Source: Candidatus Woesearchaeota archaeon
GTDB taxonomy: Archaea; Nanobdellota; Nanobdellia; SCGC-AAA011-G17; UBA489
Assembly (NCBI GenBank): GCA_964366415.1
Contig: CAYITG010000001.1
Span: forward strand, 11,649 to 75,648
Direction: 5' to 3'
Length of the DNA: 64,000 nucleotides
The notes below the pieces were generated by a model. It ran no database searches, was not told the DNA's origin, and saw only the letters and a program-made list of their open reading frames with translations. The position numbers were made by a program, and so were the translations under genes. Below are positions 1-64,000 of this stretch, piece by piece; position 1 is the stretch's first letter, and each line of letters starts with the position of its first letter.

Positions 1-2343
1 AATGTTGGAAGCGTTCGTGAGACTATCACGGAAGTTGAACTCGATATGTTGGCTGGAGGTGTTGTAACTACCTCTCAAGGTCCTACAGAATATAATCAAT
101 ATTTGCGATTTAGCAATACTGTTACTGGACAAAATACTTTGCGATTCGCTCCCGTTATCAACTTTACAGAAAATGATGATCCTACCTCTCAAGTTGGAGA
201 CTTTTTAGTTGTTAAGGATGGCACTAAGGTCAACGAAAGTTTTTTTGAATACGAACTTGAGTTTGAGGATGGTTTTGAATCTACAATAGCAAATAATACT
301 CTTCTAGATTTTAAAGGTATTGGACTTAACATCCTTGGAACTCAATATACGGTTGTCGATGCTGATATTGATACTTTTCTCCACCAAGTTACTCTTACTC
401 TTTTGAGTGATTCTCATCATTTTTTGATGAATGAAAACCAGATTCAACAAGTGAATTATAATGGGCGCATTTATACAATAGAGGTTCTGGTCATCCAAAG
501 TACACCAACAGTAACATTAAATGTTGATGGCCAGGTCTTGGCACAACTCACAGAGGGACAAACCATACCTCTTTCAGATGGAACTGTAGTAGGAATTCTT
601 CATATCATCCCTAATACTTTAACAGGGGATATTGTTGAATTTTATTTGGCAACTTCTTCATTAAAGATCACAGATCATAACTATACTGACTCAGAAATAA
701 CTTTAGGAAATGGAAATCCTGAACCTTTAGGATACTCTCAAGCTGTTGAGATTAGTGGAGAACCCATTGAAGAAGGATTTGTGCAAATAATTGGCCATAA
801 TACCTCTCCTTCAATTTTTGAAATCTTTGGTGTAAAATATCGTTTAACTGTCGATGCTCTCCCTGGTGTTCGTAATGTCTATGCTCCTCAAGGTCATGGT
901 ATTCGTGAATACTTAGACGAACCTCAAGGAATGCTGTCTCATTGGGATATTCGTTATGAAGGATTAGATGATATTGGCAATTCTGTTATCAAATTAGATC
1001 CTTCTGGTGACGATGAATACCGAATGGCAGCAGAAAATACACTAGGACAAATATATCAATGGCCATTTACAACAAACGAAGGCGGAACCTTCAAATATGG
1101 AGATCAGAATGATGATTTCGTCTGGGTTGAAGGATTTGTTCATCCGCAATACAACTTAACAAACAATATCTTCAATGTTGGTCGCTTGGATTATTTTATC
1201 TTGAGCGATATGGACAGGCCATTTGATGACACCGCTATTTCCCACATTTTCAGATACAATTCCATTGACACTGCTTCGCAACAATTGCAGTTTGATGATC
1301 TTGTTACAGGCAGTAGAGATTATGTTTATACTGATGCCAATATTGTTGGAGTATTGGGAAAAACTGATATAGTAATCGGTGGAAATAGCTATGCCGCGTA
1401 TATCGCCAACATGACATTGGCAGGGGACAATCCCTTGGCTATTGATATGGATGGAGATGGAAACCTTATCGAACGCCAAGAAATTCGTTTTACAACAAAA
1501 GGTGGAGGAATTATTAGTTTTGGTAGAAATCCTGGAAGTAGCGATGGAGCTAATGTTACGTGTTATTTCCCTACACCATTGTGCGGTGTTGTAGCATTCT
1601 CTGTGGGCGCAGGAAATACCATTGGCGGCACCACTAGTGCCGTTCAGTTAAACATTACGACTCTCAGCGAAAACTTTGATGAGAATGGTCCTTCTTCAAG
1701 TGGAGACCCACCACAGAATGTTAATGAGCATTTACAATTTGTTGTTGAACAACGATCTAGTAATAGAATAGGAATCAATGTTCATAAACAGAATTGGACT
1801 TCCACTGGTGGATTTTCTTTAGAGCAACCAGATATGGATGATGATCATCTCTTTGGTATGACTGATTATGGAGCTAAACTCACTCTTTTTGACCCTGAAG
1901 GAACAGATGATGCTGAGACAGCAACTATAGATTACCCTCTTGCTCAACGTGGAGCTCATGTTTTTGTTGTTGGAAATATTGCACCTCCTTCGACGGAAGT
2001 TTGTACTAATGGTATCGATGACGACAATGATAGCCTAATTGACTGCCAAGATCCAGATTGTAATTCACATCCTGCATGCACAACTGGCGGAGGAAACGAA
2101 GTTTGTGACAATCAGATAGATGATGATGGAGATACTCAAACAGATTGCAATGACGTCCTTGATTGTGGAGGATATTGCATTCATCAATTACAACTGCAAA
2201 ACCAGAGACTCCAAATCAGAGTTGATGAACTTGAACACAGAGTCGATGGTATCCATAAAACTGTAGTAATTCTTAAAACTAAGGTCAGAGAGCTTTTATG
2301 CGATGTCTATGAATGCCCTCCTGAAGAGTTTTCTAATATTTAA
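1..2343 (+). CDS. Large secreted/surface protein, 5'-truncated by the window edge, with C-terminal Cys/Asp-rich tandem modules and a coiled coil
   Basis: The frame is open from nt 1, with no stop before the ATG at 46. The sequence is Thr/Asn/Gly-rich and beta-type. Two CxxxIDDDxDxxxDCxDxxC modules lie at 2002-2178, followed by a heptad-like QLQLQNQRLQIRVDELEHRV. Confidence 0.6.
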   Translation, partial: NVGSVRETITEVELDMLAGGVVTTSQGPTEYNQYLRFSNTVTGQNTLRFAPVINFTENDDPTSQVGDFLVVKDGTKVNESFFEYELEFEDGFESTIANNTLLDFKGIGLNILGTQYTVVDADIDTFLHQVTLTLLSDSHHFLMNENQIQQVNYNGRIYTIEVLVIQSTPTVTLNVDGQVLAQLTEGQTIPLSDGTVVGILHIIPNTLTGDIVEFYLATSSLKITDHNYTDSEITLGNGNPEPLGYSQAVEISGEPIEEGFVQIIGHNTSPSIFEIFGVKYRLTVDALPGVRNVYAPQGHGIREYLDEPQGMLSHWDIRYEGLDDIGNSVIKLDPSGDDEYRMAAENTLGQIYQWPFTTNEGGTFKYGDQNDDFVWVEGFVHPQYNLTNNIFNVGRLDYFILSDMDRPFDDTAISHIFRYNSIDTASQQLQFDDLVTGSRDYVYTDANIVGVLGKTDIVIGGNSYAAYIANMTLAGDNPLAIDMDGDGNLIERQEIRFTTKGGGIISFGRNPGSSDGANVTCYFPTPLCGVVAFSVGAGNTIGGTTSAVQLNITTLSENFDENGPSSSGDPPQNVNEHLQFVVEQRSSNRIGINVHKQNWTSTGGFSLEQPDMDDDHLFGMTDYGAKLTLFDPEGTDDAETATIDYPLAQRGAHVFVVGNIAPPSTEVCTNGIDDDNDSLIDCQDPDCNSHPACTTGGGNEVCDNQIDDDGDTQTDCNDVLDCGGYCIHQLQLQNQRLQIRVDELEHRVDGIHKTVVILKTKVRELLCDVYECPPEEFSNI

Positions 2344-2487
2344 CCATCAAAAGGTTTAAATAGGAACTAAACAGCTTTTTTGTTATCATGACACGAGTTG
2401 GTTGTATTCATCAACGGGAATAATCTTCTTAGTCCAAACTCGTTTACCTCATTTTTATTACAAGATAGACAGAATGCTGTCCTTTAT

Positions 2488-2560
2488 GACGACCGTAGTT
2501 TAGTGGTAGAATCCGGGACTGTGGATCCTGGGGCGGGAGTTCGATTCTCCCCGGTCGCCC
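2488..2560 (+). tRNA. tRNA-His (anticodon GTG)
   Basis: The cloverleaf is readable by eye. G-1 (2488) lies opposite C73 (2559). Acceptor stem is 2489-2495/2552-2558, with 6 WC pairs plus an A1.C72 mismatch. D arm is GTTT/AGTGGTA/GAAT. Anticodon stem is CGGGA/TCCTG with loop CTGTGGA (GTG at 2521-2523). T arm is GGGAG/TTCGATT/CTCCC. No CCA is encoded and a TTTT run follows. Confidence 0.85.
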
Positions 2561-2579
2561 TTTTCATACAAGGTGCGTT

Positions 2580-3845
2580 ATGGAGATAAAACGAGCAAAA
2601 GGAACACGGGACTTTTTTTATGAAGATGAACTTCTCCGCAAGAATGTTTTAACTCTATTAGAAGAAACCTTTCGACTCTATGGATTTAATCCTTTAGAGA
2701 CTCCTATCCTGGAGTTATATGAAACCTTAGCAAGTAAATATTCCGGTGGAGCAGAAATCCTCAAAGAAACATTCACACTCAAAGATCAAGGAAAACGCGA
2801 TCTTGGATTGCGCTATGATTTGACTGTTCCTTTCGCGCGCTTCATTGCCATGAATCCTCAATTCAAGATGCCGGTTAAACGTTATCAAATTGGACCTGTC
2901 TTTCGCGATGGACCGCTTAAAGTGGGGCGTTATCGCGAGTTTTACCAATGCGATGTCGATGTTGTTGGCATGAAGAATGTCGAAGCAGATGCAGAGATCC
3001 TTACTCTCGCTGAACGCGCTTTTCAACGCTTGAAGATGGATGTTGTCATTAAAGTGAATAATCGTAAAATCCTTGATGCTTTGATGATCAAGCTTGGTGT
3101 TCCACAAACGAAATGCGAAGATGTGATGCTGAGCTTAGATAAACTTGAGAAGATTGGCTTGGAGGGTGTGCAAGAAGAACTGAAACAAAAAGGCATTACG
3201 ACAACAACACTCCCTACACTTTTTGAAAGTGTGTTACGCGAAGGAACAAACCAAGACAAACTCCAATACTTTTGGAAGCTTCTTGGAGAATGCGAGGGGC
3301 TTGATGAAATTGAGAAAGTGCTTGCTTTGACTGGCAAGAATGTGGAATTTGACCCTTGTCTCGCACGAGGACTGAGTTATTACACGGGAACTGTTTTTGA
3401 AGTGTATTTACGTGATAAAAGCATTACGAGCAGTGTTGCTGCTGGCGGACGTTATGACAAGATGATCTGTGAGTTTGTCGGCAAGGAAGGCTATGAAGCT
3501 GTTGGGATTAGCTTTGGATTGGATGTTATCTGCGATGCCTTGCGCATGAAAGGACAGGGAACGACCAAAAGCGTGTGTCAGGCTTACATTATTCCTATTC
3601 AAGCCTTGAATGAAGGGCTTAGCATTGCAGAACGATTACGTGATAAGGGCGTCGCTTGTGATATCGATTTGCAGGGACGAGGCATTAGCAAGAATTTAGA
3701 ATATGCAAGCGTGATGAAGATTCCCTATGTTGTGTTTGTTGGCCAAAAAGAATTAGCAGTCAAGAAAGTAAAAGTGCGCAATATGATTTCTGGCAAAGAA
3801 GAGTTATTGAGCGTTGAAGAAGCAACACAGATGATCTTACATTAA
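2580..3845 (+). CDS. hisS: Histidyl-tRNA synthetase (class II)
   Basis: 421 aa. Contains N-terminal KGTRDF, the motif-2 region YQIGPVFRDGPLKVGRYREFYQCDVD, AAGGRYD, and a C-terminal anticodon-binding-type domain. Confidence 0.95.
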   Translation: MEIKRAKGTRDFFYEDELLRKNVLTLLEETFRLYGFNPLETPILELYETLASKYSGGAEILKETFTLKDQGKRDLGLRYDLTVPFARFIAMNPQFKMPVKRYQIGPVFRDGPLKVGRYREFYQCDVDVVGMKNVEADAEILTLAERAFQRLKMDVVIKVNNRKILDALMIKLGVPQTKCEDVMLSLDKLEKIGLEGVQEELKQKGITTTTLPTLFESVLREGTNQDKLQYFWKLLGECEGLDEIEKVLALTGKNVEFDPCLARGLSYYTGTVFEVYLRDKSITSSVAAGGRYDKMICEFVGKEGYEAVGISFGLDVICDALRMKGQGTTKSVCQAYIIPIQALNEGLSIAERLRDKGVACDIDLQGRGISKNLEYASVMKIPYVVFVGQKELAVKKVKVRNMISGKEELLSVEEATQMILH

Positions 3846-3963
3846 CTATATTCTTTATAATCTATATTCCTTTGCACTAACGTTTATATATTTGTGTGAG
3901 GATTTTTGTGTGTGCTTTATGCACAGGTGTTAAGGGAGATCACAAACATTTCTTTGTGCATGT

Positions 3964-4566
3964 ATGATGGGACTCATTATCTTCATGACTGATACGCATA
4001 AGCGTTTGCTGATCGGCTCTTTGCTTGCTATTTTTAGTTTATTGATTCTTACTGTTGTGTTGCTTATACGACCTGGAGATTCTGTTGATAACCTTGAAAT
4101 TAATGGCGTTCGCTATAACCAAAGTGATATTTTTACTCTCTTAGACAAAGAACCAGTTATTGTTGAACGCAAAGTGAATGTTCCTACCTATTATGTTGTT
4201 GTCAATGGCAAAAATTATACTGCCTATGATGTCATGAACATTTTGGAAGCAAGCGGCGTTCGTGTTTCTAGCTTTGACAAATGGGTTCAACATATTTTTG
4301 ATGATGCACAAGAGGAACTCAGCCTTCTTTATAGTTCTGATGTATATGGCCCGGGAGAATATCTCATAGAAGATGTGGAATCTTCAGATTGCTATATTGA
4401 ATTTGACCATGGCGGTTTTGATGAAGGAGTTGTCAGTTGTCATGATATTGATATTGAAACAGAGAGTGGAGACAGCATTCAATGCGATATCGAGGTCTAT
4501 TTCAAGAAGAACACGCTCTATGAACATGGTAAAATCAAGAATTGCGCTAGGTTTAAGCTCTTTTAG
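3964..4566 (+). CDS. Hypothetical N-terminally membrane-anchored protein
   Basis: 200-aa ORF with one N-terminal TM helix (LLIGSLLAIFSLLILTVVLLI) followed by an acidic soluble domain. No recognisable motif. Confidence 0.5.
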   Translation: MMGLIIFMTDTHKRLLIGSLLAIFSLLILTVVLLIRPGDSVDNLEINGVRYNQSDIFTLLDKEPVIVERKVNVPTYYVVVNGKNYTAYDVMNILEASGVRVSSFDKWVQHIFDDAQEELSLLYSSDVYGPGEYLIEDVESSDCYIEFDHGGFDEGVVSCHDIDIETESGDSIQCDIEVYFKKNTLYEHGKIKNCARFKLF

Positions 4567-4799
4567 TACTTATTCTTTCTTTTTATTACGATATAATAGA
4601 TGAATGCTCCTATGCTATGCAATAACACTACCACAAGAATCCATATGATCTTATCATTCTTGTTCTTGAAATTGCGCTGAGCACAATCAATAATCATCCA
4701 TACCCAAAAGATAGATAATACTATGGGAATTGCAATAAATAACAGAACCATAAACAAACCAATGATCCCCATTCCTATCCATGCTCCTGTGTTCATCAT
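4563..4799 (-). CDS. Small two-TM membrane protein, PLD-nuclease N-terminal (PLDc_N)-like
   Basis: 78 aa. The motifs WVWMIIDCAQR and WILVVVLLHSIGAFIYYI resemble the PLDc_N small membrane protein family. It overlaps scpA by 4 nt. Confidence 0.6.
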   Translation of the reverse strand: MMNTGAWIGMGIIGLFMVLLFIAIPIVLSIFWVWMIIDCAQRNFKNKNDKIIWILVVVLLHSIGAFIYYIVIKRKNKY

Positions 4800-5506
4800 C
4801 GTAAGGTAATTTGAATCTCCTCAAATGCTTTTTCCTGCTGCAGATCAATCTTTTGCTGATTTGTTAAATACAATAAAGGAATGAATGTCATGATCTTATC
4901 TTCTTTCTTTTCTGAATTTACTAGTTCGGTGAAGGTGAGATTTGGCTTTTTACCAAACCACGATTTTATTCTGTCATAGACGCTTGCAATCAATTGCGTA
5001 ATATCTATTTTCTTTTGTGGCAGTACTGCTTCACGAATGACTCGTGCACTCATGATACGCTTGATTTTTCTTCGTTCTTCCACTTCGATTGCTTGCTCGA
5101 GGGCTTTCATCAAATCTTTGATCGTTAATTGACGCTTACGTGGTTGCGGTGTTTTAATTAATAAGGGCGGATAGTCTTGATGCGCATTATATTTTATTTC
5201 TTCCTCGGCATCAGACAATAAATCTTCTTCAGGCGGGAATAATTGATTATCAAAATCGACAAGATGCTCGTCAACAAGCTTGTGTGTTTTTATGCGCAAG
5301 AGAATTGATGATGCCAATAACATCTTTCCTGAGATGAAGAAGTTATGCTCTTGCAAGGAACGGACTGTTTCGATGTATCGCTGAGCTAAATGAGAGATAT
5401 CTACATTCCATGGGTCAAGCTCTTCAGACTTCACAAGATCGTAAATGATGGTCTGCCAGGTGACTTCGTCTTTGTTTGTTAAAAGGTTATAGATATGCTC
5501 TTGCAT
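4796..5506 (-). CDS. scpA: Segregation and condensation protein A (kleisin)
   Basis: 236 aa. N-terminal DPWNVDISHLAQRYIETV...FFISGKMLLASSILLRIK resembles ScpA, followed by an acidic linker and a C-terminal helical domain. Confidence 0.7.
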   Translation of the reverse strand: MQEHIYNLLTNKDEVTWQTIIYDLVKSEELDPWNVDISHLAQRYIETVRSLQEHNFFISGKMLLASSILLRIKTHKLVDEHLVDFDNQLFPPEEDLLSDAEEEIKYNAHQDYPPLLIKTPQPRKRQLTIKDLMKALEQAIEVEERRKIKRIMSARVIREAVLPQKKIDITQLIASVYDRIKSWFGKKPNLTFTELVNSEKKEDKIMTFIPLLYLTNQQKIDLQQEKAFEEIQITLR

Positions 5507-5587
5507 GGCTTTAGAGATATGTCTTGTTTTATAACCATTTCCTTTACCTAAATTGTTACTATCCTAGAATAGTTACACACCGAAAGA

Positions 5588-5596
5588 TTTATAAAT
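5588..5596 (+). promoter_or_regulatory. TATA-box-like element (tttataaat) not obviously serving a CDS
   Basis: Consensus archaeal TATA lying 156 nt upstream of the 5752 ATG, which has its own TATA-like element at about 5722-5729. A GC-rich hairpin lies about 40 nt downstream. Confidence 0.35.
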
Positions 5597-5751
5597 AAGT
5601 TCTGTATCTTTTTCTTTATCACCTCTTTTTCCCCAGGAAGCTGGCTCTTCGGAGCTCGCTTCCCAGGGTTTTATTACATTTTTACCTGGTTATTCTGAAC
5701 TCTCTTTTCCGTTAGCACTAATCTTATAAGGATCGTTCTCTTTTCTTTTTT

Positions 5752-6375
5752 ATGTATAAGGGGAAAGAGCCGGTGTATGTGGTTATTAGTTTAGTTCTTG
5801 CCTTGGCTTTTCTTGGATTTTTTATGACTTACCTGATGAATGATCACGACAGCGCGTTGACGGGAAGTACCGTTATTCAACCCCTTGAAGATGACGTACC
5901 TTTAGACACTCAAGCATCTGTACCTGTTGACACAGGAAGTGCTGTTGCACCTTTTGATCTTAATGATAGAACCTTTCGAGACTTTGCTTTAGGAGAGGAT
6001 ATTACTGTTGATGGTTATTTTATTAAAGTTGTAAGTATTAAAGCTCTTGAAAAAGTAGGAACATACCTTACACCTACTACGTTTCAAGGTACTGATGCTG
6101 ATAAACTCTTTTATGTTGTTCAGATGCAGATCACTTCTCTTTCTGCTAAAGAACAATATGCACCTCTTGACATGTTTGTTCTGAGTGATGGAATATCTAC
6201 CTATTCGATCGATGAGGAAGCGACAAAATTCTTTGGAGCAGAAAGCATTCAGTATCCTGTATTACGCAAAGACGTGAGAAGAATTGTTAAATTTGCTTTC
6301 GATGTTGATCCTGGCATGTATGATCTTTATATTTTTGGAAACAACGTTATTTATCGTGTTAAAATTACTTCTTAA
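5752..6375 (+). CDS. Membrane-anchored extracytoplasmic protein, DUF4352-like beta-sandwich
   Basis: 207 aa with an N-terminal TM helix. The C-terminal part has a pattern reminiscent of DUF4352 (F.KVVSI...FYVVQMQITS...FVLSDG..Y). A TATA-like cttataag lies about 22 nt upstream of the ATG. Confidence 0.5.
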   Translation: MYKGKEPVYVVISLVLALAFLGFFMTYLMNDHDSALTGSTVIQPLEDDVPLDTQASVPVDTGSAVAPFDLNDRTFRDFALGEDITVDGYFIKVVSIKALEKVGTYLTPTTFQGTDADKLFYVVQMQITSLSAKEQYAPLDMFVLSDGISTYSIDEEATKFFGAESIQYPVLRKDVRRIVKFAFDVDPGMYDLYIFGNNVIYRVKITS

Positions 6376-6938
6376 GGTTCGAAGCGTAAGATGTAATCAT
6401 CACCATCTTTGATGACATGCTGTGTTAATTGATCATTTTCTTTTCCATTTACCAAGAGTTTTACTTTTCCAGGTTGATCATTACACAGATCTCCGTTCTT
6501 TTTATCTAACAACTCATCATCTTTAAAGTTTTGGCCGATCACTCCCATATACTTTCCTAATGTAATTTCTTCTGGATTCAATATTGTACCTTCAATATGG
6601 ATTAATCGATCTGCATGCGTATGCAATAAAGGCAATCCCAAATGATGTTCACCAACTGGCGCAGGCATAAGTTTTTCTTCTCCACATACAAATACTTTTA
6701 ATGTTGCATGCCAATGCACTTGCCCTTTGCTGTATGGTTCTTTAGGATTTGAAAACTCATTTTTTGGAATCATGACAATAGAGATCATTACTACAATTGC
6801 TGCGAGACCACCTACAGACCACATGATTATTTTTTTTGTTTGATCTTTAGAAGATTTTTGTTGTTCGCTGTGCTCACGCTGCTGTTCGCGTTCCTGCTTT
6901 TTTAATTCCTGACGTTCGTGGCGTGAAAGGTTTTCCAT
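6372..6938 (-). CDS. Membrane-anchored His-rich extracytoplasmic protein (paralogue of 11592-12305)
   Basis: 188 aa. A K/E/Q-rich N-terminus and one TM helix are followed by HWHATLKVFVCG...HHLGLPLLHTHADRLIHIEG. It overlaps the neighbouring genes at both ends. Confidence 0.55.
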   Translation of the reverse strand: MENLSRHERQELKKQEREQQREHSEQQKSSKDQTKKIIMWSVGGLAAIVVMISIVMIPKNEFSNPKEPYSKGQVHWHATLKVFVCGEEKLMPAPVGEHHLGLPLLHTHADRLIHIEGTILNPEEITLGKYMGVIGQNFKDDELLDKKNGDLCNDQPGKVKLLVNGKENDQLTQHVIKDGDDYILRFEP

Positions 6939-7699
6939 TATTCAAATAGCTCCTTTTCAATTATTTTTTGATATGCTATGAAAGGCAACGCACCTGCCAC
7001 TTTTTCTCCATTGATGAAAAAAGTTGGTGTGCTTTGTACTCCTGCTTTTTCGGCATCGTTTTTATCTTTTTCGATTTCTCCAGCTTCCTGCCCAGTATCG
7101 AGACATCGGTTAAATACGTCCATTTTCACATGGACTTCTCCTGCCAGATGCTTTATATGGCTTACTGCCAAGGCAATATCGAGATATTTTTGTTGATTGT
7201 TTTCTGTTGTGATTACAAGCATTTTTGCCTTTTCAGGAGCATCTACTTCCTGCACCATACTATTCAAAACATTTTGATTTGCGAATATTTTGTCTTGCAG
7301 TTCCCAGAACTTTCCTTGATTATGCGCACATTCTGCTGCTTCCGCAGCTTTTCCCGACCAGGCATGGCCAGATTCTTTCATAGGGAGATCACGCATCACA
7401 AAACGTACTTTTCCCGTTGTTATGTATTCTTTCCTTAACAAAGGAAATGTTTCTATCCAAAATTGTTTACAATACTGACATTGAGCATCTGAAAATTCTA
7501 TGATAGTGACGGAAGCATCTTCATCCCCTAGAAAAGGATCATCGTCTACTGTAACATCTACAGGCATTTCCACTCTTGTTGTTTCTCCTGTAATGGGGCT
7601 TGTTTCTTTTTCTGTGAGTAGCCATGTGCTCAACGTGATTACAAAAAGAATGGCAAATATTGTTGTTCCTATTTTCCATATGTGTTCTTTTGCTTCCAT
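6938..7699 (-). CDS. DsbA-family thiol:disulfide oxidoreductase (thioredoxin fold), membrane-anchored
   Basis: CxxC active site in IIEFSDAQCQYCKQF with a DsbA-like helical insert. I chose the ATG at 7699 because a TATA (ctttataatg, 7721-7730) sits 22-31 nt upstream. The ORF-track start at 7783 is a TTG that overlaps the divergent gene. Confidence 0.75.
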   Translation of the reverse strand: MEAKEHIWKIGTTIFAILFVITLSTWLLTEKETSPITGETTRVEMPVDVTVDDDPFLGDEDASVTIIEFSDAQCQYCKQFWIETFPLLRKEYITTGKVRFVMRDLPMKESGHAWSGKAAEAAECAHNQGKFWELQDKIFANQNVLNSMVQEVDAPEKAKMLVITTENNQQKYLDIALAVSHIKHLAGEVHVKMDVFNRCLDTGQEAGEIEKDKNDAEKAGVQSTPTFFINGEKVAGALPFIAYQKIIEKELFE

Positions 7700-7720
7700 C
7701 TCCTGGTTTCTTTCTTCTTT

Positions 7721-7730
7721 CTTTATAATG
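7721..7730 (-). promoter_or_regulatory. TATA box for the DsbA-like gene
   Basis: cattataaag on the minus strand, 22-31 nt upstream of the ATG at 7699. Confidence 0.5.
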
Positions 7731-7777
7731 GTTTCTTCCAGCACAATGTTTTTAAACAATGTTCTCTTCCTTAAAGG

Positions 7778-8278
7778 ATGCAAAACACTAAGATTGGTTT
7801 AATTATCATTGGCCTTAGCATTCTCATAGGACTTTTTTTAGTGAATTACATTGATGACACCAGACAAGCCGGTGAGCAAGAAGGATGCGCCAAGAGCGAA
7901 TGTGCCGGATTTTTAGCAACGATGAGTGGCGCAAATATCGGATTGGGATTGCTTTTTGGCTTACTCTCTTTGGGTGCTTATATGGTTTTTTTCAGTAAAG
8001 GAGAGCGCGCTCTTTTAGAATATATTGAAAAGGAAAAAGCTCATTTAGGATCAGATGAAAAACTACGCATTGTTGGCATGCTTTTAGATCCCAATGAAAA
8101 GATGGTCTTTGACACCATTCGTGAACATGAAGGCATCACTCAACAGATGATCCGTATTAAAACAAATCTATCAAAATCTACAGTCAGTGAAATTCTTAGT
8201 GCGTTTGAAAGAAAACAACTCATTAGTCGCGTTGTTAAAGGAAAAACATATTCTATCTTTTTAACGAAGAGCATATAA
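7778..8278 (+). CDS. Membrane-tethered winged-helix (MarR/ArsR-like) transcription regulator
   Basis: 166 aa with two N-terminal TM helices. The C-terminal VFDTIREHEGITQQMIRIKTNLSKSTVSEILSAFERKQLISRVVKGK is a wHTH-type sequence. Confidence 0.6.
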   Translation: MQNTKIGLIIIGLSILIGLFLVNYIDDTRQAGEQEGCAKSECAGFLATMSGANIGLGLLFGLLSLGAYMVFFSKGERALLEYIEKEKAHLGSDEKLRIVGMLLDPNEKMVFDTIREHEGITQQMIRIKTNLSKSTVSEILSAFERKQLISRVVKGKTYSIFLTKSI

Positions 8279-8360
8279 GCCTCTGCGAACGGAACAGAAC
8301 TATTTTTGTTCTTTATTCTTTTATTGGACCTTTGATTCTCTTATCGTTCGTGCGGCAATC

Positions 8361-8368
8361 TTTATATA
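8361..8368 (+). promoter_or_regulatory. TATA box, leaderless-type spacing
   Basis: tttatata ending 23 nt before the ATG at 8391. Confidence 0.5.
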
Positions 8369-8390
8369 GAGCATCTTATTCCTTTTTCTT

Positions 8391-9596
8391 ATGAAGAAAC
8401 AATCTTCCACTGTGGTGAATAATACTTGGCATGTTCTATGGGACATTAAGTATCGGAACTTCTTCATCGGATCTTTTATCCTCTTCTTGCTTCTTTTTTC
8501 TTATCTTTATGGCTTATGGAAAATTCCCTTCATTGATTTTGGCATTCATCGCATGACTGATGTGACTGCATGGGATTATCTTTACCTTGCGTTTGTATCT
8601 CTCTTGTTATCTATTCTTCTTACTCTAGGCAAATATGAAAAAATAACGCGCATGCACAGCGAATCAAAATATCTCGGTAAAGGCAGTGGTATTTTTGCTG
8701 GCTTGGTTGCGGCTACCTGCCCGGTGTGCCAAGGTATTGTTTTTGCTGCTCTTGGATCAACCATCCTTACAATTCCTTTAGGATTGATTACCCCTTACAT
8801 TAATTTCTTCAAAGTTGCAAGCGCTGCGTTGCTTGCTTTGGCAGTATTTTTTAGAGCAGATAGCATCTATACGAAAACATGCCCTACTCTTCCCTTTGGA
8901 AAGAAAAACAAAAAACAATCTTCCTCTTCTTTATTTGAATCAAACTTCACTTTTACTCTTGTTGTGATTCTTATTGCATTTATTGTTCTTAATCAGTTTC
9001 TCATTCCACGTGCGTATGCGTTGACGATGCTGGGCAGTGGAAAAAGCGGCATGATTGGTGCTTTTGCATATGGTCCTAAAATTACGTTGAAACCTATGCC
9101 TCTTGCAACAGGAGAACAACCTGCCATTGCAGGATACAAAGCAAAAATAAAAGAAATTCCCACGATTAGCGAACTTGTCATGACGCCATCTACGGGAGAT
9201 GCAGTTCAGGATCTTGTCAATAATGTTGTTCCTCATGGAACGCCTTGGTATGGAACAGAAGCAGGCGTTAGTTTTGATGATCCTATTGCAGCACAGAAAT
9301 TGTGGGGTAATGGAGAGGGCATTCAACTTGATACTGCAAAAATGGAACGTTATAATAGAATTGTGAATTCATTTACCTGTGATTACTGTTGTGGAAGTCC
9401 GCAACAACCAACAATCATTACACGTTGCGGTTGCGCTCATGCTATTGCTGCACGCGGCATGGCAAAATGGTTTATTGAGAACTATGGCGATACTTATTCA
9501 GATGAAGAAATCTATGGTGAAATGGCACGATGGTATGCCTTATGGTATCCGCAAGGAACTATTAAGCGTATTATTCAAGAATCAGGAACAGGATAA
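8391..9596 (+). CDS. Polytopic membrane protein with intramembrane CPVC and a C-terminal Cys-cluster domain
   Basis: 401 aa with about 5 TM helices. One helix carries ATCPVCQG. The soluble C-terminal domain carries CDYCCGSPQQPTIITRCGCAHA. A TATA (tttatata, 8361-8368) lies 23 nt upstream of the ATG. Confidence 0.6.
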   Translation: MKKQSSTVVNNTWHVLWDIKYRNFFIGSFILFLLLFSYLYGLWKIPFIDFGIHRMTDVTAWDYLYLAFVSLLLSILLTLGKYEKITRMHSESKYLGKGSGIFAGLVAATCPVCQGIVFAALGSTILTIPLGLITPYINFFKVASAALLALAVFFRADSIYTKTCPTLPFGKKNKKQSSSSLFESNFTFTLVVILIAFIVLNQFLIPRAYALTMLGSGKSGMIGAFAYGPKITLKPMPLATGEQPAIAGYKAKIKEIPTISELVMTPSTGDAVQDLVNNVVPHGTPWYGTEAGVSFDDPIAAQKLWGNGEGIQLDTAKMERYNRIVNSFTCDYCCGSPQQPTIITRCGCAHAIAARGMAKWFIENYGDTYSDEEIYGEMARWYALWYPQGTIKRIIQESGTG

Positions 9597-9615
9597 ATTA
9601 AAGGAGGACATTACA

Positions 9616-9759
9616 ATGATGCATGACATGGGAATGATGGGTATGAGTTATGGCATGGGAATCTTTGGAGGACTTATCCAGATTTTAGTTATTGTCGTTT
9701 TGATTCTTTTAGCTATTTATCTTTACAAAAAAATTACTGAGAAAACTAGGAGGTCATAA
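9616..9759 (+). CDS. Met/Gly-rich small membrane protein (47 aa)
   Basis: Internal ATG of ORF 9379-9759, preceded by a strong SD (AAGGAGGA, 9601-9608). The product is MMHDMGMMGMSYGMGIFGG plus one TM helix and a basic tail. Confidence 0.5.
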   Translation: MMHDMGMMGMSYGMGIFGGLIQILVIVVLILLAIYLYKKITEKTRRS

Positions 9760-9762
9760 ACA

Positions 9763-9972
9763 ATGGAACGCAAAGAATTATTGGTTTTAGTGTTGATTGG
9801 AGTCTTATTAGTTACTGTTGCTGTTCAAACTGTGCAACTCGTTACTTTAAGCAATACTCCTGTTGTTGCAACACCAACAAGCACCGGAGGCAGTAGTGTA
9901 CGCACACCTGTCGCTGCTGGCGGAGCTGGATCAAGCTTAGAAGACTTGCCATCTATGGTTGGCGGATGTTGA
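9763..9972 (+). CDS. Small signal-anchored/secreted protein ending in GGC
   Basis: 69 aa. An SD (AGGAGG) precedes the ATG. An N-terminal hydrophobic helix is followed by a Thr/Ser/Gly/Pro/Ala-rich tail ending ...LPSMVGGC. Confidence 0.5.
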   Translation: MERKELLVLVLIGVLLVTVAVQTVQLVTLSNTPVVATPTSTGGSSVRTPVAAGGAGSSLEDLPSMVGGC

Positions 9973-9986
9973 GAGGATAGATTATC

Positions 9987-11141
9987 ATGAAGAACAACAC
10001 AGAGACTTTTCTCTCTCTTTTTATTCTTGTAGCGGTCGTTTTATCAGTTGTTAACGTTGTTGTTATCGCTGGACGCTTTGGGAAAGTGGGCGAAGCACAG
10101 GCATTGGCAAAAGAAATTATGCGACCTGCTGACATCCAAGTCATTCGTGTTGTTCATCCTTCATGTACCACTTGTTATGACTCTACACTTCTTCTTGATA
10201 GTCTTAAAGCTTTGAATGTGAATGTTACTGAAGATAGCACTGTGTTTTTTGATAGCCCAGAAGGACAATCTCTCATTGATACTTATGGTCTTACATCTTT
10301 ACCTGCTCTTGTTGTGAGCGGAGAAGTCAATAAAAGTGAACAATTATCCTCTTTTTTTACTAAGAATGGTTATTTATCTGCCGATCTTAAACATGGTTTA
10401 TATTCAAATACTCCTGCACCTTTTTATGATCTTGAGAAACAAAAAACTGTTGGAGCTGTTTCAATAAATTTCATCACCGATTCAGCTTGCAAAGAATGCC
10501 GACCTCTTGATACCATGGGGCAAGCATTACAACAAGCTGGCGTTGGTATTACTGCTGTCAATTCCTATACATACTCTTCCCCAGAAGGAAAGGAACTCAT
10601 TCAGAAGCATGGTATTGGACGCGTACCTGCCGTTGTCATTTCTCAAGACATTGAAGCATATCCTCAAGTTGTCCAACAACTTCTCCAATCTGGTGTTACT
10701 TTAAAGAATGGCGCCTATGTGATGCTTACTCCAGGAGCGCCTTATCATGACATTAAAACTGATGCTGTTGTTGGCCGTGTCACTCTTGTCATGCTCAAAG
10801 ATGAAACATGTACAACTTGTTATGATGTTGCTATTAACAGACAAATCTTGGAGCGCTTTGGCATGAGTGTCACTGCACAAGAGACTTATGATATTAAAAC
10901 TACAAGCGCAAAAGCTTTGATTGAGAAGTATAAAGTTACCAAAGTTCCAACCATCATTGTCTCTCCCGATGCACAGCATTATCCTTCTTTTGTTGGCGTT
11001 TGGAAGAGTGTTGGCACTGTAGAATCAGATGGATGGTATATCATGCGCAAGCCAGATGTTTTGGGCACATATACTGATCTTTCGACAGGAAAAATCATCA
11101 GTCCACAAGAGAAAACCCAACCAACTGCACCTGCTGAATAA
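9987..11141 (+). CDS. Membrane-anchored protein with three tandem thioredoxin/glutaredoxin-like CxxC domains
   Basis: 384 aa. It has three internal repeats of about 105 aa, each with a CxxC (CTTC, CKEC, CTTC) and a conserved downstream ...G(L/I)..(L/V)PA(L/V)V(V/I)S / KVPTIIVS segment. Confidence 0.7.
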   Translation: MKNNTETFLSLFILVAVVLSVVNVVVIAGRFGKVGEAQALAKEIMRPADIQVIRVVHPSCTTCYDSTLLLDSLKALNVNVTEDSTVFFDSPEGQSLIDTYGLTSLPALVVSGEVNKSEQLSSFFTKNGYLSADLKHGLYSNTPAPFYDLEKQKTVGAVSINFITDSACKECRPLDTMGQALQQAGVGITAVNSYTYSSPEGKELIQKHGIGRVPAVVISQDIEAYPQVVQQLLQSGVTLKNGAYVMLTPGAPYHDIKTDAVVGRVTLVMLKDETCTTCYDVAINRQILERFGMSVTAQETYDIKTTSAKALIEKYKVTKVPTIIVSPDAQHYPSFVGVWKSVGTVESDGWYIMRKPDVLGTYTDLSTGKIISPQEKTQPTAPAE

Positions 11142-11142
11142 A

Positions 11143-11595
11143 ATGGAACAACGCACAAAATATATTATTCTTATTCTTTTTTTTGCTTTTTTGACAGGAA
11201 TTTTCCTTTGGTATCGAGGACAGCAACCTGTTCAAGAAGAATATCAGTTCCCTTCTCCAGAAGACGTTGTGCGTCTTTATTTTACTGCATGGAATGAACA
11301 ACGCTATGCAGACATGTATTCGACGATTGCAGATGATTTTAAACGAAACGAATCAACTGCCAATAATTTGACTGTTTTTCGCAGTTATATAGAACAACAG
11401 CAGATCACTCGTGTAGCTCTTGTTTCTGTTCAACAGATATCTCATGATGGTGTAACTGCACAAGTTATGTATGATGTGCGCTTTACTCAAGAGGATACAA
11501 TTCTGCCTCTTCAAGGAACTTTTGTGTTAGGCAACAAACAAGCAGACATTATTCTGGGATGGAAAATACTTCAACCTTATGGGGGCAGTTCATGA
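11143..11595 (+). CDS. Membrane-anchored NTF2-like/SnoaL-like domain protein
   Basis: Internal ATG immediately after the previous stop. It has one TM helix, then VVRLYFTAWNEQRYADMYSTIADDF, which is typical of NTF2-like folds. Confidence 0.5.
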   Translation: MEQRTKYIILILFFAFLTGIFLWYRGQQPVQEEYQFPSPEDVVRLYFTAWNEQRYADMYSTIADDFKRNESTANNLTVFRSYIEQQQITRVALVSVQQISHDGVTAQVMYDVRFTQEDTILPLQGTFVLGNKQADIILGWKILQPYGGSS

Positions 11596-12305
11596 AGAAA
11601 CAGCAATCCTCTTCACGCTTACGAAACCTGATTCTTATCGCAGCTGTTCTTGGCATATTAGCGATTGCTTTTGCTTTCCTCACCAGCATGAAAACTTCTG
11701 CGCAAGCTTCTCAACGTGTTTCTTTACCTTTTACTGCTTTTGATAAACAGAAAGCTATGGAACTTTTAGATACTAACGCTGATGGAAAAGCTGACTGTTG
11801 CGAATCTTCTTTGGAAGACTTTGTCTCTCAGGAAGATTTGATTGAAATTCCTTTGCCAAATGGACAGAAGATGGGGCCCTTGGATAAGACAAAGAAAGCG
11901 TATCATGCGCATGCTGATTTGAACATTTATCTTGATGGAAAGAAAATTGATCTCAACCAGCCTCGTTATTTTGTTAAGAGTGCGTTTATTCATGTTGAAC
12001 TTGATTCAAAACCCGGAACAGGAGATGTTGTTCATATTCATGCTCCAGGTGTTCCTTTATGGTGGCTTTTAGAAAGTTTGGGCATTACTTTTACTGAGGA
12101 TTGCCTTACTATGGATACTGGCGAATCATTTTGTTCACAGCCTTTACGACTCTTTGCTCTTGATGAAATAGATAATTTAAGAAATTATGTTCTTCAAGAT
12201 CAGGATAGACTTCTTCTTACCAATGCTCGCGATGAACGAGAAGTAGCACGACAGTTGTCTTCTCGCACCAGCTATACTGCATATTATGAAGGGAATGATG
12301 TATGA
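11592..12305 (+). CDS. Membrane-anchored His-rich extracytoplasmic protein (paralogue of 6372-6938)
   Basis: Start chosen at MKKQQSS, 4 nt overlapping the upstream stop. It has one TM helix and AYHAHADLNIYLDGKK...VVHIHAPGVPL, which can be aligned by eye with the 6372-6938 product. Confidence 0.55.
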   Translation: MKKQQSSSRLRNLILIAAVLGILAIAFAFLTSMKTSAQASQRVSLPFTAFDKQKAMELLDTNADGKADCCESSLEDFVSQEDLIEIPLPNGQKMGPLDKTKKAYHAHADLNIYLDGKKIDLNQPRYFVKSAFIHVELDSKPGTGDVVHIHAPGVPLWWLLESLGITFTEDCLTMDTGESFCSQPLRLFALDEIDNLRNYVLQDQDRLLLTNARDEREVARQLSSRTSYTAYYEGNDV

Positions 12306-13258
12306 AAATATCTTATCTTCTTTTTTTCATTGCACTCCTTATTGTAGGATGCACCACTCCTTCTTCATTAAAGGACTTTGAATCTCTTTGCACGGAAAAT
12401 AATCATATGTGGATGCGCATGAATCCGATAGAGAATGGTGTGGAAACATCTTCTGAAGCATGCTGGGGATGCATGTATGATGAGAATAATCATCTTTGCG
12501 ATCAATCTATATATGAACAGATCCTTTCTGAACATGAGGATGATGATCATGCTATGAATCACATGGATCAAGCCATGACTGCACATGCCAGAATGCAAAA
12601 GAGCGTAGATGTACATTCTACTCGCGTTACCTTTGATCACTCTTCTTTAACAACTGGAGAAGAAACTCAACTTTCTTTTTCTCTTGAAGATCTTTCTTCA
12701 GGCAAGAAGATTACTGATTTAGAGATTATGCATGACAAACCTATGCATGTTATTCTTGTGCGTGATGATTTACAACATTTTGGCCATATTCATCCTGTTC
12801 TAGAGAATGGACGATGGATTGTGCCTTATACTTTCCTTGCTGGTGGCAAGTATCGTGTTTGGGTGGATTTCATGAGCGAGGGTATGATGCACCTTGTTGA
12901 TTTTGATGTTGATGTTGAAGGCGATGATGCGGAAGAACAAGAACATTTGCAAGGATTACAGATTGAAATGAAACGTCAAGGTACTCAATTTTCTTTCCTT
13001 GTTTACGATGAGAAAAAGAATCCTGTTGCCCTTACCGAACCCTTCTTAGGCGCTGCTGCTCATTTTGTGACTATTGATTCCACCTTGCAGGATTTCGGAC
13101 ATACGCATGATGAACAGGTTGACAGCGATCATGTTCTTACCTTTATGCCTTCTTTTATGATGCCTGGGGAATATCGCGGATGGGTTCAGTTTGTTTATCA
13201 CAACGAAGAACGAACAGCACCTTTTTCTTTTTCTGTGGAGAACACTCATGACGAATGA
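12302..13258 (+). CDS. Putative lipoprotein with a His/Met/Asp-rich segment and two tandem Ig-like HxxxxxxxFGHxH modules (putative metal binding)
   Basis: 318 aa with a lipobox-like LLIVGC. It contains HEDDDHAMNHMDQAMTAHARMQ. Two repeated modules are present: MHVILVRDDLQHFGHIHPV...GKYRVWVDF and AHFVTIDSTLQDFGHTHDE...GEYRGWVQF. Confidence 0.6.
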   Translation: MKISYLLFFIALLIVGCTTPSSLKDFESLCTENNHMWMRMNPIENGVETSSEACWGCMYDENNHLCDQSIYEQILSEHEDDDHAMNHMDQAMTAHARMQKSVDVHSTRVTFDHSSLTTGEETQLSFSLEDLSSGKKITDLEIMHDKPMHVILVRDDLQHFGHIHPVLENGRWIVPYTFLAGGKYRVWVDFMSEGMMHLVDFDVDVEGDDAEEQEHLQGLQIEMKRQGTQFSFLVYDEKKNPVALTEPFLGAAAHFVTIDSTLQDFGHTHDEQVDSDHVLTFMPSFMMPGEYRGWVQFVYHNEERTAPFSFSVENTHDE

Positions 13259-13550
13259 TGAAATTAGCGTTGATGAACTGAAACGTTCTTTCAAGAAGGT
13301 TATGCTCTTGGATGTGCGTGAACCAGAAGAATATGCTCAAGGTGCTTTAGAAGGAGCCATTCTTAAGCCGTTAGGCTCGTTACTGCGCGATGTTGGCAAA
13401 GGCATTTTTGTTCTTCCCAAAGATAAAGATGTTGTTGTGTATTGTGCTGCAGGAGTTCGAGGCAAAGTTGCGACGGATTTTCTGAGAACGAAAGGCGTGA
13501 AAGCAAGAAATTTGTTAGGCGGTTATTATGCCTGGAAAGGACAATATTAA
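13248..13550 (+). CDS. Single-domain rhodanese (sulfurtransferase)
   Basis: 100 aa with LLDVREPEEYAQG and the active-site loop VVYCAAGVRG. The internal ATG overlaps the previous gene's stop. Confidence 0.8.
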   Translation: MTNDEISVDELKRSFKKVMLLDVREPEEYAQGALEGAILKPLGSLLRDVGKGIFVLPKDKDVVVYCAAGVRGKVATDFLRTKGVKARNLLGGYYAWKGQY

Positions 13551-13768
13551 TCTTCTTCTTTGTCTTCTTCCTTCACTAAATGAATTAAAGTTCCTAATGC
13601 TATCCATATTGCTATGAAAATAAATGTTGTGCTCTTGTCTACCAAATCATTTCCCGTTATTCCTGAAAAAACTACTTTGTCTTTGAGAATCCAACCTGTT
13701 ACTGTTCCGATTACTCCGAGGAGTCCTATCAACATTGTTCCCGTATGAAGGACAGAAGACCATTTCAT
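13547..13768 (-). CDS. Small two-TM membrane protein
   Basis: 73 aa with two hydrophobic helices and an acidic C-terminus. It overlaps the upstream gene by 4 nt. Confidence 0.45.
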   Translation of the reverse strand: MKWSSVLHTGTMLIGLLGVIGTVTGWILKDKVVFSGITGNDLVDKSTTFIFIAIWIALGTLIHLVKEEDKEED

Positions 13769-14289
13769 CGTTCAACGCCTTTCTTCGCAAATCCACTTTT
13801 TTGAAGATCACGATACATAATACTTCGCGTTAAATTTTCAATGCGGGACATGTCCACACTTGTATATAACACATTTGCGACTGTAGGAGCTTCTTTGGGA
13901 GGCATGATCATCTGTGGATGCCAAGGCTCTTCTTTTTTTATAGGTATTGATTGTTGCTCCACTTTTAGTGGTTCTACAACTGCTTGCACTTGCAGTATTT
14001 CTTGTTGAGGTTCCTCTTGTATAAACTCTTTTATTTCACTTACTGTTCCTGGTTGTGACACTTGTGGTGCTTGTTCTTGGGGTATGATTTGCTCCACTGA
14101 TTGTTGTACTACTTGCACTGCTGGTTGAGGTGGTGGGATGGCCTGCACAGGAGTAGGTTGTGATACTGCTACTGGCGCCTGTGGTTGTTGAGAAATTTGT
14201 GTCAAACGTGCCTGTTTTTCTTGCAACTCTTTTTCCTTTTGTTGTTGCATCTTTAGAACTGTTTGAGGGCGTAATTCCCTCTTAGGCAT
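13765..14289 (-). CDS. Gln/Pro-rich low-complexity protein, unknown function
   Basis: 174 aa with a basic coiled N-terminus, a long Q/P/V-rich middle and a short conserved-looking C-terminus. A TATA-like element lies in 14380-14389 on the minus strand. Confidence 0.5.
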   Translation of the reverse strand: MPKRELRPQTVLKMQQQKEKELQEKQARLTQISQQPQAPVAVSQPTPVQAIPPPQPAVQVVQQSVEQIIPQEQAPQVSQPGTVSEIKEFIQEEPQQEILQVQAVVEPLKVEQQSIPIKKEEPWHPQMIMPPKEAPTVANVLYTSVDMSRIENLTRSIMYRDLQKSGFAKKGVER

Positions 14290-14389
14290 GGTTAATCTGA
14301 GAAGAACGTCTTCCTCTTTGGGATCAAATGCTGCATCAAATCCGATTGTTCCTCACCTCTAAGCGTTTGGAAAGAATTTATCCTTTATA

Positions 14390-14578
14390 TTACTTTTGCT
14401 TTCTTATTTCAACGTAATGACAGAGTCCGCAGTACAAGCGATCTTTATGCTGAGCAAGGAATGTTCCTTCACCACACTTCGGACATGATGGCGCCTTTTC
14501 TAATTTTCCACCACTTACTTTATACTTCGTCCATCGCTTTGATGGCACTTTATTTTTTGGCTTGGCTTTCTTGCCCAC
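14390..14578 (-). CDS. rps27ae: Ribosomal protein S27ae (eS31)
   Basis: 62 aa, basic, with a zinc ribbon CPKC...CGLC. Confidence 0.9.
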   Translation of the reverse strand: MGKKAKPKNKVPSKRWTKYKVSGGKLEKAPSCPKCGEGTFLAQHKDRLYCGLCHYVEIRKQK

Positions 14579-14867
14579 TTTGTTCCGCTCCTTCTTTCTT
14601 CTTTCGTTTCTTGATTTCTTCCATATCTTTCATTGCTTTTTCGTCATGATACAGATATGCTGTTACTAATGCACTATTGGATCCAAATTCTTGTTTCACA
14701 AACTTGATAGCAACTCTATTTTCTTCTCCTTTTAGGAATGCTGCCACGTCTTTTCTGATTTCATTTGTTGATGGTGTCGGTTTCTTTGGGTATTCCATAC
14801 GTAAGGTGTAATTCTTTCTTTTTAACAAAGGAAATTCTTTTTGCTCAACGATTGTTGTGGTTGCCAT
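14550..14867 (-). CDS. rps24e: Ribosomal protein S24e (eS24)
   Basis: 105 aa. FPLLKRKNYTLRMEYPKKPTPSTNEIRKDVAAFL...FGSNSALVTAYLY matches S24e, with an additional K/E-rich tail. Confidence 0.9.
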   Translation of the reverse strand: MATTTIVEQKEFPLLKRKNYTLRMEYPKKPTPSTNEIRKDVAAFLKGEENRVAIKFVKQEFGSNSALVTAYLYHDEKAMKDMEEIKKRKKKEGAEQSGQESQAKK

Positions 14868-14868
14868 T

Positions 14869-15051
14869 TTACTTTACTTTAATTGCGTATTCTCCTTTTA
14901 CCATAATGCTCATTTTTTGGGCAATTTCTGAACGTGCAGGATCGGAAATGTAAATGCGCCCTTTCCAATTTTCTGAAAATTGGTTTCCTTTACATATTGG
15001 ACAGACTGCACCTTCCACGAACAACTTGCACTTCTTACAAACCTTTTTCAT
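14869..15051 (-). CDS. spt4: Transcription elongation factor Spt4 (RpoE'')
   Basis: 60 aa with zinc ribbon CKKC...CPIC followed by W.GRIYISDP. It sits in the conserved position between rpoE' and rps24e. Confidence 0.85.
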   Translation of the reverse strand: MKKVCKKCKLFVEGAVCPICKGNQFSENWKGRIYISDPARSEIAQKMSIMVKGEYAIKVK

Positions 15052-15632
15052 TTCTTCTTCGTTTCCTTTTCTTCTTTCTTAGATTCTTTTTCTTTTTTCT
15101 TTTTATCTTCTTCTAACCATTCTTCTTTTCCTAGACCTGGCTGACGCATCGTCAATCCTATTTTTGGATTTGCCATGTCTTTGTAAGAGACTGCGATGAT
15201 GCGCGCTCGGCACATGTCACCTATCTTCAAGGTGCGCTTTGATTCTTTTCCTGTTAAGGAATTTGATTTTGAAAAACTGACATAATCATCCATGGCTTGT
15301 GAGATGTGCACCATACCATCCAAAGGACCAATGTTCACGAATGCTCCGAAGTCGCTAATCTCCATCACTTTTCCAGGAACGACTTCCTGTAATTCTGGTC
15401 GGAATGCAAGCACTTTGAATTGCGTGTCGTAATATGCGGCGCCATCACCAGGAATAATAATTCCTTCGCCAATTCTTACAATTTCTGTGACACCCATAAT
15501 GACTCCCAACAGTTTTGTAATCGTACCATCATATTTTTTATTCAATTCCTTTGTAATAGCTTCCTTAATATCTTCCTTAAAAAGAATTGGAGGAACACGA
15601 ACGTGACCCTTGACTTCGATTTCGTAAAACAT
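15048..15632 (-). CDS. rpoE: DNA-directed RNA polymerase subunit E' (Rpo7)
   Basis: 194 aa. It has an Rpb7-like N-terminal domain and an S1 domain (GKVMEISDFGAFVNIGPLDGMVHISQ), plus a K/E-rich C-terminal tail. Confidence 0.9.
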   Translation of the reverse strand: MFYEIEVKGHVRVPPILFKEDIKEAITKELNKKYDGTITKLLGVIMGVTEIVRIGEGIIIPGDGAAYYDTQFKVLAFRPELQEVVPGKVMEISDFGAFVNIGPLDGMVHISQAMDDYVSFSKSNSLTGKESKRTLKIGDMCRARIIAVSYKDMANPKIGLTMRQPGLGKEEWLEEDKKKKEKESKKEEKETKKK

Positions 15633-15641
15633 GGTTTCTAC

Positions 15642-16001
15642 CTAGACTCGCGCGAGATATCTCTTCTGGCGGATAACGATGATGCCCATTTTCCTCTTTT
15701 TAAGTTTTTCTTTTAATTTTTTGTCCTGTGTTGCTATGATTGTACCCGGGAGTGCGTGGTCTAAGATGAGATTATCCACGTTCTTATCTTGCGCAGTCGG
15801 GATGATTGCTATGTTCTGCTTTTTGATGTATTGCTGGGCTATTTTACCCATCTTTTTTCCTTCTAATTCTTGTAACGTTTTATCGATAATAGCGAGCGAA
15901 TAGGACGTATCCATAATGCGTGCCATTTCTCTCACGATATCGATTTTATATCCTAATGCTGTCAGCAAGATATTTGTATCCAGGATGATCATAGTAGTCA
16001 T
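15642..16001 (-). CDS. PIN-domain protein (Fcf1/VapC-like) upstream of rpoE'
   Basis: 119 aa with N-terminal IILDTNILL and downstream acidic residues. This is a conserved archaeal neighbour of rpoE'. Confidence 0.75.
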   Translation of the reverse strand: MTTMIILDTNILLTALGYKIDIVREMARIMDTSYSLAIIDKTLQELEGKKMGKIAQQYIKKQNIAIIPTAQDKNVDNLILDHALPGTIIATQDKKLKEKLKKRKMGIIVIRQKRYLARV

Positions 16002-16036
16002 TGTTTATAGCCTTTTAAAAGCCAAAGGAAGCAACA

Positions 16037-16045
16037 TTTATAAAT
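16037..16045 (+). promoter_or_regulatory. TATA box, leaderless-type spacing
   Basis: tttataaat ending 22 nt before the ATG at 16067. Confidence 0.55.
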
Positions 16046-16066
16046 GATAGTGCCCGTTTTAGGCTT

Positions 16067-16357
16067 ATGGAACAGGCGCTGCACACTAAATTTACCAAGT
16101 ATTTACAACTCACAGAACTCGCCCTCAAAAAGGCCCAAGAAGCACATGAAAATTTAGACATTCATGACGGGACGCGAGCGGATTTTCTTGATATGATTCA
16201 ACGCTATGTTTCTGACGCGAAACATTTCCAAGAGAAAGGAGACATCATGACTGCGTTTGCAGCCATTACTTATGCTCATGGATGGCTTGACGCTGGCGCT
16301 CGTATCGGGCTGTGGGACGTCAAAGACAATACGTTATTCACGGTCGATGACAACTAA
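16067..16357 (+). CDS. DUF357-family protein
   Basis: 96 aa. YVSDAKHFQEKGDIMTAFAAITYAHGWLDAGARIG matches my memory of archaeal DUF357. A TATA lies 22 nt upstream of the ATG, implying a leaderless mRNA. Confidence 0.6.
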   Translation: MEQALHTKFTKYLQLTELALKKAQEAHENLDIHDGTRADFLDMIQRYVSDAKHFQEKGDIMTAFAAITYAHGWLDAGARIGLWDVKDNTLFTVDDN

Positions 16358-16418
16358 ACGAGAATAAACCTTATATACTTCTATCACTCCTCTTTACTAT
16401 CACTTAAAGGAGGGGTTT

Positions 16419-16760
16419 GTGATGAATGCAACATGGGCAAAGATCTTAGGTGTTGTGTTTCTTTTGTTTGGTATTGTTGGATTTTTTACTGGAAACATGT
16501 TTGTCTTTTTTAGCATCAATTCTGTTCATAATTTTGTTCATATCTTGACAGGTTTGATTGCTCTATGGGTGGGCTTTGGTAGCGATGGAAAGAATGCCAC
16601 AACCTTTAATCGAGTTTTTGGTATTGTCTATTTGTTAGTTGCTATTGTTGGTTTTTTCAACGTCGGAACCGTTGTTGATTTACTTTCCTTGAATGCTGCT
16701 GACAACTGGTTACACCTTATCATTGGTGTTGTCACCACCGTCATTGGCTTTTGGGCTTAA
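16419..16760 (+). CDS. DUF4383-like four-TM membrane protein
   Basis: 113 aa. It has the duplicated pattern NSVHNFVHILTGLIAL / ADNWLHLIIGVVT. An SD (AAGGAGGGG) lies upstream. Confidence 0.6.
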   Translation: MMNATWAKILGVVFLLFGIVGFFTGNMFVFFSINSVHNFVHILTGLIALWVGFGSDGKNATTFNRVFGIVYLLVAIVGFFNVGTVVDLLSLNAADNWLHLIIGVVTTVIGFWA

Positions 16761-16772
16761 GTAGGGATATTC

Positions 16773-18500
16773 ATGTACTCCCTACGTTTTTCTTTTTTTC
16801 TTTCTTTAGTTTTGTTTTTTTCCCTCTTTATTTCTCTTTATCCTTCCATCACCGGTCAAGCGATTCAACGTACTCCTCAATCCATTACTCTTCCTTGTGG
16901 GGCAAGCATTACTGCGAATACAACTTTAAGCGGCGACATTATTTGTTCTTCTGTTCCTTATACCTTTGTTCTTTCTATTAATCAACCAGATGTTACTTTA
17001 GATTGTCGTGGCCATCGTATTGCCAATATCGGGAATATCCCTTGGGGGATTAATGTTAATTCTCCTCGGGTCACTATCAAAAATTGCATTATTGAAAATT
17101 TTACTTGGGGTATTTCTGTTTATTCAAATGCTCATCAAAGTACTCTAGAGTATAACACTCTTCGATTTAACATTCAGGGAATCAGTTTATCTTCTTGGCA
17201 AAATTTTGTTTCTTCTAATATCTTTGTTAATAATACTAGTGCCCTTTTTGGCGGTAGGCTTTCTCAATTTATCGCTAATTCTATTTTTGGAGGTTCAAGC
17301 GGGATGGCCCTTGATAGTCAACATATTGTTAAACATAATTCTTTTTATGCTGTTCCGACTGCCATTACTACCAACGGTAATATTTCTCTTTATTATAATA
17401 ATACTTTTGTTGGATTTGGAATTGTTGGCATTTCCTTAGGAGGTAATTATAACATCATTAGTAAAAATACTTTTATTAATTATTCTACTCCCGTTTCATT
17501 TAGTCAATATTCCTCTTATAATACTTTTACTGAAAATATTGGTTTTGGTACAGGCTTTGGCCTTTCTATTAATGGTAGGAATCATATAGTTACCCATAAC
17601 ATTCTACATGGCCCTGGAACACGAGGGGTACACCTAAGCAAAGCTTCTTCAACAACTCTTCTTAATAATACTCTTCTAGATTTTAGCACAGGCATTTATC
17701 TTATTTCTTCAAATTTCAATACTCTTCGTAGTAATATCCTATTATCTACTTCTAGCGACATTCGTTTATCTAGATCCCATCATAATGCTATTTCTCTGCA
17801 TTCTTCCTCTTCGCCAATACCCAATGGCCTTGAACTTACGGATTCATACTACACTTCAGTGTTTAATAATATTTTTGCAAATAAAATCTATTGTTTTAAC
17901 TTAGGCAACTCCTCTTATACGACTCTTTCATCAAATCAGTGTCTTGATTCAAAAACAGGTGCAGAAATTCGCTCATCTTCCCACTCTGTTTTTTCCAACA
18001 ATATTTTCTCTAATTATGACTCTTCTGGATTTCGCGTTTATAGTTATGGTGGTTATCCTGTTTCATTTAATCTTAGTTTTGTTTTTAATTGCTTGAAGGA
18101 CTCTACGGGAAGTCCTTTCTACTTTTCATCTATGCGCGATAATACTATTGCTTCTAACATTATGCGCAACCTCACAGGTAGTGGAGTTTATCTCTCATAC
18201 AATACACTTCGCAATAAAGTATATAATAATTATTTTGTAGGAAATGCAATCGATGGTAAAGACGAATTTGGCACTAATTTTTGGAATACAACAGTTTCTC
18301 CCGGCCAAAATATTATTGGTGGTTCTTATTTTGGAGGCAACTTTTGGCAAAATTATTCTGGAGTAGATGTAAATGGTGATCTTTTAGGAGATACTCTTGT
18401 TCCTTACACTTCACAAGGAAATATTATCTCTGGAGGAGACTATCATCCCCTTTTACAAACTACTCCTCTCCCACAGCCTATCTTTCCTTTTGTGTGTTAG
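16773..18500 (+). CDS. Secreted right-handed beta-helix repeat protein (NosD/PbH1-like)
   Basis: 575 aa with a signal/anchor helix. It has many ~22-aa N/S/I-rich parallel beta-helix repeats. The C-terminal GGNFWQNYSGVDVNGDLLGDTLVPY is typical of NosD-like archaeal surface proteins. Confidence 0.75.
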   Translation: MYSLRFSFFLSLVLFFSLFISLYPSITGQAIQRTPQSITLPCGASITANTTLSGDIICSSVPYTFVLSINQPDVTLDCRGHRIANIGNIPWGINVNSPRVTIKNCIIENFTWGISVYSNAHQSTLEYNTLRFNIQGISLSSWQNFVSSNIFVNNTSALFGGRLSQFIANSIFGGSSGMALDSQHIVKHNSFYAVPTAITTNGNISLYYNNTFVGFGIVGISLGGNYNIISKNTFINYSTPVSFSQYSSYNTFTENIGFGTGFGLSINGRNHIVTHNILHGPGTRGVHLSKASSTTLLNNTLLDFSTGIYLISSNFNTLRSNILLSTSSDIRLSRSHHNAISLHSSSSPIPNGLELTDSYYTSVFNNIFANKIYCFNLGNSSYTTLSSNQCLDSKTGAEIRSSSHSVFSNNIFSNYDSSGFRVYSYGGYPVSFNLSFVFNCLKDSTGSPFYFSSMRDNTIASNIMRNLTGSGVYLSYNTLRNKVYNNYFVGNAIDGKDEFGTNFWNTTVSPGQNIIGGSYFGGNFWQNYSGVDVNGDLLGDTLVPYTSQGNIISGGDYHPLLQTTPLPQPIFPFVC

Positions 18501-18537
18501 GGGATAATTATTTAAACACTTTATACTGCATTTCTTT

Positions 18538-19218
18538 ATGCAGGTAGAGGTGATTAGTCTTGGTGGAAGTATTCTTTTTCCTGATGAGATCGATGTTGTT
18601 TTCTTACGAAAATTCAAACATTTGTTGATGCATATTAAAAATCGAAAATTTGTTATTGTCACTGGTGGCGGGAAAATTGCACGCTTATATATTGATGCTT
18701 TGCGTAAGGAGCATTTACCTAAAAGAAGTTTATCGTATGCCGGTATTGCTATCACGCGCATTAATGCCAAATTTCTTGCAAACTTTTTCATGAAGAAACA
18801 ACATTATCCTATACCAAGAACATTGAAAGAAATAGAACATCTGCTTAAACGACACGACATTGTGTTTTGTGGAGCACTACGCTATGAAGATGATAACACG
18901 AGCGATGGCACTGCAGCAGAGATTGCACGTCACTTTGATGCACGTTTTATCAATATGACTAATGTTAATGGATTGTATACGAAAGATCCAAGGAAACATA
19001 AGGATGCACAATTTATTCCTCAAATTAGCTTTGATGACTTTCATACTCTTGTCAATAGGATGGATTATACACCAGGGCAACATTTTGTTTTAGACCAACA
19101 TGCGGCGTCTATCATTAAAGAAGCACGCATCACCACTTTTATTATAGGGAAAAATGTTGAGAATTTGCATCACTTATTGCAGGGAAAACGTTTTAAAGGA
19201 ACTGTTATTGGATATTAA
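18538..19218 (+). CDS. pyrH: Uridylate (UMP) kinase, archaeal type
   Basis: 226 aa with ISLGGSILF, VIVTGGGKIAR and NVNGLYTKDP. Confidence 0.85.
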   Translation: MQVEVISLGGSILFPDEIDVVFLRKFKHLLMHIKNRKFVIVTGGGKIARLYIDALRKEHLPKRSLSYAGIAITRINAKFLANFFMKKQHYPIPRTLKEIEHLLKRHDIVFCGALRYEDDNTSDGTAAEIARHFDARFINMTNVNGLYTKDPRKHKDAQFIPQISFDDFHTLVNRMDYTPGQHFVLDQHAASIIKEARITTFIIGKNVENLHHLLQGKRFKGTVIGY

Positions 19219-19230
19219 AGGGTATTGACT

Positions 19231-19485
19231 ATGACACTTACAGAATATGTTCGTGAGCATTTTCTTGATATTGGCGTTGCTGATTGCATTGTTTATTCAG
19301 GACATCGTCAGAGTTTTTCTTATCAAAGTTACACTTTATGTGGGGCGAGTCAACTTAATCCTATTACACGTCAACCAGAACATATTTGCCCTTATCAACG
19401 AGGCGTCATTCCTTTCCAAACTCAAGAGGGTCAACTTCTTCTTATGAGATGCTCTCTTGGAGACAAGATTCGCCGTGAAACGTAA
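19231..19485 (+). CDS. Hypothetical protein
   Basis: 84-aa ORF filling the pyrH-fap7 gap. An alternative-frame ORF (19247-19447) is T-rich and low-complexity. No motif was recognised. Confidence 0.3.
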   Translation: MTLTEYVREHFLDIGVADCIVYSGHRQSFSYQSYTLCGASQLNPITRQPEHICPYQRGVIPFQTQEGQLLLMRCSLGDKIRRET

Positions 19486-19927
19486 TCCTATTATTTGTGT
19501 CACTGGAACTCCCGGTTGTGGAAAAACTGTTTATGCGAAAAAGATTGCTCGTACCTATCATCTCACTTATGTTCCTCTTCATGATATCTTGCGTCAAGAA
19601 AAATTGTATGTTTCTTATGATAAAACCATGAAAAGTTATGTTTATGATGAGCGTGCTGTTGAGAAATTCTTGACAGGATTGATACGAGCAGCGCGAACCT
19701 TAAAACAAGGACTAGTGATTGATGGACATCTCAGTCATTATATTTCTTCGAAATATATTGATCAATGCATTGTTATGAAATGCGATGTGAAAACTTTGCA
19801 ACGTCGCTTGAAGAAGAGGAACTATTCTCAACAAAAGATCAGAGAAAATCTTGATGCTGAAATCTTGGATGTGTGCCTTGTTGAAGCTAAAGAACGCGGA
19901 CATCACGTTAAGATTGTTTATTCATAG
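19475..19927 (+). CDS. Fap7/adenylate kinase 6-like NTPase
   Basis: P-loop ICVTGTPGCGKT close to the N-terminus. Start chosen at the GTG at 19475; the ORF-track start at 19457 is a TTG. Confidence 0.7.
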   Translation: MKRNPIICVTGTPGCGKTVYAKKIARTYHLTYVPLHDILRQEKLYVSYDKTMKSYVYDERAVEKFLTGLIRAARTLKQGLVIDGHLSHYISSKYIDQCIVMKCDVKTLQRRLKKRNYSQQKIRENLDAEILDVCLVEAKERGHHVKIVYS

Positions 19928-19964
19928 CGTAACCTTTAAGAGGTTCTTCTCTTTCTCTTTTTGC

Positions 19965-20483
19965 ATGATTGACATTGTCCAATTTCCTGTTGACATGAAG
20001 GATCCGCTTGTTTCACATTTAGGATTCAACACTTTTCTTCTTGCACGAGATTTACGTATTGTTTATGGGGGAAGCGACGAACTAAAAAATATGAGAATGT
20101 TGAACAATCCTTCTGTTGACATTTTCTTTGTTCCCCATGCTCTTTCTCGAAGAGATCATTTGCATTGGCGCTCGAGCGGTGTGGATGAAACTATGATTAA
20201 ACTTGCTAAAAAACACTCTATCGCTATAGGATTTCGCTTTGATCTTATTCTTCAAGTAGATGGCGTTCAACGCGCGCAATTATTGGGAAGAATCATGCAA
20301 ACTATTCGTTTGTGTCACAAATATAACGTTCGTATGGTTTTGTGTAGCTTTGCAACCGATGTTTATGGATTGCGTAATGCTTCAGATTTACAAGGCTTGG
20401 GACGCCTGTTAGGCATGACTCCTCTTGAAGCGAAACAAGCCATTTCATTCACACGAAAACACCTTGGCGTTCGCTTCCTTTAA
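19965..20483 (+). CDS. rnp3: RNase P protein component 3 (Rpp30)
   Basis: Starts at the internal ATG MIDIVQF. The TIM-like pattern ...IAIGFRFDLIL...LGRIMQTIRLCHKYNVRMVLCSFA...LRNASDL resembles archaeal Rpp30. Confidence 0.7.
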   Translation: MIDIVQFPVDMKDPLVSHLGFNTFLLARDLRIVYGGSDELKNMRMLNNPSVDIFFVPHALSRRDHLHWRSSGVDETMIKLAKKHSIAIGFRFDLILQVDGVQRAQLLGRIMQTIRLCHKYNVRMVLCSFATDVYGLRNASDLQGLGRLLGMTPLEAKQAISFTRKHLGVRFL

Positions 20484-20522
20484 ATCGTAAGTCATATATA
20501 TCTTTCTTTTATCTTGCTTCTT

Positions 20523-21578
20523 ATGACAATTGATGAACATAGTTCTTTTCTTGTAGGGACTGGATTTTACCTTCCTTTTACTATTATACATAATGATTTT
20601 TTTGAAGGGAAGACTCTCAAAAAATTCAAACCTGATGGCTCTTTTGACAAATATGTTACTTGCTCAAATGCATGGATCATGCAAAATATGGGCATCCGGG
20701 AACGTCGAAAGGCGGCAGAACATGAAACCCCCCATTACATGGGACACCATGCAACACAAATGGCTTTGACAGATGCGGGACTTTCTTTTGATCAGATTGA
20801 TGGTCTTGTTGTTGGGACTGTTACTTCTCAACGCGGTTTTCCTTCTACGGCTTCTGAAATACAGCATCTTTTTGCATATTCTCCTGGAGAGCGAGAGTTT
20901 CACGCTTTTGATGTTGGCGCTGCATGTGCTGGTTATTTGCAGAGTTTAGATGTTGTTGATACATATCTGCGCGCAAAGAAAGCTAATGTGTTAGCTGCTG
21001 TTGGTGTAGAAAAATTAACTAAAATTATTGATTTAGAAGATGCTAACGCTCCATTATTTGGTGATGGGGCTGGTGCTGGCATTCTTGTTTCTGGTTCTTA
21101 TCTTCTCGCTAGAAAAGATCTTTTTCCATCAGGAACACTCGTTGGTAAGATTGTAGCAACCTATATTCAAAGTGATAGTTTTGGTGACAACCTCTTGGCG
21201 ATTCATCGTGATGATCATCATATCTTACGCATGTTTGAAGGAAATAGAGTTATGCGTTATGCTACACGAAGTATGGCTGAAGCCGTTCATCAAATTAAAC
21301 TAAAAACTGGATGGAACAATGAAGATATTGATCTTGTTATTCCCCATCAAGCCAATATTCGCATTTTGGAAGCTGTTGCTCGCGTTAGTCACTTACCTAT
21401 GGAGAAAATTTATGTTAATATCGAACGCTATGGCAATATGTCCTCTGCAACGTGTGGAGTAGCACATTCTCAAGCGTTACGCGAAGGAATAATCAAGGAA
21501 GGTGGTAAAGTTATTCTTACTTCTTTTGGATCTGGATATGTTACTGGCGCCGTTGGATTGGAATATCTCCTTCTTTAG
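20523..21578 (+). CDS. 3-oxoacyl-ACP synthase III (FabH/KAS III)-like condensing enzyme
   Basis: The Cys-His-Asn triad contexts GAACAGY, IPHQANIRI and YGNMSSAT are present, within a thiolase-fold-length protein. Confidence 0.8.
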   Translation: MTIDEHSSFLVGTGFYLPFTIIHNDFFEGKTLKKFKPDGSFDKYVTCSNAWIMQNMGIRERRKAAEHETPHYMGHHATQMALTDAGLSFDQIDGLVVGTVTSQRGFPSTASEIQHLFAYSPGEREFHAFDVGAACAGYLQSLDVVDTYLRAKKANVLAAVGVEKLTKIIDLEDANAPLFGDGAGAGILVSGSYLLARKDLFPSGTLVGKIVATYIQSDSFGDNLLAIHRDDHHILRMFEGNRVMRYATRSMAEAVHQIKLKTGWNNEDIDLVIPHQANIRILEAVARVSHLPMEKIYVNIERYGNMSSATCGVAHSQALREGIIKEGGKVILTSFGSGYVTGAVGLEYLLL

Positions 21579-21646
21579 TTATCTCTTGGTAATAGTAAAA
21601 AAGCAAAGATTTAAAAAGGATTATTCCAGTCTTTTATTCCCCAACC

Positions 21647-21973
21647 ATGAATACTTCTATTCCTGTAGGACCTTTGGAAGAGCGTTTACGTAGTTTGCGC
21701 CAACATGCACCAGAACTTTCAGAAGCTCTTCATGCTTTTGGAGCGACACTTGCATTACACTTCCATTCTTCTGATGATCCTATTACCCCCTCTGGTTTTT
21801 ATAATATTGTGGATCTTATCCTGGAAGACTCTTGCCGCCATAAGTCGGTCACTTACTTTGAATTAGCCCCCTGTATACCTGCATTAGCTCATGCTATTTG
21901 CCCTCCTGATTTTGCTGCTAGAGTCGAAGAATACCATCTTTTAGAGCATTCTAGATCATCTTGCTTTTTCTAA
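21647..21973 (+). CDS. Hypothetical protein (paralogue of 29149-29508)
   Basis: 108 aa. It shares PLEERLRSLRQHAP...LHAFGATLA...PSGF...AICPPDFAARVEEY with the 29149-29508 product. Confidence 0.5.
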   Translation: MNTSIPVGPLEERLRSLRQHAPELSEALHAFGATLALHFHSSDDPITPSGFYNIVDLILEDSCRHKSVTYFELAPCIPALAHAICPPDFAARVEEYHLLEHSRSSCFF

Positions 21974-22084
21974 CGGAAAGTTTTATAAATGAGTTTTCGT
22001 CGCTATATCTGTACGAGAAAGAAGATCATAAGGAGCTATCCTTTCTCCATTTGGGTTTTATACCCTTTATACAAACATTCACAG

Positions 22085-22423
22085 GTGAAACACATTAAAC
22101 CTTTACGCCCCACACAGAGGGAAAAACAACGTTACTTAACTTATGCAGTTTGGTCTGAGACTTCTCTTCCTCATGCAGAGATCAAACAGACTGTTGACAC
22201 TGCACTGTTAGATTTTATGGGAGAATTGAATTATGGGAAAGCAGGCATTCAATTTGTTGAACAGACTTCACGCGGAGGCATTATCCGCATGAATCGCGAT
22301 GCTGTTGACCTTGTTAAGGCAGGAATTATGATGATCAATACTATACAGAAAAATCGTGTTGTGCTTACAAGCAGTACTGTTTCCGGTATGCTGCATAAGG
22401 CGCGGCATGCGGAACAACAATGA
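22085..22423 (+). CDS. rnp2: RNase P protein component 2 (Pop5)
   Basis: KPLRPTQREKQRYLTYAVWSE...GELNYGKAGIQFVE...GIIRMNRDAVDLVKAG resembles archaeal Pop5. I preferred the GTG at 22085 because the ATG at 21989 lies inside a TATA box. The start remains uncertain. Confidence 0.65.
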   Translation: MKHIKPLRPTQREKQRYLTYAVWSETSLPHAEIKQTVDTALLDFMGELNYGKAGIQFVEQTSRGGIIRMNRDAVDLVKAGIMMINTIQKNRVVLTSSTVSGMLHKARHAEQQ

Positions 22424-22437
22424 AGGAGGAATCATCC

Positions 22438-23160
22438 ATGCAACAACCAGATGAAATGACCCATCAGGCTATGGGTTACGATCGTACAAGCATTATGTTC
22501 AGTCCTGATGGACGTTTATTACAAGTAGAATATGCAAAAAAGACTGTTAAGCAGGGAACAACTGCCGTAGGTATTGTGTTCAAAGATGGCGTTCTTGTTG
22601 TTGCTGACAAACGCATTGTTGAAAAACTCATGGTGGGAAAAAGCATTGAGAAAGTGTTCCAAGTTGATGATCATCTTGGAGCAACTGCATCCGGAATTTT
22701 AAGTGACGGACGCATTCTCATTGAACGCGCACAAGTTATTGCGCAACAACATCGCATTACCTATAATGAACCTATTGGCACAGAAACATTGGTAAAAGAA
22801 ATTAGCAACCTTAAACAATTGTACACTCAAGTTGGCGGAGCACGACCTTTTGGAGTGAGCATTATGTTCATTGGCGTGGCTCAAGAACCACAGTTGTTTG
22901 TTACCGATCCTACAGGGATCTTTTTTGAGTACAAAGCAACTGCCATTGGAGAAGCAGATCAAACTGTTAAAGATATTTTGATTAAAAATTACAAAGAAAG
23001 CCTCAATCTTGACGATGCGGCACGCTTATGTGTTGGTGCCCTTAAGAAAGCACTTGGAAAAGATTTCCTTGCTGAACGCATTGATGGGGCCTATATCTTA
23101 CAGAAGGACAAGAAATTTACTCGTTTTACACGCGAGGAAATTTCTAAGTACAGCAAGTAA
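22438..23160 (+). CDS. psmA: Proteasome alpha subunit
   Basis: Contains the alpha signature YDRTSIMFSPDGRLLQVEYA. An SD (GGAGGA) lies 7 nt upstream of the ATG at 22438. An alternative start exists at 22420. Confidence 0.9.
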   Translation: MQQPDEMTHQAMGYDRTSIMFSPDGRLLQVEYAKKTVKQGTTAVGIVFKDGVLVVADKRIVEKLMVGKSIEKVFQVDDHLGATASGILSDGRILIERAQVIAQQHRITYNEPIGTETLVKEISNLKQLYTQVGGARPFGVSIMFIGVAQEPQLFVTDPTGIFFEYKATAIGEADQTVKDILIKNYKESLNLDDAARLCVGALKKALGKDFLAERIDGAYILQKDKKFTRFTREEISKYSK

Positions 23161-23161
23161 C

Positions 23162-23863
23162 ATGGTCGATGTCGATAAAGCAGTCATTGCACGCATTAAG
23201 AAGGAAGGTCATACTTTCGAGATCTTAGTCGATTGCGATAAAGCTTTAGAATTTAAGAAAGGCAAAAGCATGGGCATTGATGAAGTTGTTGCTACTGATG
23301 ACATCTTTACTGATGTCAAAAAAGGCGACCGCGCTAGTGTAACTGAATTGAAAAAATTCTTTGGCACTGACGACCCACGCAAAGTATCGGACATTATTGT
23401 CAGACAAGGTGAAATACAACTCACTGCAAAACATCGTGCACAAGAGCGCGAAGAAAAAAAGAAACGTCTCATTCATTTGATTCATCGCAATGCTGTAGAC
23501 AGCAAAACAGGATTACCGCATCCGCCACAGCGCATTGAACGCGCTATGGAAGAAGCTGGCGTCCACATTGATGAATACAAAACTGCTGAAGAACAAATGG
23601 AAGATGTTTTGAAAAAATTGCGCGTCATTATTCCAATCAAGATTGAACGACGCGAAATTGCGGTGAGAATTCCGGCACAGTACGCAGGCCACAGTTTTAC
23701 TGTGTTGAAGAAATATAAACTCTTGAAAGATGAGTGGCAAAATGATGGCAGTTTAGTTGCTGTTGTTGAGATTCCTGCTGGATTGCAGGATGATCTTTTT
23801 AGCGAACTAAACAAGATCTCTCATGGAGAGGTCGAAAGCAAAATCATACGAGTATTAGACTAA
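23162..23863 (+). CDS. SBDS (Shwachman-Bodian-Diamond) family ribosome maturation protein
   Basis: 233 aa with the FYSH domain ARIKKEGHTFEILVDCDKALEFKKG. It sits in the conserved position between psmA and rrp4. Confidence 0.9.
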   Translation: MVDVDKAVIARIKKEGHTFEILVDCDKALEFKKGKSMGIDEVVATDDIFTDVKKGDRASVTELKKFFGTDDPRKVSDIIVRQGEIQLTAKHRAQEREEKKKRLIHLIHRNAVDSKTGLPHPPQRIERAMEEAGVHIDEYKTAEEQMEDVLKKLRVIIPIKIERREIAVRIPAQYAGHSFTVLKKYKLLKDEWQNDGSLVAVVEIPAGLQDDLFSELNKISHGEVESKIIRVLD

Positions 23864-23875
23864 AGGTGGATTACT

Positions 23876-24892
23876 ATGGGAACATTACATGTGAAAGAAA
23901 AAGATATCGTTATTCCTGGCGAAGAGCTTGCTGAAGGTATGGATTACCTACCTGTGAGCGGCGCTTTTCGAGAAGGAGAAAAAATCATTGCCAATCAAAT
24001 TGGCATTGTGAATGTTGACGGGCGCTTAGTGAAAGTTATTCCTCTTCGAGGAAAATATGCCCCAAAGAAAGGAGATGTTGTTATTGGAAAAATTGCTGAT
24101 ATGACCTTTTCCAGCTGGTTTGTTGACATTGATTGTCCAAGCAGTGGGATGCTCAGTTCTAAAGACGCAACTGACTTCTTAGAACGCGGAGCTGATCTTA
24201 GCCAAATTTATTCTTTTGGCGACATGCTTGTGACTCGCATTGTGAATGTCACACGCGGCAAGATTGATTTGACTATGAGAGGTCCTGGCTTGCGACGCTT
24301 AGGAAGTGGGCGTATTATCCGTGTTGGCAGCAGCAAAGTTCCTCGCATTATCGGACGAGAAGCAAGCATGATCAATATCATCAAAGAAAAAACTGGATGC
24401 AGAATTGTTGTTGGCCAAAATGGCATTGTCTGGATTCAAGGCGAAGCACAGAATGAAATGGCTGCTGTTGAAGCTATTGAATTCATCAACAAACATTCTC
24501 ATCAAGAAGGATTAACTGACACGGTTTCAAAATTCCTTGATGACCGTATGAAGGGTATTCCTCTTCCACCTAAAGATAGTCTGAAAGATGAAGATGTTCA
24601 TCAACGACGCGAAGAAGGTGGTTATGACCGCGGAGGTTCTGGTGACCGTGGTGGTTATGGTGGTGGCGGCTACAGAGGCGGTGGTGGATATGGCGGCGGA
24701 GGATACCGTGACCGTGGTGGTTATGGTGGTGGCGGCTACAGAGGCGGTGGTGGATATCATGATCGAGGACAACGTCCTATGCAACGAGACTTTGATGGAC
24801 CCCCTCGCGACCGCAGTATGCAAGAACGACGCGAAATGCGTGACCAACGTTTACGCAGAGGCCCACCTAATGGCCAAGAGGAACAAAGGTGA
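23876..24892 (+). CDS. rrp4: Exosome cap subunit Rrp4 (S1 + KH) with a C-terminal RGG/GGY low-complexity extension
   Basis: It has an N-terminal domain, an S1 domain (GDVVIGKIADMTFSSWFVDI) and a KH domain (RIIGREASMINIIKEKTGCRIVVGQNG). These are followed by about 100 aa of GGYDRGGSGDRGGYGGGGYRGGGGY... Confidence 0.9.
   Translation: MGTLHVKEKDIVIPGEELAEGMDYLPVSGAFREGEKIIANQIGIVNVDGRLVKVIPLRGKYAPKKGDVVIGKIADMTFSSWFVDIDCPSSGMLSSKDATDFLERGADLSQIYSFGDMLVTRIVNVTRGKIDLTMRGPGLRRLGSGRIIRVGSSKVPRIIGREASMINIIKEKTGCRIVVGQNGIVWIQGEAQNEMAAVEAIEFINKHSHQEGLTDTVSKFLDDRMKGIPLPPKDSLKDEDVHQRREEGGYDRGGSGDRGGYGGGGYRGGGGYGGGGYRDRGGYGGGGYRGGGGYHDRGQRPMQRDFDGPPRDRSMQERREMRDQRLRRGPPNGQEEQR
24642..24757 (+). repeat. 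Perfect ~50-nt direct repeat (24642-24691 and 24708-24757, 66-nt period) inside the rrp4 tail
   Basis: gtgaccgtggtggttatggtggtggcggctacagaggcggtggtggatat occurs twice, encoding DRGGYGGGGYRGGGGY both times. Confidence 0.9.
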
Positions 24893-25635
24893 AGATGATG
24901 ACAAAAAATATGAAGAAAGAAACACCAAAGAAAAAAGGCAACCGTCCTGATGGACGCGCTGCCAATGAACTTCGCGAGATGGAAGCGAAAGTTGGAATTA
25001 TTAAACGAGCAGATGGCAGTGCGATGTTCCGCATAGGAAAAACTATTGCTTTAGCTGCAGTGTATGGACCACGAGAATTACATCCAAAATTCTTACAGAA
25101 TCCTGAAAAGGGAGTTTTGCGATGTCATTACAACATGCTTGCATTCTCCGGATCGGGAGAACGCGTGAAACCAGGTCCAACTAGGCGATCGCGTGAACTT
25201 GGTTTGATCATTGAGAAAGCATTGACACCTGTCTTGAGTTTGGATCAGTATCCGAACGCAGTCATTGATGTGTTTGTCGAATTATTGCAAACCGATTCTG
25301 GAACACGTTGCGCAGGCGTTTGTGCTGCCTCCTTGGCATTAGCTGACGCTGGCATCCCGATGAAAGATTTAGTAAGCGCAGTTTCCGTTGGCATTGTCAA
25401 TGGTAATGTTGTTGCTGACTTAACGAAAGAAGAAGAAGATCTTGACGGAGCAGTTGACATTCCTGTTGGTGTTTTACCACGCACAGGAGCATACAGCTTG
25501 CTTCAGATGGATGGAGAAATCAGCAAAGAACAATTACGTGAAGCGCTTGAGCTTGGGAAAAAAGTCTGCCTTGACGTTTTCAAAGTTCAACAGAAAGCAC
25601 TTAAGGAGAGTTATCACCATGCACAGAATCACTAA
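24889..25635 (+). CDS. rrp41: Exosome subunit Rrp41 (RNase PH domain)
   Basis: RPDGRAANELREMEAKVGIIKRADGSAMFRIGKT... is RNase PH-like. The start overlaps the rrp4 stop as GTGA. An alternative ATG exists at 24895. Confidence 0.9.
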   Translation: MKMMTKNMKKETPKKKGNRPDGRAANELREMEAKVGIIKRADGSAMFRIGKTIALAAVYGPRELHPKFLQNPEKGVLRCHYNMLAFSGSGERVKPGPTRRSRELGLIIEKALTPVLSLDQYPNAVIDVFVELLQTDSGTRCAGVCAASLALADAGIPMKDLVSAVSVGIVNGNVVADLTKEEEDLDGAVDIPVGVLPRTGAYSLLQMDGEISKEQLREALELGKKVCLDVFKVQQKALKESYHHAQNH

Positions 25636-26404
25636 AGAACATATTGAACAGTTACTCGCGAAAAACTTGCGTGAAGATGGAAGAGCGCTTGATGCGTATC
25701 GTAAACCTGTTACGATTGAGTATGGCATTTCTCCCAAAACTGCAGACGGCAGTGCCCGTGTCCGCATTGGCAACACAGAAGTTGTTGCTGGTGTGAAACT
25801 TGACGTGAATGCACCTTACCCTGATACTGCAGATCAAGGAAATCTTATCGTCAGTTGTGAATTATTGCCCTTAAGTAGCCCTGAGTTTGAATCAGGACCA
25901 CCAAGCATTGATTCTATTGAATTGTCTCGTGTCGTTGACCGAGGCATTCGAGAAAGCCATGCTGTGGACTTGAAGAAACTTTGCATCAAGGAAGGAGAAA
26001 AAGTGTGGGTGTTGTTTGTTGACATTTATCCTATCAATGATGATGGCAACTTATTTGACGCAGCCAATCTTGCAGCGTTAGCAGCATTGAAAGATGCTCG
26101 TTTCCCGGACTATGACGCAAAATCAGGAAAAGTAAACTGTGAAGAACGCACGAGCAAGAAATTACCTTTACAGAACATTCCGATGGCTGTGACTGTCTTG
26201 AAAGTCGGCAAGCATTTGCTTGTTGATCCGAGCACGAATGAAGAACATAGCATTGATGCACGCTTGACTGTTGTCAGCTTGGAAGATGGTCGTGTTTGCG
26301 CCATGCAAAAAGGCGGCGACATGGAACTGACTGTGGAAGAGATTAATCACATGGTTGATCTTGCCCAAAAGAAATCAAAAGAACTTCGCAAAGTTTTGGA
26401 GTGA
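25619..26404 (+). CDS. rrp42: Exosome subunit Rrp42 (RNase PH-like)
   Basis: Internal ATG preceded by an SD (AAGGAGAG). REDGRALDAYRKPVTIEYGISPKTADGSARVRIGNTEV is Rrp42-like. Confidence 0.9.
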   Translation: MHRITKEHIEQLLAKNLREDGRALDAYRKPVTIEYGISPKTADGSARVRIGNTEVVAGVKLDVNAPYPDTADQGNLIVSCELLPLSSPEFESGPPSIDSIELSRVVDRGIRESHAVDLKKLCIKEGEKVWVLFVDIYPINDDGNLFDAANLAALAALKDARFPDYDAKSGKVNCEERTSKKLPLQNIPMAVTVLKVGKHLLVDPSTNEEHSIDARLTVVSLEDGRVCAMQKGGDMELTVEEINHMVDLAQKKSKELRKVLE

Positions 26405-26410
26405 TAAGAC

Positions 26411-26617
26411 ATGATGAAGTTTACTAAATATGAAGAAGCACGCATTATTGGAGCACGCGCTTTACAAGTCGCTATGGGAGCACCTATCTTAGTTGCTCTT
26501 ACCAAACCTGAACTCGAAAAGATGAAGTATAGTCCTATCGAGATTGCGAAGAAAGAGTTCTATACGAACGTGTTACCTATTACCATTAAAAGGCCACTTC
26601 CTACGAAGCTGGCTTAA
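26411..26617 (+). CDS. rpoK: DNA-directed RNA polymerase subunit K (Rpo6)
   Basis: 68 aa containing TKYEEARIIGARALQVAMGAP. Confidence 0.85.
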   Translation: MMKFTKYEEARIIGARALQVAMGAPILVALTKPELEKMKYSPIEIAKKEFYTNVLPITIKRPLPTKLA

Positions 26618-26627
26618 TTTCTTTTTT

Positions 26628-27152
26628 ATGAAAGTAACAACCTTAGCTGGTTTATGTGACACTTTCCTTTACTCAGCAAGCACTTTCAGTCAACAAGAAG
26701 ATGCAAAAAAATACTTATCCCAACGGTTAGGACATCCTGATGAAGGATCTCAATTTGATCGCCATCTTGGAACATTGAAACATCTTTTTAGAATTCCTTA
26801 TCTTGGCAAAACTTTTACGACAGCAGGACTATATTGTCTGATGCAGCAAGGATATGATGCACTCCTATTGCAATTACACCAAGAATTGATCGGTCATACT
26901 GCATTTCAAGTTCACGAGGATCATTCCTTGCATATTTTCTCTATTGAAGTTCTCACTTCGTATCGAGGAAATGGACTTGCAACTTACATGACAGAGCAGA
27001 TGTTTACCGAAGCAAGAAAAAAAGGAATACAAAGAATAAGAGTAGGTGGTGGAGGTCATGAAACAGTCAATGCCATTCATCAACATTTTTTGAAGCGACA
27101 AGGAGAGTTTCATATTAAAATTAGTGAAGATAATTGGGTTGATCTTCTGTGA
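26628..27152 (+). CDS. GNAT-family N-acetyltransferase (putative)
   Basis: Starts at the internal ATG MKVTT. Motif-A-like IFSIEVLTSYRGNGLATYMTEQMFTEARKKG is present. Confidence 0.5.
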   Translation: MKVTTLAGLCDTFLYSASTFSQQEDAKKYLSQRLGHPDEGSQFDRHLGTLKHLFRIPYLGKTFTTAGLYCLMQQGYDALLLQLHQELIGHTAFQVHEDHSLHIFSIEVLTSYRGNGLATYMTEQMFTEARKKGIQRIRVGGGGHETVNAIHQHFLKRQGEFHIKISEDNWVDLL

Positions 27153-27212
27153 TTTTGTTTCTTTTCATAGTAGTAAGCATACTTATAAAAATTGATACTA
27201 AAAATCATTCTT

Positions 27213-27737
27213 ATGGAATACTTCATCACTCATAATGTTGGAGAACCTGCGCGAACTGCTTTACAGTCTATTATCGATGGAATACAAACACAATTTGCTG
27301 TGACTCGTTTACAACTTCCCCCACATATTACTCTCAAGTATTACATGTCTTTGCCTGATACCAATGGACTTGAAACACTTTGTGAACAAGCACAGAGTTT
27401 ACTTGGCGGAGTATATTCTCTTTACGCGCATGGCAACCCCTCTTGGACCGAGGGAAAGAAAGGCATTACTTTTTTTCTTTCTACTCATACTTCAGGAGTT
27501 TTTGAGCCAGCTTCGAGAATGTTCATCCAACACTTACCAGTTCATTCTTATGATTTAGAAGAGTTGTGGACGTATCATGTTACTTTAGCAATGGGTGTTC
27601 AACATGATGATGTTCGAACAGTTTGTGATTTTATTACAGAACGATGTTTGTCTTTTGATTGTGTTTTTGATTCTCTTACTATTGTACGGCGCGATGAACA
27701 TGTGTTGCGAGAATACAAAACATTTCAAAATTGTTAA
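27213..27737 (+). CDS. 2H phosphoesterase superfamily (LigT / 2'-5' RNA ligase-like)
   Basis: It has two HxT motifs, PPHITLKY and YHVTLAMG, at the spacing expected for a 2H fold. The ATG at 27213 is preferred over the TTG at 27192. Confidence 0.6.
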   Translation: MEYFITHNVGEPARTALQSIIDGIQTQFAVTRLQLPPHITLKYYMSLPDTNGLETLCEQAQSLLGGVYSLYAHGNPSWTEGKKGITFFLSTHTSGVFEPASRMFIQHLPVHSYDLEELWTYHVTLAMGVQHDDVRTVCDFITERCLSFDCVFDSLTIVRRDEHVLREYKTFQNC

Positions 27738-27864
27738 ACATTTCATTTCTTATTCAAATGTAGTTACACTTTTGTTCTCATTTGAGAATGGTTGTAAAAA
27801 TATTTAAAGGCTCAATTGACACATAACTTATACACTATTCCTTTAAAAACGGAGGTGAAGACTA

Positions 27865-28536
27865 GTGGCAGGATTTTTATATGAAACCAGTCAGGCTATA
27901 ACGAGTCCTTTGGGGGCTATCTGGGCAGCGATTGTTTCTCAATTGCCGTCACTGGTTGCGGCTATCATCGTTCTTATTATCGGTGTATTTGTTGCTGTCA
28001 TATTAGGTCATGCATTGCGCGTAGTGCTAGAAAAATTACGCGTAGATGATTATGTACGAAAAGCTCATATCACACGAACTGTTGGACATACGCATGTCCC
28101 TGCATTCGTTGGTGAGTTATTCAAATGGTATATTATCATCTTGTTCTTGCAACAGGCAGTTGCGCTGGTTAACCTTGGAACCTTAAGCTTGTTATTGGAC
28201 AGCTTTGTTGGTTGGTTACCTAAAGTTATCATTGCTATTGTAGTGTTACTGTTCGGTTTAGCAGTAGCAAACTATGTAGAAATGAAGACTGTGCAATTCA
28301 GCCAGCAGCGTGGCATCAAAGCAAGTGGCGCCATTTTAAAATGGGTCATTGTTGTGATGGTGTTAATCTTAGCGTTGCGACAGATCGGCGTAGAAGTGGG
28401 ATTATTAGAAAACACTTTCTTGTTGATCATTGGATCCTTGGCGATTGGACTTGCCTTGGCCTTAGGAATTGGCTTAGGACTTGGCTTACGCAAAGAATCT
28501 GAAGGCTTTGTCAAGAACTTAAAGAAGTACTTTTAG
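27865..28536 (+). CDS. Multi-pass membrane protein, conserved-TM-helix (mechanosensitive-channel-associated) type
   Basis: 223 aa with a GTG start after an SD (GGAGGTGA). It has repeated TM-helix modules, each followed by a charged loop. Confidence 0.6.
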   Translation: MAGFLYETSQAITSPLGAIWAAIVSQLPSLVAAIIVLIIGVFVAVILGHALRVVLEKLRVDDYVRKAHITRTVGHTHVPAFVGELFKWYIIILFLQQAVALVNLGTLSLLLDSFVGWLPKVIIAIVVLLFGLAVANYVEMKTVQFSQQRGIKASGAILKWVIVVMVLILALRQIGVEVGLLENTFLLIIGSLAIGLALALGIGLGLGLRKESEGFVKNLKKYF

Positions 28537-28555
28537 TACTTCTCTTTTTCTTTTT

Positions 28556-28885
28556 TTATTCTTTCTTTCTAACTGGAAGCCCATAATATTCCACAATTGC
28601 TTCGTAATTGTGTACATTATCGCTTGGTGTCCTATGTATGACGTTTCGTTGCGCATTTACAATCGCTTCGATGCCTAATTCTTTTAGATTGGCTGTAGAC
28701 CTTCTTGGATGTAGATTTTCAAGCATTACACTTTCTCTAAATGTTTCATACGTTATTATTGTGGCACCATCATTTATTCTGTTTCTTCTAACAATTTCAG
28801 TGGAATATCCCACAAGACTTTCATAATCACTTTTACTTCCTGGAAAAATTCTTATTTCTATTCCAGAAGAAATCTTTGTTGTCAT
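28556..28885 (-). CDS. Hypothetical protein
   Basis: 109-aa ORF overlapping the upstream ORF by 4 nt (ATGA). No motif was recognised. Confidence 0.45.
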   Translation of the reverse strand: MTTKISSGIEIRIFPGSKSDYESLVGYSTEIVRRNRINDGATIITYETFRESVMLENLHPRRSTANLKELGIEAIVNAQRNVIHRTPSDNVHNYEAIVEYYGLPVRKKE

Positions 28886-29130
28886 TTTATACTCCCTTTA
28901 TTTACACTTCTTTCTAATTGGCTTTCGTTTACTGTCATTTCAGGTGAATCAGCCATTGCTTTTTTAATATAATTCCCAGCATACGCTGCTACTCTAACCA
29001 TTACTGCTTCAGCAAACATTCCTAAAATAAAACCTTTTTCCCGTCCCTTTTGGTATTCTGCTTTTGTATATCTTAATTCCACGTAACGACCATAATAAGT
29101 TTCTTCTGGTCTTTTGAAAAGATTAAACAT
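28882..29130 (-). CDS. Hypothetical protein
   Basis: 82-aa ORF in the middle of a three-gene minus-strand cassette. No motif was recognised. Confidence 0.45.
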   Translation of the reverse strand: MFNLFKRPEETYYGRYVELRYTKAEYQKGREKGFILGMFAEAVMVRVAAYAGNYIKKAMADSPEMTVNESQLERSVNKGSIK

Positions 29131-29148
29131 TTTTGTCCTTAATGACCT

Positions 29149-29508
29149 TTATTTTTTTTGATTAATTCTTTCGTAGCATTCATTCACTTTGCTTGCAAAA
29201 TCTTCTGGACAAACTGCTGCTACGATCTCTGGAATACGCAATCTCAAAACCGCATATAATTGTAAAGGATAACCAGACAATTTTCTACTTACTTGTTTTC
29301 CTGAAAATCCATTTACACCTTTTTCCATATCATAGAAAGCTAGTTCTGTTGCTAAAATAAAACCTTCTGGCACTAATGTTGGATTTAAGTAGTCTGCCAA
29401 ATGTGCACCTAAGTGATGTATAATTTCATCTTCATTTGGCATATGTTCGCGAAGATTTCTTAATTTCTCTTTTACTGGTTCCATTGAAATTGCGCCTTCT
29501 AATGACAT
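29149..29508 (-). CDS. Hypothetical protein (paralogue of 21647-21973)
   Basis: 119 aa. PVKEKLRNLREHMP...HHLGAHLA...PEGF...AVCPEDFASKVNECY can be aligned with the 21647-21973 product. Confidence 0.5.
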   Translation of the reverse strand: MSLEGAISMEPVKEKLRNLREHMPNEDEIIHHLGAHLADYLNPTLVPEGFILATELAFYDMEKGVNGFSGKQVSRKLSGYPLQLYAVLRLRIPEIVAAVCPEDFASKVNECYERINQKK

Positions 29509-29698
29509 TTTTTTCCTCCAATGTAAATATGATAATGGATTTTAATTTGTTCCAGTTTATAAATCTTTCTATTTGTAACTACTCATAAGAAGTACTAAAA
29601 TGCCTTTGATTTAACCTTCAGAAATGGAAGCGAAATGCCATAAGCAGCATTGCCATCTCTTTATAGTTTCCATGAACAAGAATCACCTTTAAGTAAAC

Positions 29699-29706
29699 TT
29701 TATAAA
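29699..29706 (+). promoter_or_regulatory. TATA box for rps2, leaderless-type spacing
   Basis: tttataaa ending 23 nt before the ATG at 29729. Confidence 0.55.
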
Positions 29707-29728
29707 GCTCTTTTGAAGAATTTCTTCT

Positions 29729-30337
29729 ATGACTGTTCAACAAGACAACTTCCTTGTGCCTTTAGACACTTATCTTAAGGCCGGATTACATATTGGTACT
29801 AAATTCAAGACTGCGTATATGAGTCCCTTTATCTATAAGATACGACCTGATGGACTGTCTGTTCTTAATGTTCAAGCTATCAACAAACGCATTGAAACTG
29901 CGTGTTCTTTTTTAAGTAGATTTAAACCTGAAGAAATCTTAGTTGTTGGCAAGCGAGAAAATGGCTGGAAGGCCATGAAATTGTTTTCTGATGCGACCGG
30001 TATTCGCACGTATCCTGGACGTTATCATCCTGGTATTATGACCAATCCGCAATTGGAAGACTTCTTAGAAGTCAAAGTTATTGTTGTTACTGATCCTTGG
30101 CCTGACAAAGACGCTGTGAGAGATGCTGTGAGCATTGGCGCTGCAGTGATTGCTTTATGTGATACCAACAATGAATGTACTTATGTTGATCTTGTGATTC
30201 CTTGTAACAATAAAGGAAAGAAAAGTTTGGGATTATTCTTCTATATCTTAGCACGAGAATACTTGAAAAGTCAAGGTTCAGTGAAAGACGATAAAGACAT
30301 GAAAATTCCCCTTGAAGAGTTCTTGAAGGAAGAATAA
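29729..30337 (+). CDS. rps2: Ribosomal protein S2 (uS2)
   Basis: 202 aa containing YLKAGLHIGTKFKT...PDGLSVLNV. A TATA lies 23 nt upstream of the ATG. Confidence 0.9.
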   Translation: MTVQQDNFLVPLDTYLKAGLHIGTKFKTAYMSPFIYKIRPDGLSVLNVQAINKRIETACSFLSRFKPEEILVVGKRENGWKAMKLFSDATGIRTYPGRYHPGIMTNPQLEDFLEVKVIVVTDPWPDKDAVRDAVSIGAAVIALCDTNNECTYVDLVIPCNNKGKKSLGLFFYILAREYLKSQGSVKDDKDMKIPLEEFLKEE

Positions 30338-30340
30338 ATC

Positions 30341-30655
30341 ATGCGTGATTATTTTTTAGGTTTGAACATCGTACAACGCCCCCTCTTACTTTATTACGAA
30401 CAATCCCTTCAAGACCATTTACATCAACATATTCCTGGTTCTGTTCGTTTCTTAGCATCTCATGTACGTCAAGATAGACCTAGTTCAACTATTATGTACT
30501 ACCATCTTTCTACAGAAGTGCCTCTTACAGAACAGATGATTTTAGCAATCCCTAATCGGGTTGATAGTCTTGAATTTACCGTAGAATCTTTTTATTCTAT
30601 GCACGATAAGTTACGTCCTATAAGAACCGTTACAACTTTAGAAACCTTCAGTTAA
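30341..30655 (+). CDS. Hypothetical protein
   Basis: 104-aa ORF starting 3 nt after the rps2 stop. No motif was recognised. Confidence 0.4.
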   Translation: MRDYFLGLNIVQRPLLLYYEQSLQDHLHQHIPGSVRFLASHVRQDRPSSTIMYYHLSTEVPLTEQMILAIPNRVDSLEFTVESFYSMHDKLRPIRTVTTLETFS

Positions 30656-31179
30656 TTCATTTCAATAACCTTATCTACAATTTTATGCACGTGAGATGCG
30701 TGCTGTGGATGCAATTTTTCTCGATCATAGACGAAAATTCCCTTGGCATGATGCAGCTTTAATTTTGCATTTAGAGTTTTGAGAAAGGATTGTATTTTTT
30801 CTTCTGGATAGACTAACGGCAATGCTTCTATGCCATCAATCACCATGAATCGTTGCTTGATCGGAAGCTTCTGAAGAAGATGTTCTGTTGTTTCTATCAT
30901 CTGTTGCATGTTGTATGCCGTGTATGTGGTATTTTCTGCTTCTAATACCGAGCCAATGACTTTTGCTAAAGGATCAATCATGTGCAATTTTTGCGTATTT
31001 ATTCCGCTATTGTGAAGATTCCTTCGCAAGTTATATGCTGTTTTATGCAGGGTTAAACAAATTCCAGGATGATGAAAAATATCCGTAATCTGATATGCCT
31101 TATGATGATTTTGTAATGTGGTGCTTAATGCTATATTGAAATCATGAGGTAGTTCTTGGAGTAGGTGTTCTGGTAGCAT
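30652..31179 (-). CDS. Hypothetical protein, possibly a degenerate KaiC/RecA-like domain without a Walker A
   Basis: 175 aa. Its C-terminal pattern FMVIDGIEALPLVY...FLKTLNAKLKLHHAKGIFVY recalls the KaiC/RecA superfamily core. No P-loop was seen. Confidence 0.4.
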   Translation of the reverse strand: MLPEHLLQELPHDFNIALSTTLQNHHKAYQITDIFHHPGICLTLHKTAYNLRRNLHNSGINTQKLHMIDPLAKVIGSVLEAENTTYTAYNMQQMIETTEHLLQKLPIKQRFMVIDGIEALPLVYPEEKIQSFLKTLNAKLKLHHAKGIFVYDREKLHPQHASHVHKIVDKVIEMN

Positions 31180-31188
31180 GGTTCCTCT

Positions 31189-31458
31189 TCATTCTAATGC
31201 TTTGAGCATCTCTTTTGCTTCTTCAAGAGAAGTGTTTAACATTGCTGCAGCCTTTCCTATTGATATTTTTTTCGCTTTATAGAGCTGAAAAGCGATCAAA
31301 GCTGCTAAACCTTTATTGGTCTTTAATGTAGAGCGAATGGCATCTCTGAGGAATTCTGAAAGGGAGTCGTAGTAGCCTGTAGACGCAATACATTCGAGTA
31401 TTTCTTTCAAATCAGAGGGTGCAGTGAACGTCACGACATGGCTATGTTGATCTTTCAT
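31189..31458 (-). CDS. Small DNA-binding protein, RHH (CopG)-like plus UPF0175-like HTH
   Basis: 89 aa containing SLSEFLRDAIRSTL and ALIAFQLYKAKKISIGKAAAMLNTSLEEAKEML. Confidence 0.5.
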   Translation of the reverse strand: MKDQHSHVVTFTAPSDLKEILECIASTGYYDSLSEFLRDAIRSTLKTNKGLAALIAFQLYKAKKISIGKAAAMLNTSLEEAKEMLKALE

Positions 31459-31665
31459 ATTACTAAAATATTATTGGGATGTTATCATATATAAAGATAT
31501 CTCTTTTTATGAATGCTGTCACTGATGCTTCCCTAGCCCTTCTTTTTTTCTTTTTTTGTGTTTATAGACCTAATAGACATATTTTAAGCTGTTTTAAGAT
31601 GGAGAAAGATTTTAATAGTTCGACACCTCTTGAATTGTATCTCGACTCTCTTGGGGAAGTTTGAG

Positions 31666-31673
31666 ATATTTAA
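31666..31673 (+). promoter_or_regulatory. TATA-like element for gyrB
   Basis: atatttaa ending 21 nt before the ATG at 31694. Confidence 0.4.
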
Positions 31674-31687
31674 CCGTTAACACTTAG

Positions 31688-34031
<2,344 letters not shown>

Positions 34032-37000
34032 ATGCCAGAAGACATTCAGCAACGACTCATTGAACAGGAAATGAAGGAAAATTATGTAGATTATGCTATG
34101 TCTGTCATTATCAGCAGAGCGTTGCCAGATATTCGTGATGGATTAAAACCAGTGCATCGTCGCATCCTGTATTCGATGTGGAAATTAGGATTAACACATA
34201 CTGCTAAATCACGTAAATCTGCCCATGTTGTGGGTAATGTCATGGCGCGATATCATCCTCATGGTGATACTGCTATCTATGATTCTTTAGTTCGTATGGC
34301 TCAGGATTTTTCCTTGCGCTATCCTTTGATACAAGGCCAGGGTAATTTTGGAAATATTGACGGCGATCGCGCTGCAGCAATGCGTTACTGCGTTACGGGG
34401 GACAGCCTTATTGTTACAAACAAAGGATTAGTGAGAATAAATGGACTTTCTGATACGGAAGAGATAGATGCCAAAGTGTTATCAAAAGACAAAAAAGTGC
34501 ATCATGCCTCTAAATGGTTTGATTCTGGAGAGCATCCTACCTTAAAAATAACAACAAATAAAGGGTACCGCCTTACAGGAACACATAACCATCCCGTACT
34601 TACCCTTCAAAAGGATGAACATGGAAAACCTTCCCTTAGATGGAAACTTTTAGAAGAGATACAGGAAGGGGATTTTGTTGTTCTTGATCGTCTGGGGGAT
34701 GATTTTTTCCCCAAAAAAGAAGTGAGTTTAGATCAGTTTTTTCCCCAAAATTTACACTATCGAACGAAAAAAAGAATATTGCCCAGAACCCTCTCTAAAG
34801 ATCTTTCATTTATTTTAGGATCATTTGTTGCGGAAGGCAGCATCACCGAAAAGAAAATTGAGTTCTGCAATACTGATAAAGAATGGATTGAACTTTTAGA
34901 AGAGAAATGGAATACATTATTTCCCGATAGCAAGCTCCACAAATTCAAGAGAAGACCGAGTTCATATGGTAAAAAAGAGTATTACAGATTAGAATGCCAT
35001 TGCAGACATACTATTAAATTTCTGCAAAATATCGGTCTCGATCCAGTAAAATCTGCCAAAAAGGAGTTCCCTCAACTTGTTTTGCAATCACCCAAAGACG
35101 TGGTTTCTTACTTCTTAAAAGCCTATTTTGAAGGAGATGGAAGCATTAGTTTTTCTAGAAAGATGGTTGAATTAAGTTGTTGTTCCATAAGCGAAAAGCT
35201 CATTGATGTTCTTCAAGTGGTTTTATTGCGTTTTGGCATTGATGCAACAAAAAGATTTGATCCCTACAGGAAGACATGGAAACTTTACCTTAGAGGAAAT
35301 CGAAATGTCCTTCGATTCTATAAAGAAATTGGTTTCTTCTCCCTGCATAAAACAAAAAAACTAGAATTTGTTATTTCTAATTATGAGAAAGAGCAGAGCT
35401 TGACGGATTACGTTCCTTTTCTCTCCGATTATCTTAGGGGCATGAGCACTGCAAGAGATATCCATCATTATAACATAGATCGATATAACCATCTAGGGGC
35501 AAGAGCAGAAAATATTTCTTCCATTATTCTTCAAGAGACAGGACAAGATGTAAGTCAAATGATTGGATATCTTCTTACTTACCAATACTTATTTGAACCA
35601 GTAATTAAAATTGAGAATGCAGGAATTCAGAACGTCTATTCAATAAAGGTGGAGAGCGACTGCCATTCCTTTATTTCTAATGGAATTATCAGCCACAACA
35701 CGGAAGCACGCTTACATAAAATAGCTGAAGAACTTCTCGAGGACATTGAAAAAGATACTGTAGACTTTGTTCCTAATTATGATAACTCTACTACGGAACC
35801 TGTTGTGCTGCCTTCGAAGTTGCCTAATTTATTGATCAATGGAAGTTCAGGTATTGCTGTAGGCATGGCAACAAATATTCCTCCCCATAATATTGGAGAA
35901 ATTATTCAAGGATTAATTGCAGTCATTGACAAACCAGACCTTACTGTTGATGAATTGTTTCAGTATATCAAAGGACCGGATTTTCCTACTGCTGCGCAGA
36001 TTATTGGAACAACTGGCATCAAAGAAGCATATCGCACAGGACGCGGAAAGATTGTTGTCAAGGGAAAAGCAGTTGTTGAAGACCATAAGATTATCATCAC
36101 TGAGATTCCTTATATGGTCAACAAAGGACTTCTCATTGAGGACATGGCACGGTTAGTGCGAGAAGATGTTTTGGAAGGCATTAGTGACATTCGTGATGAA
36201 AGTGACCGGCAAGGCATGAGCATTGTCATTGAAGTCAAAAAGAATGCCGAGCCAGAAGTTGTCTTGAATCAACTGTACAAACATACGACTTTGAGAAGCG
36301 TTTTTGGCGTCATTATGCTTGCCATTCATGAGAAAAAACCTGTTGTGATGAACCTGAAGGACATGCTTGCGCATTTCATTGCGCATCGCAAAACTGTTGT
36401 GACCAGAAGAACGCAACATGAACTCAAGAAATCAGAAGAGAAAGCGCATTTGTTATTGGGATTGAAAATAGCACTAGAACATGTCGATGATGTTGTGAAA
36501 TTGATCAAGCAAGCTGAAACTGTTGAGATTGCGCGGATAGGATTAATGACGACGTATCAACTTTCTGAATTACAAGCAAATGCAATCTTAGATATGAAGT
36601 TGCAGAGATTAACTTCTTTAGAAACTGAAAAACTAAAAAGGGAATATGAAGAGACCTTGCTGTTTATTGAACGATGCAAAGAGATTTTGGGAAGTGAACT
36701 GAAAATCTATACCATTATCAAAGATGAACTCTCGCAATTACAAAAATCCTATGCTGATGATAGGCGTACTGTTATTTTAGAGAACGAAGAACAAGAAGTC
36801 ACAGAAGATTTGATTCAAGAAGAAGAGGTGGTTGTCACGTTAACAACTGCAGGGTATATCAAACAGATTCCTCTCTCTGTGTATCGTGAGCAGAAACGAG
36901 GAGGCATGGGTGTCAAAGGAACAGGCATCAAAGAAGAGGATGCAGTTGATACTTTATTCGTTACGTCGAATAAGAATTATCTCTTGTTATTTACGAATGA

Positions 37001-37742
37001 GGGAAGAGTCCATTGGTTGAAAACGTATCAGATTCCTACAGGAGGAAGAACAACGAAAGGAAAAGCCTTGGTGAATTTGATTCATTTGAAACAAGGAGAA
37101 ACAGTAAGTACATTATTACCTGTTGAAAGCTTTTCAGCTACACATTATTTATGTATGGTCACGAAGCAGGGTGTGGTCAAAAGAGTTGCCTTGAATGCTT
37201 TTGAGAATCCACGCAAAGGAGGCATATTAGCTATTGGACTACAAGAGAAAGATGAACTTGTTTCTGTTCAAGTGACGCATGGCCAAGATGTTTTGATGAT
37301 TGCGACAGAACAAGGCAGCGCTGCCAAGTTCAAAGAGGAAGATGTTCGACCGATGGGACGAGCAGCTGGCGGCGTTCGAGGTATTAAGTTAGAACAAGGA
37401 GATGCTGTTGTAGGTATGGAGAAAGTTCTTGCAGGAGATACGATCTTAACGGTAACTGCGAGAGGATATGGGAAGAGAAGCACAGAAGATGAATATCGAT
37501 TGATTCATCGTGGTGGAAAGGGCGTTACTAATATTCAGATGAATGAGCGTAATGGTAAGGTTGTTGGCATTAAATGCGTGAAAGATACTGATAGCGTGTT
37601 GTTTGCCACAGAACAAGGCATTATGATCAGAGTTGCTGTCAAAGACATTAGCGTCATCGGTAGAGCGACAATGGGATTCAGACTCATGACATTAAAAGAA
37701 GGAGACACTGTCAAGAGTGTGGCAACTGTTGTTGGAGAATAA
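34032..37742 (+). CDS. gyrA: DNA gyrase subunit A, interrupted in frame by an intein
   Basis: Contains [18 protein letters not shown] and [19 protein letters not shown]. The catalytic AAMRY | TEARL is split by 437 aa. C-terminal beta-pinwheel repeats are present. The extein sum is 799 aa. Confidence 0.95.
34389..35699 (+). mobile_element. GyrA intein (437 aa) with a LAGLIDADG homing endonuclease domain
   Basis: Starts with Cys1 (CVTGDSLIV). Block B is LTGTHNHPV. The two LAGLIDADG motifs are [10 protein letters not shown] and [11 protein letters not shown]. It ends ...[22 protein letters not shown], followed by the +1 Thr. Confidence 0.9.
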
Positions 37743-37744
37743 CT

Positions 37745-38275
37745 ATGGGCGGCGTTATCATTCCTTGCGCTCATATTACCCTTTTAGATCAACCACTTAT
37801 TTTCTTGGCTGGTCCTATGAAGGGAGCTCCGCTTTGGCAGGATGATGCTATCCAATATATTTTATCACAACGATCTGATATCATTGTTGCTTCACCTCGT
37901 AAGGGAATTCGACCAGCCATCGAACAACACATTTTTGATGGTGAACATGATTATTTTTCTCGAACACGTGCATGGGAACGCCATTATATTGAACTTGCTG
38001 CATGTGGATCTCAAGGAGGGGCTCTTTTGTTTTGGCTTCCTGGAGAGATTGAACATCACTGTGATAAATCTTATGGAGCCATGACGCGCTTGGAGCTTGG
38101 CCAATGGATGACTCGTTATAATCGTGATTCCTCTATTCGCCTTTGCATTGGCACTGATGGACACTTTTCAGAATTTGAAACTATTGCTTATGATCTTTCT
38201 CTTGATGTTCCTGATAAGAAAGTACATAGAACCCTTGAAGAGACGTGTCGTGCTGCGTTAGACTTGATTTTGTAG
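37745..38275 (+). CDS. Hypothetical protein, weakly nucleoside 2-deoxyribosyltransferase-like
   Basis: 176 aa. LIFLAGPMKGAPLWQ and LFWLPGE...TRLELGQW recall the Nuc_deoxyri_tr2-type family, recalled from memory only. Confidence 0.4.
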   Translation: MGGVIIPCAHITLLDQPLIFLAGPMKGAPLWQDDAIQYILSQRSDIIVASPRKGIRPAIEQHIFDGEHDYFSRTRAWERHYIELAACGSQGGALLFWLPGEIEHHCDKSYGAMTRLELGQWMTRYNRDSSIRLCIGTDGHFSEFETIAYDLSLDVPDKKVHRTLEETCRAALDLIL

Positions 38276-38424
38276 ATTTGTCAATTCTTGCTGTTGTACT
38301 AGTAATCCTGATTAAGTCCTTTCTGAAAGAGCAGGAGTTAATTTGGAGTTAGGAGAAAATAGGTGGTTGGATTTGATTGGGAAATCTTCCATCATATCAT
38401 AATAAATTTCATGTTTTTCTTTAG

Positions 38425-38862
38425 TTACATTTGCCCTTTATATTTTTGGTCAAAATCCACCATCCATTCAATACCAAATTTGTCTCGAAACATTCCAAAG
38501 TAAGAACCCCAAGGACTGTCGGCAATTGGCATTTCAATTTGTCCACCTGCTGAAAGTCCATTAAATAATTTGTCTGCTTCTTCTTTGCTTTCTGCACTTA
38601 TTGAAATTTTACTTCTGTTTTCGTTTTCGTTTACCCGTCCCATAATTTCTGGGACGTCGTTTGCCATCAAGATGTTTTTACCAATAGGCAAAGCAATGTG
38701 CATTATTTTATTTGCCTCATTTTCTGCGACTGGAAATTCAGGGCCTGATATGTCTTTGAAACGGATAATTTTTGCGAACTCTCCACCAAACACTGATTTG
38801 TAAAATGTAAATGCTTCTTCTGCATTTCCATTGAAGTTAATGTGAGGATTGATTGTTGCCAT
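38425..38862 (-). CDS. VOC/glyoxalase-fold protein, PhnB-like
   Basis: 145 aa containing INPHINFNGNAEEAFTFYKSVFGGE...MHIAL...SPWGSYFGMFRDKFGIEWMV. Confidence 0.75.
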   Translation of the reverse strand: MATINPHINFNGNAEEAFTFYKSVFGGEFAKIIRFKDISGPEFPVAENEANKIMHIALPIGKNILMANDVPEIMGRVNENENRSKISISAESKEEADKLFNGLSAGGQIEMPIADSPWGSYFGMFRDKFGIEWMVDFDQKYKGQM

Positions 38863-39011
38863 AATATCCTATTTTGGCAAAACTTCTATTTAAATCTTTC
38901 TCAGGATTTGGTGACTTTTAATTTACAGCTCATCGGATGCTAACATTTATATATCATGCCTCTGTGATTTCTTTTGTGGGACATAACAAAAAACAACAAG
39001 CACATCGCGCC

Positions 39012-39113
39012 ATGGATGAAGTTCCGCAAGGCGAAGGAACATGTTCTTTCTGTCATAAGAAAGTACAATCTTTAAAGGATCATATTTTGGATCAACATAA
39101 AGAAGAAATTTAA
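39012..39113 (+). CDS. Possible micro-protein with a C2H2-like zinc knuckle (33 aa; 45 aa if the GTG at 38976 is used)
   Basis: This ORF is not in the track. The product is MDEVPQGEGTCSFCHKKVQSLKDHILDQHKEEI. A TATA-like atttatata lies at about 38945-38953. It stops 1 nt before the convergent aIF2-gamma stop. Confidence 0.3.
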   Translation: MDEVPQGEGTCSFCHKKVQSLKDHILDQHKEEI

Positions 39114-39114
39114 T

Positions 39115-40410
39115 TTAAACAATTGTTCCAAAACCTATCAAACGCCATCTATTTCCAATCATTCTGCTAATGGTAATGCGATCTTCTTTTGAGCAGCACA
39201 CAGGAATTTTTAATCGTACATGAAACTGATCTTTCTTAATATCTGTGACAACACCGACGGTTGCTGCTGCGTTGACATTCAACATTAATGACTCTAACTT
39301 TTTGATAGGATCGACTTTTAGTTCTTCTTTTGAACCAACAACACGCTCTAATAATTTTGGACTTACTGCAAACTCTTCCCAGACTGGAGGCAATTGACCT
39401 GGAAGACCTGCGATATTTCCCGTCAGTGAATCAGATTTTACGTAGAATGGATCTAAGGTTGTTTGCACTCCAATAGAACCCCCAGGATGTGCTTCTTGTA
39501 GCGCTACTGTTCCTGTTTGTAAACCTGCGATCTTTGTGGTAATAGGTTTTGTTGTGCGTTTTCCATCTTTTTCTATGGAAATACCAGGACGGATTTCAAT
39601 ATCCTGGTGTATTTTGAACGTTCCTTGCTTTAATGATCCCCCGAGAATACCTCCGGCAAGATCCTTGATGGCTGTGCCTGGACGGTTGACATCGAAACTA
39701 CGTGCAATAAACATCAATGGTGGTTTTGAAGCATCTCGCTGCGGCGTGGGAACATTTTCTTCAATGGCTTGAATGAGAATATGGACATTCGCTTTATGCT
39801 GCGCTGAAATAGGAATAATTGGGGCGTTTTCTGCAATCGTTCCTTTGACAAATGCTTTAATTTGTTGATAGTTCTTGAGTGAATCTTCCTTTGATACTAG
39901 ATCGATTTTGTTTTGTGCGATAATAATATTTTTACATCCAATAATTTCCAATGCTGTCAAATGCTCTTTTGTTTGTGGTTGTGGACAGGATTCGTTTGCA
40001 GCGATAAGAAGAATGGCCGCATCCATGATAGCGGCACCAGATAACATCGTTGCCATTAATGACTCATGACCAGGAGCATCTACGAATGAAACTTTTCGTG
40101 TTGGTGTTGCAGGAGATGAACACTGAGAACATGTTGGTGTGGAGCCATATATATTGCACTTTGCGCATTTGTAAAATGTTGCATCTGCATATCCTAATCG
40201 AATGGTAATTCCCCGCTTGATTTCTTCAGAATGTGTGTCAGTCCATTTACCTGTCAATGCTTTTGTTAATGTTGTTTTTCCATTATCTACTTGTCCAACC
40301 ATCCCAATGTTAATGACTGGCTGGGTAGAAATATGGGAAGAAGTCTTATGCTCTTTTATTGTAACTTTATCTTTAGGCTTTGTTGTCGTTTTTTTTGGTG
40401 TTGCAGGCAT
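39115..40410 (-). CDS. eif2g: Translation initiation factor aIF2 gamma subunit
   Basis: 431 aa. It has the G domain (GQVDNGKTTL, DAPGHE, NKID), the zinc ribbon CAKC...CSQC and domains II/III. Confidence 0.95.
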   Translation of the reverse strand: MPATPKKTTTKPKDKVTIKEHKTSSHISTQPVINIGMVGQVDNGKTTLTKALTGKWTDTHSEEIKRGITIRLGYADATFYKCAKCNIYGSTPTCSQCSSPATPTRKVSFVDAPGHESLMATMLSGAAIMDAAILLIAANESCPQPQTKEHLTALEIIGCKNIIIAQNKIDLVSKEDSLKNYQQIKAFVKGTIAENAPIIPISAQHKANVHILIQAIEENVPTPQRDASKPPLMFIARSFDVNRPGTAIKDLAGGILGGSLKQGTFKIHQDIEIRPGISIEKDGKRTTKPITTKIAGLQTGTVALQEAHPGGSIGVQTTLDPFYVKSDSLTGNIAGLPGQLPPVWEEFAVSPKLLERVVGSKEELKVDPIKKLESLMLNVNAAATVGVVTDIKKDQFHVRLKIPVCCSKEDRITISRMIGNRWRLIGFGTIV

Positions 40411-40415
40411 GTTTT

Positions 40416-40895
40416 TTATTCTTTCTTTGCTTCCTTCTTTTCTTCTTTCTTTGGTTTAGTTTCAGCCTTTTGTTCTGCAGGTGGAGCGGCTGTAGTTTCT
40501 GCTTTTGCTTCCTCTTTTGGCTGAATACCTAACAATTCTGGAACTGATTTTGTTCCTGCTTTGGTGACTTTCAAATTAACTTGTGCTGTGGAAACTGAAA
40601 CAGTGTTTCCTGCTACTGTTTTACGTCTTCGAATACCTGGCTTTTTGATTTCACGTGCTCCTAATCCGCGAGACATCAATAATGATTTGCGAGCAGCGCC
40701 TTCAACATATCCTAACATAGGGAATCCAGAACCATCTGATCCTCCAGTGATTTGGAGTTCGTATCCTGTCAATCCTAATGCACTTCCAGGAACAGCTTCT
40801 CCTATCTTTTTTCCTGTAAAGAACTGCTCTTCTAAGGTCTTTTGATAGGTTTTTCCTGTTTTAGGATCGCTGATGACATAGCGTATTTCTGCCAT
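40416..40895 (-). CDS. rps6e: Ribosomal protein S6e (eS6) with a K/E/A-rich tail
   Basis: ISDPKTGKTYQKTLEE...LQITGGSDGSGFPM matches S6e. A palindromic TATA lies 23 nt upstream of the ATG. Confidence 0.9.
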   Translation of the reverse strand: MAEIRYVISDPKTGKTYQKTLEEQFFTGKKIGEAVPGSALGLTGYELQITGGSDGSGFPMLGYVEGAARKSLLMSRGLGAREIKKPGIRRRKTVAGNTVSVSTAQVNLKVTKAGTKSVPELLGIQPKEEAKAETTAAPPAEQKAETKPKKEEKKEAKKE

Positions 40896-40917
40896 AGGAA
40901 AGTACTACTTTGGACTC

Positions 40918-40925
40918 TTTATAAA
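40918..40925. promoter_or_regulatory. Palindromic TATA box (tttataaa) upstream of rps6e, possibly bidirectional
   Basis: It lies 23 nt from the rps6e ATG (40895, minus strand). On the plus strand it lies about 70 nt upstream of the GC-rich structured element. Confidence 0.5.
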
Positions 40926-40997
40926 GCTTTTTGGAGAATATTGCCTTGTCCTAAATAGTTTCTCAAAGAAAGGCTTAGTTGTGTAATATGATTCTTA

Positions 40998-41074
40998 GAA
41001 ACACTTCGGCTCGCATGGTGCAAGGTCGATTTGCCCAGTGTGTTTCCCTCCAATGCGTGCTCCGCAAGGAGCAC
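40998..41074. ncRNA. Candidate structured small RNA (GC-rich element in an AT-rich spacer); class unknown
   Basis: The 7-bp helix gaaacac (40998-41004) / gtgtttc (41040-41046) encloses further short pairings. A perfect 7-bp hairpin gtgctcc-GCAA-ggagcac (41057-41074, GNRA loop) follows, then a T-rich sequence. Confidence 0.3.
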
Positions 41075-41199
41075 TTTGAGTTAATAAAAATGTCTAAGAC
41101 TTAGATAAGGCAGGAGAATATATGTTCTTTAACATAAGAGAAATTAAGATGCAATCTTTTATATCCTTTTATAACTCCTTAGTGGTAAAAATAGAAAGG

Positions 41200-41208
41200 T
41201 TTATAAAT
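41200..41208 (+). promoter_or_regulatory. TATA box upstream of the aaRS operon
   Basis: tttataaat lies 57 nt upstream of the tyrS ATG. A second A/T-rich TATA-like run lies at about 41217-41232. Confidence 0.4.
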
Positions 41209-41264
41209 GAATATTCTTTTAAAAATTATAAGTCTTATTAAGGAAAATCTATTCGTAGTACAAC

Positions 41265-42473
41265 ATGACTCTTGAAGATCAGTTAATGGAAATTGCAAGG
41301 GGTACAGTGGGTATCCTCACAGAAGGTGAACTAATCAAAAAACTGAAGCTTAATAGATCTCTTAATATAAAATTTGGAGTTGATCCAACCGCCCCAGATA
41401 TCCATTTAGGCCATACTGTTCCCTTACAAAAGTTGAAGCAATTCCAGGATTTAGGACACAACGTTCAATTGATTATTGGGGATTATACTGCGGCGATAGG
41501 AGACCCTAGTGGAAGGAGTGAAACAAGACCTACATTAAGTAGAGAAGAAATAGAAGAGAATATGGGAACATATCAAAAACAAGTTTTTAAAGTTCTTGAC
41601 CCAAATAAAACGACGTTATTTTACAATAGTGCCTGGCTGAATCAATTTTCCGGAACAGATATGATTGGACTAGGCTCAAAATATACTGTTCAACAACTTC
41701 TGCGAAGAAGAGACTTTGGAGAAAGAATGAAACAGAATAAACCTTTATCGGTTACTGAATTGTTATATCCGCTTCTTGTCGGTTATGATTCGGTGCATCT
41801 TCATAGCGATATAGAAATTGGTGGTACAGATCAATTATTTAATTTTATGGCTAGTAGAGAAATACAAAAAGCATATGGCCAAGATCCAGAGGTCGTCATA
41901 ACTCTTCCATTGTTAGAAGGAATAGATGGAATAAAGAAAATGAGCAAAAGTCTTGGAAACGCAATTGCCGTTAATGATCATCCAAGCGATATGTATGGAA
42001 AAATAATGTCTATAGATGATAATCTTATGTTAAGGTACTATGAACTCTTATCTGAAACTCCTTTAGATGAACTCCAAATGATAAGAACAGACGTCGCATC
42101 AGGTAATGTAAATCCTATGGAATACAAACAAAGATTGGCAAAAGAATTAGTCTCTAAATATCATGGACAAGATTCTGCCGTATTAGCTGAAGATAGGTTT
42201 AACAGAATTCATAGACAAAAAACTATTCCTAGTCAATTAGAGGAAATAACAATAGTTTATTCGACAGAAGCTGATTTGTCAATTATTGGGATACTTAGAA
42301 AAATTGGAAGAGCAAAGTCTAACAACGAAGCCAGAAGACTCATAGAACAAAGAGGGGTGAGAGTGAACGACGATGTAATAACTGATTTTAGTTACATTCT
42401 TCCCCCAGAAAGTAATCAAATTATACAAATCGGAAAAAGATATTTCAGAAGATTGAACTGCGAAAAGGCTTAA
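41265..42473 (+). CDS. tyrS: Tyrosyl-tRNA synthetase, bacterial type (with S4-like C-terminal domain)
   Basis: 402 aa containing GVDPTAPDIHLGH (HIGH), IIGDYTAAIGDPSGRSETRP, KMSKSLGN and the C-terminal ARRLIEQRGVRVNDDVI. Confidence 0.9.
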   Translation: MTLEDQLMEIARGTVGILTEGELIKKLKLNRSLNIKFGVDPTAPDIHLGHTVPLQKLKQFQDLGHNVQLIIGDYTAAIGDPSGRSETRPTLSREEIEENMGTYQKQVFKVLDPNKTTLFYNSAWLNQFSGTDMIGLGSKYTVQQLLRRRDFGERMKQNKPLSVTELLYPLLVGYDSVHLHSDIEIGGTDQLFNFMASREIQKAYGQDPEVVITLPLLEGIDGIKKMSKSLGNAIAVNDHPSDMYGKIMSIDDNLMLRYYELLSETPLDELQMIRTDVASGNVNPMEYKQRLAKELVSKYHGQDSAVLAEDRFNRIHRQKTIPSQLEEITIVYSTEADLSIIGILRKIGRAKSNNEARRLIEQRGVRVNDDVITDFSYILPPESNQIIQIGKRYFRRLNCEKA

Positions 42474-42517
42474 CTTTTTTAGTATATCTTTATAAATAAG
42501 CGTTGTTTGCTGAGTTT

Positions 42518-43546
42518 ATGGCGGAAAACATAAAAGAAAGATTTAACTTAATAACAAGAAATTTACAAGAAGTTTTAGTAGAAACTGAACTCAAAGATTT
42601 GCTCAAGAAAAAAAATGAGATTTCTGTCTACTGGGGAACTATGCCAACAGGCAGTATCTCGGTAGCATATTTCTTTCCCATGTTAAAAATTGCTGACTTT
42701 TTGAAGGCAAATTTAAGAGTAAAAATATTAATTGCAGATTTGCATGCAGCATTAGATGGCGTCCCCTGGGAACTATTGGGAAAAAGAACGGAATATTACA
42801 AAAGAGCAATAATTGTTATATTGAAAACAATAGGGGTAGATACTAAAAAATTAGAATTTATTAAGGGTAGCGATATTCAATTAAATGATAAATATTTTCA
42901 TCACGTTCTAAGGTTAAGTACGATCTCTTCTATAAATGAATGTAAAAAAGCTTCTTCTGAAGTAATAAAAGCTAAAGAGAACCCTTTACTCGCCGGATTA
43001 ATTTACCCAATTATGCAAGCATTAGATGAAGAATATCTCAACGTCGATATACAATTTGCTGGACTCGACCAAAGAAAGATTATGGTATTTGCAAGAGAAA
43101 ACCTTCCAAAAATCGGTTTTCGGCCGAGAATAGAATTAATGACGCCCATGATAAGAGGATTAGTTGGAGAGAAAATGAGTTCTAGTGTAGAAGCGACAAA
43201 AATTGATTTATTAGATAATGAAGAAACAATATTCAAGAAAATAAATAAGGCGGAGTGTGTAGAAGGCGATCCAAACAATGGATTATTGGCTATGCTAAAG
43301 TACTTTATTATGCCTTTTAAACAAGATAATGATAATAAATTTGTTGTTGAAAGGTCTGATAAATTTGGTGGAAATGTCGTGTATGCAAATTATGAACAAA
43401 TAGAAAAAGATTTTTTAGCAAAGAAATTACACCCACTCGATCTAAAAAAAGCTTTAGCTAACGAGATGAGTAAGCTTCTTGCAAATTTTAGGGAAGACAA
43501 TCAACTAAAAGAGTTACATAAGGAAGCTTATCCCATTAAACGCTAG
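42518..43546 (+). CDS. Archaeal-type TyrRS homologue with a degenerate HIGH motif
   Basis: 342 aa, colinear by eye with archaeal TyrRS. It retains ILIADLHAALD, YPIMQALD, GLDQRKI and GEKMSSS. The HIGH position reads PTGSISVAY. Confidence 0.8.
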   Translation: MAENIKERFNLITRNLQEVLVETELKDLLKKKNEISVYWGTMPTGSISVAYFFPMLKIADFLKANLRVKILIADLHAALDGVPWELLGKRTEYYKRAIIVILKTIGVDTKKLEFIKGSDIQLNDKYFHHVLRLSTISSINECKKASSEVIKAKENPLLAGLIYPIMQALDEEYLNVDIQFAGLDQRKIMVFARENLPKIGFRPRIELMTPMIRGLVGEKMSSSVEATKIDLLDNEETIFKKINKAECVEGDPNNGLLAMLKYFIMPFKQDNDNKFVVERSDKFGGNVVYANYEQIEKDFLAKKLHPLDLKKALANEMSKLLANFREDNQLKELHKEAYPIKR

Positions 43547-43553
43547 TCATAAA

Positions 43554-44627
43554 ATGATGAATAAAAAGAGGAGAAAAAATGTTGTTTTTGATAGATTATA
43601 TTATGACTCTATCATGAAAGAATTTGGTTATAACCCTCTAGCATTTGAAAAGATTAATTTTTCTTTAGGGAATCTAAAAAAAGATGACCTCCAAAGGATG
43701 TGGTTATGCCACCATGATGGAAACACTTTTGCTAAAGACCTAGAAAAAGGGAAAAAAGTAATTGTGAGTACTGGGTTTGGCCTCTCTGGAGAACCACATA
43801 TTGGGACATTATCCCAGATTTTAAGATCAATAGCGTTACAAAAAGCAGGTATTCCGGTTCAAATTGTTTTAGGTGATTTAGATGCTTACAATGGAAAAAT
43901 GACACCCTTAAAAAAAACACGAGAATTGGCAAAAAAATATAAAAAATTTATTACTTCTTTAGGTTTTAATCCAAAACAAGGATCTATTCTCAGAGCACAG
44001 TATGATGAACTAGATGTTTTAAGGACCTCATATGTGATAGGTCACTTTATGGATGATGATATATTTAATGAAGCTGAAGAGGATCTTCATTTCTTTTATC
44101 ACAAAAGAGGAAAGGTAGATAAAGAAATGAGTTACAGAAGAAAATTATCTTTGAATCTTATGATTGCAGATTTTATACACTTACATTTTAAACATCAATA
44201 TAAAAATGTTTTAGTCATGTTGGGAATGGACGAACATCAATACGTTAGATTCGGTAAAGAGATAGTTAAGAGAATGAAAGAATGCAAGCAATTTGAAAAT
44301 TTTGATATGACTCTCTCTGCAATATATTCTCCTATGATAAAAGGATTCTTTAATTATCCTAAAATGTCAAAAAGTTTTCCGAAGTCAAGCATTAGTGTAA
44401 ACATGAAACCACAAGAAATAAGGAATAAAATAATCTATGGTGAAGGAAAATATGACAAACCAGAAAATAATGTTGTTTATCAAATGATGACTTCTGTAAG
44501 TTTTTACACGGCGAAGGAAATTAAAGAACTATACGATTTATGCTTAGATGGCGGGCAGAGTTGGAAAAATGCAAAGAAAGAATATGCGGAGGTATTAATA
44601 AAAATCTGTTCAAAATGGAAAAATTAA
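43554..44627 (+). CDS. Class-Ic aaRS, archaeal/eukaryal TrpRS-like
   Basis: 357 aa containing STGFGLSGEPHIGTL (HIGH as HIGT), VLGDLDAYNGK, GMDEHQY and KMSKSFP. A ~65-aa N-terminal extension resembles that of archaeal TrpRS. Confidence 0.7.
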   Translation: MMNKKRRKNVVFDRLYYDSIMKEFGYNPLAFEKINFSLGNLKKDDLQRMWLCHHDGNTFAKDLEKGKKVIVSTGFGLSGEPHIGTLSQILRSIALQKAGIPVQIVLGDLDAYNGKMTPLKKTRELAKKYKKFITSLGFNPKQGSILRAQYDELDVLRTSYVIGHFMDDDIFNEAEEDLHFFYHKRGKVDKEMSYRRKLSLNLMIADFIHLHFKHQYKNVLVMLGMDEHQYVRFGKEIVKRMKECKQFENFDMTLSAIYSPMIKGFFNYPKMSKSFPKSSISVNMKPQEIRNKIIYGEGKYDKPENNVVYQMMTSVSFYTAKEIKELYDLCLDGGQSWKNAKKEYAEVLIKICSKWKN

Positions 44628-45736
44628 AAATTGCTAAAAAGAACGCAGTCAGTGAAGTTTTATATAGACTTAATGTGCAATCAAAAATAGATTTAAGATT
44701 GCTAGAAGAAGCTTTTGACTCTATTTTGTCTAACTATAAACGATCTATAAGAGATATTCAACTTGGAGCTATCCTTACCGGAATAATGGCGAGGGGTCCT
44801 ACAACTGATGAAATCGTAACTTTATTGAAATCTGTTTTTAAATTAGATAAGTTTAACCCAAGAAATAAATATAAAATAAATATGCCTAAAAATGAGCTAT
44901 TAGTCGGAGCAATAGGCAGTGGAAAAAAAGGAGTAAAAACAATGAATATTTCAACTCCTGCACTCTTGACTGCTGCAAGTGCTGGAGCTTTTACAGCAAA
45001 AGTTGCTTCTTCCTCTACAAGTTCTTTGACAGGTTCTGCTGATTTTTTGCGAGAAGTTGGGATGAACCTTAATATCCCCATTAAAGAAATGGAAAAAGTG
45101 ATTACTAAAACAGGATTTGGTGCATTTACTATAGAAAATCTTTTACCTAAATTTGATTTAGTCTATGCAAAGAGATTTTATGCGCCACATGCCTTAAGTT
45201 TTGGTTTAGCAGCTTTAGCAAGTCCAATTAGGTATGATAGCTTTTTGTATGGATTGGCTCACCCAAACATAACCCTCTCAGTGAATGTATTAAAGAAATT
45301 TGGAATTAGAAATGCAATGGTAGTTTCTACCAGTAATGACGGAATACATTATTTAGATGAAATGGGTGTTTATGGAATAACTAAAATTAAAGGAATACGA
45401 AATGGCAAAATTGGGTATACTAAAGAGTTTAATCCTTTAATTGAACTAAACTTACCGAAGTATTCTCCAAGAGATATTTGTGAAGGGAAGAATAAAAATG
45501 AGAATATAACGATGGTTACAGATGTTTTGAGGGGCAAAGGTGGAAAAGCAAGAGAAGATATAATTTGTATTAATGCTGGTACAGTTCTTTATCTAGCGAA
45601 AAAAGCAAAAGATCTAAAGGAAGGTTATAAAATTTCTAAAGATATTATAAAACATGGGCTTCCCTTTAAGAAGTTATTAGAAGTAGTTAGAGAAAGCGGC
45701 GGAGATGAAAAAAGAATAAAGAGATTTGTGAAATGA
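44615..45736 (+). CDS. TrpD-like glycosyl/phosphoribosyl transferase family 3 protein (divergent)
   Basis: 373 aa containing GAILTGIMARGPTTDEI, GSGKKGVKTMNISTPA and SSLTGSADFLREVGMNL. The internal ATG overlaps the previous gene by 13 nt. Confidence 0.65.
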   Translation: MEKLKIAKKNAVSEVLYRLNVQSKIDLRLLEEAFDSILSNYKRSIRDIQLGAILTGIMARGPTTDEIVTLLKSVFKLDKFNPRNKYKINMPKNELLVGAIGSGKKGVKTMNISTPALLTAASAGAFTAKVASSSTSSLTGSADFLREVGMNLNIPIKEMEKVITKTGFGAFTIENLLPKFDLVYAKRFYAPHALSFGLAALASPIRYDSFLYGLAHPNITLSVNVLKKFGIRNAMVVSTSNDGIHYLDEMGVYGITKIKGIRNGKIGYTKEFNPLIELNLPKYSPRDICEGKNKNENITMVTDVLRGKGGKAREDIICINAGTVLYLAKKAKDLKEGYKISKDIIKHGLPFKKLLEVVRESGGDEKRIKRFVK

Positions 45737-46731
45737 AAGCGGTAATTATTTCTAAAAAAGGGCATATAGAATACAAAGAAGTCCAAGAACCAAAAATAAA
45801 GAAAGGTTATGTGAAAGTAAAAGTAAAGGCAGCAGGACTTTGTGGAAGTGATACTCAAAAAATATTCTCTGACAAAAAATCATTAAGATTGGTGAAAACA
45901 AGTATATGGGGCCATGAAATTTCCGGCGTAATTTATGAAACTGGAAAAGAAGTTAAAAATTTTGTGAAAGGTGATAAAGTCATTGTAAATTCTTTGATTA
46001 GAAATGATGAAGATTCTGATATTACTAAAATTAGATCTCTCGGTAAGGACCTCCCGGGAGGATTTGCTGATTACATCGTAGTTCCCTACAAAAATTTAAG
46101 AAAAATCCCTTCAAATATAGGATTTGAAGAAGCCATATTAACAGATAGCATAGCTGTAGCATTACATGGATACCACCTCTCTAATTCTCCCACCAATAAA
46201 AATATACTTATCCTTGGGGATGGTTCTCTTGGTTTGATTACTGGCTTGCTTTGCTTAGAATTTAACAATAAAGTGACCCTCATTGGGAAAAATATCAGGA
46301 ACTTAAAGCTAGCTTCAGATTTTGGAATTACTGCTTTAAGGAGTGATCAAATTAAAGATTTGCAGAAAAATTATGATATCATTTTTGAGATTGTTGGAAG
46401 GAAGCAAGATAACACTTTAGACTGTTCTATACAATGTATCAAACCAAATGGTCAAATAACTGTTCTAGGGGTATTTGAAAAGGGTTATTATGGAAATATT
46501 CTCTTAAGAGAGCTGTTCTATAAGGAAGGAAAAATTGTTGGCTCAAACTCTTATGGGTTTTTTAATGGAAAGAGTGAATTTGATATGGCTATAAACTTCC
46601 TAAAAAAAATGAAACTGCAATTTTCGCAGTTGATAACGCATGTACTCCCTCTTAAAGAGTTTAAGACTGGTTTAGATTTAATAAAAAACAAAAAAAGCTC
46701 TAAGGCCATAAAGATTGTGTTTAAACCATGA
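45733..46731 (+). CDS. Zn-dependent medium-chain dehydrogenase/reductase (threonine/sorbitol dehydrogenase-like)
   Basis: 332 aa containing AAGLCGSD, WGHEISGVI and the Rossmann motif ILGDGSLGL. It has an ATGA overlap with the upstream gene. Confidence 0.8.
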   Translation: MKAVIISKKGHIEYKEVQEPKIKKGYVKVKVKAAGLCGSDTQKIFSDKKSLRLVKTSIWGHEISGVIYETGKEVKNFVKGDKVIVNSLIRNDEDSDITKIRSLGKDLPGGFADYIVVPYKNLRKIPSNIGFEEAILTDSIAVALHGYHLSNSPTNKNILILGDGSLGLITGLLCLEFNNKVTLIGKNIRNLKLASDFGITALRSDQIKDLQKNYDIIFEIVGRKQDNTLDCSIQCIKPNGQITVLGVFEKGYYGNILLRELFYKEGKIVGSNSYGFFNGKSEFDMAINFLKKMKLQFSQLITHVLPLKEFKTGLDLIKNKKSSKAIKIVFKP

Positions 46732-47897
46732 AAATAAACATCACGTTGATCGGACCGAGAGCGATCGGTAAAACAAGCATAGCAAAAAAATTATCAAAAA
46801 AGTATTACCTAGACTATATTGAGTTTGATACAATTTTAAATAAACACCTAATCAAGGACGGGGGTATGGTTAAAGCATTAAGGAATAAGTTGGCAACGGA
46901 TGTTTTAAACAATAAGGCCCCAAAAGACATATTACAAATATTAAAAAAAAATAATATCCTTTTGGAATTAGGATCTGGGGCTATTAGTTCTGATTACATT
47001 AAGACTAATAAAAAGAACCTGAATACTATCTTGAAAAATTCCCTGCTTATACCCTTGCTTTACTCAGATGATGTTTATGAAAGTGCAAAGGCGCTATACG
47101 AAAGAGACAAAAATAGATTGAATCTTGACGAAGATTTTCCCAAAGTAATTAAAAGATATAGAAATTTTATTAGCGTTATTAAAACTTATAGCTTTAAACC
47201 AATATACTGTAAGAACAAAACTATAAATGAAATATGTAATGAGATCATTACTGTATGCGGTCTTAATTATTCAACGATTAAATGTTTTATATTTGATCAA
47301 GATGGAACCTTTTACCCTGAAAACAGCAAACTTACAAATGAGTTAAGGAATAAAACAAAAAAGTGGTTAATGATTAAACTTTCTTTAAATAGGGGGGAAG
47401 TTGAGCGTCTTTACAAAAAACTCCAAAAAAAGTATCCAAATATTTTAGATGGACTCCTTTCTTTAGGCCTGACTATAAGAGATTATCACAAAAATGTTTT
47501 TGATATGATCGATCCGTCAAACTATCTATCGCGAGATGAGAAACTAAGTTCTATCCTGAAAAAACTAAAGGGGGATAAATATGTGGTGACATTTGCCTCG
47601 AAGAAATATTCAAAACTCTTACAACAAATATTAGGAATAAATAATCTCATTAAAAAAACATATTCTTTAATTGATTTTTCCCCAAAAAGGTCTAAACTGC
47701 AAGTATATGAGCATATAAGGAAGAGTAATAAAATGAAAAGAAAAGATATCATGGTTATAGGCAACAATCTAGAAGTAGATATAAAACCTGCATTACATAA
47801 AGGCTATAAAACAATTTTGATTGGGACACCAAAAAAAGAAACAAGAACAAAATCAATCCAGGATATACATTATTTAATGTCTAATAAAATTAATTAA
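46728..47897 (+). CDS. Fusion protein: shikimate-kinase-like P-loop domain + HAD phosphatase domain
   Basis: 389 aa. The N-terminus has LIGPRAIGKTSIAKKL. The C-terminus has HAD motif I FIFDQDGTF and motif IV VIGNNLEVDI. It has an ATGA overlap with the upstream gene. Confidence 0.6.
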   Translation: MKINITLIGPRAIGKTSIAKKLSKKYYLDYIEFDTILNKHLIKDGGMVKALRNKLATDVLNNKAPKDILQILKKNNILLELGSGAISSDYIKTNKKNLNTILKNSLLIPLLYSDDVYESAKALYERDKNRLNLDEDFPKVIKRYRNFISVIKTYSFKPIYCKNKTINEICNEIITVCGLNYSTIKCFIFDQDGTFYPENSKLTNELRNKTKKWLMIKLSLNRGEVERLYKKLQKKYPNILDGLLSLGLTIRDYHKNVFDMIDPSNYLSRDEKLSSILKKLKGDKYVVTFASKKYSKLLQQILGINNLIKKTYSLIDFSPKRSKLQVYEHIRKSNKMKRKDIMVIGNNLEVDIKPALHKGYKTILIGTPKKETRTKSIQDIHYLMSNKIN

Positions 47898-48036
47898 GAA
47901 CCTGGAACGCCATTATTCATACATTAAAACCCTGGGCTGAAATATCCCTCTAGTTCATGCACTGCCGTAATTTCTATCGTAAATCTATTCTTTGTCATTT
48001 GTTGTTTCTTCACTTCTTGTTGATATATTTTCTAAT

Positions 48037-48720
48037 TTATACTTTTTGCAGATTAAGCTCTCTTTTCTCTACATCAAGTATGCCCATTTTTTTCTCGTAA
48101 AAAGTTGTTTCTTCTCGTGCTGTAAATTCTGGTACAGCTATGGAGAATACATTAACTAGAATTGCCTTTTCTAAACCCTCAATATTCATATGTGATTTTG
48201 TTTGTGCGGTAACTAACAGCCCTACGTCAGAGACAGTCTTTGAATGTATTTCTCCACGAACTAAAAGAACATTCTGATATTCTCTCTTGAGAGTATTTAA
48301 ATATAAATAATCTGGGAAAGTAAGAGCTGTCCAGAGAACAGACGGATGGCGTAGAGTTCCATTTTCAGATAATGCTTCCATTAACACCTTCGATGATTCC
48401 TTTGTTAGTTCGTTCGTTCTCCACCTTGTTATAAGAAGGATTCCTGATTTTTTATCAATTGCCTTATTTGGTTGATGATATGCTTTAAAGTATGATTCTA
48501 ATTCTTTAACAACAATAGGTGACCATCTACGTATAGAAAAATCTAATTGTTTAGGGTCTATTTCGTATTCACCTCTTAGTGAGACAATATCTCCACAATT
48601 AACATAGTCTTTTTCCTGGTATACTAAGAAACCATTGTCTCCATCTTGTCTTAAACAAATTTTTGCCTTTTCTACTATCTGTGGTTCGCATAATAACCTT
48701 TCTAACTTTTTATTTTGCAT
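48037..48720 (-). CDS. Hypothetical protein
   Basis: 227-aa AT-rich ORF ending 1 nt from the aIF5B stop side. No motif was recognised. Confidence 0.5.
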   Translation of the reverse strand: MQNKKLERLLCEPQIVEKAKICLRQDGDNGFLVYQEKDYVNCGDIVSLRGEYEIDPKQLDFSIRRWSPIVVKELESYFKAYHQPNKAIDKKSGILLITRWRTNELTKESSKVLMEALSENGTLRHPSVLWTALTFPDYLYLNTLKREYQNVLLVRGEIHSKTVSDVGLLVTAQTKSHMNIEGLEKAILVNVFSIAVPEFTAREETTFYEKKMGILDVEKRELNLQKV

Positions 48721-48721
48721 T

Positions 48722-50527
48722 TTACACGCCCCACATGGGGTTTTGTTTTCTTTTTATTTCCACAATTTCTTTAATGACATCAATTTCGTCTGCCTTCAAA
48801 TATTTTTTGAATCCTTTTAATCTTTTGAATTGTTCTTCCGTCAAATCAGCATAGAGAATATCGCCTTCTTTTAGTTGACGACCAACCGTGACATTGGGAA
48901 TGGCAACTGCTATTTCCTTATCTTTTGCCGCAGATGCAACATTCTTTCCTTGTTCTTGAATTGTTTTCACAACAGACAGCTTTGAACCATCTTTCTTGAT
49001 GATAGGCATTTCAGCTGCAATAATCCCTCCAAGCACTTGCGCACCGACGACTGCCGGATTGGATTGACGGAACACAAATCCTTCCATGACTTTTATCTTG
49101 AACGGATGAACGATTGCTTCTGCTTGCTTTGCTTGTTCTTTTTTCAATATACTTTCTTTCCACACATTGTAATCTTCGATGATTTTGTATATCACATCAT
49201 GGGTGATTTGCTTGATATCGGATGCTTCTTCTACTGATTCAATATTAAACCCAAGAATTACTTTGTAAATAGGATCTTTTTCAACACGCGCATCAGCAAT
49301 ATCTTTCTTTGAGATGTTTCCAATTGACAATTTTTTAATGGTCACTCCGGCTTCCTTTAGTAGTGTTGCGAGTGCTTCTAAACTCCCAATGGTATCTGCC
49401 TTTGCAATCACGCCGTCTTTTTCTGTTTCCAAGAGGATGGAATGAACTTCTTTTTGTAATTGCTGACGTATGACTGTTTCATTCGTATTTGCCACTAATA
49501 ATGGCATGCCTCCAATAGCATCTTTCATTCTAGGAGCAATGAGCTTGATACCAGCAGCAGCGTGCACTTCTCTTTGTGATATTAATTTTTTTGTTTTGAC
49601 ATCTAATTCGAATAACGCGCGCACCTTTGTTTCAATAGGTTCTCCTACTGTTGCAATCATAATTTTATCATTGACTTTTAACAAACCATCATACAATACG
49701 ACATCTAATGTTGTTCCTAACTTGGCATCTTCACTTACTTCTAAGATTGTTGCTTTGCCTGGACCTTCTCCATTGATATTTAACTTTTGCTCAAGAAAGC
49801 GTTGCGCTAAACCTGTCATGACCATCAAGAGTTCTGGTAATCCTTCTGTTGTTTTTGCACTGACAGGAACAATGGTAATTTGTTTGGTGAAATCATCTAC
49901 GCGATCATACCTTTCAGCATTCAGATTCTCTTCTGACAACCGTGCCACTAAGGCATAGACTGCTTTGTCCAGCTCTTCTTGCACACGTGCTGATTGGTTT
50001 GCAATGTTTGCAAGCAACTTTTCTTTGGGATTTGCCTGCCATCCCGGGATGAGATCAACCTTGTTTAATGCAATGACAAAAGGAGTTTTGTATTGTTTTA
50101 AGATAGCAAGACATTCTTTGGTTTGTTCTTTGATCCCTTCTTTTGCATCAACAACAAGAATGGCAATATCAGCAAGATTACCGCCTATTTTACGCATGTT
50201 ATTGAACGCTGCGTGACCAGGGCTATCAAGAAACAGTAATCCTGGAATGGTTAACTGCGATTTCATGTTTTCAATGAGAGAACCGCAATATCGCTTAATG
50301 ACCTCAAGAGGAACAGGATATGAACGAATAGATTGCGTGATTAATCCTGGTTCTGCCTTGGTGATCGAGATCCCTCTAATTTTTTCGAGAATACTTGATT
50401 TTCCATGGTCTATGTGACCCATAAAGATCACAATGGGCTGACGTGTTGGCATTTTTCCTTTAAGCTTATAGGTTCTTTTAAACTCTTTGGTAACTCTTCT
50501 TCGAGTATTTATTGTATTATTTTCCAA
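48722..50527 (-). CDS. infB: Translation initiation factor aIF5B (IF-2)
   Basis: 601 aa. It has the G domain (GHIDHGKSS, DSPGH, NKVD) plus domains II-IV. Confidence 0.95.
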   Translation of the reverse strand: MENNTINTRRRVTKEFKRTYKLKGKMPTRQPIVIFMGHIDHGKSSILEKIRGISITKAEPGLITQSIRSYPVPLEVIKRYCGSLIENMKSQLTIPGLLFLDSPGHAAFNNMRKIGGNLADIAILVVDAKEGIKEQTKECLAILKQYKTPFVIALNKVDLIPGWQANPKEKLLANIANQSARVQEELDKAVYALVARLSEENLNAERYDRVDDFTKQITIVPVSAKTTEGLPELLMVMTGLAQRFLEQKLNINGEGPGKATILEVSEDAKLGTTLDVVLYDGLLKVNDKIMIATVGEPIETKVRALFELDVKTKKLISQREVHAAAGIKLIAPRMKDAIGGMPLLVANTNETVIRQQLQKEVHSILLETEKDGVIAKADTIGSLEALATLLKEAGVTIKKLSIGNISKKDIADARVEKDPIYKVILGFNIESVEEASDIKQITHDVIYKIIEDYNVWKESILKKEQAKQAEAIVHPFKIKVMEGFVFRQSNPAVVGAQVLGGIIAAEMPIIKKDGSKLSVVKTIQEQGKNVASAAKDKEIAVAIPNVTVGRQLKEGDILYADLTEEQFKRLKGFKKYLKADEIDVIKEIVEIKRKQNPMWGV

Positions 50528-50638
50528 AGATTTATATATACCTCACTTTCGAATATATGCTTGGGGGAGTAGTGATATTTCGTAGTAGGAATAGTATCCT
50601 TCACATACTGTAGCGAACGGAAGAAGGGGGAATTTATC

Positions 50639-51595
50639 ATGGAATATCGTAAACTGATTAAATTTGGAAACAGCTCGTTTGTTCTTTCCTTACCTAAACA
50701 ATGGGTGGAAAAGAACAATCTTGGGAAGGGAGATCTCGTTTATTTAAATGAGAATGGCAACAGCGAAATATTGTTGAGTGCTACGAATGGTGTCGAACAA
50801 CGCGTTAAATTACAAGAGCTTACTATTAACATTGACAATAAGAGCTTTTTAGACATCAAACGAGAAATTGTGAGTGCCTATATCAGAAATGTTCATGTCA
50901 TCAATGTTGAAGGAAAACACCTTGACAAGAAAGTGCGAGAAATACGCGAATTTATGAGTAATTTGATGGCGCTAGAGGTTGTTGAACATAACAGCAATCG
51001 TATTGTTGCCAAAGATTTTCTTAACATGAAGAAGATTTCTCTTTTTCAGACCATTAAGAAGATAGATTCTGTTGTGCGTGGCATGCTTGTTGATTCACAG
51101 AAAATCTTTGAAACCGATACGTATCAGAGTTTGATGGTCAGAGATGAAGATGTGAATAGACTTGTCAACATGGTGTTGCGGGTGAGCAGATATGCTTTGA
51201 GGAAACCATCTCTGGTGCAAAGCGCTGGTTTGACGCCTTTTGATTTTTTTAAATATCTTCAAGTTGCTGATGCTTTGGAGCGCATTGCTGATGAAGCCAA
51301 ACGTTTGGGACGCTATATGAGAAAGATTGAAGCTGCTGATGCTATTAAACAAGAAATTCTTTCTATTTATCAAGATCTTATCACACATTATGAAGAAGTG
51401 ATGGATGCCTTTTATGCCAATGACATACAGAAAGCATTGCTTTATGCTTCACAAGATCAAGGATTACGCGAACGATGCGACGCGTTGGCAAGCATGGAAA
51501 AACAAGGAACATGCCAGTATGCATGCACCATTGCAGAGAAATTTAAGACCATGGATTATTGTATTCATTCTATTGGGAGGGAAGTTTATCAATAG
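50639..51595 (+). CDS. AbrB/SpoVT-domain + PhoU-domain regulator
   Basis: 318 aa. The N-terminus has KFGNSSFVLSLPKQWVEKN, followed by two PhoU-like helical repeats (...RDEDVNRL..., ...ALERIADEAKR). Confidence 0.8.
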   Translation: MEYRKLIKFGNSSFVLSLPKQWVEKNNLGKGDLVYLNENGNSEILLSATNGVEQRVKLQELTINIDNKSFLDIKREIVSAYIRNVHVINVEGKHLDKKVREIREFMSNLMALEVVEHNSNRIVAKDFLNMKKISLFQTIKKIDSVVRGMLVDSQKIFETDTYQSLMVRDEDVNRLVNMVLRVSRYALRKPSLVQSAGLTPFDFFKYLQVADALERIADEAKRLGRYMRKIEAADAIKQEILSIYQDLITHYEEVMDAFYANDIQKALLYASQDQGLRERCDALASMEKQGTCQYACTIAEKFKTMDYCIHSIGREVYQ

Positions 51596-51604
51596 ATAGT
51601 CAAA

Positions 51605-53275
51605 ATGACCTACAAAAGGACTGTTGTCATAGCGGACGGAGAACCAGAACAACGTGATCTTTCTTCACGACTCTCTTTAGCATTTCGTGGCCATCATGAA
51701 CACCACCTTATTGATTTTAAAATGCCTTCTAACGTGGAAGAACTTTCTCCACTTCTCCATCAACGCCCCGATGTTGTTATTTTAGGATATCACCCAGATC
51801 TTACTTCTCAGTATGCTCAAATTTTGAATGGAACAGATCGAAATCACCTTGTCTTAACTTTCCTTTCTCAGCATGAATCTCATGCACGTCAACTTGCCGC
51901 AGAATTAGGAATTTACCATACACTCCCAAAGTCTCCAGTCTTGGAAGAAAGGACAGAAGCGTTCACCCAAGATTTGGTCAAATCAGTTTATGACTGTCTT
52001 ACCTCTTATCGTACTTTTTTTAAAGATGGTTCAGAAGTTGTAGGACGCGTTATGAGTTTGGGTATTGATGGCACAGGAGGCATTGGTGGTGCTGTTGCTG
52101 ATCTTGCCTTAGGAGAAGCAGCTATACGAAAAATTTATCTTTATAATGGAAAAAATCGTGCAAAAGCAGAACTTCTCGCACGAGAGCTTCGTGATAAGGC
52201 TCTTCGCAGTAGCGTTGCCAATGCCTGTGAGATTTACGTTGTTGATGACCTTGAAGAGATGAAATATACCTGTGGCATTCGTGTTCACACTCATGGGGAT
52301 CATCAAACAGAGCTTAATCTTGCCATAAGACAAAGAAAAACCCGCAAAGATTTCTTACGATTCAATCTCGCAACAGCATTGCAACATAGTGAAGAATTGA
52401 CTGGCGCAGGAGGCATTGATATTATTGTTACTAACCCTGTTGCTCCTCTTACTGCTGCGTATTATGCAGGTACTTATCGTGCTCCAAACTCTTATGATCC
52501 TGTTCAACGTTTCTGTGTTCCTGAAGGTTTGTGTATGAGTGACAAAAAGAGAGGACTTCAAGTTCTTCAATCTGTTGCTAAGGATTTAGGTCTGATTGAA
52601 AATGGTGACAGCCTTGTTGTTGAACCTGACCTTAATTTTAATGTTGTCGGGCCGCGCGAAAATTTCGTGATTGTTAATCCTATGATTCAGGGGTTGACTT
52701 TTGATCAATTACAAGAAGTCGCACAGAAGAGGGGTCTTAATCCAAATATATATAGCGAGACATCTTTAACAGCGAAGATACGTGATGGTATACATCGCTG
52801 GGGGATTCGTCAAATTATCAAAGGCGGTGATTATTTTCCTGCAACTTACGCACGTCAACTCATGGATCATATTCGTTCCATTAATGGTATTCCCGATCTT
52901 AGAGGACAAGAAATTAAACACCCTGCAGTTGTCTTAGTAGACCTTTTTAGAGATTCTGATTTTGAGGAATCAGCACATCGCCTTGTCACCTACCGCGATC
53001 ATGGAGGCAGAAAAGAAAAAACTGCAACCTTGCGTGAACTCTATGACCATCTTTTTCCCAACGGCGTTATCACTTCTTGGGAGATTAGCCATAAACACGG
53101 CCTTCCTGTTAATGATCGTATTCCCCTTCACACGCACAAAAAACGACGAAAACTTCTTGAAGCTCTTTTAGAAGATCGTCGTATGCTTATGAACGAACTC
53201 GATCGTGTTGATGAAAATCTTAATGCACAAGCACATAAAGTCAAAAATTTTTTTACTGAAAAACTTTCTTGTTAA
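51605..53275 (+). CDS. Multidomain protein: receiver-like N-terminus + LDH/MDH-like Rossmann domain lacking the catalytic His context
   Basis: 556 aa containing VVIADGEPEQ...PDVVILGYHPDL, then GIDGTGGIGGAVADLAL and IDIIVTNPVAPLT. Where LDH/MDH has G(E/D)HGD it reads GPRENF. Confidence 0.55.
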   Translation: MTYKRTVVIADGEPEQRDLSSRLSLAFRGHHEHHLIDFKMPSNVEELSPLLHQRPDVVILGYHPDLTSQYAQILNGTDRNHLVLTFLSQHESHARQLAAELGIYHTLPKSPVLEERTEAFTQDLVKSVYDCLTSYRTFFKDGSEVVGRVMSLGIDGTGGIGGAVADLALGEAAIRKIYLYNGKNRAKAELLARELRDKALRSSVANACEIYVVDDLEEMKYTCGIRVHTHGDHQTELNLAIRQRKTRKDFLRFNLATALQHSEELTGAGGIDIIVTNPVAPLTAAYYAGTYRAPNSYDPVQRFCVPEGLCMSDKKRGLQVLQSVAKDLGLIENGDSLVVEPDLNFNVVGPRENFVIVNPMIQGLTFDQLQEVAQKRGLNPNIYSETSLTAKIRDGIHRWGIRQIIKGGDYFPATYARQLMDHIRSINGIPDLRGQEIKHPAVVLVDLFRDSDFEESAHRLVTYRDHGGRKEKTATLRELYDHLFPNGVITSWEISHKHGLPVNDRIPLHTHKKRRKLLEALLEDRRMLMNELDRVDENLNAQAHKVKNFFTEKLSC

Positions 53276-54000
53276 TCTCCTTTTTTCCCCATCTTATATA
53301 ACAAGCTGAAGAATTTCCTATATTGGTTTGCCATTCTCTCACTTTCCACGAGAATGCTCAAAGGAGGCTCTGACCAAATAACAAAACAAATTTTTCTTCC
53401 ATAAATGAGCGTTGTTGCAGGACTTTCAATATCGTGAGGAATATATCGCGCTTCCGTGTAAGGCAATGAATTTAGGTGTTTTATTCTTTCACGTGCGTCT
53501 GCATCATACAAATGGTACATCCATATTTTTTTCTCTGCTCTCCTTTTATGAAATATATTAATAAAACTTTTCAGTTTTTCTGCGACGTCTTTAGGGATTC
53601 CAAACACATAAATTTCTTTTCCTTCCTTGAGCATATCATCTGTGATGGTTTTTACACCTTGCGTGCCTTCAAAAATATGCGCTTTATTCACTTCTTTGGA
53701 CAACTTATAATCGAGTTGTAATGTTGGAAGTACTTTTTCAAACCTTGTCATACGGTCTCGTAATAGTTCCATTATTTGCGTGGGATTTACAGCTTCGAAT
53801 AATTTCTTATTGCCTTTGTAAATGTATGTTACAATGCCTTTATCTGTTAATCTTTCTAATGCATCATACACATTTGTTCTGTGAATATTTGATTTTGCAG
53901 CGATGATTCCTGCTGCACTTGGGCCTAAACGTAACAGTGCATAGTACACCTTTGCTTCGTTCTTGCTGAATCCTAAATCAATTAATGCATCTTCTTTCAT
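53272..54000 (-). CDS. TrmB-family transcription regulator
   Basis: 242 aa with N-terminal LGFSKNEAKVYYALLRLGPSAAGIIAAKSNIHRTNVYDALERLTDKGIV. Confidence 0.8.
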   Translation of the reverse strand: MKEDALIDLGFSKNEAKVYYALLRLGPSAAGIIAAKSNIHRTNVYDALERLTDKGIVTYIYKGNKKLFEAVNPTQIMELLRDRMTRFEKVLPTLQLDYKLSKEVNKAHIFEGTQGVKTITDDMLKEGKEIYVFGIPKDVAEKLKSFINIFHKRRAEKKIWMYHLYDADARERIKHLNSLPYTEARYIPHDIESPATTLIYGRKICFVIWSEPPLSILVESERMANQYRKFFSLLYKMGKKGD

Positions 54001-54236
54001 GTGTTGTTTATTTTACGACAACATTTCTTCTTACACTTTCTTTTCTGTTTTCTTTTTTATGAACCACAAGACCTGGTGTATTTGTAATTTTTTCCTTTTT
54101 TATTTATTTTGTTGTCTAGAATACTACAACACACTTTTATATAAACTTTTGCACCGTTTCCCTTTGGAAATCGGAGTATTTCCGATTGCCTCTAATCATT
54201 CTAGGCTTTGCCTGGAACATGAAGGGGGGATTACCT

Positions 54237-54374
54237 ATGAAAAAATCAAGAGAAGAACTCGCCTACGAAAACGAAGACGGTTTTTACACCGAAGAAGAGA
54301 TTGAGACCTTGCTGGAAGATGATGAAATCTCAGCAAGTGAAGAAGGCTTCATGCGCGGATATATTGACGCTTAA
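54237..54374 (+). CDS. Small acidic protein (45 aa)
   Basis: Internal ATG preceded by GAAGGGGGGA. The product is MKKSREELAYENEDGFYTEEEIETLLEDDEISASEEGFMRGYIDA. Confidence 0.4.
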   Translation: MKKSREELAYENEDGFYTEEEIETLLEDDEISASEEGFMRGYIDA

Positions 54375-54476
54375 TGCCCATAAATCTCCTAATCTCACTT
54401 AGATATTTTGCTCTTCGCCACGATCTTCATGAGGCCATTTTAGGCGTTATGCCTCAATAATAACGGGGGGTGCGTC

Positions 54477-54593
54477 ATGTATCAACTCTTCATTGAGAAT
54501 GAATCTCACGTGATTAGTTCGTCACGGCATTTTGATGAAGAAGAAGCCTTGGATGAAGCAATACGTTCAGGATGCATTGTGGCTTTTTATTGA
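54477..54593 (+). CDS. Possible micro-protein (38 aa)
   Basis: This ORF is not in the track. The ATG is preceded by ACGGGGGGTG. The product is MYQLFIENESHVISSSRHFDEEEALDEAIRSGCIVAFY. Confidence 0.3.
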   Translation: MYQLFIENESHVISSSRHFDEEEALDEAIRSGCIVAFY

Positions 54594-54613
54594 ATAATAA
54601 ATTTAGGGGGTGT

Positions 54614-54772
54614 ATGCCATGGTTGGACGATATAGGCGGTGTGTTTCCTGTAGGATGGAAATTCGGAAAAGTGCACGAGATAATCCTTACCTTTGCAGAG
54701 AATGCGAACATCAGTTCCATACGTTTGGAATGCCGACGTCTGTGCGCTATGGACTATAACGCTCGCGTATAA
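54614..54772 (+). CDS. Possible micro-protein (52 aa)
   Basis: Internal ATG of ORF 54572-54772, preceded by TAGGGGGTGT. Its 3' end overlaps the convergent hsp20 by 19 nt. Confidence 0.3.
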   Translation: MPWLDDIGGVFPVGWKFGKVHEIILTFAENANISSIRLECRRLCAMDYNARV

Positions 54773-55107
54773 GGAAGATTCACTTTCAACATGCCGTTAT
54801 TGAACACAGCACGCGCACGTGTAATATCTACAATAGATGGAATATCCACAATACGATAATAATTTGTTTTGCTATTTTCTCCCTTTACTTCCATTTTCGA
54901 GCTATTCATACGTAAGGAGATACTCTTTTTTTTTACATGAGGCAATTTAATGTTAATATGCACTCCTTTTTGATTTTGACTAATTTCACAATATGGTTCT
55001 TCGTAGGACTCGAGAGACTTCTTCCATTCTTTGAACTCGTGCGCTAAACGTTGGAGATTATGGATTAAGGTTGGCGTCGCTGTGTCTTTTTTCTCACTCT
55101 TTTTCAT
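54754..55107 (-). CDS. hsp20: Small heat-shock protein (Hsp20/alpha-crystallin domain)
   Basis: 117 aa containing VHINIKLPHVKKKSISLRMNSSKMEVKGE...ARAVFNNGMLKVNLP. Confidence 0.75.
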   Translation of the reverse strand: MKKSEKKDTATPTLIHNLQRLAHEFKEWKKSLESYEEPYCEISQNQKGVHINIKLPHVKKKSISLRMNSSKMEVKGENSKTNYYRIVDIPSIVDITRARAVFNNGMLKVNLPYTRAL

Positions 55108-55128
55108 CTTTTTACTCTATAGAATTTT

Positions 55129-55617
55129 TTAAACTATATGCTTATCATGTACACCGGGATAAGTATATATCTCTTCCTTTTTGAACCATAATGCTATTTC
55201 TTGTGGCGCATCTGATCCGGAAGAGGCATGGATTAAATTGCGTGTGGCTGCTTTCTTTATATCTGCATAACTATTGCTTCCATGAGCGAAATCCCCTCGA
55301 ATTGTTCCCGGCAAAGCTACTTTTGGCTCAGTGTCACCTACAATCTTTCGTACGTTCTCTACGGCATGCACGCCTTCAATCACCATGGCCACCACTGGTC
55401 CTTCGATTACATAATTAAGTAATGCATCTCGTACATGTTGACCACGACGTTTCGTAATATCTTCCGTGTAATGTTGCTCTGCAAAATCCTTATCTACTTT
55501 TACCATTTTCAATGCAACAATTTTTAATCCTCGTTTTTCAAAACGCTGGAGAATTTCACCTATCAACCCTCTTTCTACACCATCAGGTTTTACTAGTACG
55601 AGCGTACGTTCGATCAT
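55129..55617 (-). CDS. ndk: Nucleoside diphosphate kinase
   Basis: Contains ERTLVLVKPDGVERGLIGEILQRFEKRGLKIV and the catalytic His in RNLIHAS. The ATG at 55617 forms an ATGA overlap with the rpl24e stop. The ORF-track start at 55638 is a GTG. Confidence 0.9.
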   Translation of the reverse strand: MIERTLVLVKPDGVERGLIGEILQRFEKRGLKIVALKMVKVDKDFAEQHYTEDITKRRGQHVRDALLNYVIEGPVVAMVIEGVHAVENVRKIVGDTEPKVALPGTIRGDFAHGSNSYADIKKAATRNLIHASSGSDAPQEIALWFKKEEIYTYPGVHDKHIV

Positions 55618-55784
55618 TTTTTGTACTGCGTTGTCCACTTGAAATTTGCAGGTGTTCTTTTTAACTTTAATTGATTCTTTTTACACTTGCTTGAACAAAA
55701 ATAGAAAATCTTTCCTTCTTTGAGAACATACATCATGCCTGTCCCTTTGGCAATTTGGTTTCCGCAGAATGAACACTTTACCAT
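55614..55784 (-). CDS. rpl24e: Ribosomal protein L24e (eL24)
   Basis: 56-aa ORF below the track cutoff. The product is MVKCSFCGNQIAKGTGMMYVLKEGKIFYFCSSKCKKNQLKLKRTPANFKWTTQYKK. It sits in the conserved L7Ae-S28e-L24e-ndk order. Confidence 0.85.
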   Translation of the reverse strand: MVKCSFCGNQIAKGTGMMYVLKEGKIFYFCSSKCKKNQLKLKRTPANFKWTTQYKK

Positions 55785-55786
55785 CT

Positions 55787-56071
55787 TTACCTCTTCTTAC
55801 CACGCTTGGCTTGGACTAATGATCGTGCTTCTATTTCAGTTTCACGCAACATGATAATATCTTTTTCTCGAATAGGACCTTTTACATTACGACGTAGAAT
55901 TTTATTCTTTTCAGGACCATCCAGAACTTTACAACGCACTTGCGTGATAGCACCACGTGTATCTGTTTTACCAACAACTTCTTCAATTACTGCAGGAATA
56001 GCCTGTGTTAATCTGGGATCTTTTTTCTTTTCCTGCTGTTGATCTTGCCTTGCGGGATATTTTTTCTCCAT
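55787..56071 (-). CDS. rps28e: Ribosomal protein S28e (eS28) with N- and C-terminal extensions
   Basis: The core is AVIEEVVGKTDTRGAITQVRCKVLDGPEKNKILRRNVKGPIREKDIIMLRETE. Confidence 0.85.
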   Translation of the reverse strand: MEKKYPARQDQQQEKKKDPRLTQAIPAVIEEVVGKTDTRGAITQVRCKVLDGPEKNKILRRNVKGPIREKDIIMLRETEIEARSLVQAKRGKKR

Positions 56072-56072
56072 T

Positions 56073-56414
56073 TTATGACTTCAACTTGGAGGCAATTTCC
56101 TTGATCAGATCTTTTGCCTCTCCTTCTGTAATAATTGCAATAGCGCCAGTAGAAACACTTAATCCTGCTGCAGCCCCTAATTCTTCTTTACTTGGGACCT
56201 CAACAATAGGAATATCTTTTTCCTTGCATAAAGGTGTAAAATGCATGATAATCTCTGGAGGATTGACATCTTTTGCCACAAGCACGAGTTTTGCTGAACC
56301 TCGTTCAATTGCCTTGGTGGTTTCATTTGCTCCTTTCTTTATTTTGCCTGTTTTACGGGCAAGTTCAACGGCTTCATAGGCTTTCGTCATGAGTTCTTTT
56401 GATGCTTCGGCCAT
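56073..56414 (-). CDS. rpl7ae: Ribosomal protein L7Ae (K-turn binding)
   Basis: 113 aa containing [29 protein letters not shown]...[20 protein letters not shown]. Confidence 0.9.
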
Positions 56415-56526
56415 TTTGTTCCTCCATGATGTTTTATGATTATGTGTAGGAATGAGGGATAAAATTGCTTTAAAAAGGTTTCTACCTCCCAGTAATCTTT
56501 TTAATTCCTTCCTTTGTCCTCTTCTT

Positions 56527-56910
56527 ATGCAACTGATGATACGTGTTTTAGATATTACTGGAAGAGCTTTTATTATCGATCTTGATCATGATGGAGAGGA
56601 CTGTGATTGGTTTTACATTGATGAATTGGGAAAACCTGCACGAGAGGCTTGTGAAACTGATTTTCATCCTATAAATCTGCAAGGGTGCGTTGTTCCTCGT
56701 GCCCTTTATCATCGTCAGATTTTTGATTCTTTGCATGTAGCACATCGCTTTGCAGCACGAACAACATTAGAATATCTTATCGGATTTTATGAAGGAAATA
56801 TTACCACATTACGACAGCGAGATTATCTTGATGTAGAAGCACAAGGCGAACTTGAACTTTATCAAGGACTTGTTGCTCGTTATCAACATGAACTAAGAGG
56901 ATACACGTGA
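56527..56910 (+). CDS. Hypothetical protein
   Basis: The ORF-track frame is 56452-56910. I preferred the ATG at 56527 because a TATA-like ctttaaaaagg lies inside the longer version. No motif was recognised. Confidence 0.35.
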
Positions 56911-57287
56911 TTGTTGACCGTATTATTTATGAAGGAATCTTTTCTTCTTTCTATCAAACAGCGTTTCCTACTTTTATGACACAAGATGGCATCGGAAAAA
57001 AGTACCATTCATCTCGCCCTGTCCTTGTTAATAAAGAAAGATTTAGTTCTCTTCGAATTATGTATCATTTTCCTACCTTAGGCGTTGGAATTGAATGCGA
57101 ACGACTGTCTAAAATAGAATTAGAATTAGTGGATTATGCTTTCCACATCATCGATCTAATCTTGGCTTTCTTGAACGCCTCATCAAAGAAGAAGCTGGAA
57201 AATATCAAGGATGAGTATAATAAAAAATATATGTATCTTTTTCTTTTTTATCTAAACGACAGAAGAACTTTCTTTCGAATTGGATGA
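56907..57287 (+). CDS. Hypothetical protein (doubtful)
   Basis: 126-aa ORF with a GTG start overlapping the previous stop. Its last 83 nt overlap the convergent gltX 3' end, and that tail is low-complexity. Confidence 0.25.
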   Translation: MIVDRIIYEGIFSSFYQTAFPTFMTQDGIGKKYHSSRPVLVNKERFSSLRIMYHFPTLGVGIECERLSKIELELVDYAFHIIDLILAFLNASSKKKLENIKDEYNKKYMYLFLFYLNDRRTFFRIG

Positions 57288-58878
57288 CTTCTCCAGGCTG
57301 CACTTGTGCTATCGTATGTTCTGCAAGTCCATTCTTTACTGATGTGTCTGGCATGATGACTTGTACTTTGATGAGATCTTTTGAAACGGGAAGCCAATGA
57401 ATAAGTTTAGCATTCAAGTCTTGCTTCATTTCAATGGAATGAAATTTCTTGTCTTTGAAGTTAAAGAGATGCATGAGGCGATATAGTTTTCCTTTTTCAA
57501 GTTCGTCTTCAACATAAAATTTTCCTGACGTTGTGAAACGACGCACACCATGTGCCGGAACATCTGGATGAATAGGGACCTCTACTTTTAGTTGTGGCGC
57601 ATCAGCAATTATTATTTCTTTTGGATTTTCAATGAAAAAATAGCGATGCGTGTCTTTGTCAATGATTGTGCGGTTATAAGAATAAATTGCTTTCATGAAT
57701 TCATCATAATTCACTACCTTGTCTACTTTTGAAGGCCCTAACTCTCGGACATAGCGCGCAAATGCGCCTGGGTGGAAACCACGCCTTTTGAAGGCAGCTA
57801 ACGTAGGCAAGCGAGGATCATCCCATCCGCTAAATAACTTATTTTGGATAGCCTCTCTGAATCCGGATGTCGACATGCGCAACCCTGTGAAATTAATTCT
57901 TCCGATGTGGATATATTCTGGAATTTCCCAGCCGAGATATTTGAAAATATAGCGCTGACGTTCCATATTGACAATATGGTCTTTGCCTCGAATGACATGG
58001 GACATGCCGTTATCATGATCGTCTACAGCAACTGCGAAATTCATTAATGGCCAGACGCGATACTCTTCTTTAGTGCGTGGATGAGGCGCGTCATTAATCC
58101 TGAATGCCGGCCAATCGCGTACTGCTGGATTTTTATGTTTAATGTCTGTTTTTATACGCAACACTGCTTCTCCCATGTCATATCCTTTGAACATGCTCTG
58201 CCAACGCTCTTTTTGTTCTTTTATAGGAAGATTTCTACAAGGACATGACTTCATCTTGTCTATTAATGCCTTGAAGTCTTCTGGCTTACAAACACAGACA
58301 TACGCATTTCCTTGATCAATTAATGTTGCTGCATGCAAATAATAGTCATCCATGCACGAAGACTGAATCACTGGTGTGACTTTTTGTTGTGTAATCCATT
58401 CAGCATCTTTGATAATCATATTGTATGCTGGTTCGTAAATATCTTCTGGATTGGTATCTGCAATTCTTACCACTAATTTTCCTTTGTATTTTTTGGCATA
58501 TTCGGCATTCAGAAGAAGAATGATCGTATGTCCTATGTGTAAAGGGCCTGTTGGACTTGGTTCAAAACGGAATGCGTAGGAGCTCGCTTTCTTTAATTCT
58601 GGCAATTCATCTTCTCTGCCTCGTGGAGCAAATGTCGGCAGCTGTGCTTCATATTTTACCAATTCTTTTTTTCGTTCTGTAGGAGCAAGCTTTTGGCATT
58701 CTTTGATTATTGCTGCGATTTTCTTTCGTGTTTCTGGAATTTCTTTTTTTACTTCTGGCTCAGCCGCAATAAGTTTTCCTAGAATAGTTTGTTCATTGAC
58801 TTGGTTATATTTTTCTAAACCTGCTAGAATAAGTCCCCGTATAAGATCTTCCCTCTTTGATTTTGTCTTTTTCGGCAT
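57205..58878 (-). CDS. gltX: Glutamyl-tRNA synthetase, archaeal type
   Basis: 557 aa containing FRFEPSPTGPLHIGH (HIGH) and LRMSTS (KMSKS-like), with Glx-RS architecture. I assumed GluRS because archaea normally lack GlnRS. Confidence 0.9.
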   Translation of the reverse strand: MPKKTKSKREDLIRGLILAGLEKYNQVNEQTILGKLIAAEPEVKKEIPETRKKIAAIIKECQKLAPTERKKELVKYEAQLPTFAPRGREDELPELKKASSYAFRFEPSPTGPLHIGHTIILLLNAEYAKKYKGKLVVRIADTNPEDIYEPAYNMIIKDAEWITQQKVTPVIQSSCMDDYYLHAATLIDQGNAYVCVCKPEDFKALIDKMKSCPCRNLPIKEQKERWQSMFKGYDMGEAVLRIKTDIKHKNPAVRDWPAFRINDAPHPRTKEEYRVWPLMNFAVAVDDHDNGMSHVIRGKDHIVNMERQRYIFKYLGWEIPEYIHIGRINFTGLRMSTSGFREAIQNKLFSGWDDPRLPTLAAFKRRGFHPGAFARYVRELGPSKVDKVVNYDEFMKAIYSYNRTIIDKDTHRYFFIENPKEIIIADAPQLKVEVPIHPDVPAHGVRRFTTSGKFYVEDELEKGKLYRLMHLFNFKDKKFHSIEMKQDLNAKLIHWLPVSKDLIKVQVIMPDTSVKNGLAEHTIAQVQPGEVIQFERKFFCRLDKKEKDTYIFYYTHP

Positions 58879-58919
58879 ACAATTATGTAGACTTTCTGTT
58901 TATAAGGATATCTTCAGAA

Positions 58920-59645
58920 TTATGCACCTAATCGGCGACTACGAGACTTATACTCTTCTAAACATTGCGCTAAATCTTCTTTTTCGAATTCTGGCCACAT
59001 CTTTTCAATGAAAAACCATTCTGAGTATGCTGCCTGGAAATTCAAGAAGTTTGATGTTCTTTTCTCTCCACCGGTTCGAATAATCATTTCTGGTTCACTA
59101 TTTAAGTATAAACTCTTTGCAAACACTTCTTCATTAATCTGATTAATGTCTAATGTTCCTTGCTTGACTTGTTCTGCAATCTTCTTTGTTGCATCAACAA
59201 TTTCAGATTGACCTCCATAAGCCATTGCGAAATTGACAATAAACTGCTTATGTGCTTTTGTTTTTTCCATCAACTCTTTCATCAATTTTTGGATCTTTTC
59301 CGGGAATAACCATATTCTTCCGATGAAATTGATGCGAATGTCATTTTTCTTCAAACGAGGATCGTCTTTTAATGATGTATATTCTTTTTCGAACAGATTC
59401 ATGAGATAATCAAATTCTGGTTTTGGTCGCGAGTGAAAGTTTTCAATGGAAAAACAGTATAGGGTGAGTTCCTTGGCTCCATATTCTCTGCACCAATCAA
59501 GGATTTTTTCTACTTTTTTTGCTCCCCACTCATGTCCTTGCCAGGGTTTTAACATTAATCTTTTTGCAAACCGTCTATTCCCATCTAGAATAATGGCAAT
59601 GTGCTTCGGCACTGCAGTTTTGATGGATTCCATATTTACTGTCAT
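58920..59645 (-). CDS. uppS: Undecaprenyl/di-trans,poly-cis-prenyl diphosphate synthase (cis-IPPS)
   Basis: 241 aa containing HIAIILDGNRRFAKR and IRTGGEKRTSNFL. Confidence 0.9.
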   Translation of the reverse strand: MTVNMESIKTAVPKHIAIILDGNRRFAKRLMLKPWQGHEWGAKKVEKILDWCREYGAKELTLYCFSIENFHSRPKPEFDYLMNLFEKEYTSLKDDPRLKKNDIRINFIGRIWLFPEKIQKLMKELMEKTKAHKQFIVNFAMAYGGQSEIVDATKKIAEQVKQGTLDINQINEEVFAKSLYLNSEPEMIIRTGGEKRTSNFLNFQAAYSEWFFIEKMWPEFEKEDLAQCLEEYKSRSRRLGA

Positions 59646-59926
59646 GCAATGAAAAACCCATTTCTTAACTTTATAAGATTTTTGTTGACTCTTTTATATC
59701 TAGAAAGGGGCAATTACTTTTTCTCTTTGAATTTTATATCCTTCATTTTTGAGAACTTTTTGTTTTATCTTTTTTTCTTGCTCTTCTGATTCATTTTTAT
59801 TTTTTAAGGATTCATTAAAAACCACTAAAATGCTCCTTTTTGTCTCTATCCAGCCCTTTCTAGCTTTTCAGAAATATTTATATACTCTTAGTAATCACAT
59901 CGATATACTATAGACTAGTGATAATA

Positions 59927-61354
59927 ATGGCACTCTCTGATTTCGTCCTCATCCAACAGTATATTACTGTTATTCTTTTAGTGGTTGCCGCTGTCTTTTG
60001 GCATCGTTTACGCATGGATGCTGATCTTAGTCAATTGCGAGCTTCCCGCGTGTATGGTATGACTCTGCTTTTAACGTTGCCTTTTCTTCTTGCCGTTATG
60101 AAATTTATTCCCGTTACTATTTCAGCACTCCTCAATCATACTCTTTTCCTCCTTATTTTCCTTCTGCTTGCCGTGCGTAGCATGCAAAGCTATCGCAGTG
60201 CTTTTACTGAACGTAAAGAAGCCTTACGTGAACTCTATGAAGATGCTGGCAAACATCCTATTCGCCTTGAATTTGCGCGCCATATTGTTGGGCCAGAAAT
60301 GGAGAAAATTTTTGAATTAAAAAATAAACTTGCTTCTGAGAAGAGAGAATTACAAGTTAAACTACGTGGCGTGACACAACGTGAAGAAAAAGTTCAAGAA
60401 AGACTTCAACGCATAGAAATTCTCCAAAAGAAAATTCAAGAAGACAATGCAGCTCTTAACAAGAAGACGATTGATCTTAAAGAACGAGAGCATCAATTAA
60501 TACAGAAAGAAAAAACAATCCAGAATAAAGCTTCTGAGCATGAAGAATCGAAGAAGCGCTATCAAGAGCGAGAACAAAAATTACGAGAACGCTTACAGCA
60601 AATTGAAGTAAAAGAAACACAATTACAAAAAGATTATGAGCAACAGAAAAGCGAGACAAAGAAACGATTAGAAGAACAATACCAAAAATACCGCGAGGAT
60701 TCACGTAAGAAAGTTGAACAGACTGAACAATCTTACAAAGAACATGAAGAGGAACTTGCCCGTTATCGTGAGGAATTAAAAACACAAAAACGTGATTTCT
60801 TGCGCAGAAAACAAGAATTAGAAGACCTTAAGGACGAAGAAGCAGATATTCGTAAAGAATTATCGAAATTACAACGTGTGCGCGTTGAGTTAGCAGGAGA
60901 AAAACAAGAAATTACAGCACAACGAAAACAATTGAAGAAAGAACGAGAGTCCTTTGAAGACGACCGCGACGATGTTCTTGTTCTTCAGGAACGTGCAAAA
61001 AAGAAAGAAGCCGTTTATGTGAAGAGGGAAATAGAATTAAAAGAGTATATGGAACAATTAAAACAGCGAGAAGAAGCAGCAAAACAAGCATTCTCTGAAG
61101 CTAAACGACGTGAACGCGATGCTCGGGAATCACGACAAGAATTGGAAAATGAACGACGCGAAGTTGCTCACTTGAAAGAGAAACTTGAAGAGGAGAGACT
61201 CAAACTAAAGAATAAGAAGAATGGTGGAGGAGAACCTCTTCATTCTATTGTTTTTGACCGCAAAGAAAAGAAAAAAGGAAAACAAAAAAATGAAGGAATC
61301 ATGGAGGAATTGAAGAAAGGGCTGGATAGCATTTCTGGACTTTTTGGATTATAG
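59927..61354 (+). CDS. Membrane-anchored long coiled-coil protein
   Basis: Three N-terminal TM helices are followed by about 340 aa of E/K/R/Q-rich heptad-like sequence. No Walker motifs are present. A TATA-like atatttatata lies about 40 nt upstream. Confidence 0.6.
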   Translation: MALSDFVLIQQYITVILLVVAAVFWHRLRMDADLSQLRASRVYGMTLLLTLPFLLAVMKFIPVTISALLNHTLFLLIFLLLAVRSMQSYRSAFTERKEALRELYEDAGKHPIRLEFARHIVGPEMEKIFELKNKLASEKRELQVKLRGVTQREEKVQERLQRIEILQKKIQEDNAALNKKTIDLKEREHQLIQKEKTIQNKASEHEESKKRYQEREQKLRERLQQIEVKETQLQKDYEQQKSETKKRLEEQYQKYREDSRKKVEQTEQSYKEHEEELARYREELKTQKRDFLRRKQELEDLKDEEADIRKELSKLQRVRVELAGEKQEITAQRKQLKKERESFEDDRDDVLVLQERAKKKEAVYVKREIELKEYMEQLKQREEAAKQAFSEAKRRERDARESRQELENERREVAHLKEKLEEERLKLKNKKNGGGEPLHSIVFDRKEKKKGKQKNEGIMEELKKGLDSISGLFGL

Positions 61355-61363
61355 GTGTGACTC

Positions 61364-61729
61364 ATGGTACTTGATCAAATTTTACTGGCAATGGATTTAC
61401 TTACTTTGTTGTTTGCTTTAGTTACGTTAGTGTACTTGAAGAGAAACAGAGAATACGAACGTTTAGAATTGGAAAGCGGATTGAATGCCCTTCTTTTTGG
61501 TATGTTTTTCCTTTTCATTTCGCTTATTATCACTACTGCCGTGTATTTTGGAAAAGCATTCTCAACTACACTTGAATTGTTCTTTCCCGAGATACAGACT
61601 TACTTAGGGTACTTGCAAAGTGTCAGTCAGTTGGCTTTGTTACCTCTTTTTGCCGTGTGCTTCTTAGTAGCCATCTTGCTGGTGAACAAACACTTGCCTC
61701 GTGCAAAAAAAACACAGAAAGAAGAATAA
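61364..61729 (+). CDS. Three/four-TM membrane protein
   Basis: 121-aa hydrophobic ORF starting 9 nt after the coiled-coil gene. Confidence 0.5.
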   Translation: MVLDQILLAMDLLTLLFALVTLVYLKRNREYERLELESGLNALLFGMFFLFISLIITTAVYFGKAFSTTLELFFPEIQTYLGYLQSVSQLALLPLFAVCFLVAILLVNKHLPRAKKTQKEE

Positions 61730-62356
61730 TTATGGTTTGTCTTTGATTTCATGATGCCTGAGACAACGACACTCATATTTTTCTCTTTTTTGACCATCAA
61801 TCACAATGATGGGCGAATGGTATGATGCTGGCTTTCCATCTATAAGACGTTGTGTACGTGTAGAGAATTCTTCGCATCCCTTATAATCGCATGCTCCTAC
61901 TATTTTGTATACTCTATCAGCCATGCATAATAGATTTGGCATTCGGCCGAATGGTTCTCCTCTAAAATCCAAGTCAAGACCAGCAGCGAGGACGTTAATA
62001 TCTCTCTGCACAAACTGTGCAATAACTTTTTCTATTCCACTATCAAAAAATTGGATTTCATCAATAGCTACCACTCGCGTAGAACCATTAACTCGTTCTA
62101 ATAATCCTTCTGGATTTTTTTCATTTATCGCAATACATTCACGAGAAATGCCCATTCTTGATGTAACATCTGATGTTCTTGTATCGACTGCAGGTTTGAA
62201 TAACATGTAATCATATATTCTTGCATAATCAAGAACTTTTAAACGAAGAAGCAGCTGCCCGGTTTTTCCACTCTTCATGGGGCCGCAATAGAGTTCGAAC
62301 ACTCCAGGATTAATAAGAGAATTATGGCGGGGGTGATGTATCTCCATATCCTCCAT
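61730..62356 (-). CDS. tdk: Thymidine kinase
   Basis: 208 aa with the P-loop YCGPMKSGKT and a C-terminal zinc site C..C...C.C (CDYKGC...CRC). Confidence 0.9.
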   Translation of the reverse strand: MEDMEIHHPRHNSLINPGVFELYCGPMKSGKTGQLLLRLKVLDYARIYDYMLFKPAVDTRTSDVTSRMGISRECIAINEKNPEGLLERVNGSTRVVAIDEIQFFDSGIEKVIAQFVQRDINVLAAGLDLDFRGEPFGRMPNLLCMADRVYKIVGACDYKGCEEFSTRTQRLIDGKPASYHSPIIVIDGQKREKYECRCLRHHEIKDKP

Positions 62357-62521
62357 TTTTCATTTCTTTCTTATAAACTTCTCTGATCTCTTGTATGGAG
62401 TTCCCTTTACAGAAAACTTTATAAAGGAGTATTAGATTATTTCTCATTGAATTCTGCATCCATTCAGATGCAACTCATGGCTTTCATAAAAAAGAGCAAC
62501 ATTATACACACGTGAGAAAAC

Positions 62522-63184
62522 ATGTCCTACGAAACATCTGACACTCTTAAAAACAGTATCCGTAAAGGAACGACTACTGTTGGTATTGTTTGTTCAGATG
62601 GCGTTGTCTTAGCTGCTGATAAACGTACTACCCTTGGCGGGCAAATTGTTTCTGACAAGCGAGTAGAAAAGGTTCGCAGAGTAACTGATAATATTGCTTT
62701 AACTCTTGCAGGCTCAGTAAGTGATGCAGAATTAGTTATTAAACTCCTCAAAGCAGAGCTTAAACTCAAGACTATTCGCAGCGGCAATGAACCTACCGTC
62801 AATGAGGCTGCAAATTTATTGGGATCACTCGTCTATCAAAATGTGCGACAATTCAGAACTATTATTGCCATTACAGGATTTCTTATTGCTGGCGTAGATC
62901 ATAATGGATATCATCTTTATGATATAGGCGTTGATGGAAGTGTGGTTAAGCGTGATGATTATACTACAGATGGATCTGGAATGATGTTTGCAACAGGCGT
63001 CTTTGAAACATTATACCATAAAGACATCAAAGTTAATGAAGGAATGTCCGTAGCTGTCAAAGCTATCAATGCCGCTATCCAGCGTGACACTGCATCTGGT
63101 GAAGGTGTTGATGTATGGACTATTACGAAAGCTGGCGCTCAGAAAGTTTTCACTAAACAGATTGAGCGCAAACTAGAATTATAA
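62522..63184 (+). CDS. psmB: Proteasome beta subunit
   Basis: 220 aa. A short propeptide is followed by the active-site context GTTTVGIVCSDGVVLAADKR. Confidence 0.9.
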   Translation: MSYETSDTLKNSIRKGTTTVGIVCSDGVVLAADKRTTLGGQIVSDKRVEKVRRVTDNIALTLAGSVSDAELVIKLLKAELKLKTIRSGNEPTVNEAANLLGSLVYQNVRQFRTIIAITGFLIAGVDHNGYHLYDIGVDGSVVKRDDYTTDGSGMMFATGVFETLYHKDIKVNEGMSVAVKAINAAIQRDTASGEGVDVWTITKAGAQKVFTKQIERKLEL

Positions 63185-63213
63185 TTTCTTATGATTTCAA
63201 TAGGTATTGAACG

Positions 63214-64000
63214 ATGGTACAAATATTAGATGATATCCTTAAAGAATTGCCGAAAGGCTCTGTTAGCGATTCGGTGTTTGAAGGAGCCAATATTATTCTT
63301 TACACTAAAGACAAAGAGTTCTTTTTGACGAAGGGAGATGTTATTCGTGAGATTGTGAGCAAAATTAAGAAACGTGTTGAATTACGTCCTGATCCCAGCA
63401 TTACCATGGAGCTTGAGAAAGCTGAAACTGTTATTCGAAAACTCGTTCCTGCTGAAGCAATTATCGGAAATATCTTGTTTGACCCGCAACGTAGCATTGT
63501 CATTATTGAAGCAGAAAAACCAGGCATTGCTATTGGTAAACAAGGAGAAGTTTTGAAAGACATCCGCAAACAAACGTTTTGGGTGCCTCATGTTCAACGA
63601 ACTCCTTCCTTACGCAGCCAAATTATTGAAAATGTTCGCTCCGTCTTATTTCAAAATAATGATTATCGCAAGAAGTTTTTACACAAAGTTGGACTGCGTA
63701 TTTACAATGGCTATACCAAAGAACGCAAAGAAGAGTGGGTGAGAGTAACATTCTTTGGCGCTGGACGTCAAGTAGGCAGAAGTTGCATCTTCTTGCAAAC
63801 GCCTGAAAGCAAGGTGTTGCTTGATTGCGGTGTGAATGTTGCGTACGATGACTACAATGCATATCCTATGCTGGACAGTCCTGAATTCAAGATTGAAGAA
63901 TTGGATGCCATCATTATTTCACATTCCCATATTGATCATAGCGGTTTTGTGCCATTTTTATATAAGATGGGATTCAGAGGGCCCATGTATTGTACGGCCC
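63214..64000 (+). CDS. aCPSF1 (KH-domain beta-CASP metallo-beta-lactamase RNase), 3'-truncated by the window edge
   Basis: This ORF is not in the track because it runs off the end. An N-terminal KH region (IIEAEKPGIAIGKQGEVLKDI) is followed by the MBL domain with GRSCIFLQT and ISHSHIDHSG. Confidence 0.85.
   Translation, partial: MVQILDDILKELPKGSVSDSVFEGANIILYTKDKEFFLTKGDVIREIVSKIKKRVELRPDPSITMELEKAETVIRKLVPAEAIIGNILFDPQRSIVIIEAEKPGIAIGKQGEVLKDIRKQTFWVPHVQRTPSLRSQIIENVRSVLFQNNDYRKKFLHKVGLRIYNGYTKERKEEWVRVTFFGAGRQVGRSCIFLQTPESKVLLDCGVNVAYDDYNAYPMLDSPEFKIEELDAIIISHSHIDHSGFVPFLYKMGFRGPMYCTA

What the first reader, a model, noticed from the sequence alone, without database searches (positions are those of the whole stretch)
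41265..48720. AT-rich one-strand operon of three class-Ic aaRS genes plus TrpD-like, Zn-dehydrogenase and kinase-HAD genes, wedged between core translation genes
**Seen – layout.** Six plus-strand ORFs (41265-47897) are packed with 7-44 nt spacers or overlaps: a 13-nt overlap at 44615 and ATGA-type overlaps at 45733 and 46728. They sit between rps6e/aIF2-gamma on the left and aIF5B on the right. A seventh, minus-strand ORF of unknown function (48037-48720) with similar composition abuts aIF5B.

**Seen – composition.** My hand counts on a few 60-nt samples came out mostly lower in G+C inside the block than in the flanks. The codon pattern also changes: Arg is almost always AGA/AGG with heavy AAA/AAT/ATA use inside, against frequent CGT/CGC outside.

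**Products read from motifs.**
1. Bacterial-type TyrRS with intact HIGH (HLGH), KMSKS and an S4-like C-terminus.
2. Archaeal-type TyrRS homologue with a degenerate HIGH.
3. Archaeal/eukaryal-type TrpRS-like enzyme (HIGT, KMSKS).
4. TrpD-like family-3 phosphoribosyl/glycosyl transferase.
5. Zn-type medium-chain dehydrogenase.
6. Shikimate-kinase-like P-loop domain fused to a HAD phosphatase.

**Inference.** Five of the six recognisable products (all but the Zn-dehydrogenase) have an aromatic-amino-acid flavour, and TyrRS is duplicated across domain-of-life types. That is not what an ordinary housekeeping aaRS locus looks like. Three candidate explanations:
- a horizontally acquired operon for an aminoacyl-AMP/aminoacyl-tRNA-dependent aromatic or nucleoside-like product;
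- an aaRS-inhibitor resistance/biosynthesis set;
- displaced housekeeping aaRS genes riding on an acquired segment.

I cannot separate these from sequence alone. No integrase, transposase or flanking direct repeats were seen.
Basis: partly seen in the sequence, partly recalled or inferred. Interest (0 to 1): 0.8.

Follow-up and report, generated by a model that had tools for sequence, protein, structure and literature searches.

The report
Mobile tyrosyl-tRNA-synthetase-linked biosynthetic gene cassette
A 7.8-kb block of foreign DNA sits in the middle of a conserved translation-factor operon of a tiny groundwater archaeon. It carries a gene cassette that also occurs in other archaea, ultra-small bacteria and Bacillus plasmids, and that probably makes a tyrosine-related toxic small molecule together with its own protection genes.

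Summary
Six tightly packed plus-strand genes (41265-47897) and one orphan minus-strand gene (48037-48720) form the lowest-GC stretch of the window. They use 90% AGA/AGG for Arg, against 25% elsewhere (p = 2e-35).

A syntenic relative has aIF5B, rpS6e and aIF2-gamma directly adjacent. Window ~40,935-48,712 is therefore an insertion.

The block is one copy of an apparently undescribed cassette found in about 60 non-redundant loci: Woesearchaeota, Nanoarchaeia, Heimdall- and Thorarchaeota, CPR bacteria and Bacillus cereus-group plasmids. Its core has three parts:
- a discrete new class-Ic synthetase paralog (not a TrpRS);
- a TrpD-like transferase in which GSGKKG replaces GTGGD;
- a Zn-dehydrogenase.

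Phosphatase, kinase, HIT, HD, radical-SAM, methyltransferase and MFS genes come and go. A TyrRS, never a TrpRS, is linked in 19 of 21 loci. The linked bacterial-type TyrRSs carry changes at conserved active-site positions, for example Gln to Val in gene 1. Gene 2's "degenerate HIGH" is normal for Woesearchaeal TyrRS.

Best reading (about 0.45): a mobile cluster for an aminoacyl-ribosyl antimetabolite aimed at TyrRS, with target-copy and HIT self-protection. The product and its activity are untested.

The parts
40416..40895 (-). rpS6e: native left flank. In relatives it lies 44 nt downstream of aIF5B.
   Evidence: PF01092. L106/L107 show aIF5B, rpS6e and aIF2-gamma adjacent. tblastx colinearity breaks at window 40934 and 48713.
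40935..41187 (.). Left junction DNA. It is homologous neither to the empty-site relative nor to other cassettes. It contains a GC-rich hairpin, GTGCTCC-GCAA-GGAGCAC, at 41057-41074.
   Evidence: No Rfam match. Folding z-scores are only -1.3 and -1.7.
41188..41264 (+). Upstream leader shared at DNA level with the nearest cassette (L022). It includes TTTATAAA at 41200-41207, 58 nt before the g1 ATG; reading this as an archaeal TATA box is an inference.
   Evidence: DNA homology to L022 starts at query position 293, which is window 41188. Sequence read.
41265..42473 (+). g1: bacterial-type (TyrZ/T. thermophilus-like) TyrRS with an S4 C-terminal domain. HLGH and KMSKS are intact. The universally conserved Tyr-binding Gln is replaced by Val (YPLLVGYDS).
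   Evidence: TIGR00234 356 bits. Best solved relative 6bqy, 385 bits. Gln to Val in 16 of 16 archaeal-host cassette copies, while all solved TyrRS aligned here have Gln.
42518..43546 (+). g2: eukaryote-like archaeal TyrRS of the standard Woesearchaeota type, with SVAY in place of HIGH/HVAY, KMSSS, and the YP..Q..D residues intact.
   Evidence: NF006330 287 bits. Human cytoplasmic TyrRS 341 bits. All 40 relatives inspected have S[IVF]AY or a close variant. The closest relatives, at 85-86% identity, are stand-alone genes.
43554..44627 (+). g3: member of a discrete new class-Ic synthetase paralog family and the signature gene of the cassette. PHxGT and KMSKS are invariant. The predicted fold is a full-length archaeal/eukaryal TrpRS-like fold that includes the C-terminal helical domain.
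   Evidence: Below all NCBIfam cut-offs. 317 homologs across domains at 45-82% identity. Invariant motifs. AF2 pLDDT 85, TM 0.72 to 3a04 at 15-22% identity. Only 265 clusters among 1.84e9 representatives.
44615..45736 (+). g4: TrpD-like family-3 phosphoribosyl/glycosyl transferase of a distinct subfamily. GTGGD is replaced by an invariant GSGKKG and KHGN is lost. NIST, SS..GSxD and DE are retained.
   Evidence: Lies directly downstream of the paralog in 49 of 52 non-redundant loci. Fused to the paralog in P0447, P0466 and P0440.
45733..46731 (+). g5: Zn-dependent medium-chain dehydrogenase. The catalytic Zn ligands (GLCGSD, GHE) are present. There is no structural-Zn Cys cluster. The nucleotide motif is GDGxxG.
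   Evidence: Present in 37 of 42 non-redundant loci.
46728..47897 (+). g6: P-loop kinase (residues 1-180) fused to a HAD phosphatase (residues 181-389, pyrimidine-5'-nucleotidase-like, with DxDGT present).
   Evidence: The HAD is a frequent accessory gene. The kinase occurs as a separate gene in L015.
48037..48720 (-). g7: orphan ORF inside the inserted DNA, lying 1 nt downstream of aIF5B on the same strand. Function unknown. It is not part of the conserved cassette.
   Evidence: No Pfam, NCBIfam, PADLOC or PHROGs hit. No homolog in any fetched locus. Singleton cluster. AF2 pLDDT 30. GC 0.336, 67% AGR.
48722..50527 (-). aIF5B: native right flank.

Best explanation
**Shown.**
- Window ~40,935-48,712 is horizontally acquired DNA. 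It splits the conserved aIF5B-rpS6e-aIF2-gamma gene string of a Woesearchaeota-like archaeon.
- g1-g6 are one copy of a mobile, cross-domain cassette. Its invariant core is a new class-Ic synthetase paralog, then a TrpD-like transferase, then a Zn-dehydrogenase.
- The core is nearly always linked to a TyrRS.
- It is variably decorated with phosphatases (HAD, HD), a kinase, a HIT hydrolase, radical-SAM enzymes, a TylF-type O-methyltransferase, an aldehyde dehydrogenase, an NHL beta-propeller and, in Bacillus, an MFS transporter.

**Inferred.** The cassette is a small biosynthetic cluster that works in these steps:
1. The TrpD-like enzyme joins a phosphoribosyl-type donor to a non-anthranilate acceptor.
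2. The dehydrogenase and the phosphatase (and the kinase where present) remodel and dephosphorylate the sugar part.
3. The synthetase paralog uses ATP to activate an aromatic amino acid, probably tyrosine or a close analogue. It esterifies or amidates that amino acid onto the sugar product, in the way MshC ligates cysteine to a sugar amine.
4. The result is an aminoacyl-ribosyl (aminoacyl-nucleoside-like) antimetabolite that mimics Tyr-AMP or tyrosine and hits TyrRS.
5. The producer protects itself in three ways: an extra TyrRS with an altered active site (g1); in archaeal hosts a host-compatible TyrRS carried in the cassette (g2); or a HIT hydrolase that cleaves adenylate-like molecules.
For: **Insertion.**
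- Relatives L106/L107 are colinear with window 29.7-59.6 kb but have aIF5B and rpS6e 44 nt apart.
- The GC and Arg-codon shifts cover all six genes.

**Cassette conservation.**
- The same gene order is seen in B. thuringiensis plasmid pBMB172 between IS elements, in CPR Magasanikbacteria next to a Y1 transposase, and in Nanoarchaeia, Heimdall and Woesearchaeota.
- Eighty further metagenome loci show it as well.
- GT3 is adjacent in 49 of 52 loci, the MDR is present in 37 of 42, and a TyrRS in 19 of 21.

**Functional coupling.**
- Pairwise divergence of the paralog tracks that of GT3 (rho 0.79), HAD (0.81), TyrRS (0.67) and MDR (0.55).
- Rosetta-stone fusions exist: GT3+paralog and HAD+paralog, and HAD+TyrRS.

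**The paralog is built like an adenylating enzyme.** PHxGT and KMSKS are invariant in the 16 aligned family members.

**Self-resistance logic.**
- The linked synthetase always passes the TyrRS equivalog cut-offs and is never a TrpRS.
- It is of several unrelated TyrRS types: TyrZ-like, other bacterial types, canonical archaeal and eukaryote-like.
- It is a bacterial type inside archaea and is plasmid-borne in Bacillus.
- It carries substitutions at otherwise universal active-site positions: Gln to Val or Met, DPT to DVT, GGxDQ to IGxDQ, KMSKS to KQSKS.
- HIT and the archaeal-type TyrRS occupy the same slot and never co-occur, 0 of 18 loci.
- HIT hydrolases are a documented immunity mechanism against aminoacyl-nucleotide antibiotics (bioRxiv 10.1101/2020.03.04.977132, also held as PMC7157772).
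- Producer-encoded second aaRS copies are the documented immunity mechanism for albomycin, mupirocin and indolmycin (PMC9437257; PMC7916415).

**Cluster architecture.** A variable shell of tailoring-type genes surrounds a fixed core, which is the usual architecture of a biosynthetic cluster.
Against: - No product, activity or inhibition has been measured. Every chemical step is inferred.
- The paralog keeps its C-terminal helical (anticodon-binding-like) domain, and that domain is strongly conserved. tRNA-independent aaRS paralogs usually lose this domain, so a tRNA-linked role is not excluded.
- g2 is not a distinct 'resistant' lineage. Its closest relatives are stand-alone TyrRS genes and its tyrosine-binding residues are canonical.
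- The HAD-TyrRS fusions could mean that the TyrRS takes part in the chemistry rather than only giving immunity.
- No recurrent exporter was seen outside Bacillus.
- Two of 21 well-flanked loci have no TyrRS nearby.
- The hosts are mostly reduced-genome symbionts, in which antibiotic clusters are uncommon.
Confidence: 0.45

Rival explanations
1. Non-toxic metabolite pathway. The core makes an aminoacylated sugar or polyol metabolite with a physiological role, such as a low-molecular-weight cofactor or thiol analogue, a compatible solute, an envelope component or a signal. The logic is that of mycothiol synthesis: glycosyl transfer, phosphatase, then an aaRS-like ligase. TyrRS is linked for supply or co-regulation, not for immunity.
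For: - The enzyme logic matches the core and fusion data as in the best explanation.
- There is no exporter in most loci.
- The HAD-TyrRS fusion suggests an integrated role for the TyrRS.
- g2-type copies look like ordinary TyrRS.
Against: - It does not explain a bacterial-type TyrRS being retained in archaea.
- It does not explain why unrelated TyrRS types were recruited repeatedly.
- It does not explain the active-site substitutions.
- It does not explain the HIT/TyrRS slot exclusivity.
- It does not explain the patchy, IS-flanked, plasmid-borne distribution.
Confidence: 0.2
2. tRNA-directed system. The paralog is a real synthetase that loads a tRNA (tRNATyr or tRNATrp) with a non-standard amino acid made or modified by the TrpD-like, dehydrogenase and phosphatase enzymes. 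The purpose would be either tRNA-dependent biosynthesis or altered decoding. The extra TyrRS would keep normal Tyr-tRNA supplied.
For: - The predicted fold is a full-length TrpRS-like fold with a conserved C-terminal domain.
- The ATP motifs are intact.
- The layout of biosynthesis genes plus a synthetase recalls pylSBCD.
Against: - No tRNA gene lies in or next to the cassette in the window or in 40 loci scanned.
- One protein family at 50-65% identity would have to serve hosts with opposite tRNATyr and tRNATrp identity rules (PMC5370408).
- The partner enzymes do not resemble amino-acid biosynthesis enzymes.
Confidence: 0.1
3. Resistance or detoxification island only. The cassette does not make a compound. 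It protects against an environmental TyrRS inhibitor through a spare TyrRS, a HIT hydrolase, efflux and enzymatic modification.
For: - TyrRS, HIT and MFS are all classic resistance functions.
- In L102 a TyrRS gene on its own is a low-GC island next to a HIT gene.
Against: - The invariant and fused part is the paralog-GT3-MDR triad, not the TyrRS or HIT.
- A chain of three or four enzymes with variable tailoring genes is typical of synthesis, not of inactivation.
Confidence: 0.1
4. Anti-virus defence or toxin-antitoxin-like module. The paralog or its product shuts down translation on infection, and TyrRS or HIT acts as the antidote.
For: Some copies sit among toxin-antitoxin and defence-type genes: ParE and HicAB in L017, DUF2326 and MC6/7 in L015. 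The cassette is mobile and patchily distributed.
Against: - No PADLOC model matches.
- There is no nuclease or sensor component.
- The MFS transporter and tailoring enzymes fit secretion and biosynthesis better.
- It is not found on viral contigs or phages.
Confidence: 0.08
5. Ordinary housekeeping locus: the organism's TyrRS and TrpRS plus tryptophan/aromatic biosynthesis genes that happen to be AT-rich.
For: - g1 and g2 pass the TyrRS equivalog cut-offs.
- g2 is the standard Woesearchaeal TyrRS type.
- The closest relative has a TyrRS at this site.
Against: - There is an empty site in a syntenic relative.
- The codon shift has p = 2e-35.
- g3, g4, g5 and g6 fail all equivalog cut-offs.
- The same cluster sits on Bacillus plasmids and in CPR bacteria.
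Confidence: 0.02

Closest known systems
Antibiotic clusters that carry a self-immunity aaRS (mupirocin/IleRS mupM, albomycin/SerRS, indolmycin/TrpRS, agrocin 84/LeuRS, borrelidin/ThrRS)
   Same: An extra, divergent copy of the target synthetase sits inside a horizontally mobile biosynthetic cluster. The three criteria of target-directed genome mining are met: an extra copy, co-localisation and signs of transfer.
   Different: - The target would be TyrRS. No producer cluster with an immunity TyrRS turned up in eight literature searches.
- The biosynthetic enzymes are unrelated to those clusters.
- The hosts include DPANN and Asgard archaea and CPR bacteria.
- Archaeal versions carry two TyrRS genes of different domain types.
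MshC (mycothiol cysteine ligase) and the MshA / MshA2 phosphatase / MshC logic
   Same: A class-I aaRS paralog with intact ATP motifs works together with a glycosyl-transfer step and a phosphatase step. In MshC the paralog ligates an amino acid to a sugar amine without tRNA.
   Different: - There is no sequence relationship: MshC is CysRS-like (class Ia), this family is class Ic.
- The transferase here is TrpD-like (family 3), not GT4.
- The paralog keeps its C-terminal domain.
- The chemistry is untested.
Canonical archaeal/eukaryal TrpRS and TyrRS (class Ic)
   Same: The paralog has the same overall fold (TM 0.6-0.7), a HIGH-like motif and a KMSKS motif. Its TG.G.S motif resembles TrpRS and its DLxAY motif resembles TyrRS.
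   Different: - Identity is only 15-22%.
- It scores below all family cut-offs.
- GxDQ has become GxDEH.
- The specificity positions are not conserved.
- Family-specific invariant N-terminal (WLCH) and C-terminal (C..W) motifs are present.
- It forms a discrete cluster of about 265 representatives.
Anthranilate phosphoribosyltransferase TrpD
   Same: g4 aligns over its whole length to solved TrpD structures (116 bits to 9ucw). It shares the NxST, SS..GSAD and DE motifs that hold PRPP and Mg.
   Different: - The PRPP loop GTGGD is an invariant GSGKKG.
- The anthranilate-site KHGN is lost.
- It scores below the TIGR01245 cut-off.
- It is never found with other trp genes.
HIT-family immunity to peptide-nucleotide antibiotics (MccH-type)
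   Same: A small HIT protein with an intact HxHxHxx motif is encoded next to genes for a presumed aminoacyl-nucleotide-like toxin.
   Different: The cassette HITs are generic Hint-like proteins (about 40% identical to a non-cassette neighbour). They are present in only about a quarter to a third of loci, and their substrate is unknown.
TrpRS-A / ORF1 loci of CPR and DPANN (Mukai et al. 2017, PMC5370408)
   Same: Extra class-Ic synthetase genes are exchanged between DPANN archaea and CPR bacteria in groundwater.
   Different: Those loci carry a tRNATrp(A73) gene and the unrelated ORF1. They lack the TrpD-like, dehydrogenase and TyrRS partners. They are a different family.

Membership tests
Tryptophanyl-tRNA synthetase (g3) | Scores above a curated TrpRS equivalog cut-off | tested here: not met
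   Best scores are NF008925 84 bits (cut-off 451) and TIGR00233 72 bits (cut-off 176.75).
Tryptophanyl-tRNA synthetase (g3) | Class-I ATP motifs HIGH and KMSKS | tested here: met
   PHxGT and KMSKS are invariant in the 16 aligned family members.
Tryptophanyl-tRNA synthetase (g3) | Rossmann catalytic domain plus a helical anticodon-binding domain | tested here: met
   AF2 model with pLDDT 85; full-length match to 3a04 and human TrpRS, TM 0.66-0.72.
Tryptophanyl-tRNA synthetase (g3) | Charges tRNATrp with tryptophan | not testable with these tools
   The constant genomic partner is TyrRS, never TrpRS or tRNATrp.
Bacterial tyrosyl-tRNA synthetase (g1) | Above the TIGR00234 cut-off, with HIGH, KMSKS and an S4-like C-terminal domain | tested here: met
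   356 bits against a cut-off of 113.8; HLGH, KMSKS and PF01479 present.
Bacterial tyrosyl-tRNA synthetase (g1) | Conserved tyrosine-binding Gln of the YPxxQxYD motif (Q173 in the B. stearothermophilus enzyme; residue numbering from my own knowledge) | tested here: not met
   g1 has YPLLVGYDS. Val is present in 16 of 16 archaeal-host cassette copies, and all solved TyrRS aligned here have Gln.
Archaeal/eukaryal tyrosyl-tRNA synthetase (g2) | Above the NF006330 cut-off, with KMSSS and the YP..Q..D tyrosine site | tested here: met
   287 bits against a cut-off of 220; residues align with human TyrRS.
Archaeal/eukaryal tyrosyl-tRNA synthetase (g2) | First His of the HIGH motif | tested here: not met
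   g2 has SVAY. The same S-x-A-Y is present in all 40 Woesearchaeota/Nanoarchaeota TyrRS inspected, including stand-alone genes, so it is lineage-typical.
Anthranilate phosphoribosyltransferase TrpD (g4) | Above the TIGR01245 cut-off, with GTGGD and KHGN motifs | tested here: not met
   162.7 bits against a cut-off of 199.05. GSGKKG is invariant in 56 family members and KHGN is lost.
Anthranilate phosphoribosyltransferase TrpD (g4) | Family-3 fold with NxST and DE metal/phosphate motifs | tested here: met
   Full-length alignment to 9ucw and other TrpD structures; NIST and DE are conserved.
Biosynthetic cluster with a self-resistance target gene | An extra copy of an essential target gene | tested here: inconclusive
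   There are two TyrRS genes in the window block. The copy is plasmid-borne in Bacillus and is a bacterial type in archaea. The rest of the window organism's genome could not be inventoried.
Biosynthetic cluster with a self-resistance target gene | The target gene is co-localised with biosynthetic genes across many loci | tested here: met
   A TyrRS lies within -3/+5.5 kb in 19 of 21 non-redundant well-flanked loci.
Biosynthetic cluster with a self-resistance target gene | Signs of horizontal transfer of the target copy | tested here: met
   Empty site, codon shift, and IS or plasmid context.
Biosynthetic cluster with a self-resistance target gene | The product inhibits the target, and the linked copy is resistant | not testable with these tools
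   Only indirect evidence: the active-site substitutions.
Pyrrolysine-type code-expansion cassette | A dedicated tRNA gene lies next to the synthetase | tested here: not met
   There is no tRNA in the window block and none inside any cassette in 40 loci scanned.
Known anti-phage defence systems | Match to a PADLOC model | tested here: not met
   Only a 14-bit BrxF-like P-loop hit for g6.

The most novel reading that the evidence does not exclude
The paralog may be a working synthetase of a new specificity. It would load a tRNA, or a tRNA-like acceptor, with a ribosylated or otherwise modified aromatic amino acid made by its TrpD-like, dehydrogenase and phosphatase partners. The cassette would then be a portable, cross-domain module that rewires tyrosine decoding or performs tRNA-dependent chemistry, and the atypical TyrRS copies would keep normal translation insulated.
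Probability: 0.08. Interest if true: 0.95.

Novelty: new variant of a known kind. Interest (0 to 1): 0.72.

Why it matters
- If the reading is right, this would be the first gene cluster linked to a natural TyrRS-directed antimetabolite.
- The cluster would define a new class-Ic synthetase paralog family and a new TrpD-like subfamily.
- It is unusual in being shared by Bacillus plasmids, CPR bacteria, and DPANN and Asgard archaea.
- It offers a tractable entry point: the six-gene Bacillus thuringiensis pBMB172 copy.
- Work on that copy could lead to a new aaRS inhibitor scaffold.
- The archaeal versions ask how synthetase-based immunity copes with domain-specific tRNA identity rules, because they carry both a bacterial-type and a host-type TyrRS.
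- A circulating TyrRS-directed toxin could also explain why TyrRS genes are exchanged so often among groundwater DPANN and CPR organisms.
- Even if the toxin idea fails, the cassette is a well-defined, conserved, unannotated pathway.

Tried and rejected
- **Dedicated tRNA / code expansion.** No tRNA in the block or in the cassettes of 40 loci.
- **T-box or other riboswitch to read the cognate amino acid.** No Rfam hit in four Bacillus copies or in window 38-52 kb. The whole window gives only tRNA-His.
- **Defence system.** No PADLOC model.
- **Viral origin.** No hit in the phage collection or on viral contigs, and no informative PHROGs match.
- **Flanking att-like repeats.** Only a 15-nt imperfect match at 41245 and 47981, with a third copy inside g1, so probably chance.
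- **Structured RNA in the left junction (40960-41095).** Folding z-scores of -1.3 and -1.7, not significant.
- **Sigma-70 promoter scan.** At or below the shuffle expectation, and not relevant to an archaeon.
- **g7 function.** No family, no homolog in any locus, a singleton cluster, and a useless single-sequence AF2 model with pLDDT 30.
- **Reading the paralog's amino-acid specificity from alignment.** The positions that would match the Tyr/Trp-binding Tyr, Gln and Asp are not conserved or cannot be placed reliably.
- **Identity with TrpRS-A/ORF1 of Mukai et al.** Rejected; the partners differ and a tRNA gene is present there.
- **Literature.** Eight searches found no description of this cassette or of a TyrRS self-resistance cluster.
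- **Inventory of other TyrRS/TrpRS genes in the genome.** Not possible.

Full report
**1.

- g1 41265-42473.
- g2 42518-43546 (an alternative TTG start at 42503).
- g3 43554-44627.
- g4 44615-45736, with a 13-nt overlap.
- g5 45733-46731 and g6 46728-47897, both with ATGA overlaps.
- g7 48037-48720 on the minus strand.

The block lies between rpS6e/aIF2-gamma and aIF5B. Its GC is 0.319 against 0.387 for the rest of the window, and it is the lowest of all 6.6-kb windows.

Arg is 86 AGR: 10 CGN inside and 194: 572 outside (odds ratio 25, p = 2e-35). Each of the six genes uses at least 80% AGR, and no other gene in the window exceeds 67%.

**2. What the genes are.**

- **g1** is a bacterial-type TyrRS: TIGR00234 356 bits, an S4 C-terminal domain, and 385 bits to solved TyrRS 6bqy.
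- **g2** is an archaeal/eukaryal-type TyrRS. It scores NF006330 287 bits and is closest to human cytoplasmic TyrRS at 341 bits. The human HIGH motif reads HVAY; g2 reads SVAY.
- All 40 relatives of g2 that I inspected, from Woesearchaeota, Pacearchaeota and Nanoarchaeota, have the same Ser. These include stand-alone genes annotated as the organism's tyrosine-tRNA ligase. The 'degenerate HIGH' is therefore a lineage trait, not a mark of a crippled paralog.
- **g3** fails every TrpRS and TyrRS cut-off. Its profile is about equally far from archaeal TyrRS and TrpRS.
- The g3 model (pLDDT 85) is a full-length TrpRS-like fold at 15-22% identity.
- A profile search of 1.84 billion cluster representatives returns only 265 hits. 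The family is thus sharply separate from canonical class-Ic enzymes.
- PHxGT and KMSKS are invariant in the 16 aligned g3 family members, as are family-specific N- and C-terminal motifs.
- **g4** aligns over its whole length with TrpD. It has an invariant GSGKKG where TrpD has GTGGD, and it has lost KHGN.
- **g5** is a Zn medium-chain dehydrogenase with the catalytic Zn ligands only.
- **g6** is a P-loop kinase fused to an intact HAD phosphatase.
- **g7** matches nothing.

**3. The block is an insertion.**

Relatives L106/L107, whose aIF5B is 73% identical, are colinear with window 29.7-59.6 kb. There, aIF5B, rpS6e and aIF2-gamma follow each other directly with a 44-nt spacer. The colinearity breaks at window 40,934 and 48,713. 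So about 7.8 kb, comprising g1-g6 and g7, has been inserted into a conserved translation gene string and has cut rpS6e-aIF2-gamma off from aIF5B.

The closest relative, L108 (aIF5B 81% identical), has at the same site a TyrRS of native composition. It has an HMGY motif, uses CGN codons, and is 43% identical to g2. A native TyrRS may therefore have been displaced here. I could not inventory the rest of the genome to check.

There is no transposase, integrase or credible flanking repeat in the window copy.

**4. It is one copy of a widespread mobile cassette.**

Homologs of g3 at 45-82% identity occur in the following groups:
- Woesearchaeota and Nanoarchaeia;
- Heimdallarchaeaceae and Thorarchaeota;
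- CPR Magasanikbacteria;
- the Bacillus cereus group.

The contexts show mobility:
- In B. thuringiensis plasmid pBMB172 the order is paralog, GT3, MDR, HAD, MFS, TyrRS. It lies between a recombinase/IS6 element and an IS4 element, and everything except the TyrRS, the MFS transporter and the generically named dehydrogenase and HAD genes is annotated as hypothetical.
- In Magasanikbacteria a Y1 transposase precedes paralog, GT3, MDR, TyrRS, HIT.
- Archaeal copies show TyrRS, then HIT or an archaeal TyrRS, then paralog, GT3, MDR, HAD.

I then surveyed about 100 loci and collapsed them to 62 clusters at 95% identity:
- GT3 lies directly downstream of the paralog in 49 of 52 clusters.
- The MDR follows in 37 of 42.
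- A TyrRS lies within a few kb in 19 of 21.

The flanks of other copies share no synteny with the window's flanks.

**5. The genes work together.**

Pairwise divergence of the paralog correlates with that of GT3 (rho 0.79), HAD (0.81), TyrRS (0.67) and MDR (0.55).

Natural fusions join GT3 to the paralog (P0447, P0466, P0440) and a Cof-type HAD to the paralog (P0370). They also join the HAD to the TyrRS in L050, L056, L062 and L064.

Around the fixed triad there is a variable shell of genes:
- HD phosphohydrolase;
- a separate P-loop kinase;
- radical-SAM enzymes;
- an NHL beta-propeller between GT3 and MDR;
- a TylF-type O-methyltransferase;
- an aldehyde dehydrogenase;
- MFS, in Bacillus only.

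A constant core with changing tailoring enzymes is the usual architecture of a small-molecule biosynthetic cluster.

**6. The TyrRS link.**

Every class-Ic gene beside the paralog passes a TyrRS equivalog cut-off, and none is a TrpRS. These TyrRSs belong to several unrelated types: TyrZ-like, other bacterial types, canonical archaeal and eukaryote-like. TyrRS activity itself therefore seems to be what is selected for.

Archaeal-host cassettes keep a bacterial-type TyrRS. In the slot between it and the paralog they carry either a host-type TyrRS or a HIT gene, never both (0 of 18). Bacterial and archaeal tRNATyr have opposite identity elements (PMC5370408). That gives a reason why an archaeal host might need a host-type copy.

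The bacterial-type copies deviate at positions that are otherwise universal:
- g1 and all 15 other archaeal-host copies have Val in place of the tyrosine-binding Gln of YPxxQxYD.
- A second group has Met at that position.
- The CPR/Bacillus group has DVT for DPT, IGxDQ for GGxDQ, and KQSKS for KMSKS.

g2, by contrast, looks canonical. It is closer (85-86% amino-acid and 82% DNA identity) to stand-alone TyrRS genes, some from the same aquifer, than to TyrRS genes in sister cassettes (70-74%). In one such genome, L102, the TyrRS gene alone is a low-GC island next to a HIT gene. TyrRS genes are evidently exchanged often in this community.

**7. Interpretation.**

Shown:
- the block is an acquired, mobile, cross-domain cassette;
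- its members are functionally coupled;
- it has a strong and specific link to TyrRS.

Inferred (about 0.45): it is a cluster for an aminoacyl-ribosyl, nucleoside-like antimetabolite directed at TyrRS.
- The TrpD-like enzyme builds a ribosyl conjugate.
- The dehydrogenase, phosphatase and kinase remodel it.
- The paralog adds an aromatic amino acid with ATP, working like MshC in mycothiol synthesis.
- Extra TyrRS copies, HIT and, in Bacillus, MFS protect the producer.

There are precedents for both immunity mechanisms. A second aaRS copy protects producers of known aaRS inhibitors (PMC9437257; PMC7916415). HIT hydrolases protect against peptide-nucleotide antibiotics (bioRxiv 10.1101/2020.03.04.977132, also held as PMC7157772).

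Several points weigh against this reading:
- the paralog keeps a conserved anticodon-domain-like C-terminus;
- g2 is not a special resistant lineage;
- the HAD-TyrRS fusions hint at a direct role for TyrRS in the chemistry;
- no exporter recurs outside Bacillus;
- nothing has been measured.

The rivals are a non-toxic metabolite pathway (0.2), a tRNA-directed function (0.1), a resistance-only island (0.1), defence (0.08) and ordinary housekeeping (0.02, contradicted by the data).

**8. Novelty.**

Eight literature searches found no description of this cassette and no TyrRS self-resistance cluster. Public annotations call g3's homologs 'hypothetical protein' or 'tryptophanyl-tRNA synthetase'. 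The Bacillus thuringiensis copies of the paralog and of the GT3 gene are annotated 'hypothetical protein'.

The principle of a cluster carrying a spare target gene is known. The enzyme families, the TyrRS target and the cross-domain spread are new. I therefore class it as a new variant of a known kind.

Noticed in passing
window 34032-37742: The GyrA gene encodes 1236 aa with an intein (Intein_splicing plus LAGLIDADG domains). The syntenic relative L106 has an intein-free GyrA of 799 aa. The gene's raised AGR share (45%) may come from the intein.
   Followed up: partly
window 37745-38862, compared with L106 13505-14444: There is a second difference from the syntenic relative. Between aIF2-gamma and GyrA the window has a 176-aa unknown ORF and a glyoxalase-family gene, where L106 has NUDIX and OmdA genes.
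   Followed up: no
window 40416-40895 and 48722-50527: The insertion splits the aIF5B-rpS6e-aIF2-gamma string, which is contiguous in L106/L107. rpS6e and aIF2-gamma must now be transcribed from the about 290 nt of unassigned junction DNA (40,935-41,187). Orphan g7 now occupies the position just downstream of aIF5B.
   Followed up: partly
L108 6308-7312: The closest relative by aIF5B (81% identity) has at the same site a native-composition TyrRS. It is 334 aa long, has an HMGY motif and CGN Arg codons, is 43% identical to g2, and is convergent with aIF5B. This suggests that a resident TyrRS was displaced in the window organism.
   Followed up: partly
L102 9500-11100: A stand-alone g2-type TyrRS (85% identical to g2, also found in the same Hainich H52 samples) is by itself a low-GC, AGR-only island (0.31-0.36) in a 0.40-GC genome. 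It lies divergent from a native-composition HIT gene.
   Followed up: partly
L050 4160-6052; L056 3408-5303; L062 5420-7285; L064 3305-5164: HAD phosphatase and bacterial-type TyrRS are fused into single proteins of 620-630 aa in several CPR-type cassettes.
   Followed up: partly
P0447, P0466, P0440, P0370: There are fusion proteins of the TrpD-like transferase with the class-Ic paralog, and of a Cof-type HAD with the paralog. Other long forms (P0391 at 911 aa, P0428 at 885 aa) have N-terminal regions with no Pfam match.
   Followed up: partly
window 41245-41259 and 47981-47995: An imperfect 15-nt direct repeat, AAATCTATTC(G/T)T(A/T)GT, brackets g1-g6 almost exactly. A third copy lies inside g1 and the DNA is AT-rich, so this is probably chance.
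   Followed up: partly
window 41057-41074: A perfect 7-bp GC-rich hairpin with a GCAA loop, followed by TTTGAG, stands out in the AT-rich junction upstream of g1. It has no Rfam match and is not conserved in other cassettes.
   Followed up: partly
L027 5592-6536; L035 6298-7245; L038 8469-9419; L052 13255-14253: A roughly 315-aa protein with weak NHL beta-propeller signatures sits between the TrpD-like gene and the dehydrogenase in several cassettes, including the window's nearest relatives. It is absent from the window copy.
   Followed up: partly
window 53272-54000: The TrmB-family regulator gene is a mild compositional outlier (GC 0.354, 64% AGR Arg codons), although it is syntenic with L106 and L108.
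   Followed up: no
L084 1440-1659; L092 9276-9455 and 15844-15929: Some cassettes lie directly downstream of tRNA genes: Met and Asp in L084, Cys and Ser in L092. In L092 a tRNA-Tyr and an archaeal TyrRS lie about 3 kb beyond the dehydrogenase. This could reflect integration at tRNA loci.
   Followed up: no
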